Source: a virus (taxonomy: Duplodnaviria; Heunggongvirae; Uroviricota; Caudoviricetes). Taken from it: 21,109 nt of DNA. Both the position numbers and the translations under genes were made by a program. How positions within the stretch are numbered: position 1 is the first letter of the stretch; the number at the start of each line of letters is the position of its first letter. The notes beneath the pieces were generated by a model. The model worked only from the letters and a program-made list of their open reading frames with translations, was not told where the DNA came from and ran no database searches. Below, in pieces: positions 1 through 21,109 of this stretch. The stretch lies in the IMG/VR virus record IMGVR_UViG_2695420876_000008; one strand, given 5' to 3'.

Positions 1-903
1 CCCGCCGTACACGGTGTCGTACTGGGTAGCGTATGTATTTTTCCAGTAATACGTCGTGTCACCACAAATCCACGGCACATCTGCAGCACTGCCACCATGG
101 CACTGCGCGTTAAACACGGAGAGGTCAGCACGAAACTGTGTCAGCATGGCTGTAAACAGCGCAGGTTGCTGTGCGTGGGTGGCGGCGCTCATGTCAAACT
201 CTCCCTGCATCCAGCACACCGCCAGCAACACATTTTTCGGGTTCTTCTGTAATGCAGCTTTAGTGCGCGCAATCAGGTCCTGATATAACGGTTTACCCAC
301 ACCCCAGCGTGCCGAATCCTGGCTGGCCCCCGTGTCCGCACTGAATGTCCCCTCCGCGCCCTGGGTGAATGCCGAACCACCACGACAGCATGGTACCAGC
401 AGGATCCCCGCGTTATTCGGGATATACGGAAGCAGTTTTTTGGCAATATGTAAGCCCTGGCCGACACAGCCGTACTGCCCTTTGCTCAGGTCTGCCTTCG
501 GATGATTCAGCGTACTCATATCCTGCACATCATGCAGGCAGTGGTCGGCCGGAATAATATCGTTATATCTGCAGGCAGCCCCACCCGGCGTCACTGTACT
601 GCGGCGCGCCAGCTGTTTAATACGCGGATCCGGAGCATCGTATGAATCCGGCAGCGGAAGCCCTTCACCGTAAGCCATGGCATTGGACTGCCCGGCCAGT
701 ACGATGACGTAGTACCACTCCGGCTCAGTTGCACCACTGACCACCACATCACCTTCTGCTGCAATCGCCTGCATCAGGGTATAAGGGGTTATGGCCACCG
801 GACTACCAAACGGCTGCCAGCCCTCTTTCAGTTTATGTGTCAGCTTTTCCGCAAGGTCTGACGGCGACGCCGCCCTGACAACATCATAATGTTTAATCGA
901 CAT
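1..903 (-). CDS. Prophage sialate O-acetylesterase-like protein (NanS-p type: DUF1737-like N-terminus + SGNH/SASA esterase core); N-terminal ~300 codons only, 3' end beyond the left window edge
   Basis: Minus-strand frame open from ATG at 903-901 (MSIKHYDVVRAASPSDLAEKL...) to position 1, checked by hand at both ends; SD GGGAG 7-8 nt upstream; esterase-type motif VIVLAGQSNAMAYGEG. Missing from the ORF track only because it has no in-window stop. Family assignment from memory. Confidence 0.7.
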   Translation of the reverse strand, partial: MSIKHYDVVRAASPSDLAEKLTHKLKEGWQPFGSPVAITPYTLMQAIAAEGDVVVSGATEPEWYYVIVLAGQSNAMAYGEGLPLPDSYDAPDPRIKQLARRSTVTPGGAACRYNDIIPADHCLHDVQDMSTLNHPKADLSKGQYGCVGQGLHIAKKLLPYIPNNAGILLVPCCRGGSAFTQGAEGTFSADTGASQDSARWGVGKPLYQDLIARTKAALQKNPKNVLLAVCWMQGEFDMSAATHAQQPALFTAMLTQFRADLSVFNAQCHGGSAADVPWICGDTTYYWKNTYATQYDTVYGG

Positions 904-1353
904 CGAATTTCTCCCGTGTACAGGAACAGAGTTAAAAAGCCGGAACCGGAATCAAATTACAGGATGGCCATCTGCCAGTGGCTGGTCGTAAAAAAAAGGC
1001 CACGCCATGCGCAGCCGGAAATAAAGGGATAACGATGATAGTTTGAGAAAAACAGAAACAACACTTTTGTGGCAAAGCATGGTGCCGGGTGCCTCCCGGT
1101 GAATTCAGTATCAGCACCTGAATCCGCGATTATCCCATATACCTGGTTGCTGATCGCCCCTCCGCACAGGGGGATTCACCATGCCAGTTTCTTTTAACAA
1201 ACTCCCCGCAAACCAGACAACAGTCAACCGCCTGAATTGTGAGGTATTTAAAAATTTCAACGGGTAACTGATACCCTGCTAATCGCCTGATGCTTTCTTT
1301 TTCAGCAACGGGAAAGCAACAACCACCACACCCACCAGCCGCCCATTTACCAC

Positions 1354-1381
1354 AAATAAAAAAGCCTTCAGGACTGAAGGC
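1354..1381 (-). terminator. Intrinsic terminator in the Q-proximal late leader (candidate tR')
   Basis: Minus strand: GCCTTCAG-tc-CTGAAGGC hairpin (7-bp effective stem) followed by TTTTTTATTT. The hairpin overlaps the stop codon of the 65-aa ORF. Confidence 0.55.
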
Positions 1382-1565
1382 GTCTGTAACAACCGAACTG
1401 ATAGTCTGCCAGACCCGCCATAACCAGCTGGGTCAGTATTAACTGGCAGCGTTCGCGTGAAAGGTAAGTATTCTGCGCAATCTCCCCGACGATCGCCGGT
1501 TCGGTGACGCTTAATTCATTAAACACCACTCTGGCGGTTTCGGTCATATCCTGCTGTTTCAGCAT
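1368..1565 (-). CDS. Hypothetical small protein (65 aa), possibly winged-helix-like; may instead be non-coding late leader
   Basis: ORF MLKQQDMTETARVVFNELSV...; weak or no SD; lies between Q and the downstream terminator, where lambdoid phages carry the pR' leader. Confidence 0.3.
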   Translation of the reverse strand: MLKQQDMTETARVVFNELSVTEPAIVGEIAQNTYLSRERCQLILTQLVMAGLADYQFGCYRRLQS

Positions 1566-1762
1566 GTCTTTTTCCGGTTAACGTGACACACCAATAACTC
1601 TTGTCGAAAAAGCCAGCAAGCTGAAAGACCGGTATTCACCGCCGCCAGCGCGTTTACTGTACTGGACCGATTTCAGCCATAAAAAAACCCGCTCGCGGCT
1701 GGTTTAAGCTGTGTGGCGTAGTAACCACTCTTAACATACTGACATACTTTTTGCGGACCGCG

Positions 1763-2155
1763 CTAATAATTTTTTACTTTTTTGGGCAGCCAGTCGTCCA
1801 TCTCCAGCCTTACACCCAGCATCGACAGACATCCGTCAATAAATCCTTCAGCAATCTGCATCTCAATTCGTATTGCCTTTTCGCTCTTCTTTCTTGTTCT
1901 GGCAATCTGCCTTTTTGATATGCGCAGCAGATAATGAGCTACCAGCAGCGAATACTCGTCCGGTTTTTTCTTCTTCAGGCGCGTAAGGCAGTTTTCGATG
2001 ATAAGGCCGTCATCATCGCTGCAGGCCGGGCGAGGTTTAGCGGTGGATGGTAAAAGGCCTTTAAATCCAGCAGCTATCGGAGAATAGTCCACCCCGGCGT
2101 TACCACTTGCCGCCCATGCCCCCCAGCGTTCGAGAACCATCTGAATATCACGCAT
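1763..2155 (-). CDS. Late-gene antiterminator Q (QuuD / phage-82-Q-like family)
   Basis: Protein starts MRDIQMVLERWGAWAA... and contains ...AAGFKG... and ...RLEMD..., matching my recollection of E. coli QuuD. ATG at 2155-2153 overlaps the upstream stop (TAATG). The ORF track start at 2164 is an in-frame GTG 3 codons upstream. Confidence 0.8.
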   Translation of the reverse strand: MRDIQMVLERWGAWAASGNAGVDYSPIAAGFKGLLPSTAKPRPACSDDDGLIIENCLTRLKKKKPDEYSLLVAHYLLRISKRQIARTRKKSEKAIRIEMQIAEGFIDGCLSMLGVRLEMDDWLPKKVKNY

Positions 2156-3012
2156 TATTCGCACTCACCAACCAGATTGAGAATGACCGCTGCACCGTCG
2201 TCTTCCATGCATTCACCCTTACCACTTGCCAGAAACCAGCGGCACACCTCCACGGCTTCAGCGCGTGTCACCGGTTTGATGGTTGCCAGCAATTTTTCAA
2301 GGTAGCGCTCCCGGTCATATACCGATTCGTGATGCTCAGAGTAACCAAACTCATCGCCCTGTTCTTTAGTTGCAGTGTGGCGAACACTGTAGAGCCAGTC
2401 CCAGTAAACGAACTCGCGAACAACATCAGACAGCGTATAAGGCTCAGGCAGCACATCGCGATATCCATCAACAAATGCCCGACGCTGTTCATCAATTTCG
2501 TTCATGCGGCTGCCGCCAATGCTTCCGGCTTTTTTCTCTGCCGCAGTCCAGCCCCAGAGATGATCGTTGATAAATTTCTGGGAAGACCTGATGACCCGCT
2601 CTGCTTCCACATCTTCGAGCGCTGCTTCATAGCTACCAAACGTAGCCCTGACTGATGCCGCTTTTTTGATGTTCTCCCGGGCGTTCCTGATAACCTGCGC
2701 AGGGTTATCCATGCCGATGATGCCGAACGCAACCTGGAAAGGTTCGTAACCATTCGCCAGCAGATAACGCGAATAGCGTTCCTGAGCCTCTTTTGGGGAA
2801 ATTTTAATTTTCACCAGCGCAGCCTCAGCAGCATCCAGATGTGCGGGTTCGTTCAGACGGATAACCTCCAGCACCCAAAGATAAGCATCAGTCTGCTTAT
2901 GCCCGGTGATTCTCCGTTGCTCTGGCAGGGGCTTGATGTTTGCGAGGGCGGAGCTGTACGCTGCCGTCGGGATGGTGAATAGTGCTTTATGTTCGTTATT
3001 ATCAGTACGCAT
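2155..3012 (-). CDS. Hypothetical phage protein (285 aa), nin-region position between primase and Q
   Basis: Long ORF translationally coupled on both sides (TAATG overlaps at 3012 and 2155); no family recognised. Confidence 0.6.
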   Translation of the reverse strand: MRTDNNEHKALFTIPTAAYSSALANIKPLPEQRRITGHKQTDAYLWVLEVIRLNEPAHLDAAEAALVKIKISPKEAQERYSRYLLANGYEPFQVAFGIIGMDNPAQVIRNARENIKKAASVRATFGSYEAALEDVEAERVIRSSQKFINDHLWGWTAAEKKAGSIGGSRMNEIDEQRRAFVDGYRDVLPEPYTLSDVVREFVYWDWLYSVRHTATKEQGDEFGYSEHHESVYDRERYLEKLLATIKPVTRAEAVEVCRWFLASGKGECMEDDGAAVILNLVGECE

Positions 3013-3980
3013 TACGCAACCGCCTTTTTCTTATGGAAAACCAGCTCTCGAACCTGATCACCGTTCATGAGCATATTGTTGAAATCATCGTGATCCGGCC
3101 AGTACACGCTCACGCGCTGCAGGTCATTCTTTGCCATCAGATTGGCATGAGCACATTCGCAAGCCGCAGCCAGCCCGGTGGCGCTGTTCTCGTCACGGTC
3201 GGCAAAAATAATCAGGTGCAGAACACCAGCTGGTACGCGAAACTTTTTCATAAAGCCGCTGTTAATGGTTGCCCAGGTGTTCACGTTATAAATCTGGTGC
3301 GCTGACAGCGCTGTTTCGATGCCTTCGGCGATACCCAGAGTGCTGGCGACAGGAAACATGCGGATAGCTACAGAACGAGCGTGATCCAAATAGTTATCTT
3401 CCTGCAGGGATTTGAGGCGCTTTGCACTGCTACCGATATCTGCTTTTTTATCACCATCAAGCAGAGTCTGGTGCAGATAGCACAACTCCCCTTTATCGTC
3501 CGTAGCAAGTGAATAAAGAGACTGGAACACACTCCCGTTGTGTCTCTGCCTGGCATTGAACCGGATCGCCTCAGCAGGAAGACTGAATATTCCACGAGAA
3601 TTAAGATACGCTGCGCCGGATGTACCACGCAGTGCCTCCAGTTTTGAAAACTTGCTCAATACCCGTTTGCGTAAGCTGGTGGCGCTGCTGGTTACCGGGA
3701 TTTTAACCCGTTGGTAATCATTACCGATCAGGCGGTCTATTTCGGTACAAATCTCGTTAAATGGCTTCGCCTGTGTCAGGGTGACAAGTTTCATACCATC
3801 GCCACTACCACATACACAGATCCACGTTCCTGCACCGTCGCGGTCGTCAATTCGGAACTTGCCACGTGCACCGCATACCGGGCATTCACCCTTGAAGTGA
3901 TTTTTTCCGGTTATCGGCGGCAGACCGAAGTGCTCTAATATTTCAGGCCAGCGGCCTTTCGCTGCATCTGCTGTTTTCAT
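3012..3980 (-). CDS. DNA primase (N-terminal Zn-ribbon + TOPRIM domain)
   Basis: CPVCGARGKFRID...WICVCGSGDG zinc-ribbon; TOPRIM motifs AEGIETALS and IIFADRDENSATG; ATG one nt after the helicase stop. Confidence 0.8.
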   Translation of the reverse strand: MKTADAAKGRWPEILEHFGLPPITGKNHFKGECPVCGARGKFRIDDRDGAGTWICVCGSGDGMKLVTLTQAKPFNEICTEIDRLIGNDYQRVKIPVTSSATSLRKRVLSKFSKLEALRGTSGAAYLNSRGIFSLPAEAIRFNARQRHNGSVFQSLYSLATDDKGELCYLHQTLLDGDKKADIGSSAKRLKSLQEDNYLDHARSVAIRMFPVASTLGIAEGIETALSAHQIYNVNTWATINSGFMKKFRVPAGVLHLIIFADRDENSATGLAAACECAHANLMAKNDLQRVSVYWPDHDDFNNMLMNGDQVRELVFHKKKAVA

Positions 3981-3981
3981 C

Positions 3982-5640
3982 TTACTGACTCAGACTGTTT
4001 ATATTTTTCTGGAGTTGGTGCTTTGCCTGCATGATGCGCCAGGCCTCACTGCCTGCCGGTATCTCACGTCGTTCATCACGTTCCTGAGATAAATCAATCG
4101 TTGTTTGTGCGTTTTCAGTGACCTTCTGAACCCGCTGGTGGCCTTTGGCAAACCGGATCAGTTTGTGTCTGATGTAGTTATTTACCTCAGGGGTAATTTC
4201 CATCGGAAAGTTACTCAGTCCGTCAGGCCACTCACCGAACTTTTCCCGGAAAGTGTGAGCACACCATCCGTCACTGACTGGACGCCCCAGCGAAGCACGC
4301 TGGCGCTGATAAAATTTGATCTGACTCCACCAGGACTGTTTCTCTGCCTTCGTCGACTGATGCTGATTTTTACCCAGCTTATTAAGTTTGCGGCTAGTGT
4401 CAGTATCAACGTCTTCACCTCGCAGCGGCTTGTGTCCACATTTCGGGCAAACATAGACGCCTGCTGGCTTCATGTAGTGGCATTGAGGGCATTCATGTGG
4501 CAGTTTTTCGGCCCGTTCCTCAACTGCCCGGCGCGCGCTTTCCTCCATGCCGTCAGACTTACCGGGAAGCTCGTCGTACTCGATTGAATCCGGATAACCC
4601 AAACGGTGCACGGTGCCGCTGTGATCGAAGATAAGGCAGGACTCTTTACCCGGTGCGGTGCGCAGCCCACGCCCGAGAGCCTGCAACCAGCGAATTTCGC
4701 TTTTTGTTGGCCTGGCGTAGATGATGCAACGAACGTCACTATCAAAGCCGGCCACCAGAACGCCCACACTAACGATGATTTTCGTTGCACCGGTTTCAAA
4801 GCGGTGAATGATGGTCTGGCGCTCATCTACCGGAGTGTCGGCGGTCATTACCTCAGCGTTAACACCCGCCAGGTTAAACTGGATTGTCAGATAATTGGCG
4901 TGAGCTACGTTGACGCAGAAAGCGATGGTAGGTAAATCCCGACCATTCTCCAGCCAGTTCTGTACGATGTCGCCCACCAGCGTAGAGCCGCACATGATTT
5001 CAGCCAGCTGTGTTTCGTTGTAATCGCGGCCGTACTCAAGCGAAGATGTGGTTTTAACACCTTTCAGATCCGGCTTAGTTGGCGCGTAAAATTCGTATTT
5101 ACTCAGATCGCCACGCTGGATTAACTCGCCGATGGTGGTCGGCTTAATCAGTCGGTCATAGTATTTGCCCAGGAACGGAGAAAACGGAGTACCCGACAGG
5201 CCAATCACCTTTACGCCTTTGCCGCGCAGACGTTCGATATCCTTCAGGATGCGTTTTTTACGCAGGTGCGCTTCGTCGATAATCAGCAGATCGATATTTT
5301 CAGGAAAAACACGACGAATAAGCGTGTCAGCGCTGGCAATCTGAATTTTCCGGTCCGGATCGTAGTTCGGGTGATCCGCCCAGATATAACCGATTTCATC
5401 TCCAGGTAAACCATACTGCACGAACCGATTAGCCGTCTGACCAATCAGGATGGTGTACGGAACACAGAACAGAACACGCATACCACGGCTGACAAAACCA
5501 GCAACTATGAAGGCTGCCAGACCCGTTTTACCGCTACCTGTTGGCGAGTAAACCATGAAGGTGTCGTTTGCCTTCCAGTCACGGCGCAACATGTTTAACG
5601 CTCGTTCCTGTGCAAAATTCGGCGTGATCGTCAGCTCCAT
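3982..5640 (-). CDS. Superfamily-2 DEAD/DEAH-box helicase, replication module, with C-terminal Cys4 zinc-ribbon
   Basis: Walker A YSPTGSGKTGLA; motif II LLIIDEAH; SGTPF; motif VI QALGRGLR; CPQCH...CPKCGH. SD GGGAG 7 nt upstream of ATG 5640. Confidence 0.85.
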   Translation of the reverse strand: MELTITPNFAQERALNMLRRDWKANDTFMVYSPTGSGKTGLAAFIVAGFVSRGMRVLFCVPYTILIGQTANRFVQYGLPGDEIGYIWADHPNYDPDRKIQIASADTLIRRVFPENIDLLIIDEAHLRKKRILKDIERLRGKGVKVIGLSGTPFSPFLGKYYDRLIKPTTIGELIQRGDLSKYEFYAPTKPDLKGVKTTSSLEYGRDYNETQLAEIMCGSTLVGDIVQNWLENGRDLPTIAFCVNVAHANYLTIQFNLAGVNAEVMTADTPVDERQTIIHRFETGATKIIVSVGVLVAGFDSDVRCIIYARPTKSEIRWLQALGRGLRTAPGKESCLIFDHSGTVHRLGYPDSIEYDELPGKSDGMEESARRAVEERAEKLPHECPQCHYMKPAGVYVCPKCGHKPLRGEDVDTDTSRKLNKLGKNQHQSTKAEKQSWWSQIKFYQRQRASLGRPVSDGWCAHTFREKFGEWPDGLSNFPMEITPEVNNYIRHKLIRFAKGHQRVQKVTENAQTTIDLSQERDERREIPAGSEAWRIMQAKHQLQKNINSLSQ

Positions 5641-5927
5641 TGTGCAGCTCCCGTGCTGATGAGATAATAATTTTGTGATGTGGTTTTCATGGATTCCCCC
5701 TCACATGGCTGGTGGCCTCCCCAAAGGCTGCCAGCCTCCCTTCTGATTCAGCTCCTCTGAAAAATCACTCTTCCAGGAAGAACCCTTTTCGTTTCTCAGC
5801 GCCTGAGCGCTTTGTACTACCTTGCTGATACGGGCGTTTTTTTAAATTGCGCCCTTAAGACAGTGATCTACTTAACCAATGGATCTCTCCTGTTGGAAAA
5901 GACCCTATTCCTGCCCCAACACCCAAT

Positions 5928-5945
5928 CCCCCCTTACCCCCCTTA
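5928..5945. repeat. Tandem CCCCCCTTA x2 inside a C-rich block (5914-5956) in the 410-bp intergenic region
   Basis: Direct reading: aat CCCCCCTTA CCCCCCTTA CCCTCTTCCCC. Confidence 0.6.
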
Positions 5946-6053
5946 CCCTCTTCCCCATAAAAACGTACTACTTCCCTAGTACACATGAGGAGTTGGGTCA
6001 GTTGGTTGCCAACCTGAACAGGCACCTTTAAGCCTGCTTCTGTTCGGGTACCT

Positions 6054-6362
6054 TTAAACCCGAAACAGTGAGGAGCGCGATTGCGATCCAGCCAGGGGAG
6101 GTTCGGCTGTATACCCCTGTAAAGCTCTGCCCTGATTTCTTACAAACAGGCGGAGCCTTGTGTTTGCTTCGTGCCTTGCTCTGTTCTCCTTGCGGAATGA
6201 AACAGGCTCAGCGTCAAAAGTGATTTCGTATACCTCCGCATATTTCAGGGCAACCTTCCGTCTCAGTGACGGAGGCAGCCCCTGTAACTGCTGCTGAATC
6301 CACTCTTCGTCTGCCTGGCAGTACCTAGATGGCATCTCTGTCTGAACGTAATTCTGGGACAT
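6054..6362 (-). CDS. Small regulatory protein in the cII position (possible CII/YdaT-like analogue; function unassigned)
   Basis: 102-aa ORF immediately downstream of the Cro-like gene on the same strand, overlapping it by 38 nt; SD GGAGGTGAA upstream of ATG 6362. Confidence 0.5.
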   Translation of the reverse strand: MSQNYVQTEMPSRYCQADEEWIQQQLQGLPPSLRRKVALKYAEVYEITFDAEPVSFRKENRARHEANTRLRLFVRNQGRALQGYTAEPPLAGSQSRSSLFRV

Positions 6363-6612
6363 ACAAGCCCTTCACCTCCCCCGTGCGCGCTAAGCTTGGA
6401 TGTGGAAAAAGCTCTGGTAGGTCTGGCCGAAATTCATACGCTTGGATCTTTCCGTCGACAGCTGCAACCAATAACGGCACAAATTCTGGTGAAATCTTGT
6501 TCTTGCAGTTCAACCAATCGCAGACTGTTGACTGGGCCTTTCCGCATCGCTTGGCTAAGGCTTGCTGACTTCCAAGAATCTCAATAGCTTTCTCTATGGC
6601 TTTATGTTTCAT
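6325..6612 (-). CDS. Cro-like repressor (YdaS-type HTH)
   Basis: MKHKAIEKAIEILGSQQALAKRCGKAQSTVCDWLN...AYEFRPDL resembles the YdaS/Cro-like HTH pattern as recalled. Start chosen at ATG 6612 with SD AGGAG 8 nt upstream, not the track's 6663. Divergent from the CI-like gene. Confidence 0.75.
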   Translation of the reverse strand: MKHKAIEKAIEILGSQQALAKRCGKAQSTVCDWLNCKNKISPEFVPLLVAAVDGKIQAYEFRPDLPELFPHPSLARTGEVKGLYVPELRSDRDAI

Positions 6613-6634
6613 AATCGCATCTCCTATTGAACGC

Positions 6635-6663
6635 ATAATAACAACAGGAAAAGCGATATTCAA
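6635..6663 (-). promoter_or_regulatory. Candidate pR-like promoter for the Cro-like operon
   Basis: Minus strand: -35 TTGAAT (plus 6658-6663), 17-nt spacer, -10 TATTAT (plus 6635-6640), about 20 nt upstream of the cro SD. Confidence 0.4.
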
Positions 6664-6679
6664 CGTTAAACATAGAATA

Positions 6680-6699
6680 TTTATCGGAAAGCCGATAAA
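6680..6699. promoter_or_regulatory. 20-bp perfect palindromic operator candidate, TTTATCGG-AAAG-CCGATAAA
   Basis: Perfect 8-bp inverted arms with 4-bp spacer between the divergent cro-like and cI-like genes. Confidence 0.55.
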
Positions 6700-6731
6700 C
6701 TAGCCAAGATAGAGAGGGGAGGAAAATCGCA

Positions 6732-7424
6732 ATGACATTTTCAGAACGACTTGATTTAGCTATGCGCAACGCAAAATTTACGCAAGGTAGGCTGGCCAAA
6801 GAAGTGGGTATGGCTCAGTCCAGTGTTAATCAACTACTTAACAAAGCCAACGGTTCCAGAAAAACAGTCGAAATAGCAAAAGTTTTGGGCGTTAACCCGG
6901 AATGGCTCGCATCGGGTGTTGGCCCAATGGAAATCGTGACCTCTGCAGACTCACACCAAATACGTAACATTTCTGAAGATTGGGTTACTGATTCGTATGT
7001 CGTGGATGTTTTAGACATCAGATATAGTTGCGGACCTGGTAGTTATAACTCTGATTTTCCTGATATTGTCAGATCTATAGCGATAGAACCAGGATACGCA
7101 TCAAGAGTTTTTGGCGGCAGACCAGCATCAGCAATCAAAGCAATAAACGCCCACGGCGACAGTATGAAAGGCACAATAGACCCTGAAGACTTGGTATTTG
7201 TAGATGTATCAGTTCGCACATTTAATGGTGATGGTATATACGCCTTTACATACTCTGGAACATCGCACATCAAAAGACTTCAAAAAATCAAAGATACTCT
7301 AACGGTGATATCTGACAACCCAGCTTACAAGGATTGGGCTATCGAACCGGAAGACTTCGAACAACTTCACATTGACGGAAAAGTAATTGTCAGTTGGCCT
7401 ATGACACTACACCGTTTTGCATAA
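6732..7424 (+). CDS. CI-type prophage repressor (N-terminal HTH + C-terminal LexA/S24 autopeptidase domain)
   Basis: HTH segment QGRLAKEVGMAQSSVNQL; S24 catalytic motifs GDSM and HIKRL; SD GGAGG 9 nt upstream. Confidence 0.9.
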   Translation: MTFSERLDLAMRNAKFTQGRLAKEVGMAQSSVNQLLNKANGSRKTVEIAKVLGVNPEWLASGVGPMEIVTSADSHQIRNISEDWVTDSYVVDVLDIRYSCGPGSYNSDFPDIVRSIAIEPGYASRVFGGRPASAIKAINAHGDSMKGTIDPEDLVFVDVSVRTFNGDGIYAFTYSGTSHIKRLQKIKDTLTVISDNPAYKDWAIEPEDFEQLHIDGKVIVSWPMTLHRFA

Positions 7425-7442
7425 GCAAAAATCATTTAACCC

Positions 7443-7468
7443 GCCCACTCTTAAGTGGGCTTTTTTTT
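7443..7468 (+). terminator. Intrinsic terminator after the repressor gene
   Basis: GCCCACT-ctta-AGTGGGC hairpin followed by T8. Confidence 0.7.
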
Positions 7469-7484
7469 GGGAAAAAATCGATAA

Positions 7485-7518
7485 ACCGATTGACAGGTGA
7501 AATCGGTAAACCTATTAT
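7485..7518 (+). promoter_or_regulatory. Candidate pL-like sigma70 promoter overlapped by an operator-like inverted repeat
   Basis: -35 TTGACA (7490-7495), 17-nt spacer, -10 TATTAT (7513-7518); inverted repeat ACCGATT (7485-7491) / AATCGGT (7501-7507); half-sites related to the 6680 palindrome. Confidence 0.5.
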
Positions 7519-7567
7519 CTTGACATAGGTATCGAACTCACCAAAGCAATTATAGAGGATGAGAAAA

Positions 7568-7978
7568 ATGTCATCGTATATGGGATTACCAACAAATCAG
7601 CACGATGCTCTTGAGAATATTCAGCTCTTAGTAGGGACTGGTGCACTACTGTATAGCAGCAATAACCCTGAGTTAATTGAACTTGCCAGCTCCATCCTGG
7701 CTGTAACTCAAAAATATAGCCTCACCGCGTCACGTTTATGCAAACAAAATTTAGCTATTAATTCCCAGAATCGGATTCGCACCCAACGCGAAACCTGCGG
7801 CTTAACAACCGCCGAACTCGCTAGGCTGCTCGATCTCGATGAAGAAATTATCATCCAGTGGGAGAGCGGAGAGTACGAACCAACCATCAGCATGCTTATC
7901 CCTCTGGCTAATGTTCTTGGCTGTGATCCAATGTTGTTATTGACTGATGCTTATAAACAAAATCAGGAGGAAGCATAA
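7568..7978 (+). CDS. HTH_XRE-domain protein (C-terminal HTH, uncharacterised N-terminal domain); first gene after the pL-like promoter
   Basis: C-terminal LTTAELARLLDLDEEIIIQWESGEYEPTISMLIPLANVLG is a Cro/C1-type HTH. Start at ATG 7568 preferred (SD AGAGGA upstream); the track's 7559 is in frame. Confidence 0.65.
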   Translation: MSSYMGLPTNQHDALENIQLLVGTGALLYSSNNPELIELASSILAVTQKYSLTASRLCKQNLAINSQNRIRTQRETCGLTTAELARLLDLDEEIIIQWESGEYEPTISMLIPLANVLGCDPMLLLTDAYKQNQEEA

Positions 7979-7979
7979 G

Positions 7980-8171
7980 ATGAAAATGTTCAAAGGCCTT
8001 ACCAACGAACCGGAGACAACTTTTCATCACATTGCCGTACTGCTTGAAGCGGGGTTAATCATTTCGGCTTCCGGTGATGAAGAATGTGATGAACTTTCGG
8101 ATGATATCTTTTTACTGGCACAACAATACGCCAGAAGCGCATGCGATGCATTTAAGGAGCAAAGAACATGA
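7980..8171 (+). CDS. Hypothetical small acidic protein (63 aa)
   Basis: ATG 7980 with SD AGGAGG about 10 nt upstream (shorter than the track ORF); stop overlaps the next start (ATGA). Confidence 0.5.
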   Translation: MKMFKGLTNEPETTFHHIAVLLEAGLIISASGDEECDELSDDIFLLAQQYARSACDAFKEQRT

Positions 8172-8359
8172 AAACTCCATTAAATATTCTTGAGGAAGTG
8201 GCAGCACAAATAAAAGAGAATACATCAATGCTTGAATTTATATTTAAGAATTCGCCCGACTCAGGAGAGACAGACGATTATTTATGTTGCCTCATTCGCT
8301 CCATGAATAAAACCTGTGAAATGGCTTACGCGTATATCGACACACTGCGCAACGAATAA
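8168..8359 (+). CDS. Hypothetical small protein (63 aa)
   Basis: ATG 8168 with SD AAGGAG 9 nt upstream; translationally coupled to the previous ORF. Confidence 0.55.
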   Translation: MKTPLNILEEVAAQIKENTSMLEFIFKNSPDSGETDDYLCCLIRSMNKTCEMAYAYIDTLRNE

Positions 8360-8543
8360 AGAAAACTCAATAAACAATCACCCATAAAAACATAACGGTC
8401 TCTGGTCGGGAATTTCCACAACCTGAAAATGGTGGTGATGCATGAAAAACAGAAGTGCTTATAAAACCGCATTATTAATGGCTAATGCAGGATACTGGTC
8501 AGTTGCAATACTGTTTCTCAGGAAAGCATACGGGAAATAACAA

Positions 8544-8903
8544 ATGACACATGAACCCATTAATACATATCGTCGCCGTATAGCTGTTGCGGCACTCCAT
8601 CGAATAAAACGTAAAACAGGTGGTAATCTGCTTATTGTTGACCTTCCTGATGGGAACATTACGACCATAGAAATAACTGAACAGTTTATAAACCAGTTGC
8701 TGTTACGCTTCGAAGGTATTACCCGTGGTGAATTGGGCCGGGTGGAGGGTGAAACCGAAATCCACACTGCATACCAGAATGCTATCGGGATTAATCAACA
8801 TACTGAATACCTGACTGAAACCGGAAAGTTAATTATAGACAACCTTTTTCAAGAGATTATTGATTACGCGAAAGAAAAATATATCAGCGGAGGAATTAAC
8901 TGA
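8544..8903 (+). CDS. Hypothetical protein (119 aa)
   Basis: ORF with weak SD; coupled to the next ORF. Confidence 0.5.
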   Translation: MTHEPINTYRRRIAVAALHRIKRKTGGNLLIVDLPDGNITTIEITEQFINQLLLRFEGITRGELGRVEGETEIHTAYQNAIGINQHTEYLTETGKLIIDNLFQEIIDYAKEKYISGGIN

Positions 8904-9118
8904 TGGCTAATTTATCCCCTGTATCTGTTGTGCACGAAAAAGTGCAGATCGTTATGACAATTGAAAATGGCCAAGTCACAGGTGTCTGCAAAGTCCGCGA
9001 TGGCGAGCTGATTGCCAGCATGGATACATTCATACGGCTGGCAGAAAGAGCGGGGTATCAGATAACAGCACCTGCTCAGGAGGAAACCGGTGGCATTAAC
9101 AGCAACACGCATTCCTGA
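8903..9118 (+). CDS. Hypothetical protein (71 aa)
   Basis: ATG 8903 overlaps the upstream stop (ATGA-type coupling); SD GGAGGA 9 nt upstream. Confidence 0.5.
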   Translation: MANLSPVSVVHEKVQIVMTIENGQVTGVCKVRDGELIASMDTFIRLAERAGYQITAPAQEETGGINSNTHS

Positions 9119-9304
9119 GCGGATCCACCGGCAGGCATTGCAGGTCCTGTTGTTGTACCGATGCCGACGGATATTTCCGCATCGGATACAGCGCACCGGA
9201 TATCTCAGTCTGAAGGTTAACCGTCGCTGGCGGCTGTTATCGAAAGACGACGGCCGGAACTGGGAAGTAATGAGTCATGAACGTTATTCGGGAGAAATAA
9301 AGAA

Positions 9305-9697
9305 ATGATCGACAACCGCACCGCCAGCACCATTGACCAGGCATTACAGAAACATGATACACCCGTCGGCCCGTTATTTTTTGTAACACGCCACGGAAGA
9401 ACAAAAAAATGCCTCACCCGAAAAACGGCAATTCGTTACCTAGCATTCTTTATGACCACCCGCGCTTTTGAACGTTCAGGATTCCGACAACGCTATCCTG
9501 ACAAGCGTTTTATCTTCAACAGGAATGAGATATGGAAACGTGGAGAATCAACCACAGAGTATACCCGCGCACACCAGCGAACAATCAGACGACTGCGCAG
9601 ACTCATCGCCAGGAAACAGTATACAGAAAAATGGTTCAGAAAATATGACACATGGAGCGCCGGATATTACGAACTGATGGCAACAAAACCATTCTGA
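9305..9697 (+). CDS. Hypothetical basic protein (130 aa, Arg/Lys-rich C-terminus)
   Basis: ORF MIDNRTASTIDQ...; SD GGGAGA about 11 nt upstream. Confidence 0.45.
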   Translation: MIDNRTASTIDQALQKHDTPVGPLFFVTRHGRTKKCLTRKTAIRYLAFFMTTRAFERSGFRQRYPDKRFIFNRNEIWKRGESTTEYTRAHQRTIRRLRRLIARKQYTEKWFRKYDTWSAGYYELMATKPF

Positions 9698-9757
9698 CGT
9701 AAACGAAATTAACCATGACGCAATTAAATAAGGCAAGCCGAATACATCAGGAGGACC

Positions 9758-9946
9758 ATGAACATTTATTTCAGAATAGTTATATCACTGGCAATTATCA
9801 CATGTATTTACGGATTAATCGTTCCGGCCCTCATATCAATGAAGGATACGGTAGCAGTGATTTCTGGCTTTGCTCTGGCGTGTCTGACCCCGCCCTGCAT
9901 TTATGCCATTTATAAGGGTCTTTCTTTTTCTAAGGATAAAAGATGA
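9758..9946 (+). CDS. Small membrane protein (62 aa, two predicted TM helices), first gene of the SPFH operon
   Basis: Strong SD AGGAGG 4-6 nt upstream; hydrophobic segments IVISLAIITCIYGLIVPALI and VISGFALACLTPPCIYAIY; stop overlaps the SPFH start (ATGA). Confidence 0.6.
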   Translation: MNIYFRIVISLAIITCIYGLIVPALISMKDTVAVISGFALACLTPPCIYAIYKGLSFSKDKR

Positions 9947-10770
9947 AAAAATTACTTTTTGCTTTAGCCCTTGTTCTGCCGACCATTGGCCTTGTCGGTT
10001 GCGATCGCGTTGAGCCTGGTAATGTGGGCATCAAAGTAAACAAACTGGGCGACGATAAAGGCGTCGGTGAAGTGGTCGGTGTTGGGCGCTACTGGACGGG
10101 ATGGAACACTGAGGTTTACATCTTCCCGACCTTTAAGCAGATGAAGACCTACGATGATCCATTCAGTTTCCAGATGAGTGACGGTACAACCATCGGCTAT
10201 CACATCGGCGTGGCCTACAAAGTTGATCCATCCAAAGTTACCACAGTCTTTCAGACCTACCGCAAAGGCGTGGACGACATTACCGACACCGACCTGCGCC
10301 AGAAGATAGCCGACGCACTCAACCGACTGGCCAGCAAAATGACCACCGACAAATTTATCGACGGCGGCAAGTCTGAGCTGCTGGATGCAGCTCTTAAAGA
10401 CATTCAGGAAGAAATGACGCCCATCGGTATTCAGGTAATGAGCCTCTCATATGTGGGTAAGCCGGAGTACCCACCTACTGTTATCGACAGCATTAATGCC
10501 AAAGTCACGGCGAACCAGAAAACCCTGCAACGCGAGCAGGAAGTAAAACAGCGCGAAGCGGAAGCCAACATGTTGCGCGCGGAAGCTGCCGGACAGGCAG
10601 ATGCGATTCGCACAAAAGCCCAGGCCGAAGCCGATGCTATTCGTTTACGCGGTGAAGCTCTGCGCCAGAACCCCGGTGTTATGGAGCTGGAAGCCATCAA
10701 CAAGTGGAACGGTACACTGCCGCAATACATGACCAGCGGTGCCAACACACCATTTATTCAGGTTAAGTAA
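9943..10770 (+). CDS. SPFH/band-7 (stomatin/prohibitin-like) lipoprotein
   Basis: Lipoprotein signal MKKLLFALALVLPTIGLVGC (lipobox LVGC); SPFH-like core followed by an Ala/Glu/Gln-rich coiled-coil tail (EQEVKQREAEANMLRAEAAGQADAIRTKAQAEADAIR); SD AAGGA. Confidence 0.85.
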   Translation: MKKLLFALALVLPTIGLVGCDRVEPGNVGIKVNKLGDDKGVGEVVGVGRYWTGWNTEVYIFPTFKQMKTYDDPFSFQMSDGTTIGYHIGVAYKVDPSKVTTVFQTYRKGVDDITDTDLRQKIADALNRLASKMTTDKFIDGGKSELLDAALKDIQEEMTPIGIQVMSLSYVGKPEYPPTVIDSINAKVTANQKTLQREQEVKQREAEANMLRAEAAGQADAIRTKAQAEADAIRLRGEALRQNPGVMELEAINKWNGTLPQYMTSGANTPFIQVK

Positions 10771-10813
10771 TACATATGCCCGGTATTACACGCCGGGCTG
10801 TCTGGAGATAAAA

Positions 10814-11563
10814 ATGAATATTGTAACCATCAACAACAAACAGTTTCCGGTAATCGAATATCGCGGTCAGCGTGTTGTGACATTTGCAATAATTGATGAC
10901 GTCCACCAGCGCCCGGAAGGTACCGCCCGTGCTGCGTTTAACCGCAACCGTTCTCACTTTATCGAAGGGGTGGATTTTCTTGAAATGACTGCGGACGTAA
11001 TACGTACGGAGTCACTTTCTGATGCCTTTGCCGCGCGAACTGCCAAAGGGATCATTCTTTTCGAGTCTGGTTACCTGATGTTGACGAAGCCTTTTAACGA
11101 TGCTCTTGCATGGCAGGTTCAGCGCGAACTGGTTAACAGCTATTTCCGAACTCACGCGCCGCTGACGGAAATGGAGATGATCGCTGCAATGGCCGCCGAT
11201 GCCGTTCGCCAGCAGAAGCGCCTGAGTCATGTTGAAGAGAAGATCGAAACGGTCACCAAAGCTGTGGAGAACATCAAACGCGGCACAATGCGCACCGGAT
11301 ATGTCGGTTACCGCCAGGTGGTAGCCAAAAGCGGAATGAGTGACGCCAAGTGTCGGAATCTGGTCAACGCCTACCACATCCCTACCGACACGCACGAATT
11401 TATGACTCCGGACGGTCTGTTGTCTCGCAGGGCTGTCGTCGAGCTTGAGACATTTATGGCGGCGTTCCACCAAATGATGTCAGAGGCTGAACCACGCGGC
11501 ACACGCTGGTATCACCCGAAGATGGGGCTTTTTCAGGTAATCGGATGGGAGGATAAAGCATGA
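10814..11563 (+). CDS. ORF6N-domain phage regulatory protein (antirepressor-like N-terminus)
   Basis: N-terminus FPVIEYRGQRVVTFAIIDDVHQRPEGTARAAFNRNRSHFIEGVDFLEMT fits the ORF6N pattern as recalled; ATG 10814 with SD TGGAGA. Confidence 0.7.
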   Translation: MNIVTINNKQFPVIEYRGQRVVTFAIIDDVHQRPEGTARAAFNRNRSHFIEGVDFLEMTADVIRTESLSDAFAARTAKGIILFESGYLMLTKPFNDALAWQVQRELVNSYFRTHAPLTEMEMIAAMAADAVRQQKRLSHVEEKIETVTKAVENIKRGTMRTGYVGYRQVVAKSGMSDAKCRNLVNAYHIPTDTHEFMTPDGLLSRRAVVELETFMAAFHQMMSEAEPRGTRWYHPKMGLFQVIGWEDKA

Positions 11564-12128
11564 TCATCCAGTCAAAACTTATTCGCGCCGCTCTGGTGTG
11601 CGCTGCTAAAAACGACGTTCGTTATTACCTGAACGGTCTTCACATCACGCCAAAACATATTGAGGCAACCAATGGTTTCGTAGCACTGCGCATGACTCAC
11701 GGCATCCGGACGAAGAAAAACATCATTGTCCAGTTCGAAGGTGGCGTCCCGGCCAAAGCCGAAACGACAGAGCTGATTTTTAGTAAAGAGCCGATCCTGT
11801 TCATCGCGACCAGTTTCAGCGCCGGCTGTCCATTACCGGCATTAAATTGGTGGACGGTTGTTTTCCGGATTTGGAACGCATCATTCCGAAAAAATTTGAC
11901 CTCTGTACACACCCGGTGATCCAGGCGGGTTACCTGAGTTATCCAGAGAAGATGTTTGGTCGTGAGCGTAAATTTATTCCCGTCCAGTTACGTTCCTCCG
12001 GTGACGGGCAAGCGGTCAGAATTCAGTTTGATTCCATCATCAACTCAATGTATGGCAATCCTGAATTTGTTGTGATGCCTTGTCGTGATCATGGCGATTT
12101 CAATGTGGCTCAGGAGCATCCGGAATGA
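11560..12128 (+). pseudogene. Sliding-clamp (DnaN domain II-III)-like mini-clamp gene, split by a -1 frame break around 11817-11835
   Basis: Frame A (11560-11919) contains DVRYYLNG and ATNGFVALRM; frame B (open from 11787 to 12128) contains IKLVDGCFPDLERIIPK and ends EFVVMPCRD. These align in order with E. coli DnaN segments DVRYYLNGM, ATDGHRLAV, KLVDGRFPDYRRVLPK and AAYVVMPMRL (from memory). Strong SD GGGAGG at the start. Confidence 0.6.
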
Positions 12129-12163
12129 AAATCGAATACCAGGACGCCGCAGGAGGTGAATCA

Positions 12164-12247
12164 ATGAGCTGGCCTGATGCAATCGTAACTCTGGGGGTGG
12201 TATTCGCAGTAGCGTTTGTTGTGTTCTCAATTTGTCGATGGGGATAA
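12164..12247 (+). CDS. Candidate small hydrophobic peptide (27 aa, single TM)
   Basis: ATG 12164 with SD AGGAGG 8 nt upstream; MSWPDAIVTLGVVFAVAFVVFSICRWG; below the ORF-track size cutoff. Confidence 0.3.
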   Translation: MSWPDAIVTLGVVFAVAFVVFSICRWG

Positions 12248-12251
12248 CCAC

Positions 12252-12494
12252 ATGTTCGCTTTGATTCAACGCGGTCAGATATACACGGACAGAGCCGGAT
12301 ACCCCGTGGTGATTACTCGCATCACTGAGCACTCAGTGTTCTTTCGACGGATGGACGGACGATCCGGGCGGGTACGCATTGGTGAGTTAAACTGCCTGTT
12401 CGAACATATTGACCACCAGGAGTACCGCAAAATTCTCGCGGACACTGAGCAGGAAAAGCACCTGAAAAAATTACGAGCCATAAAAAGGAAGTAA
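12252..12494 (+). CDS. Hypothetical protein (80 aa)
   Basis: ATG 12252 (MFALIQRGQIYTDRAGYPVV...) inside the longer track ORF; SD GGGGA upstream. Confidence 0.5.
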   Translation: MFALIQRGQIYTDRAGYPVVITRITEHSVFFRRMDGRSGRVRIGELNCLFEHIDHQEYRKILADTEQEKHLKKLRAIKRK

Positions 12495-12497
12495 AGA

Positions 12498-12644
12498 ATG
12501 AATAAAGCATTTGAACAATGGGTCCACCAGCGTTACGGCAATCGCTATGACCTGACGCGAGATGTTGACGGCTTCTACTGTCGTGAAGTTGTGAAGCGAA
12601 TGTTTGACGTGTGGTGCCACTGCCGTGGGCTGAGTGTTATGTGA
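12498..12644 (+). CDS. Hypothetical small Cys-rich protein (48 aa)
   Basis: ATG 12498 with SD AAGGAAG 8 nt upstream; MNKAFEQWVHQRYGNRYDLTRDVDGFYCREVVKRMFDVWCHCRGLSVM. Confidence 0.4.
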   Translation: MNKAFEQWVHQRYGNRYDLTRDVDGFYCREVVKRMFDVWCHCRGLSVM

Positions 12645-12652
12645 GGTGATGT

Positions 12653-12862
12653 ATGGGGCTGGATTGCGTGCCTATATCAACCTACTGCCGCGACGCGGGA
12701 GAAACGGTTGATGCCGTTAACAAACGGATACAAAGAGGAATATGGAAAGAAGGGGTTCATGTATTAAAAGTCGACGGAGTTAAAGAACGCTGGGTCGACT
12801 TAATAGAGGTTTCAAAATGGGCAAGAAAGAACAAGGATTATTATCTCTGCCAAGAGGAGTAA
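12653..12862 (+). CDS. Excisionase-like protein (Xis candidate)
   Basis: Small ORF immediately upstream of and overlapping the integrase start (classic xis-int arrangement); SD GAGGTGA upstream. Confidence 0.5.
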   Translation: MGLDCVPISTYCRDAGETVDAVNKRIQRGIWKEGVHVLKVDGVKERWVDLIEVSKWARKNKDYYLCQEE

Positions 12863-13942
12863 CTATTCGTAAGCATAAAACTGCTTCAACACTAGTTATC
12901 ACTTTCACATATAAAGGGGTTCTTTGCAGGGAGCCCCTGTCTCGGCTTGAGGCAAATACACGTGGTATTAAATATGCTGAGCGCCTGCTAGGGGAGATAC
13001 AAAATCAGATCGCCAGCGGAACGTTTGAATATGCGAAATATTTCCCCAGTTCCAAAAAACTGGAGTTATTCGGTGTAGTAAAGAAAACCAAAAATATTAA
13101 GTCCTATCTTGATGAATACCTGAAAATTTGCATGAACCGCAATCTGTCGCCGTCAACCATTGGCGGTTACGAAAAATGTCTATCAGCACTATCAGAACTA
13201 CATAAACTACATGTAACAGAATTGACGCCTGCGGTACTAAAAAATTGGATAGCCAGCCGAAAAACTAAGCTGAAAACAATCAGGAATAACCTGTCATTTC
13301 TGCGCAGCGCCATTGATGAGGCTGTAACTGATGGCCTGTTGACTATTAACCCGGTAACTCTTGTCAGCGCCAGCCGGTATCACGTGGTCGACAGGTGCCA
13401 TATATCAGCACTGCAAGTATCAGGAATGGCAGAATCTGTTCCGCTTCGCCTTCAATACAGGGCTACGCAGCTCTGAGCTATGCGCATTACGTTGGACCGA
13501 TATCGACTTTATAGGTAATACAGCGCACATACAGGCGGCCAGTGTCGTAGGGGTACTTAAAGGCACCAAGACAAAAGCCGGTACCCGTAAGGTGGAGCTG
13601 AACAGTGAGGCGCTGGCGGCCCTGCAGGCGCAGAAGCAATACACCTTTATGAAAAGTGAGTTCATATTCAGCGATCCGAAAACGGGAGATCCCTGGACGA
13701 ACGCCGACGCTATCCGTAAAAAAGCATGGGTGCCGACCCTGAAAAAAGCTGGTGTGCGCTACCGTAACCCGTACCAGACGCGCCACACATTCGCCACCAG
13801 ACACATTAGCCAGGGTGTAAACCTTTTCTGGCTTGCCGGGCAGATGGGGCATAAGGGGCCGGAAATGCTGTTCCGCAATTACGGTAAATACCTGGCTGAA
13901 TACGACGGGAAAACCGCAATGGAATCTGGAATGAAGAAGTGA
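12817..13942 (+). pseudogene. Lambda-family tyrosine integrase, split by a +1 frame break around 13365-13400
   Basis: ORF 12817-13476 has an arm-binding-type N-terminus (LPRGVTIRKHKTASTLVITFTYKGVLCREPL) and core-binding region; ORF 13361-13942 in the +1 frame has the catalytic domain (FAFNTGLRSSELCALRWTDIDF, YQTRHTFATRH, GHKGPEMLFRNYGKYL). Confidence 0.8.
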
Positions 13943-13955
13943 TTTGAAGAAAAAA

Positions 13956-13978
13956 CCCGGCAAATGCCGGGTCTTTTT
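13956..13978. terminator. Bidirectional intrinsic terminator between convergent int and the 255-aa gene
   Basis: A-run, CCCGGCA-aa-TGCCGGG hairpin, then TCTTTTT. Confidence 0.6.
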
Positions 13979-13983
13979 GATGG

Positions 13984-14751
13984 TTATTCTGTCGCGCCAC
14001 CTATCGAAACATAATCATGAAATTGATCGTCAATGAGTCGGTCCTTACAGATAACATGTACAATGTGACGACAACAGTTTTCATCATCATACGCACGACC
14101 CCAGCGAACAATCTCATCTACAGACAGATCATTCGCACTCCATGGCAAAGTACCTGAAACGCCACGCGCACCTGGACCAAGTATGTCCATAAATTTCTTC
14201 GTGCGTGAATTGTAGATCCGTACCTCGGCAATTCGAATGATGCTACTAGCCCAAAGAGCACCACCGGCAATACTTTGAATGTTATCGCAGATGAGAAACT
14301 CATGCTTTCGCGCAAGCATTTTATAGATCTCACGCGCCAAACCTGCTGATTGGAAATCCTGTGCGATAACAGCGCTTTTCACTTGCTTTCCGGTCATCAT
14401 CTGACCGTTCTCTTCGATAAAATTAAAGTCGTTGAACTGTATACGACCTATTCTTATCGTTTTGTTATCGTCTACCATATCAAGACCCAAGAGGGTATTG
14501 ACCAGATCCTGCATTGGAACCTTCGAATCAAGAAGGTCACTGCCATAGTCTAAAAAAAAGTCGTCGGTGGAACATCCCAGTTGATACACATCCAAGTAGT
14601 ACTGAAACTCACCAGAACTGACAATGTACTCATCAGCCCTCAGTAAGCCAGCCTCGGCAGTGAAAAAATAGAATGACTCAATAAGACGTTTTTCGCCAAA
14701 TGGCGTAATGTTCAAGTCCTTGTTATATGAAGGTATTAACGCAGGAGCCAT
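13984..14751 (-). CDS. Hypothetical protein (255 aa), second gene of the int-proximal cargo cassette
   Basis: ORF with ATG 14751, 11 nt after the stop of the upstream 113-aa gene; no family recognised. Confidence 0.6.
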   Translation of the reverse strand: MAPALIPSYNKDLNITPFGEKRLIESFYFFTAEAGLLRADEYIVSSGEFQYYLDVYQLGCSTDDFFLDYGSDLLDSKVPMQDLVNTLLGLDMVDDNKTIRIGRIQFNDFNFIEENGQMMTGKQVKSAVIAQDFQSAGLAREIYKMLARKHEFLICDNIQSIAGGALWASSIIRIAEVRIYNSRTKKFMDILGPGARGVSGTLPWSANDLSVDEIVRWGRAYDDENCCRHIVHVICKDRLIDDQFHDYVSIGGATE

Positions 14752-14762
14752 TCAGCAACCTT

Positions 14763-15104
14763 TTAATGGTAGTTAATTTCCCTGTAGTTCTTCTGCATGT
14801 ATAGAGCAATTGCCGCTTCAATTTTCTTCAGCAGATTACTGCTTACATACTGAGGATACTGATCTGCTGGCTTCACAACATAGCGCAATTTTTCTTTGTT
14901 CATGGCGATCTCAGCGAACGGGATCACGTCACCGTCACGAACCTCATTGTTCAATGTCACAATAAACAGCTGACGTGCCGGGGAGACACGATCACTCAGT
15001 CTTCTCACGAAGAACTCGTTTGCTGTGTTTGAGTCAACAAAAGAACTGACGAGTTGAGTCCGACGCTCAATCGTCTGTATCGATCTTCTCGCTACTGTTC
15101 TCAT
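14763..15104 (-). CDS. Hypothetical protein (113 aa), first gene of the int-proximal cargo cassette
   Basis: ATG 15104 with SD GAGGAG 8 nt upstream; no family recognised. Confidence 0.6.
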   Translation of the reverse strand: MRTVARRSIQTIERRTQLVSSFVDSNTANEFFVRRLSDRVSPARQLFIVTLNNEVRDGDVIPFAEIAMNKEKLRYVVKPADQYPQYVSSNLLKKIEAAIALYMQKNYREINYH

Positions 15105-15120
15105 GCTAGTCTCCTCAACA

Positions 15121-15244
15121 CTTCACTGGCTGTGCAGTGAAGGTACAAAAAGCCACTGATGATAACAGCGTCATCAGTGGCCCTTGATGGTGATAACCGC
15201 AGTTACCTAAATAGTATGATATTACCTTACGGGTAATTCTTCAA
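15121..15244 (-). promoter_or_regulatory. Structured leader of the cargo cassette: candidate promoter, terminator-like hairpin with U-tract, and a second hairpin abutting the SD
   Basis: Minus strand: -35 TTGAAG (plus 15239-15244), 17-nt spacer, -10 TATCAT (plus 15216-15221); 10-bp perfect stem CCACTGATGA/TCATCAGTGG (15153-15180) followed by CTTTTT; second stem CTTCACTG/CAGTGAAG (15121-15142) directly upstream of the SD. Confidence 0.4.
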
Positions 15245-15434
15245 CGATTGCTCTGAATTGAATAGTCTTGAAGTGCTATGAACAGCACAAAACAGCGCTA
15301 ATCACCGCCCCAGTGGCGCCTAAACACTTCAAAATGTTGGACAGAATCAGGACGTTAGAGGTACTACAATATGCACGTAAAATGCACGTGAGGTATTTTA
15401 AATTAGAAAAATCATTAATATTCAATTGGTTAAG

Positions 15435-15474
15435 AATTTTTCGGATACGGGTTCAACTCCCGCCAGCTCCACCA
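15435..15474 (+). other. ssrA (tmRNA) 3'-terminal fragment: T-arm plus acceptor 3' strand plus CCA; att-site duplicate, not an intact gene
   Basis: ...CGGATACGGGTTCAACTCCCGCCAGCTCCACCA matches my recollection of the E. coli tmRNA 3' end; no tmRNA 5' body (GGGGCTGATTCTGG...) is present upstream. Confidence 0.6.
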
Positions 15475-15508
15475 CTTTTTAGTTGTTTGAAGTTCAATGA
15501 AGTCTACT

Positions 15509-15542
15509 AAGCCCACACAGCACAAGCTCTGCGGGCTTTTTT
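15509..15542 (+). terminator. Candidate intrinsic terminator downstream of the ssrA fragment
   Basis: AAGCCC...GGGCTT imperfect long hairpin followed by T6. Confidence 0.4.
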
Positions 15543-15639
15543 ACGTCTATTGTCGTCCAGTGAGAATTGCTGAGAACTACGAGTTATGGCACCCTGAATG
15601 GGACCCACTAAGAAGGGTCCAAAAACCGAGGGTCCCAAA

Positions 15640-16869
15640 ATGGCAAAAATCGCTAAGAAGCTCACTGACACTGAAATCAAAAGCACCAAGCCAGCCGATA
15701 AAGAAATCAACTTGTTTGACGGTGATGGTCTGATTCTACGAATCGCTCCTTTGGCGAAAGGAGGCAAGAAAAATTGGTATTTCAGGTATGCAGTACCAGT
15801 GAGCAAGAAAAGAACCAAAATGAGCCTTGGGACATATCCTCACCTTACCCTTGCAAGAGCCAGAGCCTTACGTGATGAATATCTCTCCTTTCTGGCAAAT
15901 GGTGTTGATCCCCAAATCCATAACAACGATAAGGCGAAGGCATTAAAGAGTGCTACTGAGCACACTCTCCAAGCCGTAGCGCGGAAATGGTTAGATGAGA
16001 AGGTAAAGACATCAGGTATCTCACAAGACCATGCAGCAGACATCTGGCGCAGCTTAGAGAGAAATGTCTTTCCCGGTCTGGGTAATGTCCCTATCAATGA
16101 GATCCGACCTAAGCTCTTAAAACAACACCTTGATCCTATTGAGCAACGAGGCGTATTGGAAACTCTACGCCGTATCATTTCACGTCTGAATGAAATCTTC
16201 CGGTGGGCAGCTACTGAAGAACTTATTGAGTTCAACCCGGCTGACAACCTTGGTCAAAGATTCAGTAAACCAAAAAAGCAAAATATGCCTGCCCTTCCCC
16301 CAAGCGAATTGCCAAGGTTTATGGAATCTTTGACGAATGCGTCAATCCGGTTGGAAACACGTATGCTAATTGAATGGCAATTGTTGACATGGGTTCGTCC
16401 GGGTGAAGCCGTTCGCGCAAGGTGGTCTGATATTGATACAACCAACAGCATTTGGAACATTCCTGCTGATTTCATGAAAATGAAAAAGCTTCACAAAGTT
16501 CCTTTGAGTAAAGAAGCTTTGCGCATCCTTGAATTAATGAAATCAATAAGTGGGCATAGAGAATGGGTTTTCCCCAGCATAAAAGCGCCTCTTAATCATA
16601 TGCATGAACAAACAGCCAACGCAGCTATCATCCGAATGGGGTTCGGAGGCGAGCTTGTAGCTCACGGTATGCGTTCTATTGCACGAACAGCGGCAGAGGA
16701 GTCTGGTAAATTCAGAGCTGAAGTTCTTGAGGCAGCGCTTGCCCACTCGAAAAAAGATGAAATTATCGCAGCATACAATCGTGCAGAATATCTGATAGAG
16801 CGACAGAGTTTGATGCAATGGTGGAGTGATTACGTTCAAGCTCAAAGATCAAATGCTCTGGTAGCCTAA
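15640..16869 (+). CDS. P4-family tyrosine integrase (IntA/CP4-57-like, tRNA/tmRNA-site class)
   Basis: MAKIAKKLTDTEIKSTKPADKEINLFDGDGLILRIAP... N-terminal arm-type domain and C-terminal catalytic domain (HGMRSIARTAA, ...AYNRAEYL); lies directly downstream of the ssrA 3' fragment; start at ATG 15640 with SD GAGGG, not the track's 15598. Confidence 0.85.
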   Translation: MAKIAKKLTDTEIKSTKPADKEINLFDGDGLILRIAPLAKGGKKNWYFRYAVPVSKKRTKMSLGTYPHLTLARARALRDEYLSFLANGVDPQIHNNDKAKALKSATEHTLQAVARKWLDEKVKTSGISQDHAADIWRSLERNVFPGLGNVPINEIRPKLLKQHLDPIEQRGVLETLRRIISRLNEIFRWAATEELIEFNPADNLGQRFSKPKKQNMPALPPSELPRFMESLTNASIRLETRMLIEWQLLTWVRPGEAVRARWSDIDTTNSIWNIPADFMKMKKLHKVPLSKEALRILELMKSISGHREWVFPSIKAPLNHMHEQTANAAIIRMGFGGELVAHGMRSIARTAAEESGKFRAEVLEAALAHSKKDEIIAAYNRAEYLIERQSLMQWWSDYVQAQRSNALVA

Positions 16870-16907
16870 GTATCAGAATAGCTAATATAATCCTGAAGGT
16901 AAAGAAA

Positions 16908-17324
16908 ATGGAAACCCTATTCAAAGTTTTTGAAAAATTTAGTTCCAGACCACTTTTTTTTATTTTTTTCGGACTCTCACTTTGTGAATTTTTTCAGAAA
17001 CAATCTGTTCTGATGAATCCATCAGCAGATAACATCGCGAAATTATTCGCAGCCATGATATTAGTTGTTTTTTTTACTTGGGGATTTGAATGGCTAATCT
17101 TCAAGTTCAATGTAAACCTTGAACCTCATGATCAAGGCGATATTGGACCAACAATTGGAACGGCTACTTTAGCTGTATACTTAGTTTATGCCTTTCACTT
17201 TCTCAGTGAAAATCCTGAAGCATTAAATTTAAAGTTATTAACTAACTCTGGCTTTATATACAGCACAACTCTATTATTATTCTCATTAGAATGCATGAAG
17301 CTTAGAAGACTTAAACAAAAATAA
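16908..17324 (+). CDS. Hypothetical multi-pass membrane protein (138 aa), AT-rich island
   Basis: ORF with several hydrophobic helices (PLFFIFFGLSLCEFF, LFAAMILVVFFTWGFEWLIF, ATLAVYLVYAFHFL, IYSTTLLLFSL). Confidence 0.6.
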   Translation: METLFKVFEKFSSRPLFFIFFGLSLCEFFQKQSVLMNPSADNIAKLFAAMILVVFFTWGFEWLIFKFNVNLEPHDQGDIGPTIGTATLAVYLVYAFHFLSENPEALNLKLLTNSGFIYSTTLLLFSLECMKLRRLKQK

Positions 17325-17395
17325 ACAACATCATTGTGATGATAAATATAAAATAGGCATGGCGAAAAAAAATCACCACGCCTAAAATATAATAA

Positions 17396-19144
17396 TTATG
17401 GTAGCATCATTGATACATAATCCACACCAATCCTTGAGCTATACTGAGACGCTATAGCCTGATATCTTTCTGCATAACCAGTTCTCAGTTGAGATTTAAG
17501 TTTGAGTCGGACAGGAACATTTTGCACGTTGCCATCCATATTACTTAAAAACACGGCAGAAATAATATTTTTTTCTTCGCCATCAACTGTTGTTCCATGA
17601 TTCAACACCACCATATAATCAACAACAGGAAGCGTTTTATCCCCTTCGAAAATAGAGAGATATTTTCTTTGATTTTTATGCATTACATATATATATTTCG
17701 AATGTTCAGCAAATGGCAATGCTTTACTCTGACTGGCGTTAAAAAGCTCCAGAACTTTAATGAGCCTGTGCGGACTTAATCTTACATGGTGAGGGTCGTT
17801 ACCCTGAGTAGGAACCAAATCACATGCCGCAGATACACATAAATACCATTTGTTCGACTCTGTATCAAAGAAAATAGTGCCAGTAGAAATATGACCATCT
17901 TCAAAATTCTTTGAAGACAAATTCATATTTAAAGCATGATACATTTCGTGATAAGTATCATTATTTGATGGCAGATCCATTTTTGAAGAGCAATATTGGA
18001 GCAATGCAGCAACTCCGCTGTTAGCGTATTCATTTGAATAGCTATCAAAAACACTTTTGATAAATTCATCCAGCGTATTATTATTTTTAAGTCTTTGATA
18101 AAGCTCTTCTGATAAATTACCAAATACAAAGTCAATATTTCTACATCTAATATCAGGCGAGTCTGATTTTAATATCTCATTTAACCACGCAGCTTGACCG
18201 TAATGATCGTTAGCCAAATGATTTACAAAAGATAAAGCCTCAGCTTCGATTGCATTCTGAATTTCAGATTTTATTAACTGATAATAAGATGGTTTCCATT
18301 CAATGAGAGAATCATTGAGAGTTTGCCAAATCCTATCTCCATCGTTTTCATGATCATCTTGAACCTTATGAAATAGGGAGACAAAGATATTACCACATTG
18401 AATCCATTTTACTCCGCTTTCATCACCCCGAATGACATTGCCAGATGTGTTGCTAGAAATAATTGCATTTCTAGACACAGCATATTCTGCAATCATTTTT
18501 GCAATGAAGTTTTTATCCTTTTGTTCCTCCAACACAGCATCATCATGTATTAATCTTTTAATTCTTCTACAAGGCTTACTGTCTTTAATATAGGCTATTG
18601 TTTCATCTCTTGTGAGAGCTTTATTACCATTATCATTTAAGTTCGGTAATACAACGTCTTCCCAATAACTTTGGACATCTTCATTATCGTAGTCAATGAT
18701 CAAGCTGTTGATATCCAGAGCACCTTTGAGAGTCGATGATATCTGCATCCAAACCGTTTCTAAATTCTCTCTAGTATATATTACAATCATATTTAAATGA
18801 TCGGAGTCTTTCAAATCTTGTAATAGTTTAAGTGTTTTATCAGGTGCATTATTATCAAGATGATAATCTACAATAATAAGATCTGATTTTCTAATCCGAT
18901 CCACATCGAAATTAACAGAACCATTGTCAACATCACAAATCATATTTTTAGATTGAAAAAAGCTCTCAAGAGTAGCGGCTCGTTTAGATGAGTCAATTTT
19001 GTTGTAGTCTAAATCAACTTCGTTATTCAACGCCCTGATTGATTCAGAATACGTCAGAAAATCGTCATCAATCATGACAACGGAACGAATTGCATTTTCG
19101 CAGAAAGTTTTCTGGACAAGAGAATTATAATTTGCCACTGTCAT
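17396..19144 (-). CDS. Receiver (REC-like) domain protein fused to a ~430-aa C-terminal domain of unknown function; no DNA-binding output domain recognised
   Basis: N-terminal REC-like motifs VVMIDDD, DLIIVDYHL, MIVIYT; large uncharacterised C-terminal region. Start at ATG 19144 preferred (SD GGAG upstream; one nt after the kinase stop) over the track's 19162. Confidence 0.7.
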   Translation of the reverse strand: MTVANYNSLVQKTFCENAIRSVVMIDDDFLTYSESIRALNNEVDLDYNKIDSSKRAATLESFFQSKNMICDVDNGSVNFDVDRIRKSDLIIVDYHLDNNAPDKTLKLLQDLKDSDHLNMIVIYTRENLETVWMQISSTLKGALDINSLIIDYDNEDVQSYWEDVVLPNLNDNGNKALTRDETIAYIKDSKPCRRIKRLIHDDAVLEEQKDKNFIAKMIAEYAVSRNAIISSNTSGNVIRGDESGVKWIQCGNIFVSLFHKVQDDHENDGDRIWQTLNDSLIEWKPSYYQLIKSEIQNAIEAEALSFVNHLANDHYGQAAWLNEILKSDSPDIRCRNIDFVFGNLSEELYQRLKNNNTLDEFIKSVFDSYSNEYANSGVAALLQYCSSKMDLPSNNDTYHEMYHALNMNLSSKNFEDGHISTGTIFFDTESNKWYLCVSAACDLVPTQGNDPHHVRLSPHRLIKVLELFNASQSKALPFAEHSKYIYVMHKNQRKYLSIFEGDKTLPVVDYMVVLNHGTTVDGEEKNIISAVFLSNMDGNVQNVPVRLKLKSQLRTGYAERYQAIASQYSSRIGVDYVSMMLP

Positions 19145-19145
19145 A

Positions 19146-19982
19146 TTAGAACTCCACTCCATTGAACTGGATCACAAAATTAGCGCCATCTTTTATTAAA
19201 TAGTTATCGCCTTCATCAGGTTCTGAATACCATATTTTATGATGTGCAACAGCAAGGTTTTCTCGACATAGATACAGACCTACCCCATGTCCATTTGCTC
19301 TTTTGCTATAAAATAGTTCAAATAGTCGCGGGATATCATCGGTATCAATTGCCGGACCAGAATTTGCTATGATAACCAAAGAATTCACAAAACCAATCTT
19401 TATGAGCCTATTATTTGACAGACTGACCCAATACATTGCATTGTTGATAATATTAGTAAAAACAGGATAGATCCTTGATGGTATATCTGTTATTGCGATT
19501 TGCTTAAACTCTTCACTAAATTCAATAGTTATTCGTTGCCGTTCGAAACGCTCCCCAAAGAACTTCAGGACATAATCCATGATATTTTTTCCAGTTATTC
19601 TCTGCCTGGATTGATAACCTGATATTTTCAAAGGTGATAAGAAACGTATTTGTTGAGTAAGCGATCTGTGAGCATTTAACGCCAATGAAAAACCAGGGTG
19701 TTCTTTTACAGAAGTAGGAAGAGAGTTTAGTCCTCTGGTTACCATAGAATCCATTTCTTCAAGTTCATGAGATATTATCTCAACACTAATACCTAACTGT
19801 GCAAGCGCGTTTAAACTTTTAGCTTTTTCTTCAAAATATGAGCGTTCTTCTTCAGATAATGAGAATGCTGAATCTAAGTTTATACCTTCAAATAATCTAT
19901 CGAGACCTTTTATTATTGATTGATATTTGAAAGTTAGGGTATCAACTGACTCAACATATAAACTATCGAGCAAATTAAACAC
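19146..19982 (-). CDS. Histidine kinase core (DHp H-box + HATPase_c), cytoplasmic; start uncertain
   Basis: H-box ISHELEEMDS; N-box YPVFTNIINNAMYW; G1-like IANSGPAIDTDD; G2 GHGVGLYL. No ATG near the 5' end (track start is GTG); the frame stays open upstream to 20111. Confidence 0.7.
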   Translation of the reverse strand: MFNLLDSLYVESVDTLTFKYQSIIKGLDRLFEGINLDSAFSLSEEERSYFEEKAKSLNALAQLGISVEIISHELEEMDSMVTRGLNSLPTSVKEHPGFSLALNAHRSLTQQIRFLSPLKISGYQSRQRITGKNIMDYVLKFFGERFERQRITIEFSEEFKQIAITDIPSRIYPVFTNIINNAMYWVSLSNNRLIKIGFVNSLVIIANSGPAIDTDDIPRLFELFYSKRANGHGVGLYLCRENLAVAHHKIWYSEPDEGDNYLIKDGANFVIQFNGVEF

Positions 19983-20059
19983 ATTTTCAATTTGTGAATC
20001 ATTATCTATTGAATCAACAACTGATATAGTTTTAGCATAATAATCACTTCGATCAACCT

Positions 20060-20863
20060 TTATTTCATCGGCCCATTTTTTAAAAGAGAATGTATCTTCT
20101 CCTCTATCGTGTTATTAAACTTAGTTAGTTTAGAATTAATAATACCTTGATTTTTTTCAAGGTGATTTTTCGCTGACAATGAAGGCTCAAGTTTATTTAA
20201 TTCAGAATCAAGTTTATTAATTGCTAACTTCATTTGTAGAATATACGCAGAGAACTCATTAAATTTATCTCTGTAGTCTCTATATTTCTCTTCATACATT
20301 CCAAGTTTTGGAGGTTTGATAGGCGTTTTAATTTCACTGCGCAACGCATCTAAGTTTGTAAGATCACTGTCTATAATTTTAAGATAGTTTAAATCTAACG
20401 AACCATCAGTTTTATCAAGCTTAGTTTTCAGCCTTTTAACAGCCTCCAAGGAAGCATCAAGAACTGGTGTCTGATTCTTCAAAGCTTCTGAAAAACTTTT
20501 TTGTGTTGATTTTCGAGCTTGTTGTTGAGCAGATTTTCTTAACTCTTTTTCACGCTTAACTTGTTCTAAAAGCTCTTTACGGTCATCAGAACGTGAACCA
20601 AAAAATCTATCAGCAAGTTCAGTTAACAAATTAGATATAATAGTTTTCAGTTCTCTTGCAGCCTGGTTTCTTATGAATCCCTCTCTCCCCGACTTATCTT
20701 TCAGCTCTTTATTACTGGATTGAGTAATTCCAATATAACCAAAAATCCTTCTATTAGACCAATAATATCGCCCTGCATTCCATGAACGTCTTTCTTCTAT
20801 CTGGAAGAAATCATTATCTACTCGACCATAAGGTAATACTCTCAAGCTATCCCTAAAAATCAT
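20060..20863 (-). CDS. Coiled-coil-rich protein (267 aa); probably the N-terminal/linker part of the adjacent sensor kinase, itself likely 5'-truncated
   Basis: ORF starts at ATG 20863, but the frame is open for 42 more codons upstream, up to the IS3 junction at 20985; K/E-rich heptad-like sequence; separated from the kinase frame at the run CTTTTAAAAAATGGG (20071-20085). Confidence 0.5.
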   Translation of the reverse strand: MIFRDSLRVLPYGRVDNDFFQIEERRSWNAGRYYWSNRRIFGYIGITQSSNKELKDKSGREGFIRNQAARELKTIISNLLTELADRFFGSRSDDRKELLEQVKREKELRKSAQQQARKSTQKSFSEALKNQTPVLDASLEAVKRLKTKLDKTDGSLDLNYLKIIDSDLTNLDALRSEIKTPIKPPKLGMYEEKYRDYRDKFNEFSAYILQMKLAINKLDSELNKLEPSLSAKNHLEKNQGIINSKLTKFNNTIEEKIHSLLKNGPMK

Positions 20864-20984
20864 TAGTCCTGCATACTTTTTGGCCTTAAGATCAAAGTGG
20901 GAATGTTCACGTTCAGTATGTGATGTATTTTGTGAAAGGAATTCAAACGTTCCTATCTGAAGCTCAAATGGGCCGACCCCTGCG

Positions 20985-21109
20985 TGATCCTACCCACGTA
21001 ATATGGACACAGGCCTAAGCGAGGTTCTTGTTTTCAAATTGTTCCGGACTGAGGCCGCCACACCAACTGTGCCGCCGCCACCGATTGTAATCACATTCGA
21101 TATAATTAA
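20985..21109 (-). mobile_element. IS3-family insertion sequence, terminal ~125 bp (terminal inverted repeat TGATCCTACCCACGTAATATGGACAC...); remainder beyond the right edge
   Basis: Terminal repeat begins at 20985; minus-strand 21109-21015 encodes ...[30 protein letters not shown], which matches my recollection of the IS3 transposase (InsF/OrfB) C-terminus; abrupt GC shift relative to the AT-rich island. Confidence 0.7.
21015..21109 (-). CDS. IS3-family transposase (OrfB/InsF-like), C-terminal 30 codons; 5' part beyond the window
   Basis: Hand translation of the minus strand gives [30 protein letters not shown] followed by TAG at 21017-21015. Confidence 0.65.

Follow-up and report, generated by a model that had tools for sequence, protein, structure and literature searches.

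A non-coding module of about 250 nt, strongly conserved among related phages and read on the minus strand from 6064 to 5814, was delimited at the 410-bp gap upstream of the prophage's helicase gene in the 21,109-nucleotide window (the whole stretch of DNA that was analysed, also referred to as the 21-kb window). On balance, this module is probably the replication-initiation site of an SF2-helicase/Toprim-primase (Eru1-type) module that has no initiator of its own. This reading is based on the linkage of the element to the helicase and primase genes, its mutual exclusivity with a RepL-like initiator cassette, and the occurrence of G6TAAG6 beside iterons in the initiator genes of other phages. 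An iteron-type origin had been put forward in the earlier note; a replication origin was retained as the best-supported reading, but its iteron form was not, as there are only two repeat copies and no initiator gene. The best reading is instead an initiator-less origin, which transcription may open by way of an R-loop or a G-quadruplex.

Literature searches on this locus brought up no origin or RNA, and searches with the motif strings returned only papers on mitogenomes and on i-motif nanotechnology. According to the papers defining Eru1, nothing is known of the replication proteins of Eru phages (PMC8044961, PMC8951638); these two papers contain no mention of ori, iteron, intergenic or non-coding, and use 'origin' in other senses only. 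As judged by comparison with hundreds of related phages, the element is most likely the origin, hitherto undescribed, of the helicase-primase module.

Organization of the region

The region is composed of three parts, namely the module (6064-5814), a segment resembling a gene end (5813-5745), and a hairpin with a 19-codon upstream ORF (uORF; 5736-5631). The stretch 5813-5631 is separate from the origin candidate and comprises an accessory-gene remnant or motif together with the helicase leader. The features of the region are listed in Table 1.

Table 1. Features of the region upstream of the helicase gene, with positions in the window
Feature	Position	Strand	Remarks
Non-coding module	6064-5814	minus	two covarying hairpins, palindrome, purine tract, motif between GATC sites, A7 tract
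Hairpin 1, UUCGGGU-[UUAAAGGU]-ACCCGAA	6043-6064	minus	sequence, covariation
Hairpin 2, AGCAGGC-[UUAAAGGU]-GCCUGUU	6017-6038	minus	same invariant 8-nt loop as hairpin 1, other stem, covarying
Palindrome GTACTAG-N5-TAGTAC	5965-5982	minus	sequence conserved, little covariation
Purine/G-rich tract GGGGAAGAGGGUAAGGGGGGUAAGGGGGGAUUGGGUGUUGGGGCAGGAAUAGGG	5903-5956	minus	seven G-tracts; hardly any variation in type A
Core 15-mer GGGGGG-TAA-GGGGGG (plus strand CCCCCCTTACCCCCC)	5928-5942	minus	universal family feature
Conserved block CUUUUCCAACAG	5890-5901	minus	directly 3' of the G tract
GATC-CATTGGTTAAGTA-GATC-ACT	5862-5885	minus	GGTTA(A/G)GTAG between Dam sites; GATC at 5882-5885 and 5865-5868
GGGCG-[CAAUUUAAAAAAA]-CGCCC	5832-5854	minus	GC-clamped A/T-rich 13-mer with A7 tract; A/T maximum of the region
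GUAUCAGCAAG-GUAGUAC	5814-5831	minus	third TAGTAC half-site copy, closes the conserved module
Segment matching a 122-codon gene at its 5' end (UUCCUGGAAGAG) and in its 3' flank	5745-5813	minus	phrog_1347
Hairpin GGCUGG-CA-GCC-[UUUGGGGA]-GGC-CA-CCAGCC	5707-5736	minus	helicase leader; repeat search, MFE and centroid structures
Shine-Dalgarno GAGGGGG (5702-5696) and 19-codon uORF MKTTSQNYYLISTGAAQWS* (5690-5631)	5631-5702	minus	

All of the repeats reported in the earlier note were present, several of them displaced by 1-15 nt. The tandem CCCCCCTTA x2 was located at 5928-5945, within the C-rich block that had been given as 5914-5956; the palindrome GGGCG-TTTTTTTAAATTG-CGCCC with its AT-rich core begins at 5832 and ends at 5854 (previously 5831-5856); the direct repeats ACCTTTAA occupy 6024-6031 and 6050-6057 (previously 6021-6028 and 6046-6053); and the inverted repeat GTTGG-ttg-CCAAC lies at 6001-6013 (previously 5986-5998). 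The GCCTCCC copies reported for 5717-5751 were found at 5715-5721 and 5734-5740, and are the arms of one hairpin. A 21-nt direct repeat (6014-6034 and 6040-6060) was also recovered by the repeat search.

The region had been described as free of ORFs. ORFs of 50-56 codons were present but are probably not genes, since they cross G-runs of homologue-dependent length, which would shift the frame; a coding or pseudogene reading of 6064-5814 was rejected on the same ground. The description does not hold, however, for a conserved 19-codon ORF at 5690-5631 on the minus strand. The upstream gene in the cII position belongs to phrog_852 and is not a cII homologue.

No match at gathering thresholds was obtained with the Rfam 15 covariance models across 5500-6200, where E-values up to 10 yielded only noise of 12-16 bits, and no tRNA or tmRNA genes were found. 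No terminator was called on the minus strand inside the element. GC skew tracked gene orientation only and carried no information on an origin. Folds of both strands were better than those of dinucleotide shuffles, with z = -3.6 for the minus strand and z = -5.0 for the plus strand. The plus-strand fold, a position analogous to that of lambda oop and a terminator-like hairpin listed on the plus strand at 6019-6036 would be in keeping with an independent small-RNA gene, or with an oop-like plus-strand antisense RNA over the end of the cII-position gene. That hairpin, the sole terminator-like call in the element, is however hairpin 2 read on the wrong strand, where its wobbles turn into A-C mismatches. 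In addition, a C-rich plus-strand RNA would lack structure, the scan of 5641-6053 gave no promoter-like site on either strand, and no Rfam family matched; we consider such an RNA scarcely credible.

Covarying hairpins

The stems of 55 distinct homologous hairpins were 92.2% paired, compared with 72.7% in shuffles, and six of the seven pairs of the ACCTTTAA-loop hairpins were altered on both sides. Compensatory changes were seen in ENT39118, where CAGGC/GCCUG of hairpin 2 is replaced by CAGGU/ACCUG, and in Fels-1, where the GC clamp GGGCG/CGCCC is replaced by GGGCA/UGCCC. In the hairpins read on the minus strand, G-U was counted 45 times and A-C 7 times, and G-U wobbles arise only on the transcribed strand. 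The UAA stop codon of the phrog_852 (cII-position) ORF, at 6056-6054, falls in the loop of hairpin 1.

Covarying hairpins with G-U on the sense strand fit an RNA or a displaced non-template strand alike, and a functional mRNA element would equally show the excess of G-U over A-C. The module could also be read as a cis-acting structured RNA in the early-right transcript. Such an RNA would regulate the message for helicase and primase at the level of elongation, termination, processing or stability, or would be bound by a phage protein, for instance the phrog_852 product, with no origin being present. The element lies on the sense strand inside the operon, the phrog_852 gene is always directly upstream, the sense strand folds well relative to shuffles (z = -3.6), the loops UUAAAGGU and AU.GGUUARGUA do not vary, as would suit specific recognition, CUUAA/UUAAG could make a kissing pair, and type A has a weak hairpin followed by U5. 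On the other side, the identity and distance of the downstream gene differ by lineage, which argues against translational control; the most conserved parts (the variable G-runs, the GATC pairs and the A tract) have no clear RNA role; no Rfam family was matched; and neither the replacement of the element by an initiator cassette nor the 15-mer beside iterons in the opposite transcriptional polarity would be explained. This alternative is unlikely, though it deserves to be taken seriously.

Several more specific candidates were rejected. An intrinsic terminator at the GUACUAG hairpin was discarded because the hairpin is A/U-rich, was not called by the scan, and is trailed by U5 (5963-5959) in this lineage but not in Fels-1-type and L182-type relatives. 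The apparent support for a long-range helix, in which the pyrimidine-rich 5' flank would pair with the beginning of the G-tract, was judged compositional, with 16.8 enclosing pairs compared with 14.1 after shuffling of the flank. In HK022, each early promoter is followed by one of two related put copies. A put-type antiterminator was rejected here, since the motifs of the element have no second occurrence in the 21-kb window, the leftward early operon included. In a second helix candidate, CUGACCCAAC x GUUGGGGCAG, co-variation of CUG/CAG with CUA/UAG was noted by eye.

G-rich core, GATC motif and A tract

The segment 5902-5964 was the strongest G4Hunter segment in the 21-kb window (-2.4, plus strand) and had its highest G fraction, with 54% G on the sense strand and a single C in 63 nt. 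As for the G-quadruplex prediction suggested in the earlier note, the canonical motif (at least four tracts of at least 3 G with short loops) is present in the window, which has seven tracts, and in types A, C and E, but Fels-1-type and type D (TL-2011c) loci have two long G-runs only, so that a canonical three-tier intramolecular G-quadruplex is not universal.

A paired G-run of the form G4-9-N1-3-G5-9 was found in 180 loci, 133 of which have the exact 15-mer, and in some lineages the core consists of G4-A-G5 only. The earlier note had named absence of the repeats from related phages as a refutation; the core is conserved in about 180 loci, and the origin was not refuted in this way. The G-runs vary in length (5-9) among homologues, and no specific pairing partner was found for them.

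The GGTTA(A/G)GTAG/GATC motif was the seed pattern of the family search. This motif was recovered in 48 sequence variants, nearly all with GATC immediately adjoining; in the module, GGTTAAGTAG sits between the two GATC sites. Type E loci are without GGTTAAG and have kept GATC pairs, and the GATC pair or pairs are conserved across types. A run of A5-8 is present in types A, B, C, E and L182-like loci and absent in type D (TL-2011c). A/T-rich sequence in the element is limited to one stretch of 13 nt, which, like the missing A-run of type D, counts against the origin reading.

The motifs were also considered as protein sites in a duplex DNA regulatory region that is not an origin, in which the GTACTAG palindrome and half-sites, GGTTAAGTAG and a Dam-sensitive GATC pair would set early-operon expression or the timing of lysis and lysogeny. 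GTACTAG/TAGTAC is conserved in sequence, hardly covaries and recurs at a distance of about 150 nt, GGTTA(A/G)GTAG and GATC are conserved where the surrounding stems are not always present, and both strands fold equally well, as palindromic DNA sites should. The fixed loops on changed stems and the asymmetry of G-U and A-C point instead to a single-stranded form. No promoter-like site was found in the element, and neither the cassette substitution nor the tie between core motif and origins would be accounted for; a purely regulatory duplex is improbable.

An iteron-type origin, in which an initiator would bind the ACCTTTAA and CCCCCCTTA repeats and melt the A/T-rich core of the palindrome, is very improbable. 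The repeats and the A/T-rich 13-mer do adjoin replication genes, but ACCTTTAA and CCCCCCTTA have two copies each, compared with the three or more regularly spaced copies of an iteron array. Moreover, the ACCTTTAA copies are hairpin loops, of which the Fels-1-like and type C loci shown have only one. The second TAA-G6 unit consists of a spacer followed by a run whose length varies across homologues. No cognate initiator gene was found in or beside the element, and relatives that do bear an initiator use other repeats and lack the element.

Gene neighbourhood and distribution

The neighbours in the window are a YdaS/cro-like gene, phrog_852, the SF2 helicase, the Toprim primase and phrog_6204, and no initiator-type gene was found among the seven neighbouring proteins scanned. 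The phrog_852 protein had no Pfam match and no PDB relative by sequence, and its three-helix AlphaFold model (pLDDT 55) was too poor for a fold search. The helicase is closer to RadD (E = 3.4e-20) than to UvsW (2oca, E = 3.7e-4). Only one promoter-like site was found in 5400-7000; it precedes the cro-like gene and occupies 6663-6635 of the minus strand.

All true loci of the family share one gene order: phrog_852 gene, element, an optional 122-aa gene, SF2 helicase and Toprim primase. The gene 3' of the element varies by lineage, being either the helicase at a distance of 60-240 nt or the 122-aa gene. With nhmmer the element was still found upstream of helicases whose identity is as low as about 66%. 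Nucleotide identity of the region to phage Fostie is 92%, compared with only 68% for the flanking cII-position protein; where the neighbouring protein is 62-70% identical, the nucleotide identity of the element is 92%. No minimal plasmid replicon was identified, the only small 'plasmid' carrying the module being a complete phage genome of 42.9 kb.

The element is also present in Eru1 Stx2a phages, and a variant of it was found in 98 phage records, mostly Stx2a-converting. The outbreak strains O104:H4 (2011) and O103:H25 (2006) carry Stx2a phages that replicate by Eru1-type modules. The level of replication bears on toxin dose, and a mapped origin would open the Stx2a phage system to experiment.

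Exchange with a RepL-like initiator cassette

For comparison of the slot occupied by the element, 60 loci were fetched by the helicase of a relative. A RepL-like winged-helix initiator without a G-run was present in 32 of these loci, the G-run element without a RepL gene in 27, and a third type in one. The RepL-like proteins scored 27.7 and 29.4 bits with Pfam RepL (cut-off 20.3) and were assigned to PHROG 'replication initiation'. In the two RepL-type loci that were inspected (L208 and L211), repeats were also found upstream of the RepL-like gene. The element and the RepL-like cassette were mutually exclusive in the slot across the 60 loci, even between helicases that are 91% identical: a RepL-type helicase (L243/L275) has this identity to a G-run-type helicase (L248), but only 64-68% to other RepL-type helicases. 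The exclusivity shows that the cassettes are interchangeable, and not origin function as such.

The 15-mer in initiator genes of other phages

In 94 unrelated viral contigs the exact 15-mer was counted 97 times, with 43 copies in long ORFs, where they are read in three frames (PPLPP, TPLTPQ and PPYPP). At least 22 of these ORFs were linked to PHROG-confirmed initiators, and the 10 ORFs that were scanned matched at least five families of initiators or loaders. Scores of 110.7 and 121.4 bits identify two motif-bearing genes as bona fide Phage_rep_O, and in L412, one of the pair, ori iterons of the lambda type are present.

A degenerate search for any coding of TPLTPQGG was used after close relatives of the L319 initiator proved too similar. 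Among the 91 loci that it returned, which fall into 47 unrelated clusters, the free (synonymous) positions hardly vary (C in 82-88 of the 91; for Leu, CTT in 67, CTA in 20, CTC in 4 and CTG in none). In the representatives that were inspected, the motif is placed after tandem repeats and a short A/T-rich spacer. The 15-mer, as placed in these sequences, is a DNA motif tied to origins, bordering the iteron and A/T-rich part in many unrelated phages.

Where the 15-mer is embedded in an initiator gene, its G-rich strand lies antisense to the mRNA, a polarity opposite to that of the window element, and therefore an R-loop formed by G-rich RNA cannot be the mechanism common to both. The embedded origins (Phage_rep_O, DnaD-like, DUF1376, HTH_36 and Lin1244_N) have C6-T(T/A)A-C6-AA-G5 directly after the iterons and A/T-rich spacer. 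Like ori-lambda, the window element lies downstream of a putative CI-controlled rightward promoter; unlike origins of the ori-lambda type, it has no iterons, initiator gene or adjacent complementary run, and its motif polarity is opposite. Lambda itself is without the 15-mer motif.

Proposed mechanism and comparison with known origins

In the proposed scheme, the core of the origin would be the C-rich/G-rich block around G6-TAA-G6. Once CI repression is lifted, the promoter-like site at 6663-6635 would transcribe the cro-like gene, the phrog_852 gene and the element on the minus strand, the read-through into the element being suggested by gene order only. The G-rich transcript and the non-template strand would then form an RNA:DNA hybrid and/or a G-quadruplex on the C-rich template, so that the duplex would be held open. 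On the displaced sense strand, the UUAAAGGU-loop hairpins and the GTACTAG palindrome could act as entry or recognition sites for loading of the helicase and primase, and the two GATC sites and the A7 tract would lie within the zone to be opened.

The 15-mer on the plus strand of the window is an exact match to gecko and frog CSB-2, AAACCCCCCTTACCCCCC, and the same 15-mer is given as CSB-2 of vertebrate mtDNA (PMC6295329). At CSB II, G-rich RNA forms a hybrid G-quadruplex and an R-loop, ending transcription and giving a primer (PMC3488243, PMC6317783), and R-loop priming is driven both by CSB II and by the rG/dC stretch of ColE1 (PMC3488243, PMC6317783, PMC4412123). The phage element resembles CSB II in having a G-rich transcript and non-template strand and a neighbouring machinery of the helicase-primase type. 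The lengths of the CSB II G-runs are reported to be polymorphic, and those of the phage family vary too. Unlike in mitochondria, the polymerase used by the phage is bacterial and not a T7-like RNAP, and hairpins, a palindrome and a GATC pair are added. A 15-mer can have an independent origin, and the identity is not evidence of homology; it would nevertheless offer a testable link between phage and mitochondrial priming.

ColE1/pMB1 has no plasmid-encoded initiator; the transcript, RNA II, comes from an upstream promoter and persists as a hybrid, a stretch of rG on the dC template is essential for the hybrid, and the displaced strand offers entry sites for helicase and primase (PMC4412123). 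The initiator-free, transcript-dependent scheme suggested for the phage element would be analogous. The phage locus differs from ColE1 in that no RNA I-type antisense control or dedicated promoter was found by the scan, and in having its own SF2 helicase and primase where ColE1 relies on Pol I, PriA and DnaB. The pMB1 origin reads GGGGGG...GGAAAAACGCC, which resembles G6...AAAAAAACGCC of the phage element; sequence similarity does not extend beyond short runs.

The T4 protein UvsW, a weak sequence relative of the window helicase, is an SF2 helicase that acts on R-loops. At T4 oriF and oriG, phage origins, the transcript remains as a persistent hybrid (PMC4412123). Unlike the window element, each of the two has a middle promoter of its own together with an A/T-rich unwinding element, and neither has G-runs.

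A broader generalization is possible but rather doubtful, namely that G6-T(A/T)A-G6 is a widespread and hitherto unrecognised phage-origin core acting through non-B DNA (G-quadruplex, i-motif or R-loop) on the CSB II principle, a sequence-specific initiator being dispensable in Eru1-like phages, where CI-controlled transcription would be the direct trigger and the structure would be the loading site for the SF2 helicase and primase. For the window element itself, an initiator-free origin exchangeable with a RepL-type cassette would be a clear bacterial-virus example, and possibly a new class, of transcription- or structure-driven initiation beyond ColE1 and T4. The 15-mer, fixed at synonymous sites beside iterons and present in at least five families of initiators or loaders, offers a simple and testable means of predicting phage origins.

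Helicase leader and gene-remnant segment

The spot occupied in the window by the gene-end-like segment holds the 122-codon gene of phrog_1347 in Fels-1, phi467 and TL-2011c, and the segment may be a deletion remnant or a conserved motif. The leader hairpin downstream of it is shared with Fels-1-type loci. Types A and B have the 19-codon uORF, whose differences between loci are synonymous or conservative; the other types lack it. Its TGA overlaps the ATG of the helicase gene (5640-5638), an arrangement that suggests translational coupling.

Gene neighborhood and anatomy of the gap

The window, an E. coli prophage, has 100% identity to strain VR50 and others. All genes surrounding the gap upstream of the helicase gene lie on the minus strand (the sense strand here), and the sole promoter-like site in a scan of 5400-7000 was located at 6663-6635 (-). 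RefSeq holds no annotation within 5641-6053, where an earlier note had proposed an iteron-type origin or a regulatory RNA, and no Rfam family, tRNA, or terminator was called in the region. Every repeat listed in that note was recovered, with coordinates corrected by 1-15 nt; its "cII-position gene" was assigned to phrog_852 and is no homologue of cII. Compared with most relatives, the phrog_852 ORF has 5 extra codons (6054-6071, -) and ends at a UAA in the loop of hairpin 1, because the usual TGA stop is replaced by TCA. Folding was stronger than in shuffled sequences on both strands (z of -3.6 and -5.0), and the minus-strand tract 5964-5902 has both the highest G content and the top G4Hunter score of any segment in the window. 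On the sense strand the gap is divided into three distinct parts, the first of which is the conserved non-coding element.

Features of the replication region (window positions) and of the accessory gene in two related loci
Feature	Position	Strand	Remark
CI-type repressor	6732-7424		divergent transcription
YdaS/cro-like gene	within 6663-6325	-	
phrog_852 gene	6362-6054	-	102 aa
Conserved non-coding element	6064-5814	-	
Element: two hairpins		-	identical 8-nt loop UUAAAGGU
Element: palindrome		-	GTACTAG-N5-TAGTAC
Element: purine tract		-	GGGGAAGAGGGUAAGGGGGGUAAGGGGGGAUUGGGUGUUGGGGCAGGAAUAGGG
Element: core 15-mer	5942-5928	-	G6-TAA-G6
Element: CUUUUCCAACAG		-	
Element: GGTTAAGTAG		-	flanked by two GATC sites
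Element: A7 tract		-	GC-clamped
Element: third TAGTAC half-site		-	
Match to both ends of the 122-codon phrog_1347 gene	5813-5745	-	sequence comparison
Helicase leader	5736-5631	-	hairpin, strong Shine-Dalgarno, 19-codon ORF
SF2 helicase	5640-3982	-	ResIII + Helicase_C
Primase	3980-3012	-	Zn-ribbon/Toprim
phrog_1347 accessory gene, Fels-1 (L004)	3179-3547		STM0899; 122-125 aa
phrog_1347 accessory gene, TL-2011c (L276)	2227-2604		gp29; 122-125 aa

The 19-codon ORF of the leader (MKTTSQNYYLISTGAAQWS*; 5631-5702, -) has the Shine-Dalgarno GAGGGGG, and its TGA overlaps the helicase ATG (ATGGAGCTGA). It was kept, with synonymous changes, in two lineages only (window-type and Fels-1-type) and looks like a translational-coupling leader.

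The phrog_1347 gene is absent from the window and lies between element and helicase in some lineages, occupying the place of the second part of the gap in Fels-1, phi467, and TL-2011c. Its product has no Pfam match; by eye, "IDCLV...AIEVDKR" looks like a PD-(D/E)XK nuclease motif. Where the 122-aa gene is missing, the string YUYCUGGAARAGU (TTCCTGGAAGAG; ~5765-5785, -, with equivalent sites in loci L182-L189 and in type C and type E loci) is kept 45-110 nt before the helicase start; where the gene is present, the string falls within the gene's 5' end. It could represent what is left after a deletion, or else a functional palindrome.

Conservation of the element

Searches with the helicase protein and a conserved pattern of 22 nt recovered several hundred loci, which came from GenBank phages, GTDB genomes, and viral contigs. 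Every true family locus had the same gene order (phrog_852, element, [122-aa gene], helicase, primase). The element is conserved far better than its neighbors; its nucleotide identity to Fostie is 92%, against 68% identity for the phrog_852 protein. The loci fall into at least five architectural types, whose sole universal feature is a paired G-run (G4-9-N1-3-G5-9) of polymorphic run lengths. The earlier note had suggested checking related phages for conservation of the repeats, and the paired G-run was found in 180 loci, 133 of them with the exact GGGGGGTAAGGGGGG.

Both hairpins are real: 55 distinct variants were 92.2% paired, compared with 72.7% in shuffles, and six of seven stem pairs vary on both sides (slid controls, 22-48%). 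Since G-U pairs exceed A-C pairs on the sense strand (45 vs 7), the hairpins form in RNA or, equally, in displaced non-template DNA. The main rival reading, in which the element is a sense-strand regulatory RNA, would account for these hairpins but leaves the GATC sites and the length-variable G-runs unexplained, and is considered rather unlikely. For the GTACTAG palindrome, GGTTARGTAG, the GATC sites, and the A-run, it is the sequence that is conserved, and covariation is slight or absent. The G tract seems to pair with its pyrimidine-rich flank, but this is an effect of composition. Specific tests contradicted a put-like antiterminator, a decayed gene, and an independent small RNA.

Replacement of the element by other cassettes

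In some helicase homologues the phrog_852 gene was kept, the element was absent, and a RepL-like winged-helix initiator occupied the same slot. Element and RepL cassette were mutually exclusive in 60 loci (RepL-type in 32, G-run-type in 27, and a third type in 1). Helicase phylogeny fails to account for the split: one RepL-type helicase shares 91% identity with a helicase of the G-run type but only 64-68% with others of its own RepL type. Together with the mutual exclusivity, these identities indicate that the two cassettes are interchangeable partners of one helicase-primase machine.

Repeats were present directly upstream of the RepL-like gene in both examples inspected, comprising two copies of TCCCACAGTATGGGA, inverted or direct, and TTTAAAA-rich repeats (L211, 969-1011; L208, 921-985); these are candidate iterons or operators of the RepL cassette. 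In loci L241 and L205, which lack both the G-run element and a RepL gene, a third occupant fills the slot. It encodes a 277-aa phrog_36786 protein, with an HNH endonuclease also in L205, and GGGATCGGTGGTGATGGGATCAC with two GATC sites lies upstream.

The 15-mer in unrelated phages

In unrelated viral contigs the 15-mer was found mostly within long ORFs on the C-rich strand, in three reading frames. Seven or eight of 10 ORFs scanned were replication initiators or loaders from at least five PHROG families, and Pfam confirmed the initiator types Phage_rep_O, DUF1376, HTH_36, and Lin1244_N. When every possible codon combination for TPLTPQGG was allowed in a degenerate search, 91 loci from 47 unrelated clusters were retrieved. 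There was hardly any variation at the synonymous positions (C at 82-88 of 91; Leu codons CTT 67, CTA 20, CTC 4, and CTG 0; CAA 79 vs CAG 12), so it is the nucleotide sequence A-C6-T(T/A)A-C6-AA-G5 that is under constraint. In those cluster representatives that were inspected, tandem repeats and a short A/T-rich spacer precede the motif. The repeats ahead of it in one Phage_rep_O gene are lambda-type ori iterons; ori-lambda occupies precisely the same position in gene O. Judged by these sequence contexts, the core 15-mer is associated with origins in other phages. The initiator-embedded copies have the opposite polarity relative to mRNA from that of the element, so any common role is probably at the DNA level, for example as a G/C block prone to structure formation or as a site bound by a factor.

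GGGGGGTAAGGGGGG was also found directly after a sigma-70-like promoter (TTGACA-17-CATAAA) in unrelated viral contigs (L277, L283, L289, L330, L333, and L370; also L292 and L321), upstream of terminase and portal genes named by eye. This would be a second, non-replication context of the motif.

Interpretation and relation to known systems

All readings of the element were based on comparative sequence evidence, and the mechanistic steps are proposals. The most economical reading, to which we give a slight preference, is that the element would be the origin of an initiator-less helicase-primase replicon. The cassette substitution and the 15-mer in initiator genes, both left unexplained by a regulatory RNA, favor the origin proposed in the earlier note; its iteron form was contradicted by a specific test. 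At this putative origin, a transcription-driven R-loop or G4 would keep the two strands apart and so give access to the phage's helicase and primase. Such a structure is plausible because, in the element's family, G-richness is shared by the transcript and the non-template strand; owing to the opposite polarity of the initiator-embedded copies, the origin is considered only somewhat probable and the R-loop step about half as probable as the origin. The same 15-mer constitutes CSB-2 of vertebrate mtDNA (PMC6295329). At CSB-2 and the ColE1 rG/dC stretch, replication is primed by a G-rich transcript through a stable hybrid or a G-quadruplex (PMC3488243, PMC6317783, PMC4412123).

The window helicase shares 66% identity with Eru1A of the Stx2a phage TL-2011c, in which a divergent element copy (GGGGG-TAA-GGGGG ... 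GGTTAGGTAGATCACTGT) lies upstream of gp29 and gp30. This type of copy is common to 98 phage records, mostly Stx2a-converting, including O104:H4- and O103:H25-derived phages. The papers defining Eru1 treated proteins only and called the replication process unknown (PMC8044961, PMC8951638), and no phage literature on the motif strings was found; the element would thus be a previously undescribed origin, of a known kind but of an unusual initiator-less, G-run-based type.

A phrog_852 homologue, a gene present in every related locus examined, is unannotated in the RefSeq record of TL-2011c, the Eru1 reference phage (L276, ~1727-2018; NC_019442, ~18663-18954). Downstream of the replication genes of the window, towards the Q-like/late region, a full-length match to sRNA STnc100 (RF02076) was detected at 1041-1213 (-), scoring 108 bits in Rfam (gathering score, 47).

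Follow-up and report, generated by a model that had tools for sequence, protein, structure and literature searches.

A frameshifted DnaN-derived gene in a lambdoid prophage and the inferred pocket-only architecture of its family of short phage clamp-like proteins

The bacterial β sliding clamp (DnaN; TIGR00663; PF00712/PF02767/PF02768) is a 366-aa protein made up of three tandem domains. In Escherichia coli, a shorter, UV-inducible product named β* is reportedly made from an internal start in dnaN and consists of domains II and III; β* has a complete domain III and has been proposed to form rings. The herpesvirus proteins UL42, UL44 and BMRF1 are monomeric processivity factors that combine two full domains with a basic DNA-binding face, and each is paired with a cognate viral polymerase. 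The host clamp network is itself the target of Gp168 of phage Twort (PMC8565349) and, as cited in PMC7556043, of the SocB toxin. Public annotation also holds a family of short β-clamp-like phage proteins (phrog_3007, WP_000586690.1, Serratia phage Eta gp10), with homologues in Salmonella, Escherichia, Klebsiella and Vibrio siphophages; a search of the literature found no paper characterising a short member of this family or a phage mini-clamp.

The window analysed here (the whole stretch of DNA, 21,109 nt) bears a further member of this short family, but one in which the reading frame is interrupted. Positions 11560–12128 are a pseudogene, a copy with a 1-nt deletion of a conserved accessory gene that belongs to the early-left operon of lambdoid prophages. 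We hold with considerable confidence the reading as a whole, namely that this is the pseudogene of a DnaN-derived gene whose intact product would be a module carrying the partner-binding pocket of the clamp. The intact protein (hereafter, the mini-clamp) shares with DnaN the motifs RYYLNG, ATDGH/ATNGH, DGRFPDxxRVxP, IGFNxxYL and VVMPMR, together with a homologous fold and, at the level of sequence, many residues of the putative pocket; it differs in having 189 aa, in the absence of domain I, of the first half of domain III and, with these, of both faces of the dimer interface, and in being encoded in a prophage accessory operon. Like β*, it starts near the same point of the clamp (about β 132–136) and has no domain I, but it is the product of a separate, diverged prophage gene and lacks half of domain III and the interface. 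Unlike UL42, UL44 and BMRF1, it is accompanied by no annotated phage polymerase, and its conservation is centred on the peptide pocket. It has no sequence or fold relationship with Gp168 or SocB; should it act as a decoy, it would share with them the pathway attacked, clamp-dependent host replication, but while those proteins bind the clamp itself, the mini-clamp would imitate the pocket of the clamp and bind its clients. Within the short family, the members found in virulent and Eta-like phages lie in replication modules, whereas the subgroup of the window consists of early-left accessory genes placed next to antirepressor-like genes.

The features of the locus are collected in Table 1. Two overlapping ORFs are present on the + strand, 11560..11919 (119 aa) and 11847..12128 (93 aa); the latter lies in a frame that is open from 11787, which makes the overlap between the frames 133 nt long (11787–11919). 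The 5′ part of the pseudogene encodes the initial portion of the domain II-like fold, with the RYYL and ATNG motifs in it; the 3′ part encodes what remains of domain II, along with the DGxFPDxxRxIP linker motif, the latter half of domain III and, as the C-terminal strand, VVMPCR. The upstream gene was assigned from its match to Pfam ORF6N (E 1.6e-12), from PHROG anti-repressor families and from the annotation of two relatives (L001 and L003). Its stop codon overlaps the ATG of the clamp-like gene in an ATGA at 11560–11563, which points to translational coupling of the clamp-like gene to the upstream one; a further ATGA joins the stop of the clamp-like gene to the ATG of the 40-aa ORF that follows. 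Independent expression of the 3′ part appears unlikely, since no Shine-Dalgarno sequence is found ahead of either of the in-frame codons TTG 11847 and GTG 11850.

Table 1. Position of the features of the mini-clamp locus in the window
Feature	Position	Strand	Basis
ORF6N-type antirepressor-like gene, upstream (249 aa per relatives' annotation)	10814..11563	+	
Shine-Dalgarno sequence GGGAGGA	11547..11553	+	Read from the sequence; 6 nt 5′ of ATG 11560
Pseudogene, 5′ part (codons 1–79, native frame)	11560..11796	+	Alignment with intact 570-nt orthologues and translation
1-nt deletion site	11796..11797	+	Three-way DNA alignment, gap at column 238
Out-of-frame tail of the 119-aa ORF (40 non-native residues, then TGA)	11797..11919	+	
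Pseudogene, 3′ part (codons 81–189 and stop, −1 frame)	11799..12128	+	Alignment and translation
40-aa ORF with hydrophobic C-terminus, downstream	12125..12247	+	Equals a 123-nt hypothetical CDS in relatives

When the pseudogene was aligned with two 570-nt copies of the gene, a single gap was observed: the G of codon 80 (GCT, Ala) is absent between 11796 and 11797, directly 3′ of the GATC at 11793–11796. An earlier note on this DNA, made from its letters alone, had proposed that the two frames together encode one protein, joined by a −1 shift around 11817–11835. That they form one gene was borne out by this alignment to single-ORF orthologues, as was the direction of the shift, but the true site lies about 20–40 nt further upstream. 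Restoring the missing G gives a 189-aa ORF in which P145S is the sole difference from the allele of MS20657. As the window stands, translation from ATG 11560 runs through 79 native and 40 out-of-frame residues and stops at 11919, and because the 3′ part lacks its own ribosome-binding site, a functional product would not be expected from this allele. A 569-nt sequence 100% identical to that of the window is present in E. coli E110019, where RefSeq names it 'hypothetical protein, frameshifted'. Intact copies figure in RefSeq as 'beta clamp domain-containing protein' (WP_000586690.1), a product name that applies to a gene 99% identical to the window copy, while older annotation runs give 'hypothetical protein'. 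The window copy is a young pseudogene and, having been lost in the lineage of the window, the gene is dispensable for maintenance of the prophage. The family has already been named in public annotation and the locus has already been annotated as a frameshifted pseudogene, and neither is new; what is new lies only at the level of the family, in the pocket-only architecture that we infer for it.

Among 5,426 complete E. coli genomes searched by megablast, the gene is present in 60. The 570-nt form occurs in 55 of these, and the four copies that were translated were all intact, so related prophages do contain the single-ORF version that the earlier note had envisaged. The remaining forms include one of 567 nt (n = 1, a divergent orthologue), one of 571 nt (n = 1) and 5′-truncated matches (n = 2), and the 569-nt form of the window was found only in E110019. 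In public assemblies, the exact 119-aa truncated product was recovered from 288 index blocks and 203 contigs, the latter from many independent NCBI, ENA and Logan assemblies; two intact alleles were recovered from at least 1000 and from 900 contigs, respectively. The chromosomal contexts of the truncated allele number at least two and differ in their integrases, and a variant of it (P0055) has the same deletion plus one further substitution. Two other alleles are frameshifted separately: P0041 at an A6 run near codon 111 (25 contigs, mostly E. coli and Shigella) and P0061 at an A-run near codon 53. The corresponding A-runs of the window lie at 11712–11722 and 11888–11894. The existence of a common frameshift allele and at least two others indicates that the gene is easily lost, which could mean that its function is marginal; its recurrent inactivation could be due to neutral decay or to a cost in lysogens.

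Other explanations of the frame break were weighed. A sequencing or assembly error, with the gene intact in the organism, would fit the position of the missing base directly 3′ of a GATC (Dam) site, a kind of site that some long-read base-callers mis-call, and also the disruption of the integrase gene in the same window. Such an artefact is nevertheless very unlikely, because the identical 569-nt sequence is found in the finished chromosome of E110019, the exact truncated product recurs on the 203 contigs from independent assemblies, and P0055 has the same deletion on a slightly different background. The break is not inherent to the gene, nor is it probably a misread base; it is a pseudogenising deletion of 1 nt. 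Programmed −1 ribosomal frameshifting of the type known for dnaX and the IS3 transposases, which would join the frames into a full-length protein, is scarcely credible. The second frame is indeed −1 relative to the first, with the long overlap described above, and an A_AAA_AAT heptamer, the only one that looks slippery, is present in the first frame at 11888–11894. However, the orthologues are a single uninterrupted ORF in at least 55 complete genomes, the two-frame layout not being conserved, and the lesion itself (CCG ATC CTG) is not slippery, with no X_XXY_YYZ sequence within 11790–11800; on these two grounds a programmed-frameshift gene was rejected. In addition, a slip at 11888–11894, 90 nt downstream, would swap ∼31 conserved residues, including DGxFPD, for out-of-frame sequence. 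The idea that the two ORFs are unrelated genes resembling DnaN by chance can be discounted almost entirely: each fragment alone gives only sub-threshold Pfam or NCBIfam matches, as this idea would have it, but the intact single-ORF orthologues, the match of the family profile to E. coli β and the clamp fold already refute it.

The mini-clamp gene of the window and of its relatives belongs to the leftward early operon of a lambdoid prophage, in which the genes run LexA-like repressor, HTH protein, small ORFs, ParE-like protein, SPFH/Band-7 lipoprotein, ORF6N antirepressor-like protein, mini-clamp, small ORF, DUF4222 protein, excisionase and integrase. The replication genes, on the other arm, encode a DEAD/DEAH helicase and a toprim/zinc-ribbon primase-like protein, and no DNA polymerase is annotated in the prophage stretches covered. 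In Serratia phage Eta, the family gene is located between a ParB-like gene and a helicase, adjoining a primase, and the whole genome contains no annotated polymerase. A search of the anti-phage defence models of PADLOC-DB gave no match at E ≤ 0.01 for the intact protein or for its two upstream neighbours. The upstream, coupled proteins have an N-terminal domain that varies by prophage (ORF6N, Rha or BRO-N), and at ∼14 of 27 enterobacterial loci they share a C-terminal tail, RW[YQS]HP[KEA][MF]G.F (11500–11563 in the window; other tail-bearing loci include L006, L019, L020, L022–L025, L027, L029, L031, L033 and L036). Considered as a clamp-binding motif, this tail is loosely similar to the delta-type AMSLF, but the residue at position 4, where such a motif is anchored, can be L, I, S, R or G, which makes it a poor motif; a physical link between the tail-bearing protein and the mini-clamp is possible.

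Several other lesions were observed in this prophage and its relatives. Compared with E. coli E110019 and GCA_053191725.1, to which it is otherwise 99.9% identical, the integrase gene of the window has lost 53 bp and is thereby split into two ORFs (12817..13476 and 13361..13942, junction at 13394/13395). The lost segment is bounded by a 4-bp CAGT microhomology, and the prophage copy in the window probably cannot excise. In the E110019 prophage (locus L003), the Q antiterminator is annotated as 'frameshifted' (L003 5053–5449) and a TerB-family gene beside it has an internal stop (L003 4475–4837). Because the window is 99.9% identical to E110019 over the Q region, it probably carries the Q lesion too (∼1763–2159, − strand), a further sign of a defective prophage. 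In E110019, an IS3-family element is also inserted 3′ of the small ORF (L003 15593–16902); the window has no such insertion (12298–12300). Past 15474, the window runs into a second integrase and a response-regulator/histidine-kinase-like pair, as do L012–L016, while E110019 continues at that point into an autotransporter pseudogene instead; the differing flanks indicate that the same prophage allele sits in differently rearranged surroundings.

The intact 189-aa protein derives from the bacterial β sliding clamp. Used as a single sequence against the PDB, it aligned with E. coli β at E 0.002–0.003 (residues 5–114 on β 136–253); it matched TIGR00663 at E 5e-4 with 19.1 bits, below the family cut-off of 137.65, and PF02767 with 17.4 bits, below the cut-off of 27, while PF02768 was matched weakly (E 0.043), by one distant member, at positions 69–120 of the 121-position domain III model. 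A profile built from 16 family members aligned with E. coli β, the sequence of which had been checked against PDB chains, at E 1.7e-13 to 4.5e-13. Taken together, the matches are confined to β 136–250 and 315–366, in line with the earlier proposal that the protein is prophage-encoded, derived from DnaN and devoid of domain I. An AlphaFold2 model, computed for a member sharing 82% identity with the intact E. coli protein, reaches a pLDDT of 88 and a pTM of 0.84; its structural alignment with β, at ∼18% identity, reveals a homologous clamp fold, and BFVD contains many phage models of 180–250 aa with a TM of 0.7–0.8 to the predicted mini-clamp model.

The C-terminal part of the protein had been placed by the first HMMER alignment on β 254–289, in the first half of domain III, a placement overturned when the family C-terminal profile gave 25.4 bits on β 308–366 versus 5.1 bits on β 250–310. 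The consensus 'eIGFNaeYL..K...v.l.f.g....v.ie.....n..liiMPmRl' aligns with 'EIGFNVSYVLDVLNALK..NVRMMLTDSVSSVQIE..AAYVVMPMRL' of β, and placement on the second half of domain III also agrees with the position of the weak PF02768 match. The protein accordingly consists of domain II (β ∼132–250) fused to the second β-α-β-β-β half of domain III (β ∼315–366) with nothing in between; domain I and β ∼251–314 (the first half of domain III) have no counterpart. The earlier description of a two-domain, β*-like clamp did not survive this result. At the dimer interface of β, I78/F106 of domain I packs on I272/L273, and ion pairs connect K74/R96/R103 to E298–E304 (PMC11139829). All of these residues fall in segments without a counterpart in the mini-clamp, and since both faces of the interface are absent, the intact protein would be unable to form the ring. 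For the same reason, poisoning of the host clamp through mixed rings, another suggestion of the earlier note, is structurally unlikely. Mimicry of the host clamp retains some plausibility if taken more narrowly, the partner-binding pocket being the part that the family conserves. In the predicted model, a loop (residues 60–68) takes the place of the second of the helices by which domain II should line the channel.

The intact gene is a true gene under purifying selection, pairwise Nei-Gojobori estimates giving dN/dS values of 0.04–0.22 among intact E. coli, Salmonella and Klebsiella orthologues, with dS up to >1. A word-indexed search found ∼60 close relatives of 185–188 aa across the Enterobacterales, and when 1.84 billion cluster representatives were searched exhaustively with HMMER, 1,200 matched at E ≤ 1e-10, nearly all of the best 150 being 170–210 aa long. 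An intact orthologue matched phrog_3007 at E 5.8e-65 (residues 1–179 on positions 3–188 of the 190-position profile), and tblastn detected members of ∼30% identity in 253 phage records; in 130 of these, the match spans at least 80% of the length. The labels of these distant members include 'DNA polymerase III beta subunit', 'putative beta-clamp protein', 'DNA polymerase' and 'RusA-like Holliday junction resolvase'. The last of these is the label of phrog_3007, which has been copied into many phage records (for example, IME207, Segz_1, KFS-SE2 and pYD38-A); since sequence and fold point to a β-clamp derivative, it appears to be a propagated mis-annotation.

The residues of β that make up the pocket for clamp-binding motifs are listed in a 2024 review (PMC11139829), and their equivalents were located, with the shared motifs as anchors, in 80 divergent representatives of the family (mean identity 23%). 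The equivalent of M362 was retained in all 80, those of R152, G174 and P242 in 79 each, that of L155 in 77, that of P363 in 75, that of T172 in 72 and those of H175, R365 and Y323 in 69 each; at the equivalent of N320, N was found in 53 and Q in a further 12. When the 188 positions are ranked by conservation in these representatives, the top 20 include ten of the 17 pocket equivalents (hypergeometric p 2e-7), although the same residues are the best conserved of DnaN in general and the representatives were collected with a profile containing these motifs, which means that ascertainment or fold constraint accounts for some of the enrichment. Both the R176 and the L177 equivalents vary among the 80 representatives. 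At the equivalent of H175, a residue that in β bridges the two pocket subsites, F is found in the window (codon 40, 11677–11679), MS20657 and A34, S in JNEC-KY202, and H in the Salmonella, Klebsiella and G3/10 orthologues. As judged from these comparisons, the intact protein is a clamp fragment without the ring interface, the most conserved surface of which matches the partner-binding pocket and not the channel.

As to function, we tentatively propose that the intact protein is a soluble pocket module, acting as a decoy or as an adaptor. It would not form rings but would keep the cleft for clamp-binding motifs (QL[SD]LF-type). As a decoy, it would sequester host proteins that bear such motifs, i.e. 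the clamp-loader subunit delta, Pol III alpha, Hda, Pol II/IV/V and MutS/MutL; as an adaptor, it would bring host Pol III to the helicase/primase replisome of the phage itself. Delta binds monomeric β ∼50-fold tighter than the dimer (PMC11139829), a preference that makes a monomeric pocket a credible competitor. Against a pocket module stand the varying equivalents of R176 and L177 and the F or S found in E. coli alleles at the equivalent of H175; its structure is a ligand-free prediction, and the fact that in some phages the family gene adjoins the helicase fits a replication accessory role as well as a decoy. A true phage processivity factor, working as a novel ring (for example, four 1.5-domain subunits giving 12 β-α-β-β-β units) or by direct DNA binding as does herpesvirus UL42, would explain the clamp fold, the frequent annotation as 'DNA polymerase III beta subunit' and the position of the Serratia phage Eta copy between a ParB-like gene and a helicase; that three half-domain units times four equal the 12 of the clamp ring is arithmetic, not evidence. 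This alternative is nonetheless improbable, considering that both faces of the known ring interface are deleted, that the predicted model shows the 60–68 loop in place of the second inner helix of domain II, that the phages examined encode no polymerase of their own, and that the family conserves the partner pocket and not the channel.

The locus in the window is itself of little weight, being one more decayed gene in a decaying prophage. The family is of more interest: it is very large (>1,000 clusters at 50% identity), is under purifying selection and is found mainly in phages without a DNA polymerase of their own, and its architecture keeps just the part of the clamp into which every clamp client docks. 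It is conceivable, if rather doubtful, that the family constitutes an unrecognised class of phage effectors, a ring-incompetent 'clamp-pocket' protein made from DnaN by the loss of domain I and the first half of domain III. Such proteins would capture delta, Pol III alpha, Hda, the translesion polymerases and MutS/L by their clamp-binding motifs, and host replication and repair would be shut down or re-routed, or host Pol III tethered to the helicase-primase of the phage. If this were true, the recurrent frameshift alleles, that of the window among them, would reflect the cost of leaky expression in lysogens. The site that receives clamp-binding motifs has been pursued as an antibiotic target and, were the pocket of these proteins functional, they would be natural, genetically encoded competitors for the motif. 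A survey of viral replication genes found that PolIII-beta homologues sometimes occur without a polymerase, and asked what the stand-alone ones do (PMC4889955); an effector class of this kind, if real, would answer that question for polymerase-less phages.

Follow-up and report, generated by a model that had tools for sequence, protein, structure and literature searches.

Type II GNAT toxin–antitoxin systems, such as TacAT, AtaRT, KacAT, and ItaRT, are bicistronic, with a small gene first and a gene for a GNAT-fold protein second. They share with the locus described here this gene order, a location on mobile elements, and palindromes at the promoter. The locus lies in a 21,109-nucleotide stretch of viral DNA (the window), and there are several salient differences between it and these systems. 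The upstream protein is predicted to be a beta-rich GNAT-like half-domain, in contrast to the RHH/DUF1778 antitoxin exemplified by TacA. The toxins of the known systems are tRNA-binding, basic proteins of about 160–180 aa, whereas the large protein of this locus is approximately 80 aa longer, is acidic, and falls below every Pfam GNAT threshold. In addition, the leader of this locus holds a terminator.

Classical morons and other cargo between int and att (e.g., lom and bor of lambda, lit of e14, and old and tin of P2) are promoter–gene–terminator units placed between conserved phage genes, and related prophages hold other cargo or none at the same site. The present locus is alike in both respects. 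However, it comprises two genes, belongs to protein families unrelated to theirs, has an extra terminator between promoter and genes, and is also found in tail operons and on plasmids. In type III toxin–antitoxin systems (ToxIN), a promoter, a short structured RNA, and an intrinsic terminator are likewise followed by protein-coding sequence. Here, in contrast, there are two protein genes rather than one endoribonuclease, and a search of positions 13900–15500 found no tandem repeats and hence no type III RNA antitoxin array.

Two further comparisons concern the proteins themselves. AcrVA5 is a GNAT-fold anti-CRISPR that inactivates Cas12a by acetylation and, as in this locus, a GNAT-related protein is carried on a mobile element. 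AcrVA5 is nevertheless encoded by a single gene, no sequence relationship to it was detected, and the genomic position of the present locus is ill-suited to early expression. The closest structural neighbors of both proteins are acetyltransferases that act on protein N-termini, ribosomal proteins, or histones (Naa40/NatD, RimJ, RimL, and Hat1), several of which function with auxiliary subunits, but sequence identity to these neighbors is only 6–14%. Searches of PDB sequences with single-family and widened profiles returned no significant match to a solved structure.

A variable cargo segment between integrase and att site

The large gene (13984–14751, minus strand) and the small gene (14763–15104, minus strand) are open reading frames of 255 and 113 codons, respectively. 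They are transcribed in the opposite sense to int and lie between int and an ssrA 3′ fragment, exactly as an earlier note on this DNA had described. The small gene, always immediately upstream of the large one, is separated from it by 11 nt, and each gene has its own Shine–Dalgarno sequence. That of the small gene reads GAGGAG (15111–15116, minus strand), and a GGAG-type motif is kept at this position in the aligned leaders.

The functional unit is larger than the two reading frames, extending over about 13915–15327 on the minus strand (1.4 kb), a segment that varies among prophages with the same integrase. Homology to two loci with a DUF4760 cargo gene and to one empty-site locus stops at approximately 13914–13920 and picks up again at 15328 in the empty site or at 15357–15367 in the DUF4760 loci. 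Within the unit, a predicted sigma-70 promoter with palindromes is followed by a leader with a conserved terminator hairpin, the small gene, the large gene, and a strong bidirectional terminator.

The neighboring lambdoid integrase gene (12817–13942) is a pseudogene in this window, having lost 53 bp near 13396 in comparison with strain PV16-126, where the gene is intact and encodes 392 aa. On the other side, the right end of the prophage is marked by the 3′-end fragment of ssrA (tmRNA), the attR core, at 15448–15474 on the plus strand (CGGGTTCAACTCCCGCCAGCTCCACCA). The identification of this fragment, already made in the earlier note, is borne out by a partial Rfam tmRNA match ending at 15474, the last position of the fragment, and by the homology to other genomes with the prophage and cassette, which breaks off exactly there.

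The same integrase family is found in 108 E. coli genomes, only 10 of which carry the cassette; others have a DUF4760 gene at the site, or no more than approximately 29 nt after int before homology resumes. The int-proximal site is therefore a genuine cargo hotspot, as had been proposed from the position of the genes. The proposal that the cassette is self-contained also holds, since it has a predicted promoter, a leader, two genes, and a terminator and occupies at least four unrelated positions in other phages and plasmids. With its own predicted promoter and terminator, its presence or absence between conserved neighbors, and its differing genomic contexts, the segment is, as judged by genome comparison, a classic, autonomous moron.

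In every complete locus examined (about 60), the small gene directly precedes the large one with a gap of 11–37 nt, even at approximately 30% identity. Homologues with 40–99% identity occur in many genera. The pair is located at int–att junctions, inside tail operons of siphoviruses and myoviruses, between the lysis genes and parA of SSU5-like phage-plasmids, on the 10-kb Acinetobacter plasmid pMMD, and in Photorhabdus islands, where it adjoins T6SS genes and is duplicated in tandem. On pMMD, three pdif (XerC/D) sites were found, and the pair is not cleanly bracketed by them. Relatives of the large protein are encoded on 375 sequenced plasmids, mostly from Klebsiella, Acinetobacter, E. coli, and Enterobacter. 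The enterobacterial plasmid records sampled are SSU5-like phage-plasmids of about 100–120 kb, and phage-plasmids of the SSU5 type number in the hundreds among clinical plasmids of Klebsiella, E. coli, and Enterobacter. The pair is also intact in Nef, an active phage that sweeps mouse-gut populations of E. coli (PMC6731689). Horizontal transfer has evidently carried the unit into many temperate phages as well as into phage-plasmids and plasmids, the hosts being Enterobacterales and Acinetobacter. Wherever a phage context was inspected, the cassette points the same way as the late genes.

Promoter, leader, and terminators

The only promoter-like site that a scan of 13800–15600 returned on either strand is a predicted sigma-70-type promoter, TTGAAG-17-TATCAT (15216–15244, minus strand), whose −35 and −10 positions are conserved in the other genera aligned. 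Its spacer contains the palindrome TTACC-CGTAA-GGTAA (15223–15237, minus strand). A second palindrome, GGTAAC-TGCG-GTTATC (15192–15207, minus strand), is located just 3′ of the predicted transcription start (near 15209) and could be an operator or a 5′-terminal RNA hairpin. The form GATAAC-N4-GTTATC is kept in Atlantibacter, Leclercia, Buttiauxella, and metagenome-assembled loci.

The leader is predicted to fold into three hairpins with an MFE of −40 kcal/mol (z = −3.4), in agreement with the structured leader claimed earlier. It contains an intrinsic-terminator-like hairpin at 15147–15181 (GCCACTGATGA...TCATCAGTGGC + U5), on the same (minus) strand as the genes, which was recovered by terminator scan, by folding, and as inverted repeats. 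This hairpin directly precedes a T5–T8 run in 19 of 22 unique leaders, with the CCAC/GTGG base kept and the upper stems variable. RNA folding places the third hairpin (15121–15142, minus strand) in the interval between the U-run and the Shine–Dalgarno sequence; in most loci a hairpin of different sequence occupies this position, and the individual z-scores are weak. RNAalifold was uninformative on the MAFFT leader alignment because the latter is not structure-aware, and the leaders were folded one by one instead. An Rfam scan of the whole window at gathering thresholds and a permissive scan of 14900–15600 found no leader RNA family; their sole matches were to pieces of tmRNA and IsrM at attR. 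A conserved peptide encoded in the leader across the terminator was considered and rejected: in the other leaders, aligned and compared by eye, its frame is either closed or continuous with the small gene, and the similarity is only apparent, a product of nucleotide conservation.

The interval between int and the large gene harbors an intrinsic terminator that acts, by prediction, in both directions (13950–13977, both strands; AAAAAACCCGGCA / TGCCGGGTCTTTT). It was found by terminator scan and as an inverted repeat, and its stem has a T-run on each strand, in line with the int-side bidirectional terminator of the earlier note. In almost all other loci inspected, a strong terminator lies directly 3′ of the large gene.

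Two conserved proteins of GNAT-like fold

Both proteins match PHROG families (E = 1.4e-59 for the large protein and E = 8.7e-26 for the small one), each annotated as unknown. The dN/dS ratio is 0.09–0.14 for the small gene and approximately 0.02 for the large gene, with dS saturated in two of the three large-gene comparisons; these values point to strong purifying selection on both. Pfam and NCBIfam scans gave nothing significant for either protein. For both, PADLOC-DB v2.0, which bears on the defense role hinted at in the earlier note, returned no family at E ≤ 1. A BFVD fold search gave weak NAT_SF matches only. Neither protein is characterized in the literature surveyed on PhiR12, GNAT proteins in prophage defense, lambdoid hotspots, SSU5 accessory genes, and pMMD. 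The earlier note recognized neither protein; structure prediction makes the large one recognizable as a GNAT at the level of fold. Neither protein matches any ordinary phage structural or regulatory family.

The large protein is acidic, with a pI of 4.8 (family median 4.9) and a net charge of −12. Its predicted structure contains the GNAT core (beta4-alpha3-beta5-alpha4-beta6-beta7) together with N-terminal beta strands and alpha1/alpha2. Motif A reads Q134-S-A-G137-L-A139 (Q134-x-x-G137-x-A139), and a D156-N motif follows beta-5. On the basis of this model, the large protein is a divergent GNAT (acyl-CoA N-acyltransferase) fold with motif A. A profile of its family, run against a library of 1.8 billion sequences, matches Pfam-verified Acetyltransf_1 proteins at E values of approximately 1e-5 to 1e-4, and a few family members give sub-threshold matches to curated GNAT models (E 0.04–0.1). 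G137 and A139 are kept among close relatives, but many of the more distant members of the family have another residue in place of the motif A glycine. The residues invariant in the wider family, P3, K11, Q123, Y143, D156, Q159, W167, and W204, differ from the textbook GNAT catalytic set. A Cys/His catalytic triad or zinc site formed by C60, C155, C227, and H229 was discarded because the wider family does not keep these four residues.

The large gene contains a T8 homopolymer (14552–14559, minus strand; A8 on the plus strand), at which the PhiR12 phages and two IMG/VR contigs carry a T7 frameshift allele. Phase variation was considered and rejected: the tract is not conserved beyond the E. coli lineage and is therefore an accidental slippage site rather than a designed switch.

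The small protein is basic (pI 9.8; range 9.3–9.8) and has a conserved, Arg-rich N-terminus. It is predicted to be beta-rich and resembles a truncated GNAT half, and no RHH or HTH DNA-binding fold was found in it. Its invariant polar residues, R35, E65, Q82, and Y83, are as compatible with a subunit that catalyzes or binds as with an antitoxin. Paralogy of the two proteins was rejected (hhalign probability 1%), and no Rosetta-stone fusions were found among 110 relatives of the small protein. Apparent truncations of the small gene in three loci proved to be alternative gene calls, the reading frame being intact.

Possible functions of the pair

As read from its sequence, the segment encodes an obligate two-protein module. 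The reading ranked first, at a probability of roughly 35%, is a toxin–antitoxin-like addiction or defense (abortive-infection) module with a GNAT-fold effector. In the mechanism that we infer, which would entail complex formation, enzymatic activity, toxicity and its neutralization, operator binding, and possibly a defense phenotype, the large protein would serve as an effector that depends on acyl-CoA and attacks a cationic target in the cell. The basic small protein would be its cognate neutralizer and possibly an autorepressor bound to the promoter palindromes, and the leader terminator would hold basal expression low. In the excised prophage, the cassette would be co-directional with and downstream of the late operon across attP, such that Q-antiterminated late transcripts could also run into it.

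Several observations fit this reading, namely the obligate pairing, the predicted GNAT fold of the large protein, the bicistronic operon with the small gene first, the palindromes within and just after the predicted promoter, the attenuating terminator in the leader, the occurrence on small plasmids and beside partition genes, and the intact pair in the active phage Nef. The disrupted copies seen (PhiR12 and three further loci) are likewise hit in the large gene and never in the small one, though they represent two independent events only. Other observations run against it: there is no PADLOC, Pfam, or NCBIfam match, the acidic large protein is charged unlike a tRNA toxin (GNAT toxins that acetylate tRNA are basic), the motif A glycine is not invariant and the invariant residues depart from the textbook catalytic set, and the small protein has no recognizable antitoxin fold. 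The shared orientation with late genes, moreover, would suit a modification enzyme that acts late just as well.

Nearly as likely is a non-toxic heteromeric acetyltransferase, a possible reading in which catalysis falls to the GNAT-fold large protein, and its small GNAT-like partner serves as an auxiliary or substrate-presenting subunit. The substrate would be a cationic host or phage molecule, for instance the N-terminus or a lysine of a protein, a polyamine, or an aminoglycoside-like compound, with lysogenic conversion, superinfection exclusion, or late-stage modification as the result. An acidic surface charge is typical of GNATs with polycationic substrates, and the large protein has it; the invariant polar residues in both proteins, the late-gene orientation seen in each of the phage contexts inspected, and the intact pair in the highly active phage Nef are also in keeping with an enzyme of this kind. 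However, the small partner is too short for a functional GNAT, and the attenuating terminator and operator-like palindromes suggest a need for tight limits on expression. Moreover, islands outside phages and the 10-kb Acinetobacter plasmid have the pair too, which restricts any target to widely conserved components of the cell.

An unlikely alternative is a regulatory or pseudo-enzyme pair in which the small protein binds nucleic acid (the DNA palindromes or RNA) and its GNAT-fold partner senses acyl-CoA or sequesters, without transferase activity. The pI of 9.3–9.8 and the Arg-rich conserved N-terminus of the small protein, the conserved palindromes at the promoter, and the lack of family-wide invariance in motif A would suit such a pair. 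The absence of a recognizable DNA-binding fold does not, and the invariant cluster of D156, Q159, and Y143, close to where GNAT active sites usually lie, looks catalytic.

Less probable again is a counter-defense (anti-immunity) module in which the GNAT-fold enzyme acetylates and inactivates a host immune protein with the small protein as cofactor. A GNAT-fold anti-CRISPR provides the precedent, the pair is almost exclusively on mobile elements, and late read-through could express the cassette. Counter-defense genes are normally early, though, whereas this cassette lies inside late operons or at their distal end, with its own lysogeny-type promoter; chromosomal islands beside T6SS genes and tiny plasmids are also atypical locations for anti-defense genes. 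Finally, that both reading frames are decaying or chance frames with no current function, as the integrase pseudogene next to them and the frameshifted large gene of one lineage might suggest, is effectively refuted by the conservation data: both genes have dN/dS values far below 1, are conserved in fixed synteny from genus to genus with 30–99% identity, and are intact in the active phage Nef.

Returning to the toxin–antitoxin-like reading, a more specific version of it is tentatively put forward. The pair may represent a new class of addiction or anti-phage module in which an acidic, atypical GNAT-fold acyltransferase is restrained by a “half-GNAT” instead of a DNA-binding antitoxin. Its conserved promoter-proximal attenuator would control expression and could be overridden by antiterminated late transcription in the lytic cycle of the carrier phage, and it would spread as a moron in lambdoid phages, SSU5-type phage-plasmids, and Acinetobacter plasmids.

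Although the pair is by no means rare in absolute numbers, neither protein has been named or given a Pfam family or an entry in a defense database. As a small (1.4 kb), self-contained unit it is easily testable, and its conserved leader terminator offers a tractable case of attenuated moron expression. The pair makes a good candidate for a novel module of toxin–antitoxin-like or anti-phage type. If it is such a module, its mechanism would be a further one based on a GNAT, but with a partner of a novel kind, and it would help account for the stability or competitiveness of the elements that carry it. If it is instead a modification enzyme, it would represent a widespread lysogenic-conversion function.

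Organization of the gene pair and its integration site

The two ORFs of 113 and 255 amino acids that the earlier note had placed between the integrase gene and the ssrA fragment are both found on the minus strand. The small gene (14763–15104) and the large gene (13984–14751) are separated by 11 nt in the window, and each has its own Shine–Dalgarno sequence. Both are genuine genes, since their products match PHROG families of unknown function (E = 1.4e-59 for the large protein and 8.7e-26 for the small one), have homologues across many genera, and show low dN/dS. Relative to homologues at 83–94% amino-acid identity, dN/dS is 0.09–0.14 for the small gene and approximately 0.02 for the large gene, with dS saturated in two of the three comparisons for the latter.

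The pair resides in a lambdoid prophage sited at ssrA, with its nearest relative in E. coli E110019. In plus-strand coordinates, an ssrA-type lambdoid tyrosine integrase gene (12817–13942) lies upstream of the pair, while the last 27 nt of ssrA (15448–15474) lie beyond it and are followed by a second integrase gene of the P4/CP4-57 type (15598–16869). Similarity to genomes sharing this prophage end breaks off exactly at 15474; the prophage therefore includes the cassette, which lies about 340 nt short of its right end, attR. Compared with its intact counterpart in E. coli PV16-126 (392 aa), the ssrA-type integrase gene is a pseudogene: a loss of 53 bp near 13396 divides it into two ORFs, and the same deletion is present in one IMG/VR contig (IMGVR_UViG_2695420503_000016). 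The prophage is probably unable to excise by itself.

Among 5,426 complete E. coli genomes, 108 encode the ssrA-type integrase, and the cassette is present in just 10 of these. In an O26 and an O55 locus, whose integrases are 99.8% and 89% identical to that of the window, respectively, a DUF4760 gene comes next. In strain MS 115-1, just ~29 nt follow int before homology picks up again, leaving a site devoid of cargo. Comparison of the three arrangements delimits a variable segment of 1.4 kb (~13915–15327). The int–attR site is therefore a real cargo hotspot, as the earlier note had proposed, and the cassette is structurally a moron, i.e., a promoter–gene–terminator cargo unit inserted in a phage genome. 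The alternative cargo protein of ~302 aa (5659–6567 in the O26 locus L065 and 5678–6601 in the O55 locus L067) has no PADLOC match.

Other elements accompany the cassette in the window. Past attR and behind the second integrase, a minus-strand island (17396–20863) encodes a 588-aa Response_reg_2 (PF19192) protein and a HEF_HK + HATPase_c protein. The gene for the latter is seemingly split into two ORFs (19146–19982 and 20060–20863), and PV16-126 encodes a single 572-aa ATP-binding protein. These two proteins look like a conflict-system type, and PADLOC returns no match for them. A partial Rfam match to the IsrM sRNA (15465–15542, plus strand; 53 bits vs a gathering score of 376) follows the ssrA fragment directly, where the next island joins. 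The STnc100 sRNA (RF02076) is matched at full length with 108 bits inside the prophage (1041–1213, minus strand).

Promoter, leader, and terminators

Scanning both strands of 13800–15600 predicts a single promoter-like site, the sigma-70-like sequence TTGAAG-17-TATCAT on the minus strand (15244 to 15216), whose −35 and −10 positions are kept in the Atlantibacter, Buttiauxella, Yersinia, and Pantoea loci. Its spacer harbors a palindrome, and a second palindrome of the GATAAC-N4-GTTATC type (15192–15207) is found right after the predicted transcription start. The 111-nt leader is predicted to fold into three hairpins (−40 kcal/mol, z = −3.4), including an intrinsic-terminator-like hairpin with a U-run (15147–15181) on the coding strand of the genes and a third hairpin adjoining the Shine–Dalgarno sequence. 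The terminator stands immediately 5′ of a T5–T8 run in 19 of 22 non-identical leaders; the base of its stem (CCAC/GTGG) is conserved, and the upper stems vary in sequence yet remain paired. It is absent from the Photorhabdus, Xenorhabdus, and Buttiauxella leaders, the first two of which have different palindromes (e.g., TATCAC-N5-GTGATA). The leader has no Rfam family match and contains no tandem repeats. The promoter-proximal hairpin could be an attenuator or a short (~60-nt) sRNA.

On the int side, a hairpin at 13950–13977 is assigned as a bidirectional terminator because it has T-runs on both strands, and a strong terminator comes straight after the large gene in almost all loci inspected. 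Both control elements ascribed to the cassette beforehand, i.e., a bidirectional terminator toward int and a structured leader of its own, are thus borne out.

Distribution and genomic contexts

The loci compared comprise 16 from species-representative genomes, 6 from assemblies, and 34 from IMG/VR (in one of these the contig breaks off upstream of the large gene), as well as phage records. In every complete locus that could be examined, the small gene is directly upstream of the large gene, 11–37 nt apart. Lambdoid prophages of Escherichia and Atlantibacter carry the pair at the int–attR junction, Yersinia siphovirus-type prophages carry it between the major tail protein and the tail-assembly-chaperone/tape-measure genes, and a Pantoea myovirus-type prophage has it within the baseplate cluster; in SSU5 and related phage-plasmids, it separates the lysis genes from parA. 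It is also found on Acinetobacter plasmids, both the 10-kb pMMD and plasmids of 110–145 kb (hhalign probabilities of 97% and 99% for the small and large proteins), and in Photorhabdus islands that show no obvious phage genes, in one case tandemly duplicated next to Hcp/T6SS genes. Relatives of the large protein occur in 375 plasmid records (tblastn); the family is narrow, with 56 representatives among 1.84 billion clustered proteins, some of the weakest being generic GNATs (GCN5-related N-acetyltransferases). The pair is autonomous, horizontally mobile, tightly linked, and under purifying selection.

In the Photorhabdus akhurstii locus, the two tandem copies (3967–5039 and 5633–6711) are diverged, lie outside any obvious prophage, and are flanked by an HrpA-like helicase gene and Hcp/T6SS effector-like genes, as read from the N-terminal sequences of the neighbors. 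Plasmid pMMD has three XerC/D-like pdif sites (2879–2902, 5007–5030, and 9506–9529), two of which flank blaOXA-24; the pair is in a neighboring segment with HTH and Arc-family genes.

In the mouse gut, an evolved K-12 strain gained the active phage Nef, 46 kb in size, at its ssrA locus (PMC6731689); this strain carries a 99%-identical cassette at the same position with both genes intact. Every phage context inspected has the cassette pointing in the same direction as the late genes. In the prophage of the window, the late operon is transcribed from the minus strand toward attL, as annotated in comparison locus L001; by analogy with lambdoid genome organization, excision would bring the cassette to a position across attP, directly downstream of this operon.

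The disrupted copies seen affect the large gene only, in two independent events. A T8 run (14552–14559) is T7 in the PhiR12 phages (L003, near position 904) and in two IMG/VR contigs (L039 and L040), a frameshift that breaks the large gene after residue 66 and leaves the small gene intact. In Xenorhabdus indica, the large gene is split.

Predicted folds and possible functions

Neither protein is recognized by Pfam, NCBIfam, or PADLOC, and neither has a sequence match among solved structures. The AlphaFold2 model of the large protein, built on a 29-sequence alignment (pLDDT 77, pTM 0.76), has the secondary-structure order of a GNAT domain with two additional N-terminal strands; an insertion (residues 192–229) is poorly modeled. 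The family profile reaches proteins passing Pfam Acetyltransf_1 over β4-α3-β5 (E ~1e-5 to 1e-4). The window protein harbors a canonical motif A (Q134-S-A-G137-L-A139) and, after β5, C-D156-N-x-Q159-S. In a wider alignment P3, K11, Q123, Y143, D156, Q159, W167, and W204 are invariant, and the motif A glycine is not. The large protein has a predicted GNAT fold with a plausible CoA-binding motif. The protein is acidic (pI 4.8, net charge −12).

The small protein is basic (pI 9.3–9.8), with R35, I48, A64, E65, Q82, Y83, P84, and I95 invariant. Its best model of five (pLDDT 85; 64 to 76 for the others) pairs a sheet of five strands with a long helix at the C terminus; at 113 aa, the protein can only be a partial GNAT-like domain. 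No sequence relationship between the two proteins and no fusions among small-protein relatives were found.

A toxin–antitoxin-like addiction or abortive-infection module is the favored, tentative reading (probability of about 0.35). GNAT-fold toxins are known elsewhere, and this precedent is joined by a bicistronic operon with the small gene first, palindromes at the promoter, expression that apparently has to be attenuated, residence on small plasmids and in variable islands as well as beside partition genes and at the ends of prophages, and the confinement of the disruptions seen to the large gene. The two proteins would form a complex, the large protein would move an acyl group from acyl-CoA, and expression may be held low by attenuation and possibly also by autorepression. 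Counting against such a module are the acidity of the large protein, a partner with neither an RHH nor an HTH fold, the lack of a defense-database match, and a disruption asymmetry that amounts to just two events. A non-toxic heteromeric acetyltransferase with a cationic substrate is nearly as likely, albeit doubtful in its own right. A regulatory pseudo-enzyme pair is improbable, and a counter-defense enzyme slightly more so.

In how it would work, the cassette most resembles the GNAT/RHH type II toxin–antitoxin systems and classical morons. In contrast to the former, it has no RHH antitoxin, and its large protein is not a compact basic toxin and falls under all curated thresholds, placing it outside that class. 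It places a GNAT-superfamily protein in a mobile module of two genes, with an unprecedented partner and leader. Although the pair overturns no expectation, it offers a clean candidate with well-defined boundaries that can be tested, uncharacterized yet common in clinically relevant phage-plasmids.

Follow-up and report, generated by a model that had tools for sequence, protein, structure and literature searches.

Phage morons are autonomous units of promoter, gene and terminator, examples being bor and lom of lambda and those of HK97. In lambdoid phages, the PR'-tR' unit gives rise to a short transcript, represented by 6S RNA in lambda and by StxS in Stx phages (PMC7547250). Type III toxin-antitoxin loci (toxIN, cptIN, tenpIN) consist of a promoter, a short non-coding RNA, a palindromic terminator and a protein gene; they are phage- or plasmid-borne, and the terminator sets the ratio of RNA to protein (PMC3401426). 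A tandem nucleotide repeat array is a defining criterion of a type III locus (PMC3401426).

The locus described here was found in a stretch of 21,109 nucleotides, referred to below as the window. As in PR'-tR', a prophage promoter lies closely before an intrinsic terminator, ahead of cargo or late genes. As in type III loci, a promoter and then a terminator stand directly before a protein gene in a cassette.

The window was part of an E. coli chromosome, matching O103:H2 strain PV16-126 with 99.9% identity from 13900 to 15600, and contained a lambdoid prophage at ssrA, related to the PhiR12 phages. The cassette occupied the minus strand in the interval between int and attR. Besides int (an integrase gene at about 12817-13942 on the plus strand), the prophage carried genes for primase and helicase, a repressor resembling cI (6732-7424) and, on the strand of the cassette, the gene of the antiterminator Q (PF06530; 1763-2164, minus strand). 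Directly downstream of the Q gene, Rfam family STnc100 was matched with 108 bits at 1041-1213 (minus strand). STnc100 sits where the lambdoid PR'-tR' short transcript arises, and is therefore probably that RNA here; with the Q gene and STnc100 (1041-2164), the window itself holds a canonical PR'-tR' copy. The prophage integrase was split over two frames in the window (12764-13942, plus strand; ORFs 12817-13476 and 13361-13942), reflecting either a pseudogene or a sequencing error, and RefSeq gives a single 392-aa integrase CDS in the O103:H2 genome. The cassette and its surroundings comprised the following features:

13951-13980, no strand assigned: bidirectional terminator-like hairpin A6-CCCGGCAaatGCCGGG-TCT5, with arms CCCGGCA and GCCGGG around aat (sequence reading)
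13984-14751, minus strand: gene 2, 255 aa, phrog_3307, GNAT-like predicted fold
14763-15104, minus strand: gene 1, 113 aa, phrog_2594, partial GNAT-like predicted fold
15440-15474, plus strand: ssrA 3' fragment (attR core), right boundary of the prophage (sequence; weak tmRNA match at 15383-15474)

The hairpin at 13951-13980 closed the cassette on one side and int, which converges on it, on the other. Matches to other lysogens ended at 15474, and no complete tmRNA gene was present in the window. After attR, a second and complete tyrosine integrase with an Arm-binding domain was encoded at 15598-16869 (plus strand); an ssrA 3' fragment followed by a second integrase points to two islands in tandem at ssrA. 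The island by the second integrase encoded, in a two-gene module (17396-19162 and 19146-19982, both minus strand), a response-receiver domain protein (PF19192); in the O103:H2 genome the PF19192 protein gene adjoins a gene annotated 'ATP-binding protein'. A weak partial IsrM-like match to Rfam was seen at 15465-15542.

The gene pair was adjacent in 53/53 related loci. Homologues formed ~35 sequence clusters for the 113-aa protein and ~31 for the 255-aa protein, all from Enterobacterales or metagenomes. In PHROGs, phrog_2594 and phrog_3307 are both annotated only 'unknown function', and searches of Pfam, PADLOC and NCBIfam gave no hit for either protein; in particular, neither showed a Pfam GNAT or DUF1778 hit. 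Matches to GNAT toxins (TacAT, AtaRT) were no better than to many other GNATs. The description of the pair as potentially toxic in an earlier, sequence-only reading of this DNA was an assumption, as the proteins offer only GNAT-like predicted folds and no Pfam or PADLOC hit. The 113-aa protein had an arginine-rich N-terminus that was nearly invariant among homologues. Most homologues of the gene 2 product carried an R-G-A-G-L-A stretch, which reads Q-S-A-G-L-A in the window protein.

In five PhiR12 phage records (hits H70-H74), the homologue of the 255-aa gene matched in two pieces and was annotated as two short ORFs, so the gene seems disrupted in these records; in PhiR12_5 (PV340554, locus L002) the split homologue lay at 6085-6851. 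Nothing relevant was found in the literature on PhiR12 phages. Three phages of ~100-110 kb (Salmonella phage SSU5, Klebsiella phage vB_KpnS_p4727 and Escherichia phage PhiR41_1) encoded proteins distantly homologous to that of 255 aa, with 29-33% identity. The SSU5 pair (SSU5_031/032; L061, 2094-3250) followed lysis genes, adjoined a ParA-like partition gene and had a leader without a terminator.

Upstream of gene 1, the elements on the minus strand were, in order, a promoter, hairpin P1, a 10-nt linker, hairpin T, hairpin P3, the Shine-Dalgarno (SD) sequence GAGGAG and the ATG at 15104:

15239-15244, minus strand: -35 hexamer TTGAAG of the putative cassette promoter (sequence and promoter scan)
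15221-15237, no strand assigned: spacer palindrome ATTACC-N5-GGTAAT of the promoter, which extends into the -10 (exact match once in the window)
15216-15221, minus strand: -10 hexamer TATCAT (promoter scan)
15192-15207, minus strand: P1, 5'-terminal hairpin GGUAAC-ugcg-GUUAUC, 6 bp with one G-U (folding)
15147-15181, minus strand: T, intrinsic-terminator-like hairpin and U5 (scans, folding, inverted-repeat search)
15121-15142, minus strand: P3, 8-bp hairpin CUUCACUG-cacagc-CAGUGAAG, 4 nt 5' of the SD (folding and repeat search)
15102-15116, minus strand: SD GAGGAG (15116-15111) and ATG of gene 1 (15104-15102) (sequence)

The start codon of gene 1 was common to all homologues. A promoter scan of 14500-16000 returned a single sigma70-like site, TTGAAG-17-TATCAT on the minus strand at 15244-15216, the very promoter proposed earlier. 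The scan alone was not significant (1 site vs 2.2 expected in shuffles). Nearly all related leaders had a TTGNNN hexamer at the corresponding position, and most had TTGNNN, a spacer of 16-18 nt and TAnnnT, ending 105-116 nt 5' of the ATG; the position of the promoter was thus kept. Transcription would be expected to fire from this site and to start at ~15209. Between T and the SD, neither the promoter scan nor sequence reading gave a promoter-like match. The possibility that T is only an upstream insulator, with the promoter lying between T and the SD, was rejected because no credible -10 is found there.

The promoter spacer was palindromic in most clades, with clade-specific sequences (e.g., TATAGCT-TG-AGCTATA or GTATTACC-N4-GGTAATAC). 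Some clades had a second copy of the palindrome directly after the -10. Spacers that differ between clades yet stay palindromic resemble a co-evolving operator for a putative regulator. In L031, L048 and L050, a second copy of the spacer half-sites (ATTACCA-N3-TGGTAAT) occupied the place of P1 in other clades. Together with the palindromic spacers, this replacement of P1 indicates that the spacer palindrome, and possibly P1, may be protein-binding sites; the spacer palindrome is a probable operator.

The T stem was made of 11 perfect pairs, GCCACTGATGA (15181-15171) with TCATCAGTGGC (15162-15152) around an 8-nt loop (cgctgtta), and had a predicted energy of -17.8 kcal/mol. It lay directly 5' of TTTTT (15151-15147) followed by G, so that the transcript reads UUUUUGU; no T-run followed the stem on the complementary strand. 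The stem began 34 nt past the -10 and ~28 nt past the likely start. In sequence, T has what marks an intrinsic terminator, a stable G+C-containing stem-loop with a U-rich tract 3' of the stem, and both termination at T and its efficiency are predictions. The sequence-only reading had described this perfect stem and its U-tract correctly, apart from giving the stem 10 bp in place of 11. The 8-bp stem that it had placed at the SD was likewise present, with arms CTTCACTG (15142-15135) and CAGTGAAG (15128-15121) forming 8 perfect pairs around cacagc. This stem, P3, does not reach the SD: 4 nt separate the two, and the SD is left unpaired. Both perfect inverted repeats (T and P3) were recovered by a repeat finder. 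P1 (GGTAAC-tgcg-GTTATC in DNA letters, 15207-15192) and the spacer palindrome ATTACC-N5-GGTAAT had been missed. The pattern GATAAC-N4-GTTATC occurred once in the window vs 0 expected. In A7, P1 was retained with 2 double-changed pairs and G-U variants. Pairing alone would not require the degree of sequence conservation seen in P1; P1 is therefore probably recognised by some factor, and it could be a DNA operator.

On folding of the leader, a check suggested with the earlier claims, the 118-nt RNA formed P1, T and P3 at -40 kcal/mol, compared with -29.2 +/- 3.6 kcal/mol for dinucleotide shuffles (z = -3.0; 0/200 shuffles as stable). One 13-nt imperfect direct repeat, 31 nt apart, was present in the region. 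A 16-nt inverted repeat with 81% complementarity paired 15189-15204 (P1 region) with 15291-15306 (5' of the cassette promoter). It would be relevant only to transcripts reading in from upstream, and by eye its upstream arm was not conserved in Atlantibacter (alignment A2).

From the 53 related loci, 36 distinct upstream sequences were obtained, and 33 were long enough for analysis. A hairpin followed by U4-U8 and ending 43-53 nt 5' of the ATG was present in 27 of the 33. The stems differed in sequence between leaders and had little in common beyond a basal CCAC/GUGG (examples are GCCACUGAUGA, GCCACUGGAG, CCACCUU...AGGUGG and GGUCG...CGGCC). The Buttiauxella clade and L027 had a hairpin at the same place with a degenerate U-tract, and no such terminator was found in L053, L055 or the distant SSU5 pair (34% identity). 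The absence or degeneration of T in the Buttiauxella clade, L027 and the SSU5 pair means that T is dispensable for the genes. In the clade of L026, L031, L048 and L050, a different palindrome stood in place of P1. The linker between P1 and T was not conserved between clades and differed completely.

A covariance model of P1 and T was built from the window, Leclercia and L007 clades. It recovered the Yersinia/Serratia-type leaders at E <= 1e-3 and gave no other match in ~300 kb of flanking phage DNA. In the model-fitted alignment of 19 leaders, which were mostly close relatives, 98.2% of cells were paired vs 14-62% with partner columns slid, and double changes were seen in 6 pairs. The covariation score of these 19 leaders was 0.308, compared with 0.208 +/- 0.014 in shuffles, none of which reached 0.308 (0/500). 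For 8 leaders of the window clade, RNAalifold returned P1, P3 and T, the last lengthened by A/G-U pairs that involve the U-tract. One-sided changes within this clade were all G-U wobbles, a pattern that only a helix in RNA of the coding strand would allow. The view of T as a sense-strand RNA hairpin with a U-tract between promoter and gene 1 is thus borne out by its presence in most leaders, the covariation and the wobbles. Conservation in related loci indicates that the putative promoter and terminator are more than chance. Support for P3 as more than chance is weaker than for these two: within the window clade, P3 belonged to the consensus and showed a compensatory change of one pair, from UA to CG. 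Across clades, the region from T to the ATG was no more stable than shuffles (mean z -0.33), and P3 was rejected as a general structured element on this result. The SD was sequestered by the fold in some clades and free in others.

The leader was tied exclusively to the cassette. DNA from 15100 to ~15310 was found only with the cassette genes, in E. coli genomes and phage records alike, and the sequence from ~15310 on occurred also in other elements that integrate at ssrA. The leader is thus a part of the cassette and not of the att region. Reuse of the leader with other cargo was rejected, since a pattern scan of viral contigs returned the same cassette only, plus 2 chance hits. In Serratia odorifera (L058) the cassette, with its full leader, followed a Q-type antiterminator and preceded the lysis genes; it also lay, again with its full leader, inside a myovirus tail/baseplate cluster in Pantoea ananatis, and between siphovirus tail genes in Yersinia enterocolitica. 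In the Serratia, Pantoea and Yersinia loci it was co-oriented with the surrounding late genes. In all four phage contexts, which are unrelated, T followed the cassette promoter and preceded gene 1; the idea that T terminates a phage gene lying upstream was rejected on account of this constant position.

Given the conserved promoter, the hairpin with its U-tract and the covariation, a terminated transcript of ~60 nt and attenuated read-through are natural predictions. On this comparative sequence evidence, the explanation that we favour has a somewhat better than even chance of being right: the leader would be part of a portable two-gene phage cargo cassette, with T acting as a constitutive, leaky attenuator that yields a ~60-nt RNA and low read-through. 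Most transcripts from ~15209 would end at ~15147 as the ~60-nt RNA, and a minority would read through, so that the lysogen would make the two GNAT-like proteins at a low level. T would likewise stop transcription entering from neighbouring phage operons. During lytic growth, T could be passed by a terminator-resistant polymerase, for example one modified by the Q protein of the resident phage and arriving from the co-oriented late operon across attP. Since the cassette and Q are on the same strand, gene order would place the cassette downstream of the late operon across attP after circularisation; read-through by a Q-modified polymerase is a proposal. The cassette leader as a promoter-proximal terminator or attenuator in a phage accessory cassette, real, conserved and absent from Rfam, is a well-supported annotation.

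The strongest competing explanation is that the ~60-nt RNA, made of P1, linker and T, is itself the functional product, either as a trans-acting or Hfq-bound sRNA like StxS or as an antitoxin-like partner of the GNAT-like proteins, with the terminator setting the ratio of RNA to protein as in type III toxin-antitoxin loci. It seems wasteful for a promoter to fire mostly into a terminator, a hint that the short RNA may have a use of its own, and the promoter is conserved though most transcripts should stop at T. The order of promoter, short structured RNA, terminator and protein genes matches the type III layout (PMC3401426) and the StxS case of PR'-tR' (PMC7547250). The RNA would also have the shape typical of an sRNA (5' hairpin, single-stranded linker, terminator with U-tail), and the sequence conservation of P1 beyond its structure fits such a role. 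However, the single-stranded linker is not conserved between clades, leaving no common seed, and a seed for trans targets was rejected after complements of the linker proved about as frequent elsewhere in the window as expected by chance. The L026/L031/L048/L050 clade has swapped P1 for a different palindrome, some clades have no U-tract, and no Rfam family matched. Tandem repeats are lacking in the leader (TRF, 15050-15450, score 30: no tandem array), and the predicted folds of the proteins resemble GNAT, not the endoribonucleases of the ToxN type. On balance this explanation is unlikely. Its more specific form, in which the RNA is a dedicated partner of the GNAT-like pair, a type III-like antitoxin or regulator without repeats whose excess is set by the terminator, is very unlikely; if true, it would mean a new class of protein-RNA module in temperate phages of Enterobacterales.

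It is also possible, though quite doubtful, that T is a regulated attenuator, switched off by a signal, a protein (of cassette, phage or host) or an alternative fold. A 1:2 / 2:3 / 3:4 topology is possible in several clades through pairing of the loop and 3' arm of P1 with the loop and upper 5' arm of T, and in some clades folds of the nascent transcript contained an alternative helix of 10-12 bp. When duplex energies were compared with dinucleotide shuffles, upstream pairing with the T 5' arm exceeded shuffles in L003, L029, L032 and L033 (z -1.9 to -3.65), so that a switch may exist in some clades. Against this, the window pairing was at chance (z 0.07), as in 14 other leaders, and the register of the alternative helix varies between clades. 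A conserved antiterminator, whether the by-eye pairing of CAUCA with UGAUG or that of the P1 3' arm with the T 5' arm, gained no support, being at chance in the window and in most clades. A recognition event at the leader could be imagined from the resemblance of P1 (GATAAC-N4-GTTATC) to a recognition site and from the arginine-rich N-terminus of the 113-aa protein, yet this N-terminus is nearly invariant and the type of P1 varies between clades. A 19-codon ORF opens at an AUG in the T 5' arm and ends in the SD. In L034 a UAA falls three codons past this AUG, hence no ORF is present, and elsewhere other frames or a fusion with the main ORF are found; leader-peptide attenuation was rejected because the ORF is not conserved, and no other leader peptide is conserved. 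Rfam searches of the whole window with gathering thresholds, and of 14900-15600 with E <= 10, placed no family in the leader (15105-15244), and no riboswitch matched. The conditional read-through proposed in the sequence-only reading is therefore not supported, given the chance-level antiterminator pairing, the unconserved ORF and the lack of an Rfam match.

That the inverted repeats act mainly on DNA as protein-binding operators, with the apparent terminator incidental, is highly improbable: clade-specific palindromes in the promoter spacer, the second half-site copy of L031/L048/L050 where P1 lies elsewhere and the sequence conservation of P1 fit such a role, but the U-tract of T is always on the sense strand only, T stem sequences vary freely between clades, and the one-sided changes, G-U wobbles in RNA, give A-C mismatches on the other strand and asymmetric half-sites on DNA. 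A role as operator may apply to P1 and the spacer palindrome, not to T.

Under the leaky-attenuator explanation, the locus can be set against the described systems. As with PR'-tR', a short RNA is predicted in the lysogen, and a terminator-resistant polymerase would read through. Unlike PR'-tR', the leader RNA is ~60 nt and not 194-258 nt, and the leader accompanies the cassette rather than a Q gene, being found behind Q only in Serratia locus L058. No similarity of the leader to the resident PR' region was seen, and no Q-binding or pause element was recognised in it. The cassette leader was therefore rejected as a PR'-tR' unit, being neither tied to a Q gene nor similar to the resident PR'. 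A type III locus was also rejected, as two defining features (tandem array, ToxN-type toxin) are lacking; in addition, two protein genes follow the terminator where type III loci have one, and the predicted folds are GNAT-like, unlike the endoribonucleases of the ToxN/CptN/TenpN type. Type II modules of GNAT and ribbon-helix-helix proteins (TacAT, AtaRT) differ in that the upstream protein here is predicted to be GNAT-like alpha/beta, not ribbon-helix-helix. With classical attenuators (trp/his, riboswitches, BglG/RAT) the locus shares an intrinsic terminator in the 5' leader and possibly a competing upstream hairpin; it differs from them in having no conserved leader peptide, consistent antiterminator or known aptamer.

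These comparisons bring no change to current concepts and leave a testable annotation. The leaky-attenuator explanation predicts, in some pathogenic E. coli (O103:H2, EPEC E110019) and in other Enterobacterales, an abundant ~60-nt prophage RNA which, by analogy with StxS, might have gained a function of its own. The phrog_2594 and phrog_3307 pair become candidates for a dose-sensitive or toxic activity. If T terminates, the genes would be expressed very weakly in the lysogen and shielded from neighbouring phage operons at whatever site the unit enters. The cassette behaves like a moron: it has its own sigma70 promoter and a 3' terminator, and lies in different places in different temperate phage genomes. 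Unlike morons, it has an extra conserved terminator between its own promoter and its genes, and, if T terminates, it would be a clear example of a moron with an internal brake besides its own promoter.

Follow-up and report, generated by a model that had tools for sequence, protein, structure and literature searches.

The 3' end of ssrA, the gene for tmRNA, is reportedly used by integrases of several subfamilies, and the ssrA elements described by Williams in 2003 are said to occur in tandem arrays with leftover 3' fragments. Each of these elements brings its own copy of the 3' end, so that every further insertion strands an ssrA 3' fragment between two islands. The gene is a documented integration hotspot for prophages and P4-like elements (PMC10121019; PMC10107115, Table 1); a survey of E. 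coli defence islands gives the tmRNA locus as hotspot #9, with prophages and P4-like satellites (PMC10121019), and reports on STEC routinely include lambda-like prophages at ssrA (PMC8767318). The occupant in E. coli K-12 is CP4-57, with the P4-type integrase gene intA on the same strand as ssrA and a terminator hairpin between both genes. Phage lambda, whose core lies between gal and bio, has an integrase with an N-terminal arm-binding domain, and direct repeats spaced by about one helical turn are found in both arms flanking the shared core. STM2763 of Salmonella LT2 is presumably a P4-type integrase gene near ssrA. The isrM gene lies just upstream of it on the same strand (PMC2330248).

The DNA analysed here, called the window throughout, is the 21,109-nt virus record IMGVR_UViG_2695420876_000008 of IMG/VR; it is E. 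coli DNA, and its locus corresponds to the chromosomal position of CP4-57 in K-12. Positions 15371-15474 are best read as an attR junction, formed when a lambdoid prophage inserted into the 3' end of ssrA ahead of a P4-type island of earlier date, and we give this reading a probability of about 0.9. A preliminary description of the window had already proposed a lambdoid prophage in the ssrA 3' end with the displaced end beside an older P4-type island, and the proposal is borne out by the paired cores in related genomes, the exact homology breakpoints and the existence of genomes in which the site is uninterrupted. There is no difference in kind from the elements described by Williams; what is found here is a specific lambdoid int/att module together with a decayed P4-type island. 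The tandem arrangement at ssrA is already known and the window is an ordinary E. coli instance of it. Current understanding remains unchanged, because both the mechanism and the tandem arrangement at this gene are textbook knowledge.

Like in K-12, a P4-type integrase gene on the same strand follows the CCA end at ~170-200 nt, with a homologous terminator hairpin in between. The distance is 166 nt here (CCA ending at 15474, ATG at 15640, both on the + strand), as expected from the position of a P4-type island, vs 204 nt between ssrA and the beginning of intA in K-12, so the earlier comparison with ssrA-intA was well founded. However, the integrase of the window is only 48% identical to IntA, the cargo is different, the distal end has been lost and the core beside the integrase gene is an orphan fragment and not an intact gene. 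The features described above for the lambda attP and attR sites, i.e. the arm-binding integrase and the spaced repeats in both arms, have their likeness here, but the core lies in the end of a tRNA-like gene, the candidate arm motif (ATGCACGT) is not the lambda arm consensus and the arm carries no exact IHF consensus. With the isrM locus of LT2 the window shares matches to the two ends of the IsrM model and the position of these matches upstream of the same-strand neighbour, but not the 253-nt body.

The 27 nucleotides of the core (CGGGTTCAACTCCCGCCAGCTCCACCA, Table 1) match the terminal 27 nt of E. coli ssrA exactly, a sequence that K-12 MG1655 and O103:H2 PV16-126 have in common. By chance a given 27-mer would be expected ~2e-12 times in 21 kb on both strands. 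The fragment therefore aligns to ssrA, as had been anticipated, although the previous estimate that the last ~40 nt of tmRNA are present holds only for these 27 nt up to the CCA, the remainder being 14 imperfect, phage-borne nucleotides (15434-15447) for which the ssrA counterpart is GAATTTCGGACG. Taken from one position further left (15433-15447, AGAATTTTTCGGATA) and aligned to GGAATTT--CGGACG of ssrA, this stretch shows a 2-nt insertion, two substitutions adjoining the core and an A for G at its outer end. The 14 nt (15434-15447) are identical in the window, E110019, PV16-126 and PhiR12_5, and they differ in the phages of O26 and of a pigeon strain that have the same core and island, so we consider them phage attP DNA and not displaced chromosome. 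Only what lies right of the crossover can be displaced original sequence. ARAGORN detected neither a tRNA nor a tmRNA gene in the window, and the cmscan match to the Rfam tmRNA model (RF00023) reached 18.6 bits vs a gathering score of 47, with an alignment that is confident only over the 3' ~40 nt. No tmRNA body is present upstream of the fragment and nothing tmRNA-like was found beyond 15434, in agreement with the earlier statement that the upstream sequence is not tmRNA.

Table 1 Features of the attR junction, the prophage end and the P4-type island (positions in the window)
Feature	Position	Strand	Remarks
Lambdoid prophage integrase, arm-binding tyrosine recombinase	12817..13942	+	pseudogene
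Two cargo ORFs	13984-14751 and 14763-15104	-	255 and 113 aa; between phage integrase and attR
Tandem pair ATGCACGT	15371-15378 and 15382-15389	+	P arm; 11-bp period
Invariant block TATTCAAT	15419-15426	+	invariant columns in alignment of diverged phage P arms
Imperfect ssrA-like stretch, phage-borne	15434-15447	+	GAATTTTTCGGATA vs ssrA GAATTT--CGGACG
Core: attR core of lambdoid prophage and left att core of P4-type island	15448-15474	+	exact ssrA identity; homology breakpoints
Core part: T-stem bases 2-5	15448-15451		
Core part: T-loop TTCAACT	15452-15458		
Core part: 3' T-stem, then acceptor 3' strand CAGCTCC, discriminator A			
Core part: CCA	15472-15474		
Intrinsic-terminator hairpin with U-run, island left end	15509-15542	+	terminator scan, fold, K-12 comparison
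Short repeats GGGACCC, GGGTCC, GGGTCCC	15600-15636	+	directly upstream of P4-type integrase ATG
P4-type tyrosine integrase of resident island	15640-16869	+	409 aa, intact
Island cargo: small ORF	16908-17324	+	
Island cargo: Response_reg_2 protein	17396-19162	-	PF19192, 588 aa
Island cargo: HEF_HK/HATPase_c protein	19146-19982 and 20060-20863	-	split

Two homology blocks meet at this core. From its position 1 the window is 99.9% identical to the prophage of E110019 and the homology stops exactly at 15474; after the CCA, E110019 continues with different DNA that leads to ypjA and does not include a P4-type integrase. Rightwards from 15448, the window matches many genomes in which an intact ssrA directly abuts the P4-type island, and homology to these uninterrupted ssrA-island genomes begins at or before the core. 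The phage-side and island-side blocks share only the 27-nt core. Since phage homology ends at 15474 and island homology runs from 15448, the 27-mer is both the attR core of the prophage and the left att core of the island. None of the complete E. coli genomes covers at least 80% of the window, the left part being similar to E110019 and the right part to PV16-126 and O26. The uninterrupted state was searched for with a chimeric ssrA-island query (the last 97 nt of ssrA joined to positions 15475-15583 of the window, at least 80% coverage) and is present in 1155 of the 5426 complete genomes of E. coli, several at 100% identity, so that the empty-site strains with which a comparison had been proposed do exist. 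The tandem junction itself (query 15340-15560, at least 80% covered) was found in 89 genomes. To the right of the attR core, E110019 has a sequence (L006 6576-6665) that looks more like a phage P' arm, with GGAC repeats and CAATAAAAACAG, than like ordinary flanking chromosome, which would point to a remaining left end of an earlier ssrA prophage there too.

The far end of the prophage was read in PV16-126 and E110019, the two closest complete genomes. In PV16-126, smpB-ssrA occupies 3,140,219-3,141,278 and 52.7 kb separate the end of ssrA from the fragment downstream, the interval being a lambdoid prophage with espK, espN and nleL. The intact ssrA of E110019 lies 48.4 kb upstream of the fragment, also with a lambdoid prophage in between, in this case with espM2 and espW as cargo. 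The intact gene predicted at the far end of the prophage was thus located in both genomes. These 27 nt also form the end of the intact gene, with phage DNA (the P' arm) coming next, i.e. the core is present at both prophage ends and one of the copies completes ssrA. As in other attR sites the integrase gene adjoins the att site, at ~1.5 kb from the core, although it is frameshifted in the window, and genomes with the uninterrupted target are those counted above. The same int/att module joined to ssrA was found in the PhiR12 phage records (PV340549-PV340554; listed hosts K-12 MG1655 and E. coli C). The ends of these records are host ssrA sequence, and one of them includes 1.5 kb of host island DNA with a partial P4-type integrase and an IS fragment. 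Because of these host ssrA ends, the "complete phage genome" records are prophage regions with imprecise host flanks and not packaged genomes. A joint excision of phage and island DNA, which the island-like DNA after the core of PhiR12_5 might have indicated, was rejected on the same grounds.

To the left of the fragment the window contains the lambdoid prophage with its early end, the one close to the integrase gene, which includes Q, RusA, replication genes, cI/Cro-like repressors and ea22-like genes. The phage integrase is split into two ORFs (12817-13476 and 13361-13942) by an internal deletion of 53 bp between 13394 and 13395, detected by alignment to E110019 and PV16-126; otherwise the gene is identical to that of E110019. 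The 53 nt are retained in all eight complete E. coli genomes that have this integrase allele (8/8), the deletion being private to the window. Pfam domains are distributed over both ORFs, Arm-DNA-bind_2 (PF12167) and SAM-like domains in the first and Phage_integrase (PF00589) in the second, and all of them are held by the intact 392-aa orthologue of E110019. The gene thus has the N-terminal arm-binding and catalytic domains of a lambda-type integrase (PF12167 and PF00589), without an intact reading frame in the window. The deletion probably means either that the prophage is locked in or that there is an assembly error; unless the latter applies, the prophage could not excise on its own, since its integrase is frameshifted. 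A small ORF (12653-12862) overlaps the integrase start, where an excisionase would be expected, and gave no Pfam match. The two cargo ORFs between the integrase and attR have a hypothetical-protein annotation in both PV16-126 and E110019 and gave no match to Pfam or PADLOC. This slot contains a DUF4760 gene in O26 11368 and is empty in the pigeon strain, and from these differences in content it can be considered a variable position for moron cargo. A full-length match to the Rfam STnc100 sRNA (1041-1213 on the - strand, 108 bits, above the gathering score) was also found in the late-regulatory region of the prophage.

The ATGCACGT octamer occurs only twice in the window on either strand, as the tandem pair of the P arm. 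The direct repeat noted previously is therefore real, but it does not occupy 15375-15394; its copies are at the positions given in Table 1. In PV16-126 and the PhiR12 records a pair of ATGCACGT in the same orientation is present in the P' arm, ~93 and 104 nt after the CCA of ssrA, and the P' arm of E110019 has one exact ATGCACGT with a degenerate first copy, ATACACGT. O26 11368 and the pigeon isolate, which share the core and the island and whose integrases are related, are diverged in the rest of the P arm and yet keep the pair as AWATGYAC x2, with AAATGCAC...AAATGCAC in O26 11368 and ATATGTAC...AAATGCAC in the pigeon strain. Since the pair is found in both arms, is conserved in diverged arms and accompanies an integrase with an arm-binding domain, the ATGCACGT copies are probably arm-type binding sites of the phage integrase. 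Repeated candidate arm-type sites in the P and P' arms are also what is seen in lambda-type systems. The repeat had been thought to be either an arm-type or an IHF-type site, and only the first option has been maintained. The exact IHF consensus WATCAANNNNTTR was searched for in the att arm and not found, which leaves the IHF reading unsupported. The sole IHF candidate, one mismatch from the consensus, is ATTCAATTGGTTA (15420-15432), which overlaps the TATTCAAT block.

The integrase of the resident island corresponds to WP_001341819.1, and the same protein is present in PV16-126, O26 11368 and the pigeon strain. It has the P4-type architecture, with Arm-DNA-bind_3 (PF13356), Phage_int_M (PF22022) and Phage_integrase (PF00589) all above the cut-offs, and its identity to IntA of K-12 extends over 408 aa (E=5e-139). 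The R (TWVRPGE), HxxR (HGMRS) and Y (AAYNR) positions, which we take to be the catalytic residues of tyrosine recombinases, align between both proteins. The hairpin at the left end of the island has homologues in the hairpin that follows ssrA in K-12 and in the terminator end of the Rfam IsrM model. Between the hairpin and the integrase ATG there are three short repeats that are also found in the host flank of PhiR12_5, with an analogue (GGCCCA/GGCCCA/TGGGCC) upstream of intA in K-12; judging from their sequence and position they may be arm-type sites of the island integrase, autoregulatory sites or sites for a regulator. The HEF_HK/HATPase_c gene, split in the window, is a single gene of 1719 nt in PV16-126 and O26. 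Together with the Response_reg_2 gene it forms a two-gene module that may be an uncharacterised conflict or defence system, and PADLOC gave no match for the cargo (16908-20863). In the relatives the cargo is followed by an IS3 element, a truncated ygaQ and glaH-lhgO-gabDTP. A distal att copy of the kind that closes a P4-type island was searched for with the 27-mer (up to 3 substitutions) and with a 16-mer (up to 2 errors), and none was found downstream in the window or in the compared loci L001, L003 and L005.

All this suggests a conventional site-specific insertion. The phage attP would consist of the P arm, the 27-nt ssrA-like core and the P' arm, with ATGCACGT arm-type sites in the arms, and the arm-binding tyrosine integrase would recombine the attP core with ssrA. 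The attB site would be ssrA directly joined to CTTTTTAGTTG. Recombination would give an attL formed by the ssrA body, the core and the P' arm, and an attR formed by the P arm, the core and the former downstream DNA of ssrA. A T-loop class of tRNA-gene integration sites was reportedly described by Williams in 2002. Here the similarity of the phage to ssrA runs on imperfectly leftwards of the core and the block of identity starts inside the T-stem, so that the crossover of the phage integrase is most likely the 7-nt T-loop (TTCAACT), between the inverted CGGG and CCCG. The DNA from 15434 to ~15455 would then be phage-derived and that from ~15459 to 15474 would be the displaced chromosomal end, while the last ~16 nt of the working upstream ssrA would have been supplied by the phage.

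A phage terminator (CCAGATCTCACGGTCTGG followed by T7) is located 128 nt after the CCA of the intact ssrA, which would now end in phage sequence and phage terminator. The original chromosomal 3' end would have been pushed ~50 kb downstream, to 15448-15474. With the P4-type island probably already at ssrA, the displaced core would keep the left junction of the island and its terminator hairpin, the hairpin of the uninterrupted ssrA-island state being now orphaned at 15509-15542. The resulting tandem array would be ssrA, prophage, ssrA 3' fragment and P4-type island. With the phage integrase broken and only one att site left to the island, the whole array is probably immobile now and the fragment a fixed scar, and an attR site accompanied by a frameshifted integrase may no longer work.

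The order of these insertions requires some discussion, as the structure alone permits either one. P4-type integrases use the acceptor-strand core, and the prophage could have been at ssrA first, with the P4-type island integrating later into the acceptor-strand core of the attR fragment. The fragment keeps an unmutated CGCCAGCTCCACCA that could in principle be such a target, and E110019 has the prophage without the island. However, the uninterrupted ssrA-island is ~13 times commoner than the tandem state, the island is decayed, having lost its distal end (it closes with an IS3 and a truncated ygaQ, and the search for a distal att copy found none), and a near-identical island is found behind at least three phage arm variants with different cargo, which repeated phage entry explains with fewer events than repeated arrival of the island behind different phages. 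We consider this reversed order unlikely, and the same three facts (a common ssrA-island with a rare tandem, a decayed island without distal att, one island behind at least three arm variants) lead us to favour an older island and a phage that entered later between it and ssrA.

Another possibility is that 15465-15542 is a functional gene for a short IsrM-like sRNA and not just att and terminator DNA. Both ends of the Rfam IsrM model (RF02763) match this segment with E=1e-13, and isrM of LT2 likewise adjoins STM2763, upstream and on the same strand (PMC2330248). Against it, the match lacks the 253-nt body of the model and is not full-length, its 53 bits are far below the gathering score (376), and a scan of 15050-15700 gave no promoter-like site upstream on the + strand. 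A genuine IsrM gene at this position was therefore rejected and the short version is very improbable. From the matching model ends and the location of isrM before STM2763, IsrM rather seems to occupy the homologous att-proximal leader; as far as sequence comparison goes, its 5' end seems to be an ssrA-like acceptor-strand remnant and its terminator a homologue of the ssrA/island hairpin. Finally, that the fragment is the relic of a duplicated or decayed ssrA with a deleted body, unrelated to site-specific recombination, would fit the survival of the 3' end alone and the lack of a detected tmRNA gene in the window, but it is highly implausible given that identity starts sharply inside the T-stem with phage arm DNA (found in phage records) upstream, that the same core is at the other prophage end, which contradicts it, that there is an integrase on each side of the fragment and that the homology breakpoint falls exactly at the CCA.

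The attR reading has some consequences for the elements at ssrA. The fragment of O26:H11 11368 (L003 6091-6117) lacks 3 nt at the CCA end (CTCCACTTTTT / GCTCCACTTTTT), and excision of that prophage would leave ssrA with an altered 3' terminus. The fragment of the window is wild type and prophage excision would therefore regenerate a normal ssrA 3' end, unlike CP4-57 and several other ssrA islands, going by Table 1 of PMC10107115. It is also conceivable, but quite improbable, that transcription starting in the phage arm turns 15448-15542 into a short RNA resembling a tRNA or IsrM, or that the exchange of terminators alters the 3' processing or the level of tmRNA in lysogens. If true, either RNA effect would place ribosome rescue under regulatory influence of the prophage, much as CP4-57 excision does in K-12. 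More generally, the 27-mer is the boundary between two mobile elements and fixes the right end of the prophage to the base (15474), and this boundary explains why the island integrase is found without an adjoining intact tRNA-like gene. For annotation, the junction provides a testable att layout, with the core, a likely T-loop crossover and candidate ATGCACGT arm sites, for a group of widespread lambdoid prophages that carry effectors in EPEC and STEC.

Follow-up and report, generated by a model that had tools for sequence, protein, structure and literature searches.

The window, which is the whole stretch of 21,109 nucleotides analysed here, contains a low-GC island integrated at ssrA. The last 36 nt of ssrA (15439-15474, plus strand; tmRNA positions 328-363) form the attachment-site copy at the left island border. 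They match the annotated ssrA of locus L001 at 94% over 36 nt (blastn), and identity between the window and the common E. coli island begins exactly at 15439. Only this end of ssrA was identified; neither ARAGORN nor Rfam found a tmRNA gene in the window, and a scan of the whole window found no tRNA gene. A P4-type tyrosine integrase of 423 aa is encoded at 15598-16869 (plus strand; Pfam Arm-DNA-bind_3, Phage_int_M and Phage_integrase), and an integrase occupies the equivalent position in the intact islands L003-L009. The low-GC island, its ssrA site and the adjoining P4-type integrase had been recognised in a preliminary description of this DNA, and all are borne out. The next gene (16908-17324, plus strand) is island cargo encoding a predicted membrane protein of 138 aa that has no Pfam or PADLOC assignment. 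A phmmer search identified homologues in enterobacterial loci, 10 in all, with E values from 1e-65 to 1e-92, and none in distant loci, so that the gene is kept beside the receiver gene in enterobacterial copies only.

Three ORFs follow on the minus strand, as previously listed, but they represent two genes. One encodes a 582-aa receiver-like protein (17396-19144). The other two, of 267 and 278 aa, are pieces of a single paraMORC-type histidine-kinase-like gene that encodes 988 aa when intact. The 3' fragment (19146-19982, minus strand) covers residues 711-988 of 988 and is identical at 278/278 residues to P0147, an intact orthologue. The middle fragment (20060-20984, minus strand) covers residues 377 to about 680 and comprises an S5/transducer-like region (motifs RVLPYG and DKSGREG) and a coiled-coil linker; it had been taken for a separate coiled-coil protein, a reading that no longer holds. 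The listed 267-aa ORF begins at an internal methionine (Met417, position 20863). The frame itself runs upstream to 20984, where its translation (AGVGPFELQ... at the IS3 junction) corresponds to P0147 from residue 377 onward.

The gene is split into the 267-aa and 278-aa ORFs at an A6 homopolymer run (20076-20081, minus strand) that has one A fewer than A7; the window reads LLKNGPMK followed by a stop, versus LLKKWADEIK in the intact protein. Among 561 E. coli complete genomes that carry the stretch, A6 occurs in four (the window's genome plus three others), in one of which the gene is flagged 'frameshifted' by RefSeq, and a single 572-aa ORF is present in the other 557. This 572-aa ORF is itself truncated, given that the window frame covers residues 377-988 of the 988-aa protein. 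Because the ORF is split by a frameshift and the 572-aa form is cut at the IS3 end, we describe the cassette as two genes, one of them broken twice.

The 3' fragment encodes a DHp domain (HEF_HK, 27.1 bits against a Pfam cutoff of 24.1) with H782 (codon 19769-19767), and a catalytic ATPase domain (HATPase_c, 46.1 bits against a cutoff of 26.4). The H, N, G1 and G2 boxes are all present, in agreement with the cytoplasmic histidine-kinase-like protein described before; in NCBIfam, the catalytic domain matches generic histidine kinases only. Invariant across 22 homologues are H782, E783, N887, N890, N891, G941, G943 and G945, as well as R420, R424, P427, Y428, G429 and K473-G478 of the middle fragment. 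Lacking in the window is HATPase_c_3 (the paraMORC GHKL domain), since the gene begins at residue 377; P0147 encodes it (37.1 bits against a cutoff of 25). No part of the kinase family is more conserved than this N-terminal GHKL ATPase, which the E. coli remnant lacks. Both ATPase modules and the histidine have complete catalytic motifs in the 22 homologues. The order in the intact protein is GHKL ATPase, S5-like transducer, coiled coil, DHp and catalytic ATPase domain.

The receiver-like protein matches Response_reg_2 over residues 25-181 (Pfam, 109.1 bits against a cutoff of 27). Its receiver (residues ~20-283) has a helical insertion and a (beta-alpha)5 fold that keeps the complete D-D-D-T-K phospho-acceptor set (D26, D27, D93 with its codon at 18868-18866, T124 and K260). 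The kinase boxes, receiver residues and fold required for a His-Asp phosphorelay are thus present, and a phosphorelay is predicted for the intact system. The remainder of the protein (residues ~284-582) is a C-terminal module of ~300 aa that has neither a sequence relative nor a confident fold relative. Sequence-profile searches of the PDB with this module returned chance matches only, Foldseek against the PDB and hhalign against MazF returned nothing, and Pfam scans of individual members, with E up to 5 admitted, gave noise; NCBIfam has nothing for the receiver protein. The module is found solely fused to this receiver, in 654 clusters among 1.84 billion representatives, and its invariant polar residues are H403, N406, C436, C441, D442, R460, Q552, R554, Y557, R571 and D575. 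Neither the kinase-like nor the receiver-like protein showed an HTH or other DNA-binding fold or a nuclease domain in Pfam and fold searches, which also identified no PNP or nucleosidase domain. The earlier account of a receiver joined to a large unassigned part, with no DNA-binding output and no recognisable PNP or nucleosidase, therefore stands.

The window closes with the end of an IS3 element (20985-21109; terminal sequence TGATCCTACCCACGT), which marks the cut in the kinase-like gene; every one of the top E. coli matches annotates it as IS3-like element IS3 family transposase. Compared with an intact Serratia island, the window is 98.9% identical up to 20985, where identity ends; the methylase gene and the remaining island are absent beyond the IS3 end. 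The 988-aa kinase-like protein is intact in Serratia, Klebsiella and Salmonella; over the 572 aa in common these orthologues show 99% identity, and they have HATPase_c_3 in addition. Automated annotation of the intact genes in other species has been misled by the truncated E. coli protein. The intact operon has the order C5 methylase, kinase-like gene, receiver gene. The methylase gene and the kinase-like gene overlap by 20 nt, and 1 nt separates the kinase stop from the receiver start. In island L003 the three genes span 8812-14717. In the window, too, the kinase-like gene is directly upstream of the receiver gene (kinase stop at 19146, receiver start at 19144).

We conclude, with a probability of roughly 0.85, that what remains here is the left-hand part of a mobilisable ssrA island whose cargo had been a three-gene methylase-kinase-receiver operon. 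In E. coli, a deletion ending at IS3 would have removed the methylase gene, codons 1-376 of the kinase-like gene with its GHKL domain, and all that remained of the island; the window copy has a further 1-bp frameshift. All E. coli copies found have one truncation junction in common, which implies descent from a single event rather than selection.

The preliminary description had instead read the locus as a candidate working defence system, so that the E. coli remnant would still operate by itself as a signalling-type defence or toxin cassette. In about 560 E. coli complete genomes, the receiver ORF is indeed intact at >=99% identity (at least 99%), as is the DHp/catalytic half of the kinase, and 34 of 222 kinase-like proteins were reported to lack the N-terminal GHKL domain (Bellieny-Rabelo et al., PMC8011034). 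The 'no GHKL' class is, however, at least partly an annotation artefact, and the conservation among genomes is what common descent through the shared junction would give. Both the methylase and the family's most conserved part are gone, and no PADLOC model matched. Damage also continues: apart from the frameshift in the window, the receiver gene itself is interrupted by an IS3-family element in some E. coli, and a receiver-protein cluster ending at residue 453 has 1605 member sequences. We consider a working remnant highly improbable. Having lost the methylase and the N-terminal ATPase, the window copy, as judged from its sequence, is most likely non-functional and passively carried, a decayed remnant. 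The plasmid collection yielded 2 weak matches among 72,556, and the phage collection yielded two matches only, both prophage records that include the same chromosomal remnant; the PHROG matches seem to stem from prophage records of this kind.

The gene module has already been described and is neither new nor, as had been supposed, an orphan cassette. Bellieny-Rabelo, Pretorius and Moleleki (2021, Genome Biol Evol, PMC8011034) defined the HEF_HK/Response_reg_2 pair (Pfam PF19191 and PF19192) with E. coli examples within their data set, and proposed a role in the regulation of restriction-modification (RM) systems; the C-terminal two thirds of the receiver protein were left undescribed. HATPase_c_3 is present in 83% of family members. 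This E. coli block is labelled 'remnant integrative element' in GenBank AJ304858.2. The window proteins resemble the described pair in that they score above the Pfam cutoffs, are cytoplasmic and have the kinase upstream of the receiver, and the intact orthologue shares HATPase_c_3, HEF_HK and HATPase_c as well as linkage to C5 methylase and Vsr genes. The window copy differs from it in being frameshifted and in lacking HATPase_c_3 and the C5 methylase.

The comparison of gene order drew on 40 informative loci of alpha-, beta- and gamma-proteobacteria, Planctomycetota and Myxococcota. Each has the kinase-like gene as the immediate upstream neighbour of the receiver gene (39 by script and L037 by inspection), and 38 have an adjacent homologous C5 methylase gene (37 by script and, again, L037 by inspection). 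No further gene is conserved among the 40 loci. A Vsr gene accompanies the trio in seven, which implies steady-state methylation of the host. Separate HNH, HNH_2 or Mrr-type nuclease genes occur in about one third of the related loci; an HNH gene is absent from the window and from the intact islands L003-L009, and the small ORFs beside the methylase gene of island L003 have no Pfam match. The surroundings of the relatives are mobile elements (integrases, Tn7-like genes) rather than housekeeping genes, consistent with the context first suggested for this locus. With a C5 DNA methylase as its conserved partner, the pair is predicted to form a restriction-modification-like trio.

Detocs, attributed to Rousset et al. 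2023, reportedly consists of the kinase DtcA, the buffer receiver DtcB and the receiver-PNP effector DtcC. A resemblance to defensive two-component systems of the Detocs type had been suggested for this locus, and the likeness lies in general logic only: a phosphorelay in which a kinase is paired with a receiver fused to a non-DNA-binding, putatively effector domain. The kinase architecture is different, a methylase partner is obligatory, and there is no PNP effector. The absence of a stand-alone buffer receiver gene, already remarked on for the window, extends to the 40 related loci. Against PADLOC-DB 2.0, with any system allowed at E 0.1, the kinase-like and receiver-like proteins (truncated and intact) gave chance-level matches only, in a database that perhaps does not include Detocs models. 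When PADLOC was applied to the three ORFs, their neighbours, the intact kinase and the island ORFs, the methylase of the intact islands alone was matched. We give a Detocs-type system almost no credence.

ParaMORC ATPases are known partners of RM systems (Iyer, Abhiman, Aravind 2008, PMC2292703), and the intact kinase-like protein resembles the GHKL ATPases of RM operons in its GHKL domain and S5-like transducer, its C5 methylase/Vsr linkage and its location on mobile islands. Unlike in those proteins, GHKL is here joined to a histidine-kinase core. For VcSduA (paraMORC3/Shedu), gating of a nuclease by the GHKL domain has been proposed (PMC12137116); output here would pass through a separate receiver protein and not through a fused PD-(D/E)xK nuclease. 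As in type II RM, a constitutive C5 methylase is tightly linked, sometimes with Vsr, on mobile elements, but two large ATP-using signalling proteins replace a recognisable restriction endonuclease. A system with HATPase and REC domains is among the unvalidated predictions of the DefensePredictor paper and may belong to this family.

The Ambrosia system of Pseudomonas aeruginosa (the XRE regulator AbrR, with AbrA, AbrB, AbrC and AbrD) has been shown experimentally to be anti-phage (bioRxiv 10.1101/2025.09.30.679545). It likewise has genes for a DNA methylase, a receiver protein and an ATPase of the GHKL/histidine-kinase-like type in one cluster, and the homology of AbrB to the intact kinase-like protein lies in the GHKL and S5-like parts. 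The AbrB comparison covers its first 399 residues, taken from the preprint supplement; these match P0147 colinearly by BLASTP at E 6e-11 (residues 8-125) and 4e-6 (residues 411-479), and the window remnant retains the second region only. Differences are otherwise extensive. The Ambrosia methylase AbrA is an N6 enzyme and that of the intact trio C5, AbrB is shorter (747 aa), and Ambrosia has a separate HNH nuclease (AbrD). AbrC, at 209 aa, is nothing more than a receiver and shows no detectable relationship to the protein of 582 aa (probability 0.2% against the receiver profile), whose receiver is fused to the 300-aa orphan domain. Membership in Ambrosia was rejected after comparison of the supplement sequences: the kinase is homologous, but the receiver and effector differ.

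Beyond the observed domain content, catalytic-residue conservation, gene linkage and decay, there is the matter of how the intact system may work. We tentatively favour, at clearly less than even odds, a discrimination of self from non-self that is marked by methylation and read out via the phosphorelay. The methylase would constitutively mark host DNA, and the MORC-like ATPase clamp of the kinase-like protein would sense unmarked DNA or another sign of invasion. By way of the coiled coil, ATP-driven dimerisation would act on the DHp and catalytic domains; His782 would be phosphorylated, and the phosphate would pass to Asp93 of the receiver. The C-terminal module, so released, may act as a restriction or toxic effector. 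We count in favour of RM-like logic the methylase linkage in 38/40 loci, Vsr in seven, the AbrB homology and the paraMORC-RM precedent, together with the complete catalytic motifs, the kept phospho-acceptor set, and the invariant polar residues and exclusive receiver fusion of the C-terminal module. The separate HNH, HNH_2 and Mrr-type nucleases count against it, as they could be the true effectors where they occur.

These nucleases could equally be the regulated output of a different arrangement, in which the intact pair is a regulatory two-component system and the phosphorylated receiver controls the linked methylase or neighbouring restriction genes, at the level of transcription or of activity, without being an effector itself. 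Such a regulatory model was proposed both by Bellieny-Rabelo et al. 2021 (PMC8011034) and in the Ambrosia preprint, in which the receiver is a proposed transcription regulator, reporter genes were induced on infection and the receiver mutant D60A lost defence (bioRxiv 10.1101/2025.09.30.679545). The Ambrosia methylase did not protect phage DNA in the same study, and this result and the proposed receiver role argue against simple RM logic in that cousin system. For our trio we consider control of this kind rather unlikely. Less probable still is that the beta-rich C-terminal domain is a MazF/CcdB-type toxin, with abortive infection triggered by phosphorylation in place of DNA restriction and growth arrest through RNA cleavage or gyrase poisoning.

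Returning to methylation-marked discrimination, we regard it as doubtful, though conceivable, that the C-terminal module is a new phosphorylation-activated effector (a nuclease or a MazF/CcdB-like-barrel toxin) and the trio a distinct class of immunity. Methylation status would then be read by a MORC-like ATPase and passed to a His-Asp phosphorelay, not to direct cleavage by a restriction enzyme, and what is left in E. coli would be a fossil of such immunity.

The window itself adds little, being a broken copy of a pair that has Pfam families, a dedicated paper and an older GenBank label as a remnant. The intact parent system is more valuable. It is rare (the 654 clusters given above) and tightly conserved as a trio whose receiver carries an orphan domain, ssrA islands take it from one genus to another, and its kinase has a relative in Ambrosia, the one cousin validated by experiment. 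Were the receiver tail shown to be an effector, epigenetic self-marking and two-component signalling, both well studied, would be joined in one immune pathway, and bacterial MORC-type ATPases would gain a defined biochemical output.

The window is a segment of the E. coli chromosome in which the three minus-strand ORFs of the preliminary description are all present, but they represent two genes. The receiver ORF (17396-19162, minus strand; 588 aa, or 582 aa from a second Met at 19144, the RefSeq start) matches Response_reg_2. Upstream on the same strand are ORFs of 278 aa (19146-19982), with Pfam matches to HATPase_c and the DHp-type HEF_HK, and of 267 aa (20060-20863), without a Pfam match. 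RefSeq E. coli genomes encode these two fused as a single 572-aa "ATP-binding protein", with seven A's where the window has six (20076-20081), a difference that changes LLKKWADEIK to LLKNGPMK-stop. Just 4 of the 561 complete genomes having this stretch show A6, which must therefore be a recent mutation or else a sequencing error in the homopolymer. The 572-aa ORF is also truncated: its frame is open past its Met, upstream to 20984, where it meets an IS3 end (20985-21109). Full-length homologues in Serratia, Klebsiella and Salmonella are 988 aa long, with 99% identity across the shared 572 residues and an HATPase_c_3 domain at the N-terminus; the window remnant starts at residue 377. The 267-aa ORF, taken earlier for a separate coiled-coil-rich protein, therefore encodes the part of the kinase-like protein holding its S5-like transducer and coiled-coil linker.

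Contigs with the intact 988-aa protein carry a complete island at ssrA. It begins with the integrase and a 138-aa membrane protein. On the opposite strand, the gene of a 402-aa C5 DNA methylase and the kinase-like gene after it share 20 nt, and the gene of the 582-aa receiver protein starts 1 nt beyond the latter. Genes for a relaxase and for three tyrosine recombinases come last. From the ssrA fragment through the IS3 junction, the window (15439-20985) is 98.9% identical in DNA to a Serratia island (L003, 11127-16673). This identity covers the islands of Serratia liquefaciens, Klebsiella and Salmonella, and thus points to recent movement of the ssrA island between genera. Since a chromosomal alpha-amylase-like pseudogene and glaH come after IS3 in E. 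coli, the methylase, the GHKL domain and the remaining island were lost together. The window cassette is therefore not intact: the kinase-like gene is broken twice, and its GHKL domain and the methylase are gone from the E. coli copy.

The same truncated block occurs in about 560 of 5426 complete E. coli genomes. Certain E. coli strains, among them a Shiga toxin producer, have the receiver gene split by an IS3-family element (e.g., 983298-986359 of NZ_CP027219.1, genome match H41), and 1605 draft-genome member sequences of one protein cluster (P0009) end at receiver residue 453, the protein being partial in the named NCBI record. Both represent further decay of the remnant. The GenBank record of prophage CP-1639 and the site where it integrated (AJ304858.2) already labels the block a "remnant integrative element", including a "histidin kinase-like protein". 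In that record (2050-4582) the kinase-like remnant is a 614-aa ORF from 2738 that appears to adjoin chromosomal b2657; IS3 is not annotated at this junction, whereas it is present there in the window and the RefSeq genomes examined.

The island setting originally proposed holds. GC is 0.34 across 16900-20984 versus 0.52 for the first 6 kb, a P4-type integrase is encoded at 15598-16869 (Pfam), and the 3' 36 nt of ssrA lie at 15439-15474, exactly where identity with the common E. coli island begins. Neither ARAGORN nor Rfam identified a tmRNA gene in the window. In all 10 enterobacterial loci the gene of the 138-aa predicted membrane protein (16908-17324, plus strand) separates the receiver gene from the integrase; missing from distant relatives, it looks like island cargo outside the conserved trio of methylase, kinase-like and receiver genes.

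Ahead of the island remnant, 1-15438 is a distinct lambdoid prophage inserted in tandem at ssrA. It encodes a DEAD/DEAH helicase, a toprim protein, a LexA-like repressor, and SPFH and ORF6N proteins, and contains an Rfam match to the gammaproteobacterial sRNA STnc100 (1041-1213, minus strand; 108 bits versus a gathering score of 47). Its integrase region comprises two overlapping ORFs (12817-13476 and 13361-13942) and may be frameshifted, as strain E110019 has a single 392-aa gene. Between this integrase and the ssrA-derived att copy, where prophage accessory or defence cargo usually sits, are minus-strand ORFs of 255 aa (13984-14751) and 113 aa (14763-15104). These have no match in Pfam or PADLOC, and match the function-unassigned PHROG families 3307 and 2594.

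Scanning one genome per species gave 46 loci with a receiver-protein relative, of which 40 had enough flanking sequence to be judged. A kinase-like gene (975-1124 aa) is directly upstream of the receiver gene in all 40 (39 by script, L037 by inspection), and a C5 methylase homologue adjoins the pair in 38 (37 by script, L037 by inspection). The script places the methylase on the same strand and upstream in 23 loci, and shortly after the receiver gene in 14; in L037 it is upstream of the kinase gene. The hosts are alpha-, beta- and gamma-proteobacteria, Planctomycetota, Myxococcota and Verrucomicrobia. The 144 flanking proteins include no further conserved gene beyond the trio; Vsr occurs seven times, HNH_2 three times and HNH two to three times, the others being integrases, Tn7-like genes and unrelated genes. 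One AspBHI/Mrr-type nuclease turned up when ten immediate downstream neighbours were scanned separately. This survey is consistent with what has been published on the family (PMC8011034) and adds to it.

Extra nuclease genes (HNH, HNH_2, or AspBHI_N with Mrr_cat) adjoin the trio at L013:10677-11435, L025:9906-10895, L051:9771-10463, L026:9987-11291 and L058:8511-9386. One HNH_2 nuclease has a ScoMcrA-type DNA sulfur-binding domain. Several are of types that cut modified DNA, unexpected company for a methylase and reminiscent of the Ambrosia proposal. In the Salmonella enterica contig L058 (GCA_009302835.1), 2720-5719 is a continuous 999-aa kinase-like ORF of which NCBI annotates only the C-terminal 572 aa (start 4001), leaving 1.25 kb past the methylase unannotated. 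We suspect that this start was picked by homology to the abundant truncated E. coli protein. Proteins of exactly 572 aa (82-84% identity) are listed for Pectobacterium, Klebsiella, Yersinia, Morganella and Serratia, probably through the same misannotation, and may inflate the published architecture class lacking HATPase_c_3.

Among 22 diverse kinase-like sequences, the GHKL motifs (E32, N36, D39; D61, G63, G65; G104, K106, G107, G109), the S5-like Lys473 region, and the H (H782, E783), N (N887, N890, N891) and G2 (G941, G943, G945) boxes are invariant. The receiver protein is as first described, a receiver-like domain (Response_reg_2, 109 bits) with a large C-terminal part that resists assignment. 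Modelled separately (pLDDT 84.7), residues 284-582 form a helical bundle, a beta-rich domain and a C-terminal helix, with H403, N406, G422, T423, C436, C441, D442, P445, R460, Q552, R554, Y557, R571, G573 and D575 invariant. Neither Foldseek nor profile searches (PDB sequences, Pfam, MazF) gave a match for this module. Among 1.84 billion representative proteins, a profile search matched only 654, nearly all 560-680 aa long with the module C-terminal, so the module appears confined to this receiver family. The three cysteines C70, C436 and C441, all invariant, and the nearly invariant histidine H403 (at least 90% of 49 sequences), distributed across the receiver and C-terminal domains, could form a metal or active site.

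Both proteins belong to the HEF_HK / Response_reg_2 family (2021), the window copy lacking only the features deleted from it, and novelty cannot be claimed. The suggested likeness to Detocs is rejected: the kinase-like and receiver proteins have no PADLOC match, related loci lack a buffer receiver, and the conserved neighbour is a C5 methylase. The trio is a cousin of Ambrosia and not a member. AbrB is homologous to the kinase-like protein (sequences from the 2025 preprint supplement), but AbrC is an unrelated 209-aa receiver. Ambrosia further comprises an HNH nuclease, an N6 methylase and an XRE regulator. More widely, the trio belongs to the theme of paraMORC proteins with restriction-modification; in the experimentally tested paraMORC3/Shedu VcSduA, the ATPase is fused directly to a nuclease.

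Alongside what is directly observed (domain content, catalytic-residue conservation, operon structure, the trio, mobile-element location and decay in E. coli), we tentatively propose a mechanism, with a probability of roughly 0.35 for the whole. The methylase would mark self DNA, and the MORC-like ATPase clamp would sense unmarked or invading DNA. The coiled coil would relay the signal to the kinase core, His782 would pass it to Asp93, and the receiver C-terminal module would act as effector. Vsr, where it accompanies the trio, speaks for host DNA being methylated at steady state. The single deletion event that spread in E. coli took the methylase and the kinase ATPase domain together, as would be expected if loss of the methylase alone were lethal, and gives the mechanism weak support. 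A regulatory role for the kinase-receiver pair is somewhat less probable than this mechanism, and an abortive effector resembling MazF or CcdB, a variant of the effector step favoured here, seems improbable. The preliminary description was partly right in what it observed; its interpretation was partly right in logic and wrong on novelty, integrity and the Detocs analogy. As a decayed copy of a documented family, the window itself is of low interest; the intact system is a reasonable experimental target.

What the first reader, a model, noticed from the sequence alone, without database searches (positions are those of the whole stretch)
20060..20111. Frame break at a T4A6 run separates the coiled-coil ORF from the kinase core
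The kinase frame is open upstream to 20111 with no ATG (the track start is GTG 19982), and the 267-aa ORF ends at 20060. The two frames cross at CTTTTAAAAAATGGG, so a single-base length change in the A-run would fuse them into one sensor kinase (coiled-coil linker into DHp, as in canonical kinases). It could be a sequencing error, a pseudogenising mutation, or a phase-variable switch.
Basis: seen in the sequence. Interest (0 to 1): 0.45.

Follow-up and report, generated by a model that had tools for sequence, protein, structure and literature searches.

The report
One-base frameshift in a decaying kinase gene
The frame break is real: one A has been lost from a run of seven inside a kinase-like gene that an IS3-linked deletion had already beheaded, so this is ordinary pseudogene decay and not a genetic switch.

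Summary
On the minus strand a 267-aa ORF (20863..20060) and the kinase-core frame (open from 20111, stop at 19146) overlap at a T4A6 run (A6 = 20076-20081).

Across 2,010 bases the window differs from typical E. coli genomes by one base: they have A7, which gives a single 572-aa ORF. Of 561 complete E. coli genomes with the locus, 537 carry the exact A7 81-mer, 4 carry A6 and none carries A8. RefSeq marks the A6 allele "frameshifted".

The 572-aa ORF is itself a stump. Near-identical (99%) orthologues are single 988-aa proteins with an N-terminal HATPase_c_3 domain, a HEF_HK domain and a C-terminal HATPase_c domain. They sit between a C-5 DNA methylase and a Response_reg_2 protein. In E. coli an IS3-linked deletion removed the methylase and about 375 codons.

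The A6 allele is real (117 contigs) and heritable, and it arose at least three times. A second A7 run 70 bases away decays equally often (105 contigs). The same stump also carries a nonsense mutation, deletions and IS1/ISKpn26 insertions in other strains. I found no support for phase variation, programmed frameshifting or a natural two-protein arrangement.

Interest is low.

The parts
20076..20081 (-). A6 run, the lesion itself. It is A7 in 537 of 561 E. coli complete genomes and in the intact 988-aa gene.
20082..20085 (-). T4 run directly 5' of the A run on the coding strand. With the A run it forms the in-frame heptamer U_UUA_AAA (20084-20078) in the A6 allele.
   Evidence: read from the sequence
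20060..20111 (-). Zone where the two reading frames overlap. Any event that fuses the frames must lie here.
20060..20863 (-). 267-aa ORF. It equals residues 417-678 of the 988-aa orthologue plus a 5-residue out-of-frame tail (NGPMK). Its ATG is the internal Met417.
20864..20984 (-). In-frame codons with no start codon (about residues 376-416 of the 988-aa protein), running up to the IS3 edge.
19146..19982 (-). 278-aa GTG ORF, the kinase core (residues 711-988). No Shine-Dalgarno-like sequence lies before the GTG.
19623..19799 (-). HEF_HK (PF19191) DHp-like domain, with the H-box SHELEE.
   Evidence: 27.4 bits against a cut-off of 24.1; alignment to ThkA 3a0r
19206..19481 (-). HATPase_c (PF02518) catalytic ATP-binding domain.
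   Evidence: 45.7 bits against a cut-off of 26.4
17396..19144 (-). Partner gene, 582 aa. It has an N-terminal Response_reg_2 (PF19192) receiver domain and about 400 C-terminal residues with no assigned domain. Its ATG lies 1 nt after the kinase stop.
20985..21109 (-). Terminal 125 bases of IS3 (TGATCCTACCCACG...). There is no 3-bp target duplication, which marks an IS3-linked deletion that removed the 5' part of the kinase gene and the methylase gene.
20151..20157 (-). Second A7 run in the same gene, intact in this window. It serves as an internal control: its A6 allele is found in other strains at a similar frequency.

Best explanation
This is a heritable one-base deletion (A7 to A6, most likely by replication slippage) in a gene remnant. 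It is not a regulatory device.

The ancestral gene encodes a 988-aa soluble kinase-like protein with an N-terminal HATPase_c_3 (paraMORC-type GHKL ATPase) domain, a long helical middle, a HEF_HK DHp domain and a C-terminal HATPase_c domain. It sits in an operon between a C-5 cytosine DNA methylase and a Response_reg_2 protein, on an integrative island.

In the E. coli lineage that carries the island between ssrA and glaH, an IS3-linked deletion removed the methylase and the first ~375 codons. That left a 572-aa ORF starting at the internal Met417.

In this window a second hit shortened the A7 run at codons K678-K679. Translation then ends 5 codons later (stop at 20062-20060), and the DHp plus catalytic core are left in the -1 frame without a usable start.

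Shown here: the lesion, its ancestral state, the truncation, recurrence of the lesion, and equal decay at a control run. Inferred: slippage as the mutational mechanism, loss of kinase-core expression, possible polarity on the downstream receiver gene, and relaxed selection as the cause.
For: 1. The lesion. One base in the run is the only difference from A7 genomes over 2,010 bases. Of 561 complete E. coli genomes with the locus, 537 have the exact A7 81-mer, 4 have the exact A6 80-mer and 0 have A8. RefSeq annotates the identical allele as 'ATP-binding protein, frameshifted' and the A7 allele as a 572-aa protein, WP_000577254.1.

2. The ancestral gene. Orthologues at 99% identity in Salmonella, Klebsiella and Serratia are single 988-aa proteins that are colinear through HSLLKKWADEIK. 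They contain HATPase_c_3, HEF_HK and HATPase_c. The intact Salmonella gene has A7 at this site. All 21 aligned orthologues, down to 61% identity, are gap-free here.

3. The truncation. The intact island reads integrase, 138-aa protein, 582-aa receiver protein, 988-aa kinase, C-5 methylase, and further on a relaxase. Homology to the window stops at 20985, within codon 376. The IS3 flanks are TCT and CGC, so there is no target duplication.

4. A real, inherited, recurrent allele. The exact 267-aa product is on 117 contigs from NCBI, Logan and ENA. The window is 99.97-99.99% identical to an independent assembly, L008. Trees from the flanking glaH-gabD region and island haplotypes place A6 on at least 3 backgrounds, each with an A7 counterpart. 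One is a tight clade in which all members are A6.

5. The run is not special. The neighbouring A7 run (20151-20157) has an A6 allele in 2 of 561 complete genomes and on 105 contigs, against 4 of 561 and 117 contigs for the focal run.

6. Other lesions in the same stump. Other strains carry Q483* (CAG to TAG), a 10-bp deletion, two 5' deletions, an IS1 insertion with a 9-bp duplication, an ISKpn26 insertion and a T5A8 variant. The receiver gene is also frameshifted in several strains.

7. Position of the break. It falls in the middle of a predicted long helix (residues 239-284 of the 572-aa form), not at a domain boundary.
Against: No reads are available for this window, so an error in this particular assembly cannot be excluded formally.

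96% of complete genomes keep the 572-aa ORF intact. That could mean the stump still does something, although the very low diversity (34 variable columns in 4.9 kb across 26 loci) fits recent origin equally well.

Recurrent hits at one site could reflect selection for inactivation rather than neutral decay. The data here cannot separate the two.

One of the four complete A6 genomes (LR130532) is a noisy assembly with many frameshifts, so its A6 may be an error.
Confidence: 0.9

Rival explanations
1. Sequencing or assembly error. The strain really has A7 and the homopolymer was miscalled in this window.
For: Homopolymer miscalls are common in long-read assemblies. One A6 complete genome (LR130532) has frameshifts in the receiver gene, the IS3 and a neighbouring gene. 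Strain C311 shows both runs lengthened, T5A8.
Against: The exact A6 product occurs on 117 contigs from several sources, including draft assemblies, SRA-derived assemblies and metagenomes. A 99.97-99.99% identical independent assembly (L008) has the same A6. A tight clade from different hosts and countries is uniformly A6.
Confidence: 0.05
2. Phase-variable contingency switch. The A run toggles the kinase on and off at high frequency.
For: The run lies in a gene linked to a DNA methylase in intact islands, a setting where homopolymer switches are known in other bacteria (my own knowledge). A6 arose at least three times. One +1 variant exists, although the neighbouring T run is lengthened in the same genome.
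Against: The tract is short (7). Counts are 537 A7, 4 A6 and 0 A8. The A6 clade is stable, with no A7 members. A control A7 run 70 nt away varies just as often. The K-K codons, and so the run, are absent from orthologues at 73% identity or below. The gene is already truncated and has lost its methylase. Non-reversible lesions hit the same stump.
Confidence: 0.03
3. Functional recoding or a functional split. Either the A6 allele is read through by a -1 ribosomal or transcriptional slip on U_UUA_AAA_A, or the two ORFs act as separate helical and kinase-core proteins.
For: In the A6 allele the 0-frame heptamer U_UUA_AAA (20084-20078) is a formal X_XXY_YYZ site. A -1 slip there would recreate exactly the wild-type LLKKW (read from the sequence). 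Some leak is therefore plausible.
Against: The downstream 81 nt fold no better than shuffles (z = +0.85, with 159 of 200 shuffles folding at least as well). The ancestral state is in frame, and no orthologue has the two-frame layout. The kinase core has only a GTG start with no Shine-Dalgarno-like sequence, and promoter-like sites are at the chance level (5 found against 4.7 expected). The break lies in the middle of a predicted helix.
Confidence: 0.02

Closest known systems
HEF_HK / Response_reg_2 two-component-like pair (Bellieny-Rabelo, Pretorius & Moleleki 2021, PMC8011034)
   Same: HEF_HK and HATPase_c are present in the kinase frame, and the adjacent gene carries Response_reg_2 with a 1-nt gap between them. 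Intact relatives have the predominant 'group 1' architecture (HATPase_c_3 + HEF_HK + HATPase_c) and an upstream C-5 methylase, as that paper reports.
   Different: This copy lacks the N-terminal HATPase_c_3 domain and the methylase because of an IS3-linked deletion, and it is also frameshifted. The paper's 'group 2' class (no N-terminal domain) may partly consist of truncations like this one. That is my inference and was not tested.
paraMORC GHKL ATPases of restriction-modification systems (Iyer, Abhiman & Aravind 2008, PMC2292703)
   Same: The intact orthologue has an N-terminal GHKL ATPase and sits next to a DNA methylase on a mobile island. Its N-terminus also gives a weak, below-cut-off match to a BbrUII/HgiDII restriction enzyme model.
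   Different: The paraMORC1-5 families as described there have an S5 domain and no histidine-kinase module or receiver partner. The paper does not contain the word 'receiver'.
Ordinary homopolymer frameshift pseudogenes in enterobacterial islands
   Same: There is a single-base loss in a short A run of an AT-rich (35% GC) horizontally acquired gene. It accompanies IS insertions, a nonsense mutation and deletions in the same gene in other strains. The annotation pipeline flags it as 'frameshifted'.
   Different: Nothing substantive.
Simple-sequence contingency loci (phase-variable methylase and restriction genes of Haemophilus, Neisseria, Helicobacter) - from my own knowledge
   Same: A homopolymer lies inside a coding region of a module linked to DNA modification.
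   Different: Those tracts are usually longer, vary in both directions among close relatives, and sit in intact genes. Here the tract is 7 bases, 96% of genomes are identical, a control run behaves the same way, and the gene is a remnant.
Programmed -1 frameshifting such as dnaX A_AAA_AAG - from my own knowledge
   Same: The A6 allele has a formal slippery heptamer and needs a -1 shift.
   Different: There is no stimulatory structure, no conservation of the two-frame layout, and the ancestral gene is in frame.

Membership tests
HEF_HK histidine-kinase-like family (PF19191 architecture) | HEF_HK domain scoring above Pfam's gathering score | tested here: met
   27.4 bits against a cut-off of 24.1 in the kinase frame of the window; 25.3 bits in the 988-aa orthologue
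HEF_HK histidine-kinase-like family (PF19191 architecture) | Core His followed by an acidic residue in helix 1 of the DHp | tested here: met
   SHELEE is present. H366 and E367 are invariant across 22 sequences. The criterion is as described in PMC8011034.
HEF_HK histidine-kinase-like family (PF19191 architecture) | C-terminal HATPase_c catalytic domain | tested here: met
   45.7 bits against a cut-off of 26.4; aligns to the ThkA sensor kinase 3a0r/3a0t
HEF_HK histidine-kinase-like family (PF19191 architecture) | N-terminal HATPase_c_3 (paraMORC-type) domain, as in the predominant group 1 architecture | tested here: not met
   It is absent from the window: homology to the intact gene begins within codon 376, at the IS3 edge. 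It is present in the 99%-identical 988-aa orthologue.
HEF_HK histidine-kinase-like family (PF19191 architecture) | Adjacent Response_reg_2 gene | tested here: met
HEF_HK histidine-kinase-like family (PF19191 architecture) | One uninterrupted reading frame for the kinase | tested here: not met
   A -1 frame break at the A6 run
HEF_HK histidine-kinase-like family (PF19191 architecture) | Autophosphorylation and phosphotransfer to the receiver protein | not testable with these tools
   No biochemical data were found. PMC8011034 is purely computational.
Phase-variable contingency locus | Frequent tract-length variation in both directions among close relatives | tested here: not met
   537 exact A7, 4 A6, 0 A8 and 1 T5A8 among 561 genomes. 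The A6 clade is uniform.
Phase-variable contingency locus | The tract is more variable than comparable runs in the same gene | tested here: not met
   Control A7 run: 2 of 561 genomes and 105 contigs. Focal run: 4 of 561 and 117 contigs.
Phase-variable contingency locus | Measured reversible on/off switching | not testable with these tools
   This needs fluctuation assays or deep sequencing of clonal cultures.
Programmed -1 ribosomal frameshift | Slippery heptamer X_XXY_YYZ in the 0 frame | tested here: met
   U_UUA_AAA at 20084-20078 in the A6 allele (read)
Programmed -1 ribosomal frameshift | Downstream stimulatory RNA structure | tested here: not met
   Minimum free energy -9.6 kcal/mol against a shuffle mean of -12.1; z = +0.85
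Programmed -1 ribosomal frameshift | Two-frame layout conserved in orthologues | tested here: not met
   All orthologues are in a single frame, and the K-K codons are not conserved at 73% identity or below.

The most novel reading that the evidence does not exclude
The repeated, independent knock-outs of this stump may not be neutral. They include A6 at two different A7 runs, an amber codon, deletions and IS insertions. An orphan kinase and receiver-effector pair that has lost its methylase and its N-terminal ATPase sensor could be deregulated and costly. Loss-of-function alleles would then be selected, with the A7 runs as the easiest route. A weaker variant of this reading is that the A6 allele keeps a low level of full-length protein through -1 slippage on U_UUA_AAA.
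Probability: 0.1. Interest if true: 0.35.

Novelty: already known. Interest (0 to 1): 0.1.

Why it matters
It matters mainly for annotation. The 267-aa "coiled-coil" ORF and the 278-aa "kinase" ORF should not be treated as two genes. NCBI sources name the 278-aa product a HAMP-domain histidine kinase, although no HAMP domain was found here. Both ORFs are fragments of one gene that was inactivated twice.

The wider context has some interest. The intact methylase, paraMORC-kinase and receiver module is widespread on mobile islands and has been described only computationally. It gave no match in PADLOC. The E. coli copies are remnants and are a poor choice for functional study. The 988-aa Salmonella, Klebsiella or Serratia versions are the ones to test.

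Tried and rejected
- **PADLOC scan** of the 988-aa orthologue and the receiver protein: no meaningful hit.
- **NCBIfam**: only sub-threshold kinase and restriction-enzyme matches.
- **Look-up of the 572-aa form from Pectobacterium (P0079)**, to see whether other genera have the same truncation: not on record, so this is unresolved.
- **IS1 hypothesis.** I suspected a common IS1 insertion explained why the 278-aa product is so much more abundant than the 267-aa product (1,556 against 169 index blocks). The junction search found it in only one complete genome, so I rejected that idea. The real cause is a set of other lesions.
- **tRNA/tmRNA scan** of the window: nothing found.
- **Promoter-like sites** near the break: at the chance level.
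- **Sequence search of the PDB** with the receiver protein: no hit.

Full report
**1. Observation**

The genes at this end of the window are on the minus strand.
- A 267-aa ORF runs from ATG 20863 to the TAA at 20062-20060.
- A 278-aa ORF runs from GTG 19982 to the stop at 19148-19146.
- Translating all three minus-strand frames shows the kinase frame open from 20111, just after TAA TAA at 20117-20112. It has no in-frame ATG before the GTG.
- In the 52-base overlap the coding strand reads ...CAT TCT CTT TTA AAA AAT GGG CCG ATG AAA TAA. This contains T4 (20085-20082) followed by A6 (20081-20076).
- The kinase frame is -1 relative to the upstream ORF. Adding one base to the run gives a single open frame.

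**2. What the ancestral state is**

A megablast of window 19100-21109 against 5,426 complete E. coli genomes found 559 genomes covering at least 80% of it. Aligned to one of them, the only difference in 2,010 bases is one extra T in the plus-strand T run, which is A7 on the coding strand.

I counted alleles with short queries across the site:

| Allele | Complete genomes (of 561 with the site) |
|---|---|
| Exact A7 81-mer | 537 |
| Exact A6 80-mer | 4 |
| Exact A8 82-mer | 0 |
| T5A8 (strain C311) | 1 |

RefSeq annotates the A7 allele as a 572-aa "ATP-binding protein" (WP_000577254.1). It annotates the allele identical to this window as the same gene, "frameshifted".

**3. The fused ORF is itself a stump**

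It also found 975-998-aa proteins down to 61% identity in Yersinia, Aeromonas and Acinetobacter.
- The 572-aa E. coli form aligns without a gap to residues 417-988. The alignment runs straight through HSLLKKWADEIK.
- The full protein has HATPase_c_3 (residues 28-137), HEF_HK (772-830) and HATPase_c (878-969).
- Its residues 759-969 align to the Thermotoga sensor kinase ThkA.
- The window's kinase frame contains HEF_HK and HATPase_c. The upstream 304 residues match no Pfam family.
- The ATG of the 267-aa ORF is therefore the internal Met417. The frame stays open upstream of it to the IS3 end.

**4. How the 5' part was lost**

In intact Salmonella islands the gene order is: integrase, 138-aa protein, 582-aa Response_reg_2 protein, 988-aa kinase, C-5 cytosine DNA methylase (its end overlaps the kinase start), then further genes including a relaxase.
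- The window matches this island at 98.9% identity from 15439 to 20985 and no further. The match ends within codon 376.
- At 20985 the terminal repeat of IS3 begins.
- The bases flanking IS3 are TCT on one side and CGC on the other. There is no 3-bp target duplication, which points to an IS3-linked deletion rather than a simple insertion.
- Some strains (L004, O45:H2 L020, O111 L021) lack the IS3 but have the same truncation. Their junction lacks IS3 plus about 21 flanking bases.

The methylase and the N-terminal ATPase domain are thus missing from every E. coli locus I examined.

**5. Real allele or error?**

- The exact 267-aa frameshift product is recorded on 117 contigs from NCBI, Logan and ENA, spread over 169 index blocks.
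- The window is 99.97-99.99% identical to an independent draft assembly (GCA_001285845.1, locus L008) that has the same A6.
- One of the four complete A6 genomes (LR130532) is visibly noisy, with frameshifts in three neighbouring genes, and may be an error.
- The others are not noisy in that way. Two of them (CP087578 and CP159455) fall in a tight clade with two further assemblies.

**6. One origin or several?**

I aligned 4.9 kb of the island from 26 loci and 4.8 kb of the flanking glaH-lhgO-gabD region from 18 loci. A6 sits on at least three backgrounds.
- **Clade of L001, L005, L007 and L014.** Members differ by 1-3 SNPs, and the A7 sister L022 is 6-8 SNPs away. These four loci, and also L010 and L013, share a split island integrase.
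- **L004.** It has 0 flank SNPs from the A7 strain L020, and shares with it an island SNP and the IS3-less junction.
- **L006 and L009.** Their island haplotype (four linked variants) is shared with the A7 strain L003.

The deletion therefore recurred, and where it occurred it was stably inherited.

**7. Is the run special?**

No. The same gene has a second A7 run 70 bases upstream, at 20151-20157.

| Run | A6 allele in complete genomes | Contigs with the exact truncated product |
|---|---|---|
| Focal (20076-20081) | 4 of 561 | 117 (267-aa product) |
| Control (20151-20157) | 2 of 561 | 105 (245-aa product) |

The kinase-core ORF is called as a separate 278-aa protein in 1,556 index blocks, far more than the focal A6 allele explains. 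Inspecting ten such loci showed other lesions in the same stump:
- an amber codon (CAG to TAG, Q483 in full-length numbering);
- the control-run A6;
- a 10-bp deletion;
- two 5' deletions;
- an IS1 insertion with a 9-bp duplication at 20105-20113;
- T5A8;
- in another strain, an ISKpn26 insertion.

The receiver gene is frameshifted in several strains too. This is the pattern of a remnant decaying by many routes.

**8. Tests of the more interesting readings**

- **Conservation of the run.** The K-K dipeptide that allows the A7 run occurs only in orthologues at 82% identity or above. More distant ones have SK, AK, EN, SS or SI there, always without a gap. The run is not a conserved feature.
- **Position of the break.** An AlphaFold model of the 572-aa form has moderate confidence (mean pLDDT 65.8). 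It predicts residues 57-327 as long helices. The break at K262/K263 falls in the middle of helix 239-284, where local pLDDT is about 80, and not at a linker. It argues against a natural split point.
- **Recoding.** In the A6 allele the 0-frame heptamer U_UUA_AAA (20084-20078) is a formal -1 slippery site, and a slip there would regenerate the wild-type LLKKW. That follows from the sequence alone. The 81 nt downstream fold no better than shuffles (z = +0.85). Since the ancestral gene is in frame, any read-through would be incidental leak.
- **Independent expression of the core.** No Shine-Dalgarno-like sequence precedes GTG 19982. Promoter-like matches are at the chance level, 5 found against 4.7 expected.

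**9. What the system is**

The pair belongs to the HEF_HK / Response_reg_2 two-component-like family. That family was described computationally as soluble, linked to C-5 methylases and restriction-modification genes, and related to paraMORC ATPases (PMC8011034; background in PMC2292703).
- Its C-terminal ~400 residues match nothing in Pfam, in PDB sequences or by Foldseek.
- The family is not in PADLOC.
- I found no experimental work on it.

**10. Verdict**

This is a genuine, heritable, recurrent one-base deletion in an A7 run of a gene that an IS3-linked deletion had already truncated. It is a frameshifted pseudogene, already flagged as such in RefSeq. The "switch" and "error" options are not supported, and the larger truncation was missed. 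Interest is low.

Noticed in passing
window 20985-21109 and junction at 20984/20985: The IS3 end abuts the kinase remnant with no 3-bp target duplication (flanks TCT and CGC). This marks an IS3-linked deletion that removed the C-5 methylase gene and about 375 codons of the kinase. Some strains (L004, L020, L021) lack the IS3 but keep the truncation; their junction lacks IS3 plus about 21 flanking bases.
   Followed up: yes
window 20151-20157: A second A7 run lies in the loop of a 7-bp inverted repeat (ACCTTGA/TCAAGGT). It is intact here, but its A6 allele gives a 245-aa product on 105 contigs and occurs in 2 of 561 complete genomes, about as often as the focal run.
   Followed up: yes
loci L033-L042, L031, L032 (E. 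coli relatives of window 19146-20984): The same kinase stump carries many independent lesions in other strains: amber Q483*, a 10-bp deletion, two 5' deletions, IS1 (9-bp duplication CTATCGTGT at window 20105-20113), ISKpn26 and T5A8. The exact 278-aa core product is indexed in 1,556 blocks, against 169 for the A6-specific 267-aa product.
   Followed up: partly
window 17396-19144 (minus strand): The receiver protein has about 400 C-terminal residues with a confident predicted fold (pLDDT 84.7 for the whole protein) but no Pfam, PDB-sequence or Foldseek match. Conserved motifs include CVSAACD and SQLRxGYAERYQ. This is presumably the output or effector domain of the system.
   Followed up: partly
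window 17396-19162: The longest ORF for the receiver gene (588 aa, ATG 19162) overlaps the kinase stop. RefSeq uses ATG 19144 (582 aa), 1 nt after the kinase stop. The intact Salmonella operon has the same 1-nt spacing, which suggests translational coupling.
   Followed up: partly
window 13394/13395: Relative to the near-identical assembly L008, the window lacks 53 bp inside the prophage integrase gene, with CAG microhomology at the ends. This splits the gene into two overlapping ORFs (12817-13476 and 13361-13942).
   Followed up: partly
window 1-15438: This is a lambdoid prophage-like region (helicase, repressor-like, SPFH and integrase genes by similarity to annotated E. coli genomes) next to the island. 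No tRNA or tmRNA gene was found in the window, although related loci place ssrA just beyond the island integrase.
   Followed up: no
proteins P0079-P0088: Proteins of 564-572 aa at 82-84% identity are annotated in Pectobacterium, Klebsiella, Salmonella, Yersinia ruckeri, Morganella and Shigella; most are exactly 572 aa, the length of the E. coli stump. Whether these are independent 5' truncations or start-site calls could not be checked, because the look-up was not on record.
   Followed up: partly
window 19146-19982 product: NCBI sources name the exact 278-aa product 'HAMP domain-containing histidine kinase'. No HAMP domain was found by Pfam, only HEF_HK and HATPase_c. The name looks like an annotation artefact.
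   Followed up: partly
loci L026-L029 (Salmonella): The intact island carries a relaxase and extra integrases. It sits next to a BapA-like giant adhesin and type I secretion genes, not at the E. coli ssrA-glaH site. The module therefore travels on an integrative mobilisable element.
   Followed up: no

Follow-up and report, generated by a model that had tools for sequence, protein, structure and literature searches.

Where does the kinase gene at the right edge of this phage record begin, and what has the insertion sequence that abuts it done to it? The window, i.e., the whole stretch of 21,109 nucleotides analysed here (IMG/VR record IMGVR_UViG_2695420876_000008, Caudoviricetes), closes with a 267-aa open reading frame on the minus strand, a run of open codons preceding it and the tip of an IS3-family element (Table 1). 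The reading defended below, to which we assign a probability of about 0.9, is that an IS3-linked deletion truncated a 988-codon kinase gene, and that what was left of it is most likely a dead relic, frameshifted in this particular sequence.

Table 1. Kinase remnant, IS3 end and neighbouring island genes; positions refer to the window unless a locus is named.
Feature	Position	Strand	Remarks
Tyrosine integrase of the ssrA island	15598..16869	+	Pfam Arm-DNA-bind_3, Phage_int_M, Phage_integrase; NCBIfam NF007246, 440 bits
Conserved 138-aa island ORF	16908..17324	+	no family match
Receiver gene, intact, 582-aa Response_reg_2 protein	17396..19144	-	receiver domain, helical region, beta-rich C-terminal domain
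278-aa ORF, C-terminal part of the kinase (residues 711-988)	19146..19982	-	HEF_HK (DHp-like H-box) and HATPase_c
267-aa ORF, middle, largely helical part (residues 417-678 of 988)	20060..20863	-	ends in a 5-codon out-of-frame tail
T6 run (A6 on the coding strand)	20076..20081		T7 in most genomes; alignment
Coding sequence before the first ATG, 40 codons + 1 nt (residues 377-416)	20864..20984	-	unannotated in RefSeq
Breakpoint	20984/20985		last island base 20984 = nt 1128 of the 2967-nt gene (±1 nt ambiguity), IS3 from 20985; four-way junction alignment
IS3 right end, stopped by the window end	20985..21109	-	100% identity over 125 nt
IS3 right terminal inverted repeat (IRR), 39 nt, TGATCCTACCCACG...	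20985..21023		pairing with IRL seen in L002
IS3 orfB 3' end	21015..21109	-	stop TAG at 21017-21015; frame-2 translation from the window end
P3R motifs TTGGTG, 19 nt, CAATTT	21036..21066	-	point out of IS3 to the truncated gene
Second outward signature (T)TTAAT, 15 nt, TACAAT	21084..21109	-	window ends before the first T of the -35
Three junction states	L001 6995-7015; L011 11040-11060; L002 8255-8280		IS3 with full ygaQ flank (L002); IS3 with 19 nt more of ygaQ lost (O103:H2); IS-free (70 genomes)

The first-pass annotation, made from the letters alone, had placed an IS3-family element from position 20985 onward, and this holds. The 125 nt between that position and the window end are identical throughout (125/125) to features annotated as 'IS3-like element IS3 family transposase', which occur in 3,616 of the 5,426 complete E. 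coli genomes. Besides these 125 nt, the window shares with IS3 of E. coli (IS3 family, IS3 group, 1258 bp) the 39-nt right inverted repeat, the C-terminus of orfB and the promoter motifs of the right end. As is characteristic of IS3, the terminal inverted repeats are imperfect, about 39 bp long and begin with TGA. The window holds IRR only, without an IRL; both are seen as a pair in strain OSUCMP42NDM (locus L002), which has the same junction, an entire IS3 of 1258 bp (7003-8260) and repeats that are complementary at 72% over 39 nt and lie 1180 nt apart. IRR is identical in the window, in OSUCMP42NDM and in O103:H2 strain PV16-126 (L011). The last 31 codons of orfB fall in the window, the C-terminus being encoded by 21018-21109 on the minus strand, so that the transposase and the truncated kinase gene read in the same direction; the programmed -1 frameshift between orfA and orfB is taken from the RefSeq annotation of IS3 copies with the identical junction, as the window shows the orfB end only. 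Likewise, the window ends 125 nt into IS3, and the far flank of its own copy is deduced from genomes with the identical junction.

Upstream of the 267-aa ORF, 42 codons are free of stops (20864-20989), and the first in-frame stop is the TAG at 20990-20992, within the IS3 terminal repeat, exactly as had been noticed at first reading. By itself this open frame is weak evidence for a longer gene, because a run of 42 open codons would arise by chance roughly 4-5% of the time in DNA of this composition (our estimate). The deciding evidence for a longer gene is instead the identity of these codons: in BLASTP, the 40 that derive from the island (20864-20983) match residues 377-416 of a 988-aa homologue (P0003) at 40 of 40 positions, the first island-derived residue of the window corresponding to residue 377 of 988. 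The final two open codons (D, H) are made of IS3 bases. At the nucleotide level, homology to the Salmonella gene starts at nt 1128 and IS3 starts one base beyond. The jump in GC content described at the IS3 edge is a real change, but a softer and more gradual one than had been stated, from 0.33 in the ORF (0.34 in the whole cassette) through 0.43 over the 121 nt that separate the ATG from IS3 to 0.48 within the IS3 end.

A search with the E. coli remnant, extended by the 40 codons before its ATG (612 aa), found orthologues of 988 aa in Salmonella, Klebsiella and Serratia that match the query over its entire length (100%) with 99% identity. Compared with them, the window copy lacks the first 376 residues, including the whole N-terminal GHKL domain (HATPase_c_3, paraMORC-like). 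The missing N-terminal domain that uninterrupted homologues had been expected to supply is thus the HATPase_c_3 domain, present in the 988-aa protein and absent from the window copy; the N-terminal domain of the HEF_HK family has been proposed to be the sensor (PMC8011034). The view that an IS had inserted into the 5' part of a longer sensor gene is therefore right as to the longer gene and as to the IS end lying at the exact cut, but the event was not a simple insertion, as will be seen from the other flank.

In turn, the 267-aa ORF had been considered as the first gene of a kinase cassette. It belongs to the same gene as the neighbouring 278-aa kinase ORF, the two pieces being separated by the loss of 1 bp in a T7 run. 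Together with its upstream codons, the 267-aa ORF is 99% identical to residues 377-678 of P0003, and it has no match to any Pfam family. The 278-aa ORF is identical to residues 711-988 at 277 of 278 positions, and its GTG 'start' is the internal codon V711; Pfam recognizes in it HEF_HK (PF19191, 6e-06, 27.1 bits for a cut-off of 24.1) and HATPase_c (PF02518, 7e-12, 46.1 bits), two kinase domains which in the window lie in a different frame from the upstream part. Among the 561 complete genomes that carry the kinase DNA, all but four span 1003 nt where the window spans 1002. The T7 form is a single 572-codon ORF annotated as 'ATP-binding protein', which most genomes keep uninterrupted. Three of the four exceptions have the 1002-nt form of the window and the fourth carries an IS1 insertion. 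This last case is strain 99_0288 (NZ_CP074769.1), where IS1 interrupts the remnant in the region equivalent to window positions 19983-20984, a further sign of decay.

Being a homopolymer change, the T6 run could in principle be a sequencing or assembly artefact. Nevertheless, it is common to the window and to OSUCMP42NDM, whose gene PGAP flags as frameshifted, and in that independent assembly it occurs together with a second homopolymer change of the window, A8 instead of A9 at 17364-17371, in the stretch that separates the 138-aa ORF from the receiver gene. Since both differences are shared, the frameshift is probably a true lineage marker; neither is found in PV16-126, the genome closest to the window.

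What the gene was before its truncation can be read from P0003, where Pfam places HATPase_c_3 at residues 28-137, HEF_HK at 772-830 and HATPase_c at 878-969. The full-length product is a soluble paraMORC-type GHKL ATPase joined to a histidine-kinase-like module, with HATPase_c_3, a long helical region, HEF_HK and HATPase_c in succession. The kinase of the window is a truncated member of the HEF_HK family, in which HEF_HK followed by HATPase_c is retained and HATPase_c_3 is lacking. Residues 13-138 of P0003 match the NCBIfam model NF050001 (BbrUII/HgiDII) with an E value of 1.5e-13, which hints that the intact protein may be restriction-related. This likeness to the paraMORC GHKL ATPases and to the BbrUII/HgiDII restriction enzymes, with 50 bits against a family cut-off of 550, is limited to the N-terminal 140 residues, which match both NF050001 and HATPase_c_3 and constitute the exact part deleted in the window.

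In the Salmonella island, the genes follow each other in the order integrase, 138-aa ORF, 582-aa Response_reg_2 protein, 988-aa kinase, C5 methyltransferase, relaxase and more integrase-like genes, and the methyltransferase gene overlaps the start of the kinase gene by 20 nt. The kinase gene is thus part of a three-gene unit (C5 DNA methyltransferase, kinase and Response_reg_2 receiver) carried by a mobilisable ssrA island, which adjoins the tmRNA both in Salmonella and in OSUCMP42NDM. E. coli keeps the integrase-proximal part of the island only: the linked upstream C5 methyltransferase, present in Salmonella, is deleted. The Response_reg_2 gene still adjoins the kinase remnant in the window, as in other members of the family, and it is intact in every annotated copy examined; the C-terminal domain of its product bears a weak resemblance to MazF/CcdB toxins. 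In PADLOC, the methylase alone was matched, by Type II MTase models, with no family for the kinase (988 aa), the receiver or the 138-aa ORF; the last two were also without matches in NCBIfam and among PDB sequences. In the literature, no experiment on autophosphorylation or phosphotransfer in the HEF_HK family was found.

The motifs TTGGTG and CAATTT are those attributed to the right end of IS3, '3R(+)', in the portion of Charlier (1982) quoted in PMC12095673, and the second signature, (T)TTAAT and TACAAT, corresponds to hotspots 14 and 15 of 3R(+) (PMC12095673). The outward-facing P3R promoter has been called 'strong' (PMC8860574), while the wild-type 3R end gave no detectable activity in sort-seq and contains, in its last 50 bp, a pause site that halves expression (PMC12095673). 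A generic scan for sigma-70 promoters and terminators over 20600-21109, on both strands, found nothing; such a scan is uninformative here, the motifs of the literature being non-canonical and one of them being cut by the window end. Judging from these motifs, it is plausible that P3R would transcribe the kinase remnant. An outward promoter at the IS end, which the first-pass annotation had put forward as an alternative, is compatible with truncation and not a rival to it.

From there it could be imagined that the remnant is alive, i.e., that in the strains with an uninterrupted 572-codon ORF, P3R drives a GHKL-less kinase and its receiver as a methyltransferase-independent module. The outward motifs indeed face the remnant with no terminator-like site in between, an AGGA stands 3 nt upstream of the ATG at 20863, the receiver gene is intact, and the DHp and catalytic domains are retained. 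Nevertheless, we consider this improbable: with at least 99% identity among the copies, their conservation says nothing about selection, decay is visible in the frameshift of three genomes and the window and in the IS1 of 99_0288, the wild-type IS3 right end had no detectable activity in the published sort-seq assay (PMC12095673), and the frameshift puts the kinase domains of the window out of frame. In its more ambitious form, the proposal that the IS3-linked deletion re-wired the system, with P3R expressing the GHKL-less remnant and the receiver as a working stress or defence module, independent of the methyltransferase, in about 9% of E. coli genomes, appears very unlikely. We return then to the dead relic, which the domain loss makes the most likely state of the remnant, since both the GHKL domain and the partner methyltransferase are gone; the 1-bp loss in the T7 run would represent further decay in the window.

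The nature of the event itself is revealed by the other flank of IS3. In OSUCMP42NDM, the left end of the 1258-bp IS3 is followed by AGATAACATCTCTAAGG...; in terms of junctions, the kinase side reads ...CCCTGCG up to IS3, and on the far side IS3 is followed by AGATAACATCTC... This far-flank sequence is native ygaQ, an alpha-amylase pseudogene, in around 4,000 genomes, and it lies 1145 nt into the 2253-nt ygaQ pseudogene of E24377A. A ygaQ flank is seen in all the genomes with the same junction that were examined, namely OSUCMP42NDM and PV16-126 and, by coordinates, E2865, 503025 and 503440. The rest of the kinase gene, which had been expected beyond the IS, is thus replaced by the ygaQ pseudogene in these relatives of the window.

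IS3-family elements normally generate 3-bp target duplications. None is found here, contrary to what had been foreseen for the other flank: the bases that border IS3 are GCG and AGA in OSUCMP42NDM, and GCG and GAA in PV16-126. This copy therefore departs from a typical IS3 in having no duplication and in having flanks that are not neighbours in other genomes. The first departure is what would be expected after an IS-linked deletion, and so it is not evidence against the identity of the element. A simple insertion of IS3 in an otherwise complete gene, whose first 1.1 kb would then stand just beyond the IS after a 3-bp duplication, agrees with the normal behaviour of the family and with the fact that only 125 nt of IS3 are visible in the window. 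We regard it as very unlikely, in view of the identical junction with ygaQ 1258 bp further on in OSUCMP42NDM, PV16-126 and E2865, of the GCG and AGA flanks, and of the observation that the missing 5' part of this kinase allele, like its methyltransferase, occurs in none of the 5,426 complete E. coli genomes.

An IS3-linked deletion, by contrast with a simple insertion, accounts for a breakpoint located at the IS terminus, for the missing duplication and for flanks that are non-contiguous elsewhere, all of which are observed. In the E. coli lineage the deletion took with it the start of the kinase gene (about 1127 nt), its methyltransferase neighbour, what else there was of the island, and chromosomal DNA up to 1145 nt into ygaQ. 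The IS3 right inverted repeat is fused, base for base, to codon 376/377 of the 988-codon gene; the event left one IS3 between two unrelated truncated sequences with no target-site duplication, and a remnant deprived of its GHKL domain and of its partner methyltransferase. The route could be an adjacent deletion, launched from one end of IS3, or else a recombination event involving two copies of the element. Both are known to give rise to IS copies without duplications (PMC11708052), and adjacent deletions by IS3 are of many lengths (PMC8860574). A synthetic junction query for a simple IS3 insertion at the ygaQ site found none in the 5,426 complete E. coli genomes, and no pre-deletion intermediate, with IS3 simply inserted in an intact kinase gene or an intact ygaQ, appeared in the collections searched; since no intermediate was found, the two routes are indistinguishable and the order of events is a reconstruction.

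The junctions have a wide distribution. The one between the truncated kinase gene and IS3 is present in 484 of the 5,426 complete E. coli genomes (about 9%), and the one between IS3 and truncated ygaQ in 505; in E2865, 503025 and 503440, the three genomes for which both coordinates are listed, they stand 1258 bp apart. PV16-126, 99.9% identical to the window over 14700-21109, shows the succession prophage integrase, island integrase, 138-aa ORF, receiver gene, 572-aa remnant, IS3, truncated ygaQ and glaH, and 19 nt more of ygaQ are gone beside its IS3 left end. Seventy further genomes, of serotype O111 where this is given, carry a junction free of the IS, ...CCCTGCG-CG-CATCTCTAAGG..., with the identical kinase breakpoint, a 2-nt filler (CG), and without the AGATAA (6 nt of native ygaQ) still present in the IS3 form.

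The existence of these 70 IS-free genomes with the same kinase breakpoint could suggest that an IS-independent deletion joined the kinase gene to ygaQ first, in an O111-type junction, and that IS3 came in later by chance or preference. This is very unlikely: the IS3 form keeps AGATAA and the IS-free form does not, which means that the latter is not the ancestor of the former, the IS-free form has a 2-nt filler and all its labelled strains are O111, and the breakpoint lies exactly at the IS3 terminus. Because AGATAA is retained in the IS3 form and missing from the other, the IS-free junction must have derived from the IS3 form and not the reverse.

After the IS3-linked deletion, some lineages later either lost IS3 (O111 where labelled) or underwent erosion deeper into ygaQ (O103:H2). 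Both the eroded and the IS-free states would fit, by analogy, the action of the IS-excision enhancer on IS3-family elements, for which excision and deletions from a few nucleotides upward, with end-joining, have been described, and which has been reported in O111:H8 and O103:H2 (PMC9943667; PMC8860574). They resemble the insertion-deletion-excision model established with IS3 and the IS-excision enhancer (Kanai et al., 2022, PMC8860574; PMC11708052; PMC9943667) in the endpoint at the IS end and the absence of duplication, and also in the later variants, where either more DNA beside the element is gone (19 nt in O103:H2) or the element itself has disappeared with a few flanking bases (O111). The kinase/ygaQ case differs from the laboratory one in being natural, chromosomal and reconstructed from comparisons, and no operon was created. 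The locus is an ordinary and widespread IS-linked gene remnant, which represents no new kind of element or mechanism, and at the same time a clean natural example of IS3 insertion-deletion-excision, for the IS-bearing, the further-eroded and the IS-free states all exist in sequenced lineages.

The value of the case is mainly one of annotation correction. PGAP/RefSeq starts the 572-aa E. coli model at the ATG equivalent to 20863, and 572-aa entries with 82-84% identity and the same internal ATG exist for Salmonella, Klebsiella, Pectobacterium, Yersinia, Morganella and Serratia. Two of these entries, at three loci (L009, L010 and L012), were examined at the DNA level. In Salmonella, L009 (3993-6983) and L010 both contain an intact, unannotated extension of 424 codons upstream, which gives a 996-codon ORF, 98% identical to a 994-aa protein; starting the gene too late leaves an unannotated gap of 1252 nt after the methylase gene. 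In Klebsiella pneumoniae (L012, 1734-4719), the upstream part is present and frameshifted at codon 310. Homologues that begin at the same ATG, which would have spoken against truncation, are thus apparent among the 572-aa entries, but the three loci read show upstream coding sequence, and neither entry supports a native short architecture. That the gene natively starts at ATG 20863, as a short HEF_HK plus HATPase_c protein of the 'group 2' type (Bellieny-Rabelo et al., 2021) with IS3 in the intergenic DNA upstream, could invoke the RefSeq model, the 572-aa entries in six genera and the 34 of 222 family members without HATPase_c_3 (PMC8011034), but it is extremely unlikely given the 40 codons before the ATG that are identical to residues 377-416 of 988-aa proteins, the intact Salmonella extensions and the frameshifted upstream part in Klebsiella.

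The E. coli 572-aa 'ATP-binding protein' (WP_001426837.1 and relatives) is, under the deletion reading, what is left of a 988-aa paraMORC-type kinase that no longer has its methyltransferase partner, and should be treated as a pseudogene remnant and not as a natural short architecture. One 90% cluster of proteins of this type comprises 2,075 sequences. The abundant truncated E. coli model may propagate its internal start to other entries, and two Salmonella assemblies call an intact 996-codon gene from that same start, with three further loci reported to be alike; the published 'group 2' architecture may be partly an artefact.

One of the closest systems described so far is the HEF_HK/Response_reg_2 pair linked to C5 methyltransferases (Bellieny-Rabelo, Pretorius and Moleleki, 2021, PMC8011034), with which the locus shares the Pfam domains, the adjacency of kinase and receiver and, in the intact island, the upstream C5 methyltransferase. 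Unlike the 'group 1' members, the E. coli copy was left by the IS3-linked deletion with neither HATPase_c_3 nor a methyltransferase, and it would be scored as 'group 2' although it is a truncation product. The nearest analogue tested is the anti-phage system Ambrosia, whose defence activity was shown experimentally and needs the phospho-acceptor Asp (bioRxiv 10.1101/2025.09.30.679545), and whose single gene cluster likewise encodes a methyltransferase and a receiver protein next to an ATPase of the histidine-kinase/HSP90-like kind. Its five genes encode an XRE regulator, an N6-adenine methylase, a HATPase kinase, a receiver with a wHTH output and an HNH nuclease, whereas the intact island has a C5 methylase, no adjacent XRE or HNH gene, and a receiver whose output part is helical and beta-rich instead of wHTH. 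Compared in this way by gene content and not by sequence, the island system would be an analogue of Ambrosia only, and not a member.

Positions 1-15474 of the window belong to a lambdoid prophage, of which they form the early and regulatory region, with genes for a Q antiterminator, a toprim protein, a DEAD/DEAH helicase, a LexA-like repressor, an SPFH protein, an ORF6N protein and its own integrase. This prophage is 99.9% identical to one in E. coli E110019, which has an extra IS3-family insertion absent from the window. ARAGORN detected neither a tRNA nor a tmRNA in the window. Rfam recognized only a 3' tmRNA fragment at 15383-15474 (RF00023, 18.6 bits, E 2e-05), together with a partial IsrM-like match within 15383-15542 (53 bits, far under the gathering score), both situated between the prophage and the island integrase. 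In our reading, 15383-15542 is an att-type remnant of the tandem integration of two elements at ssrA.
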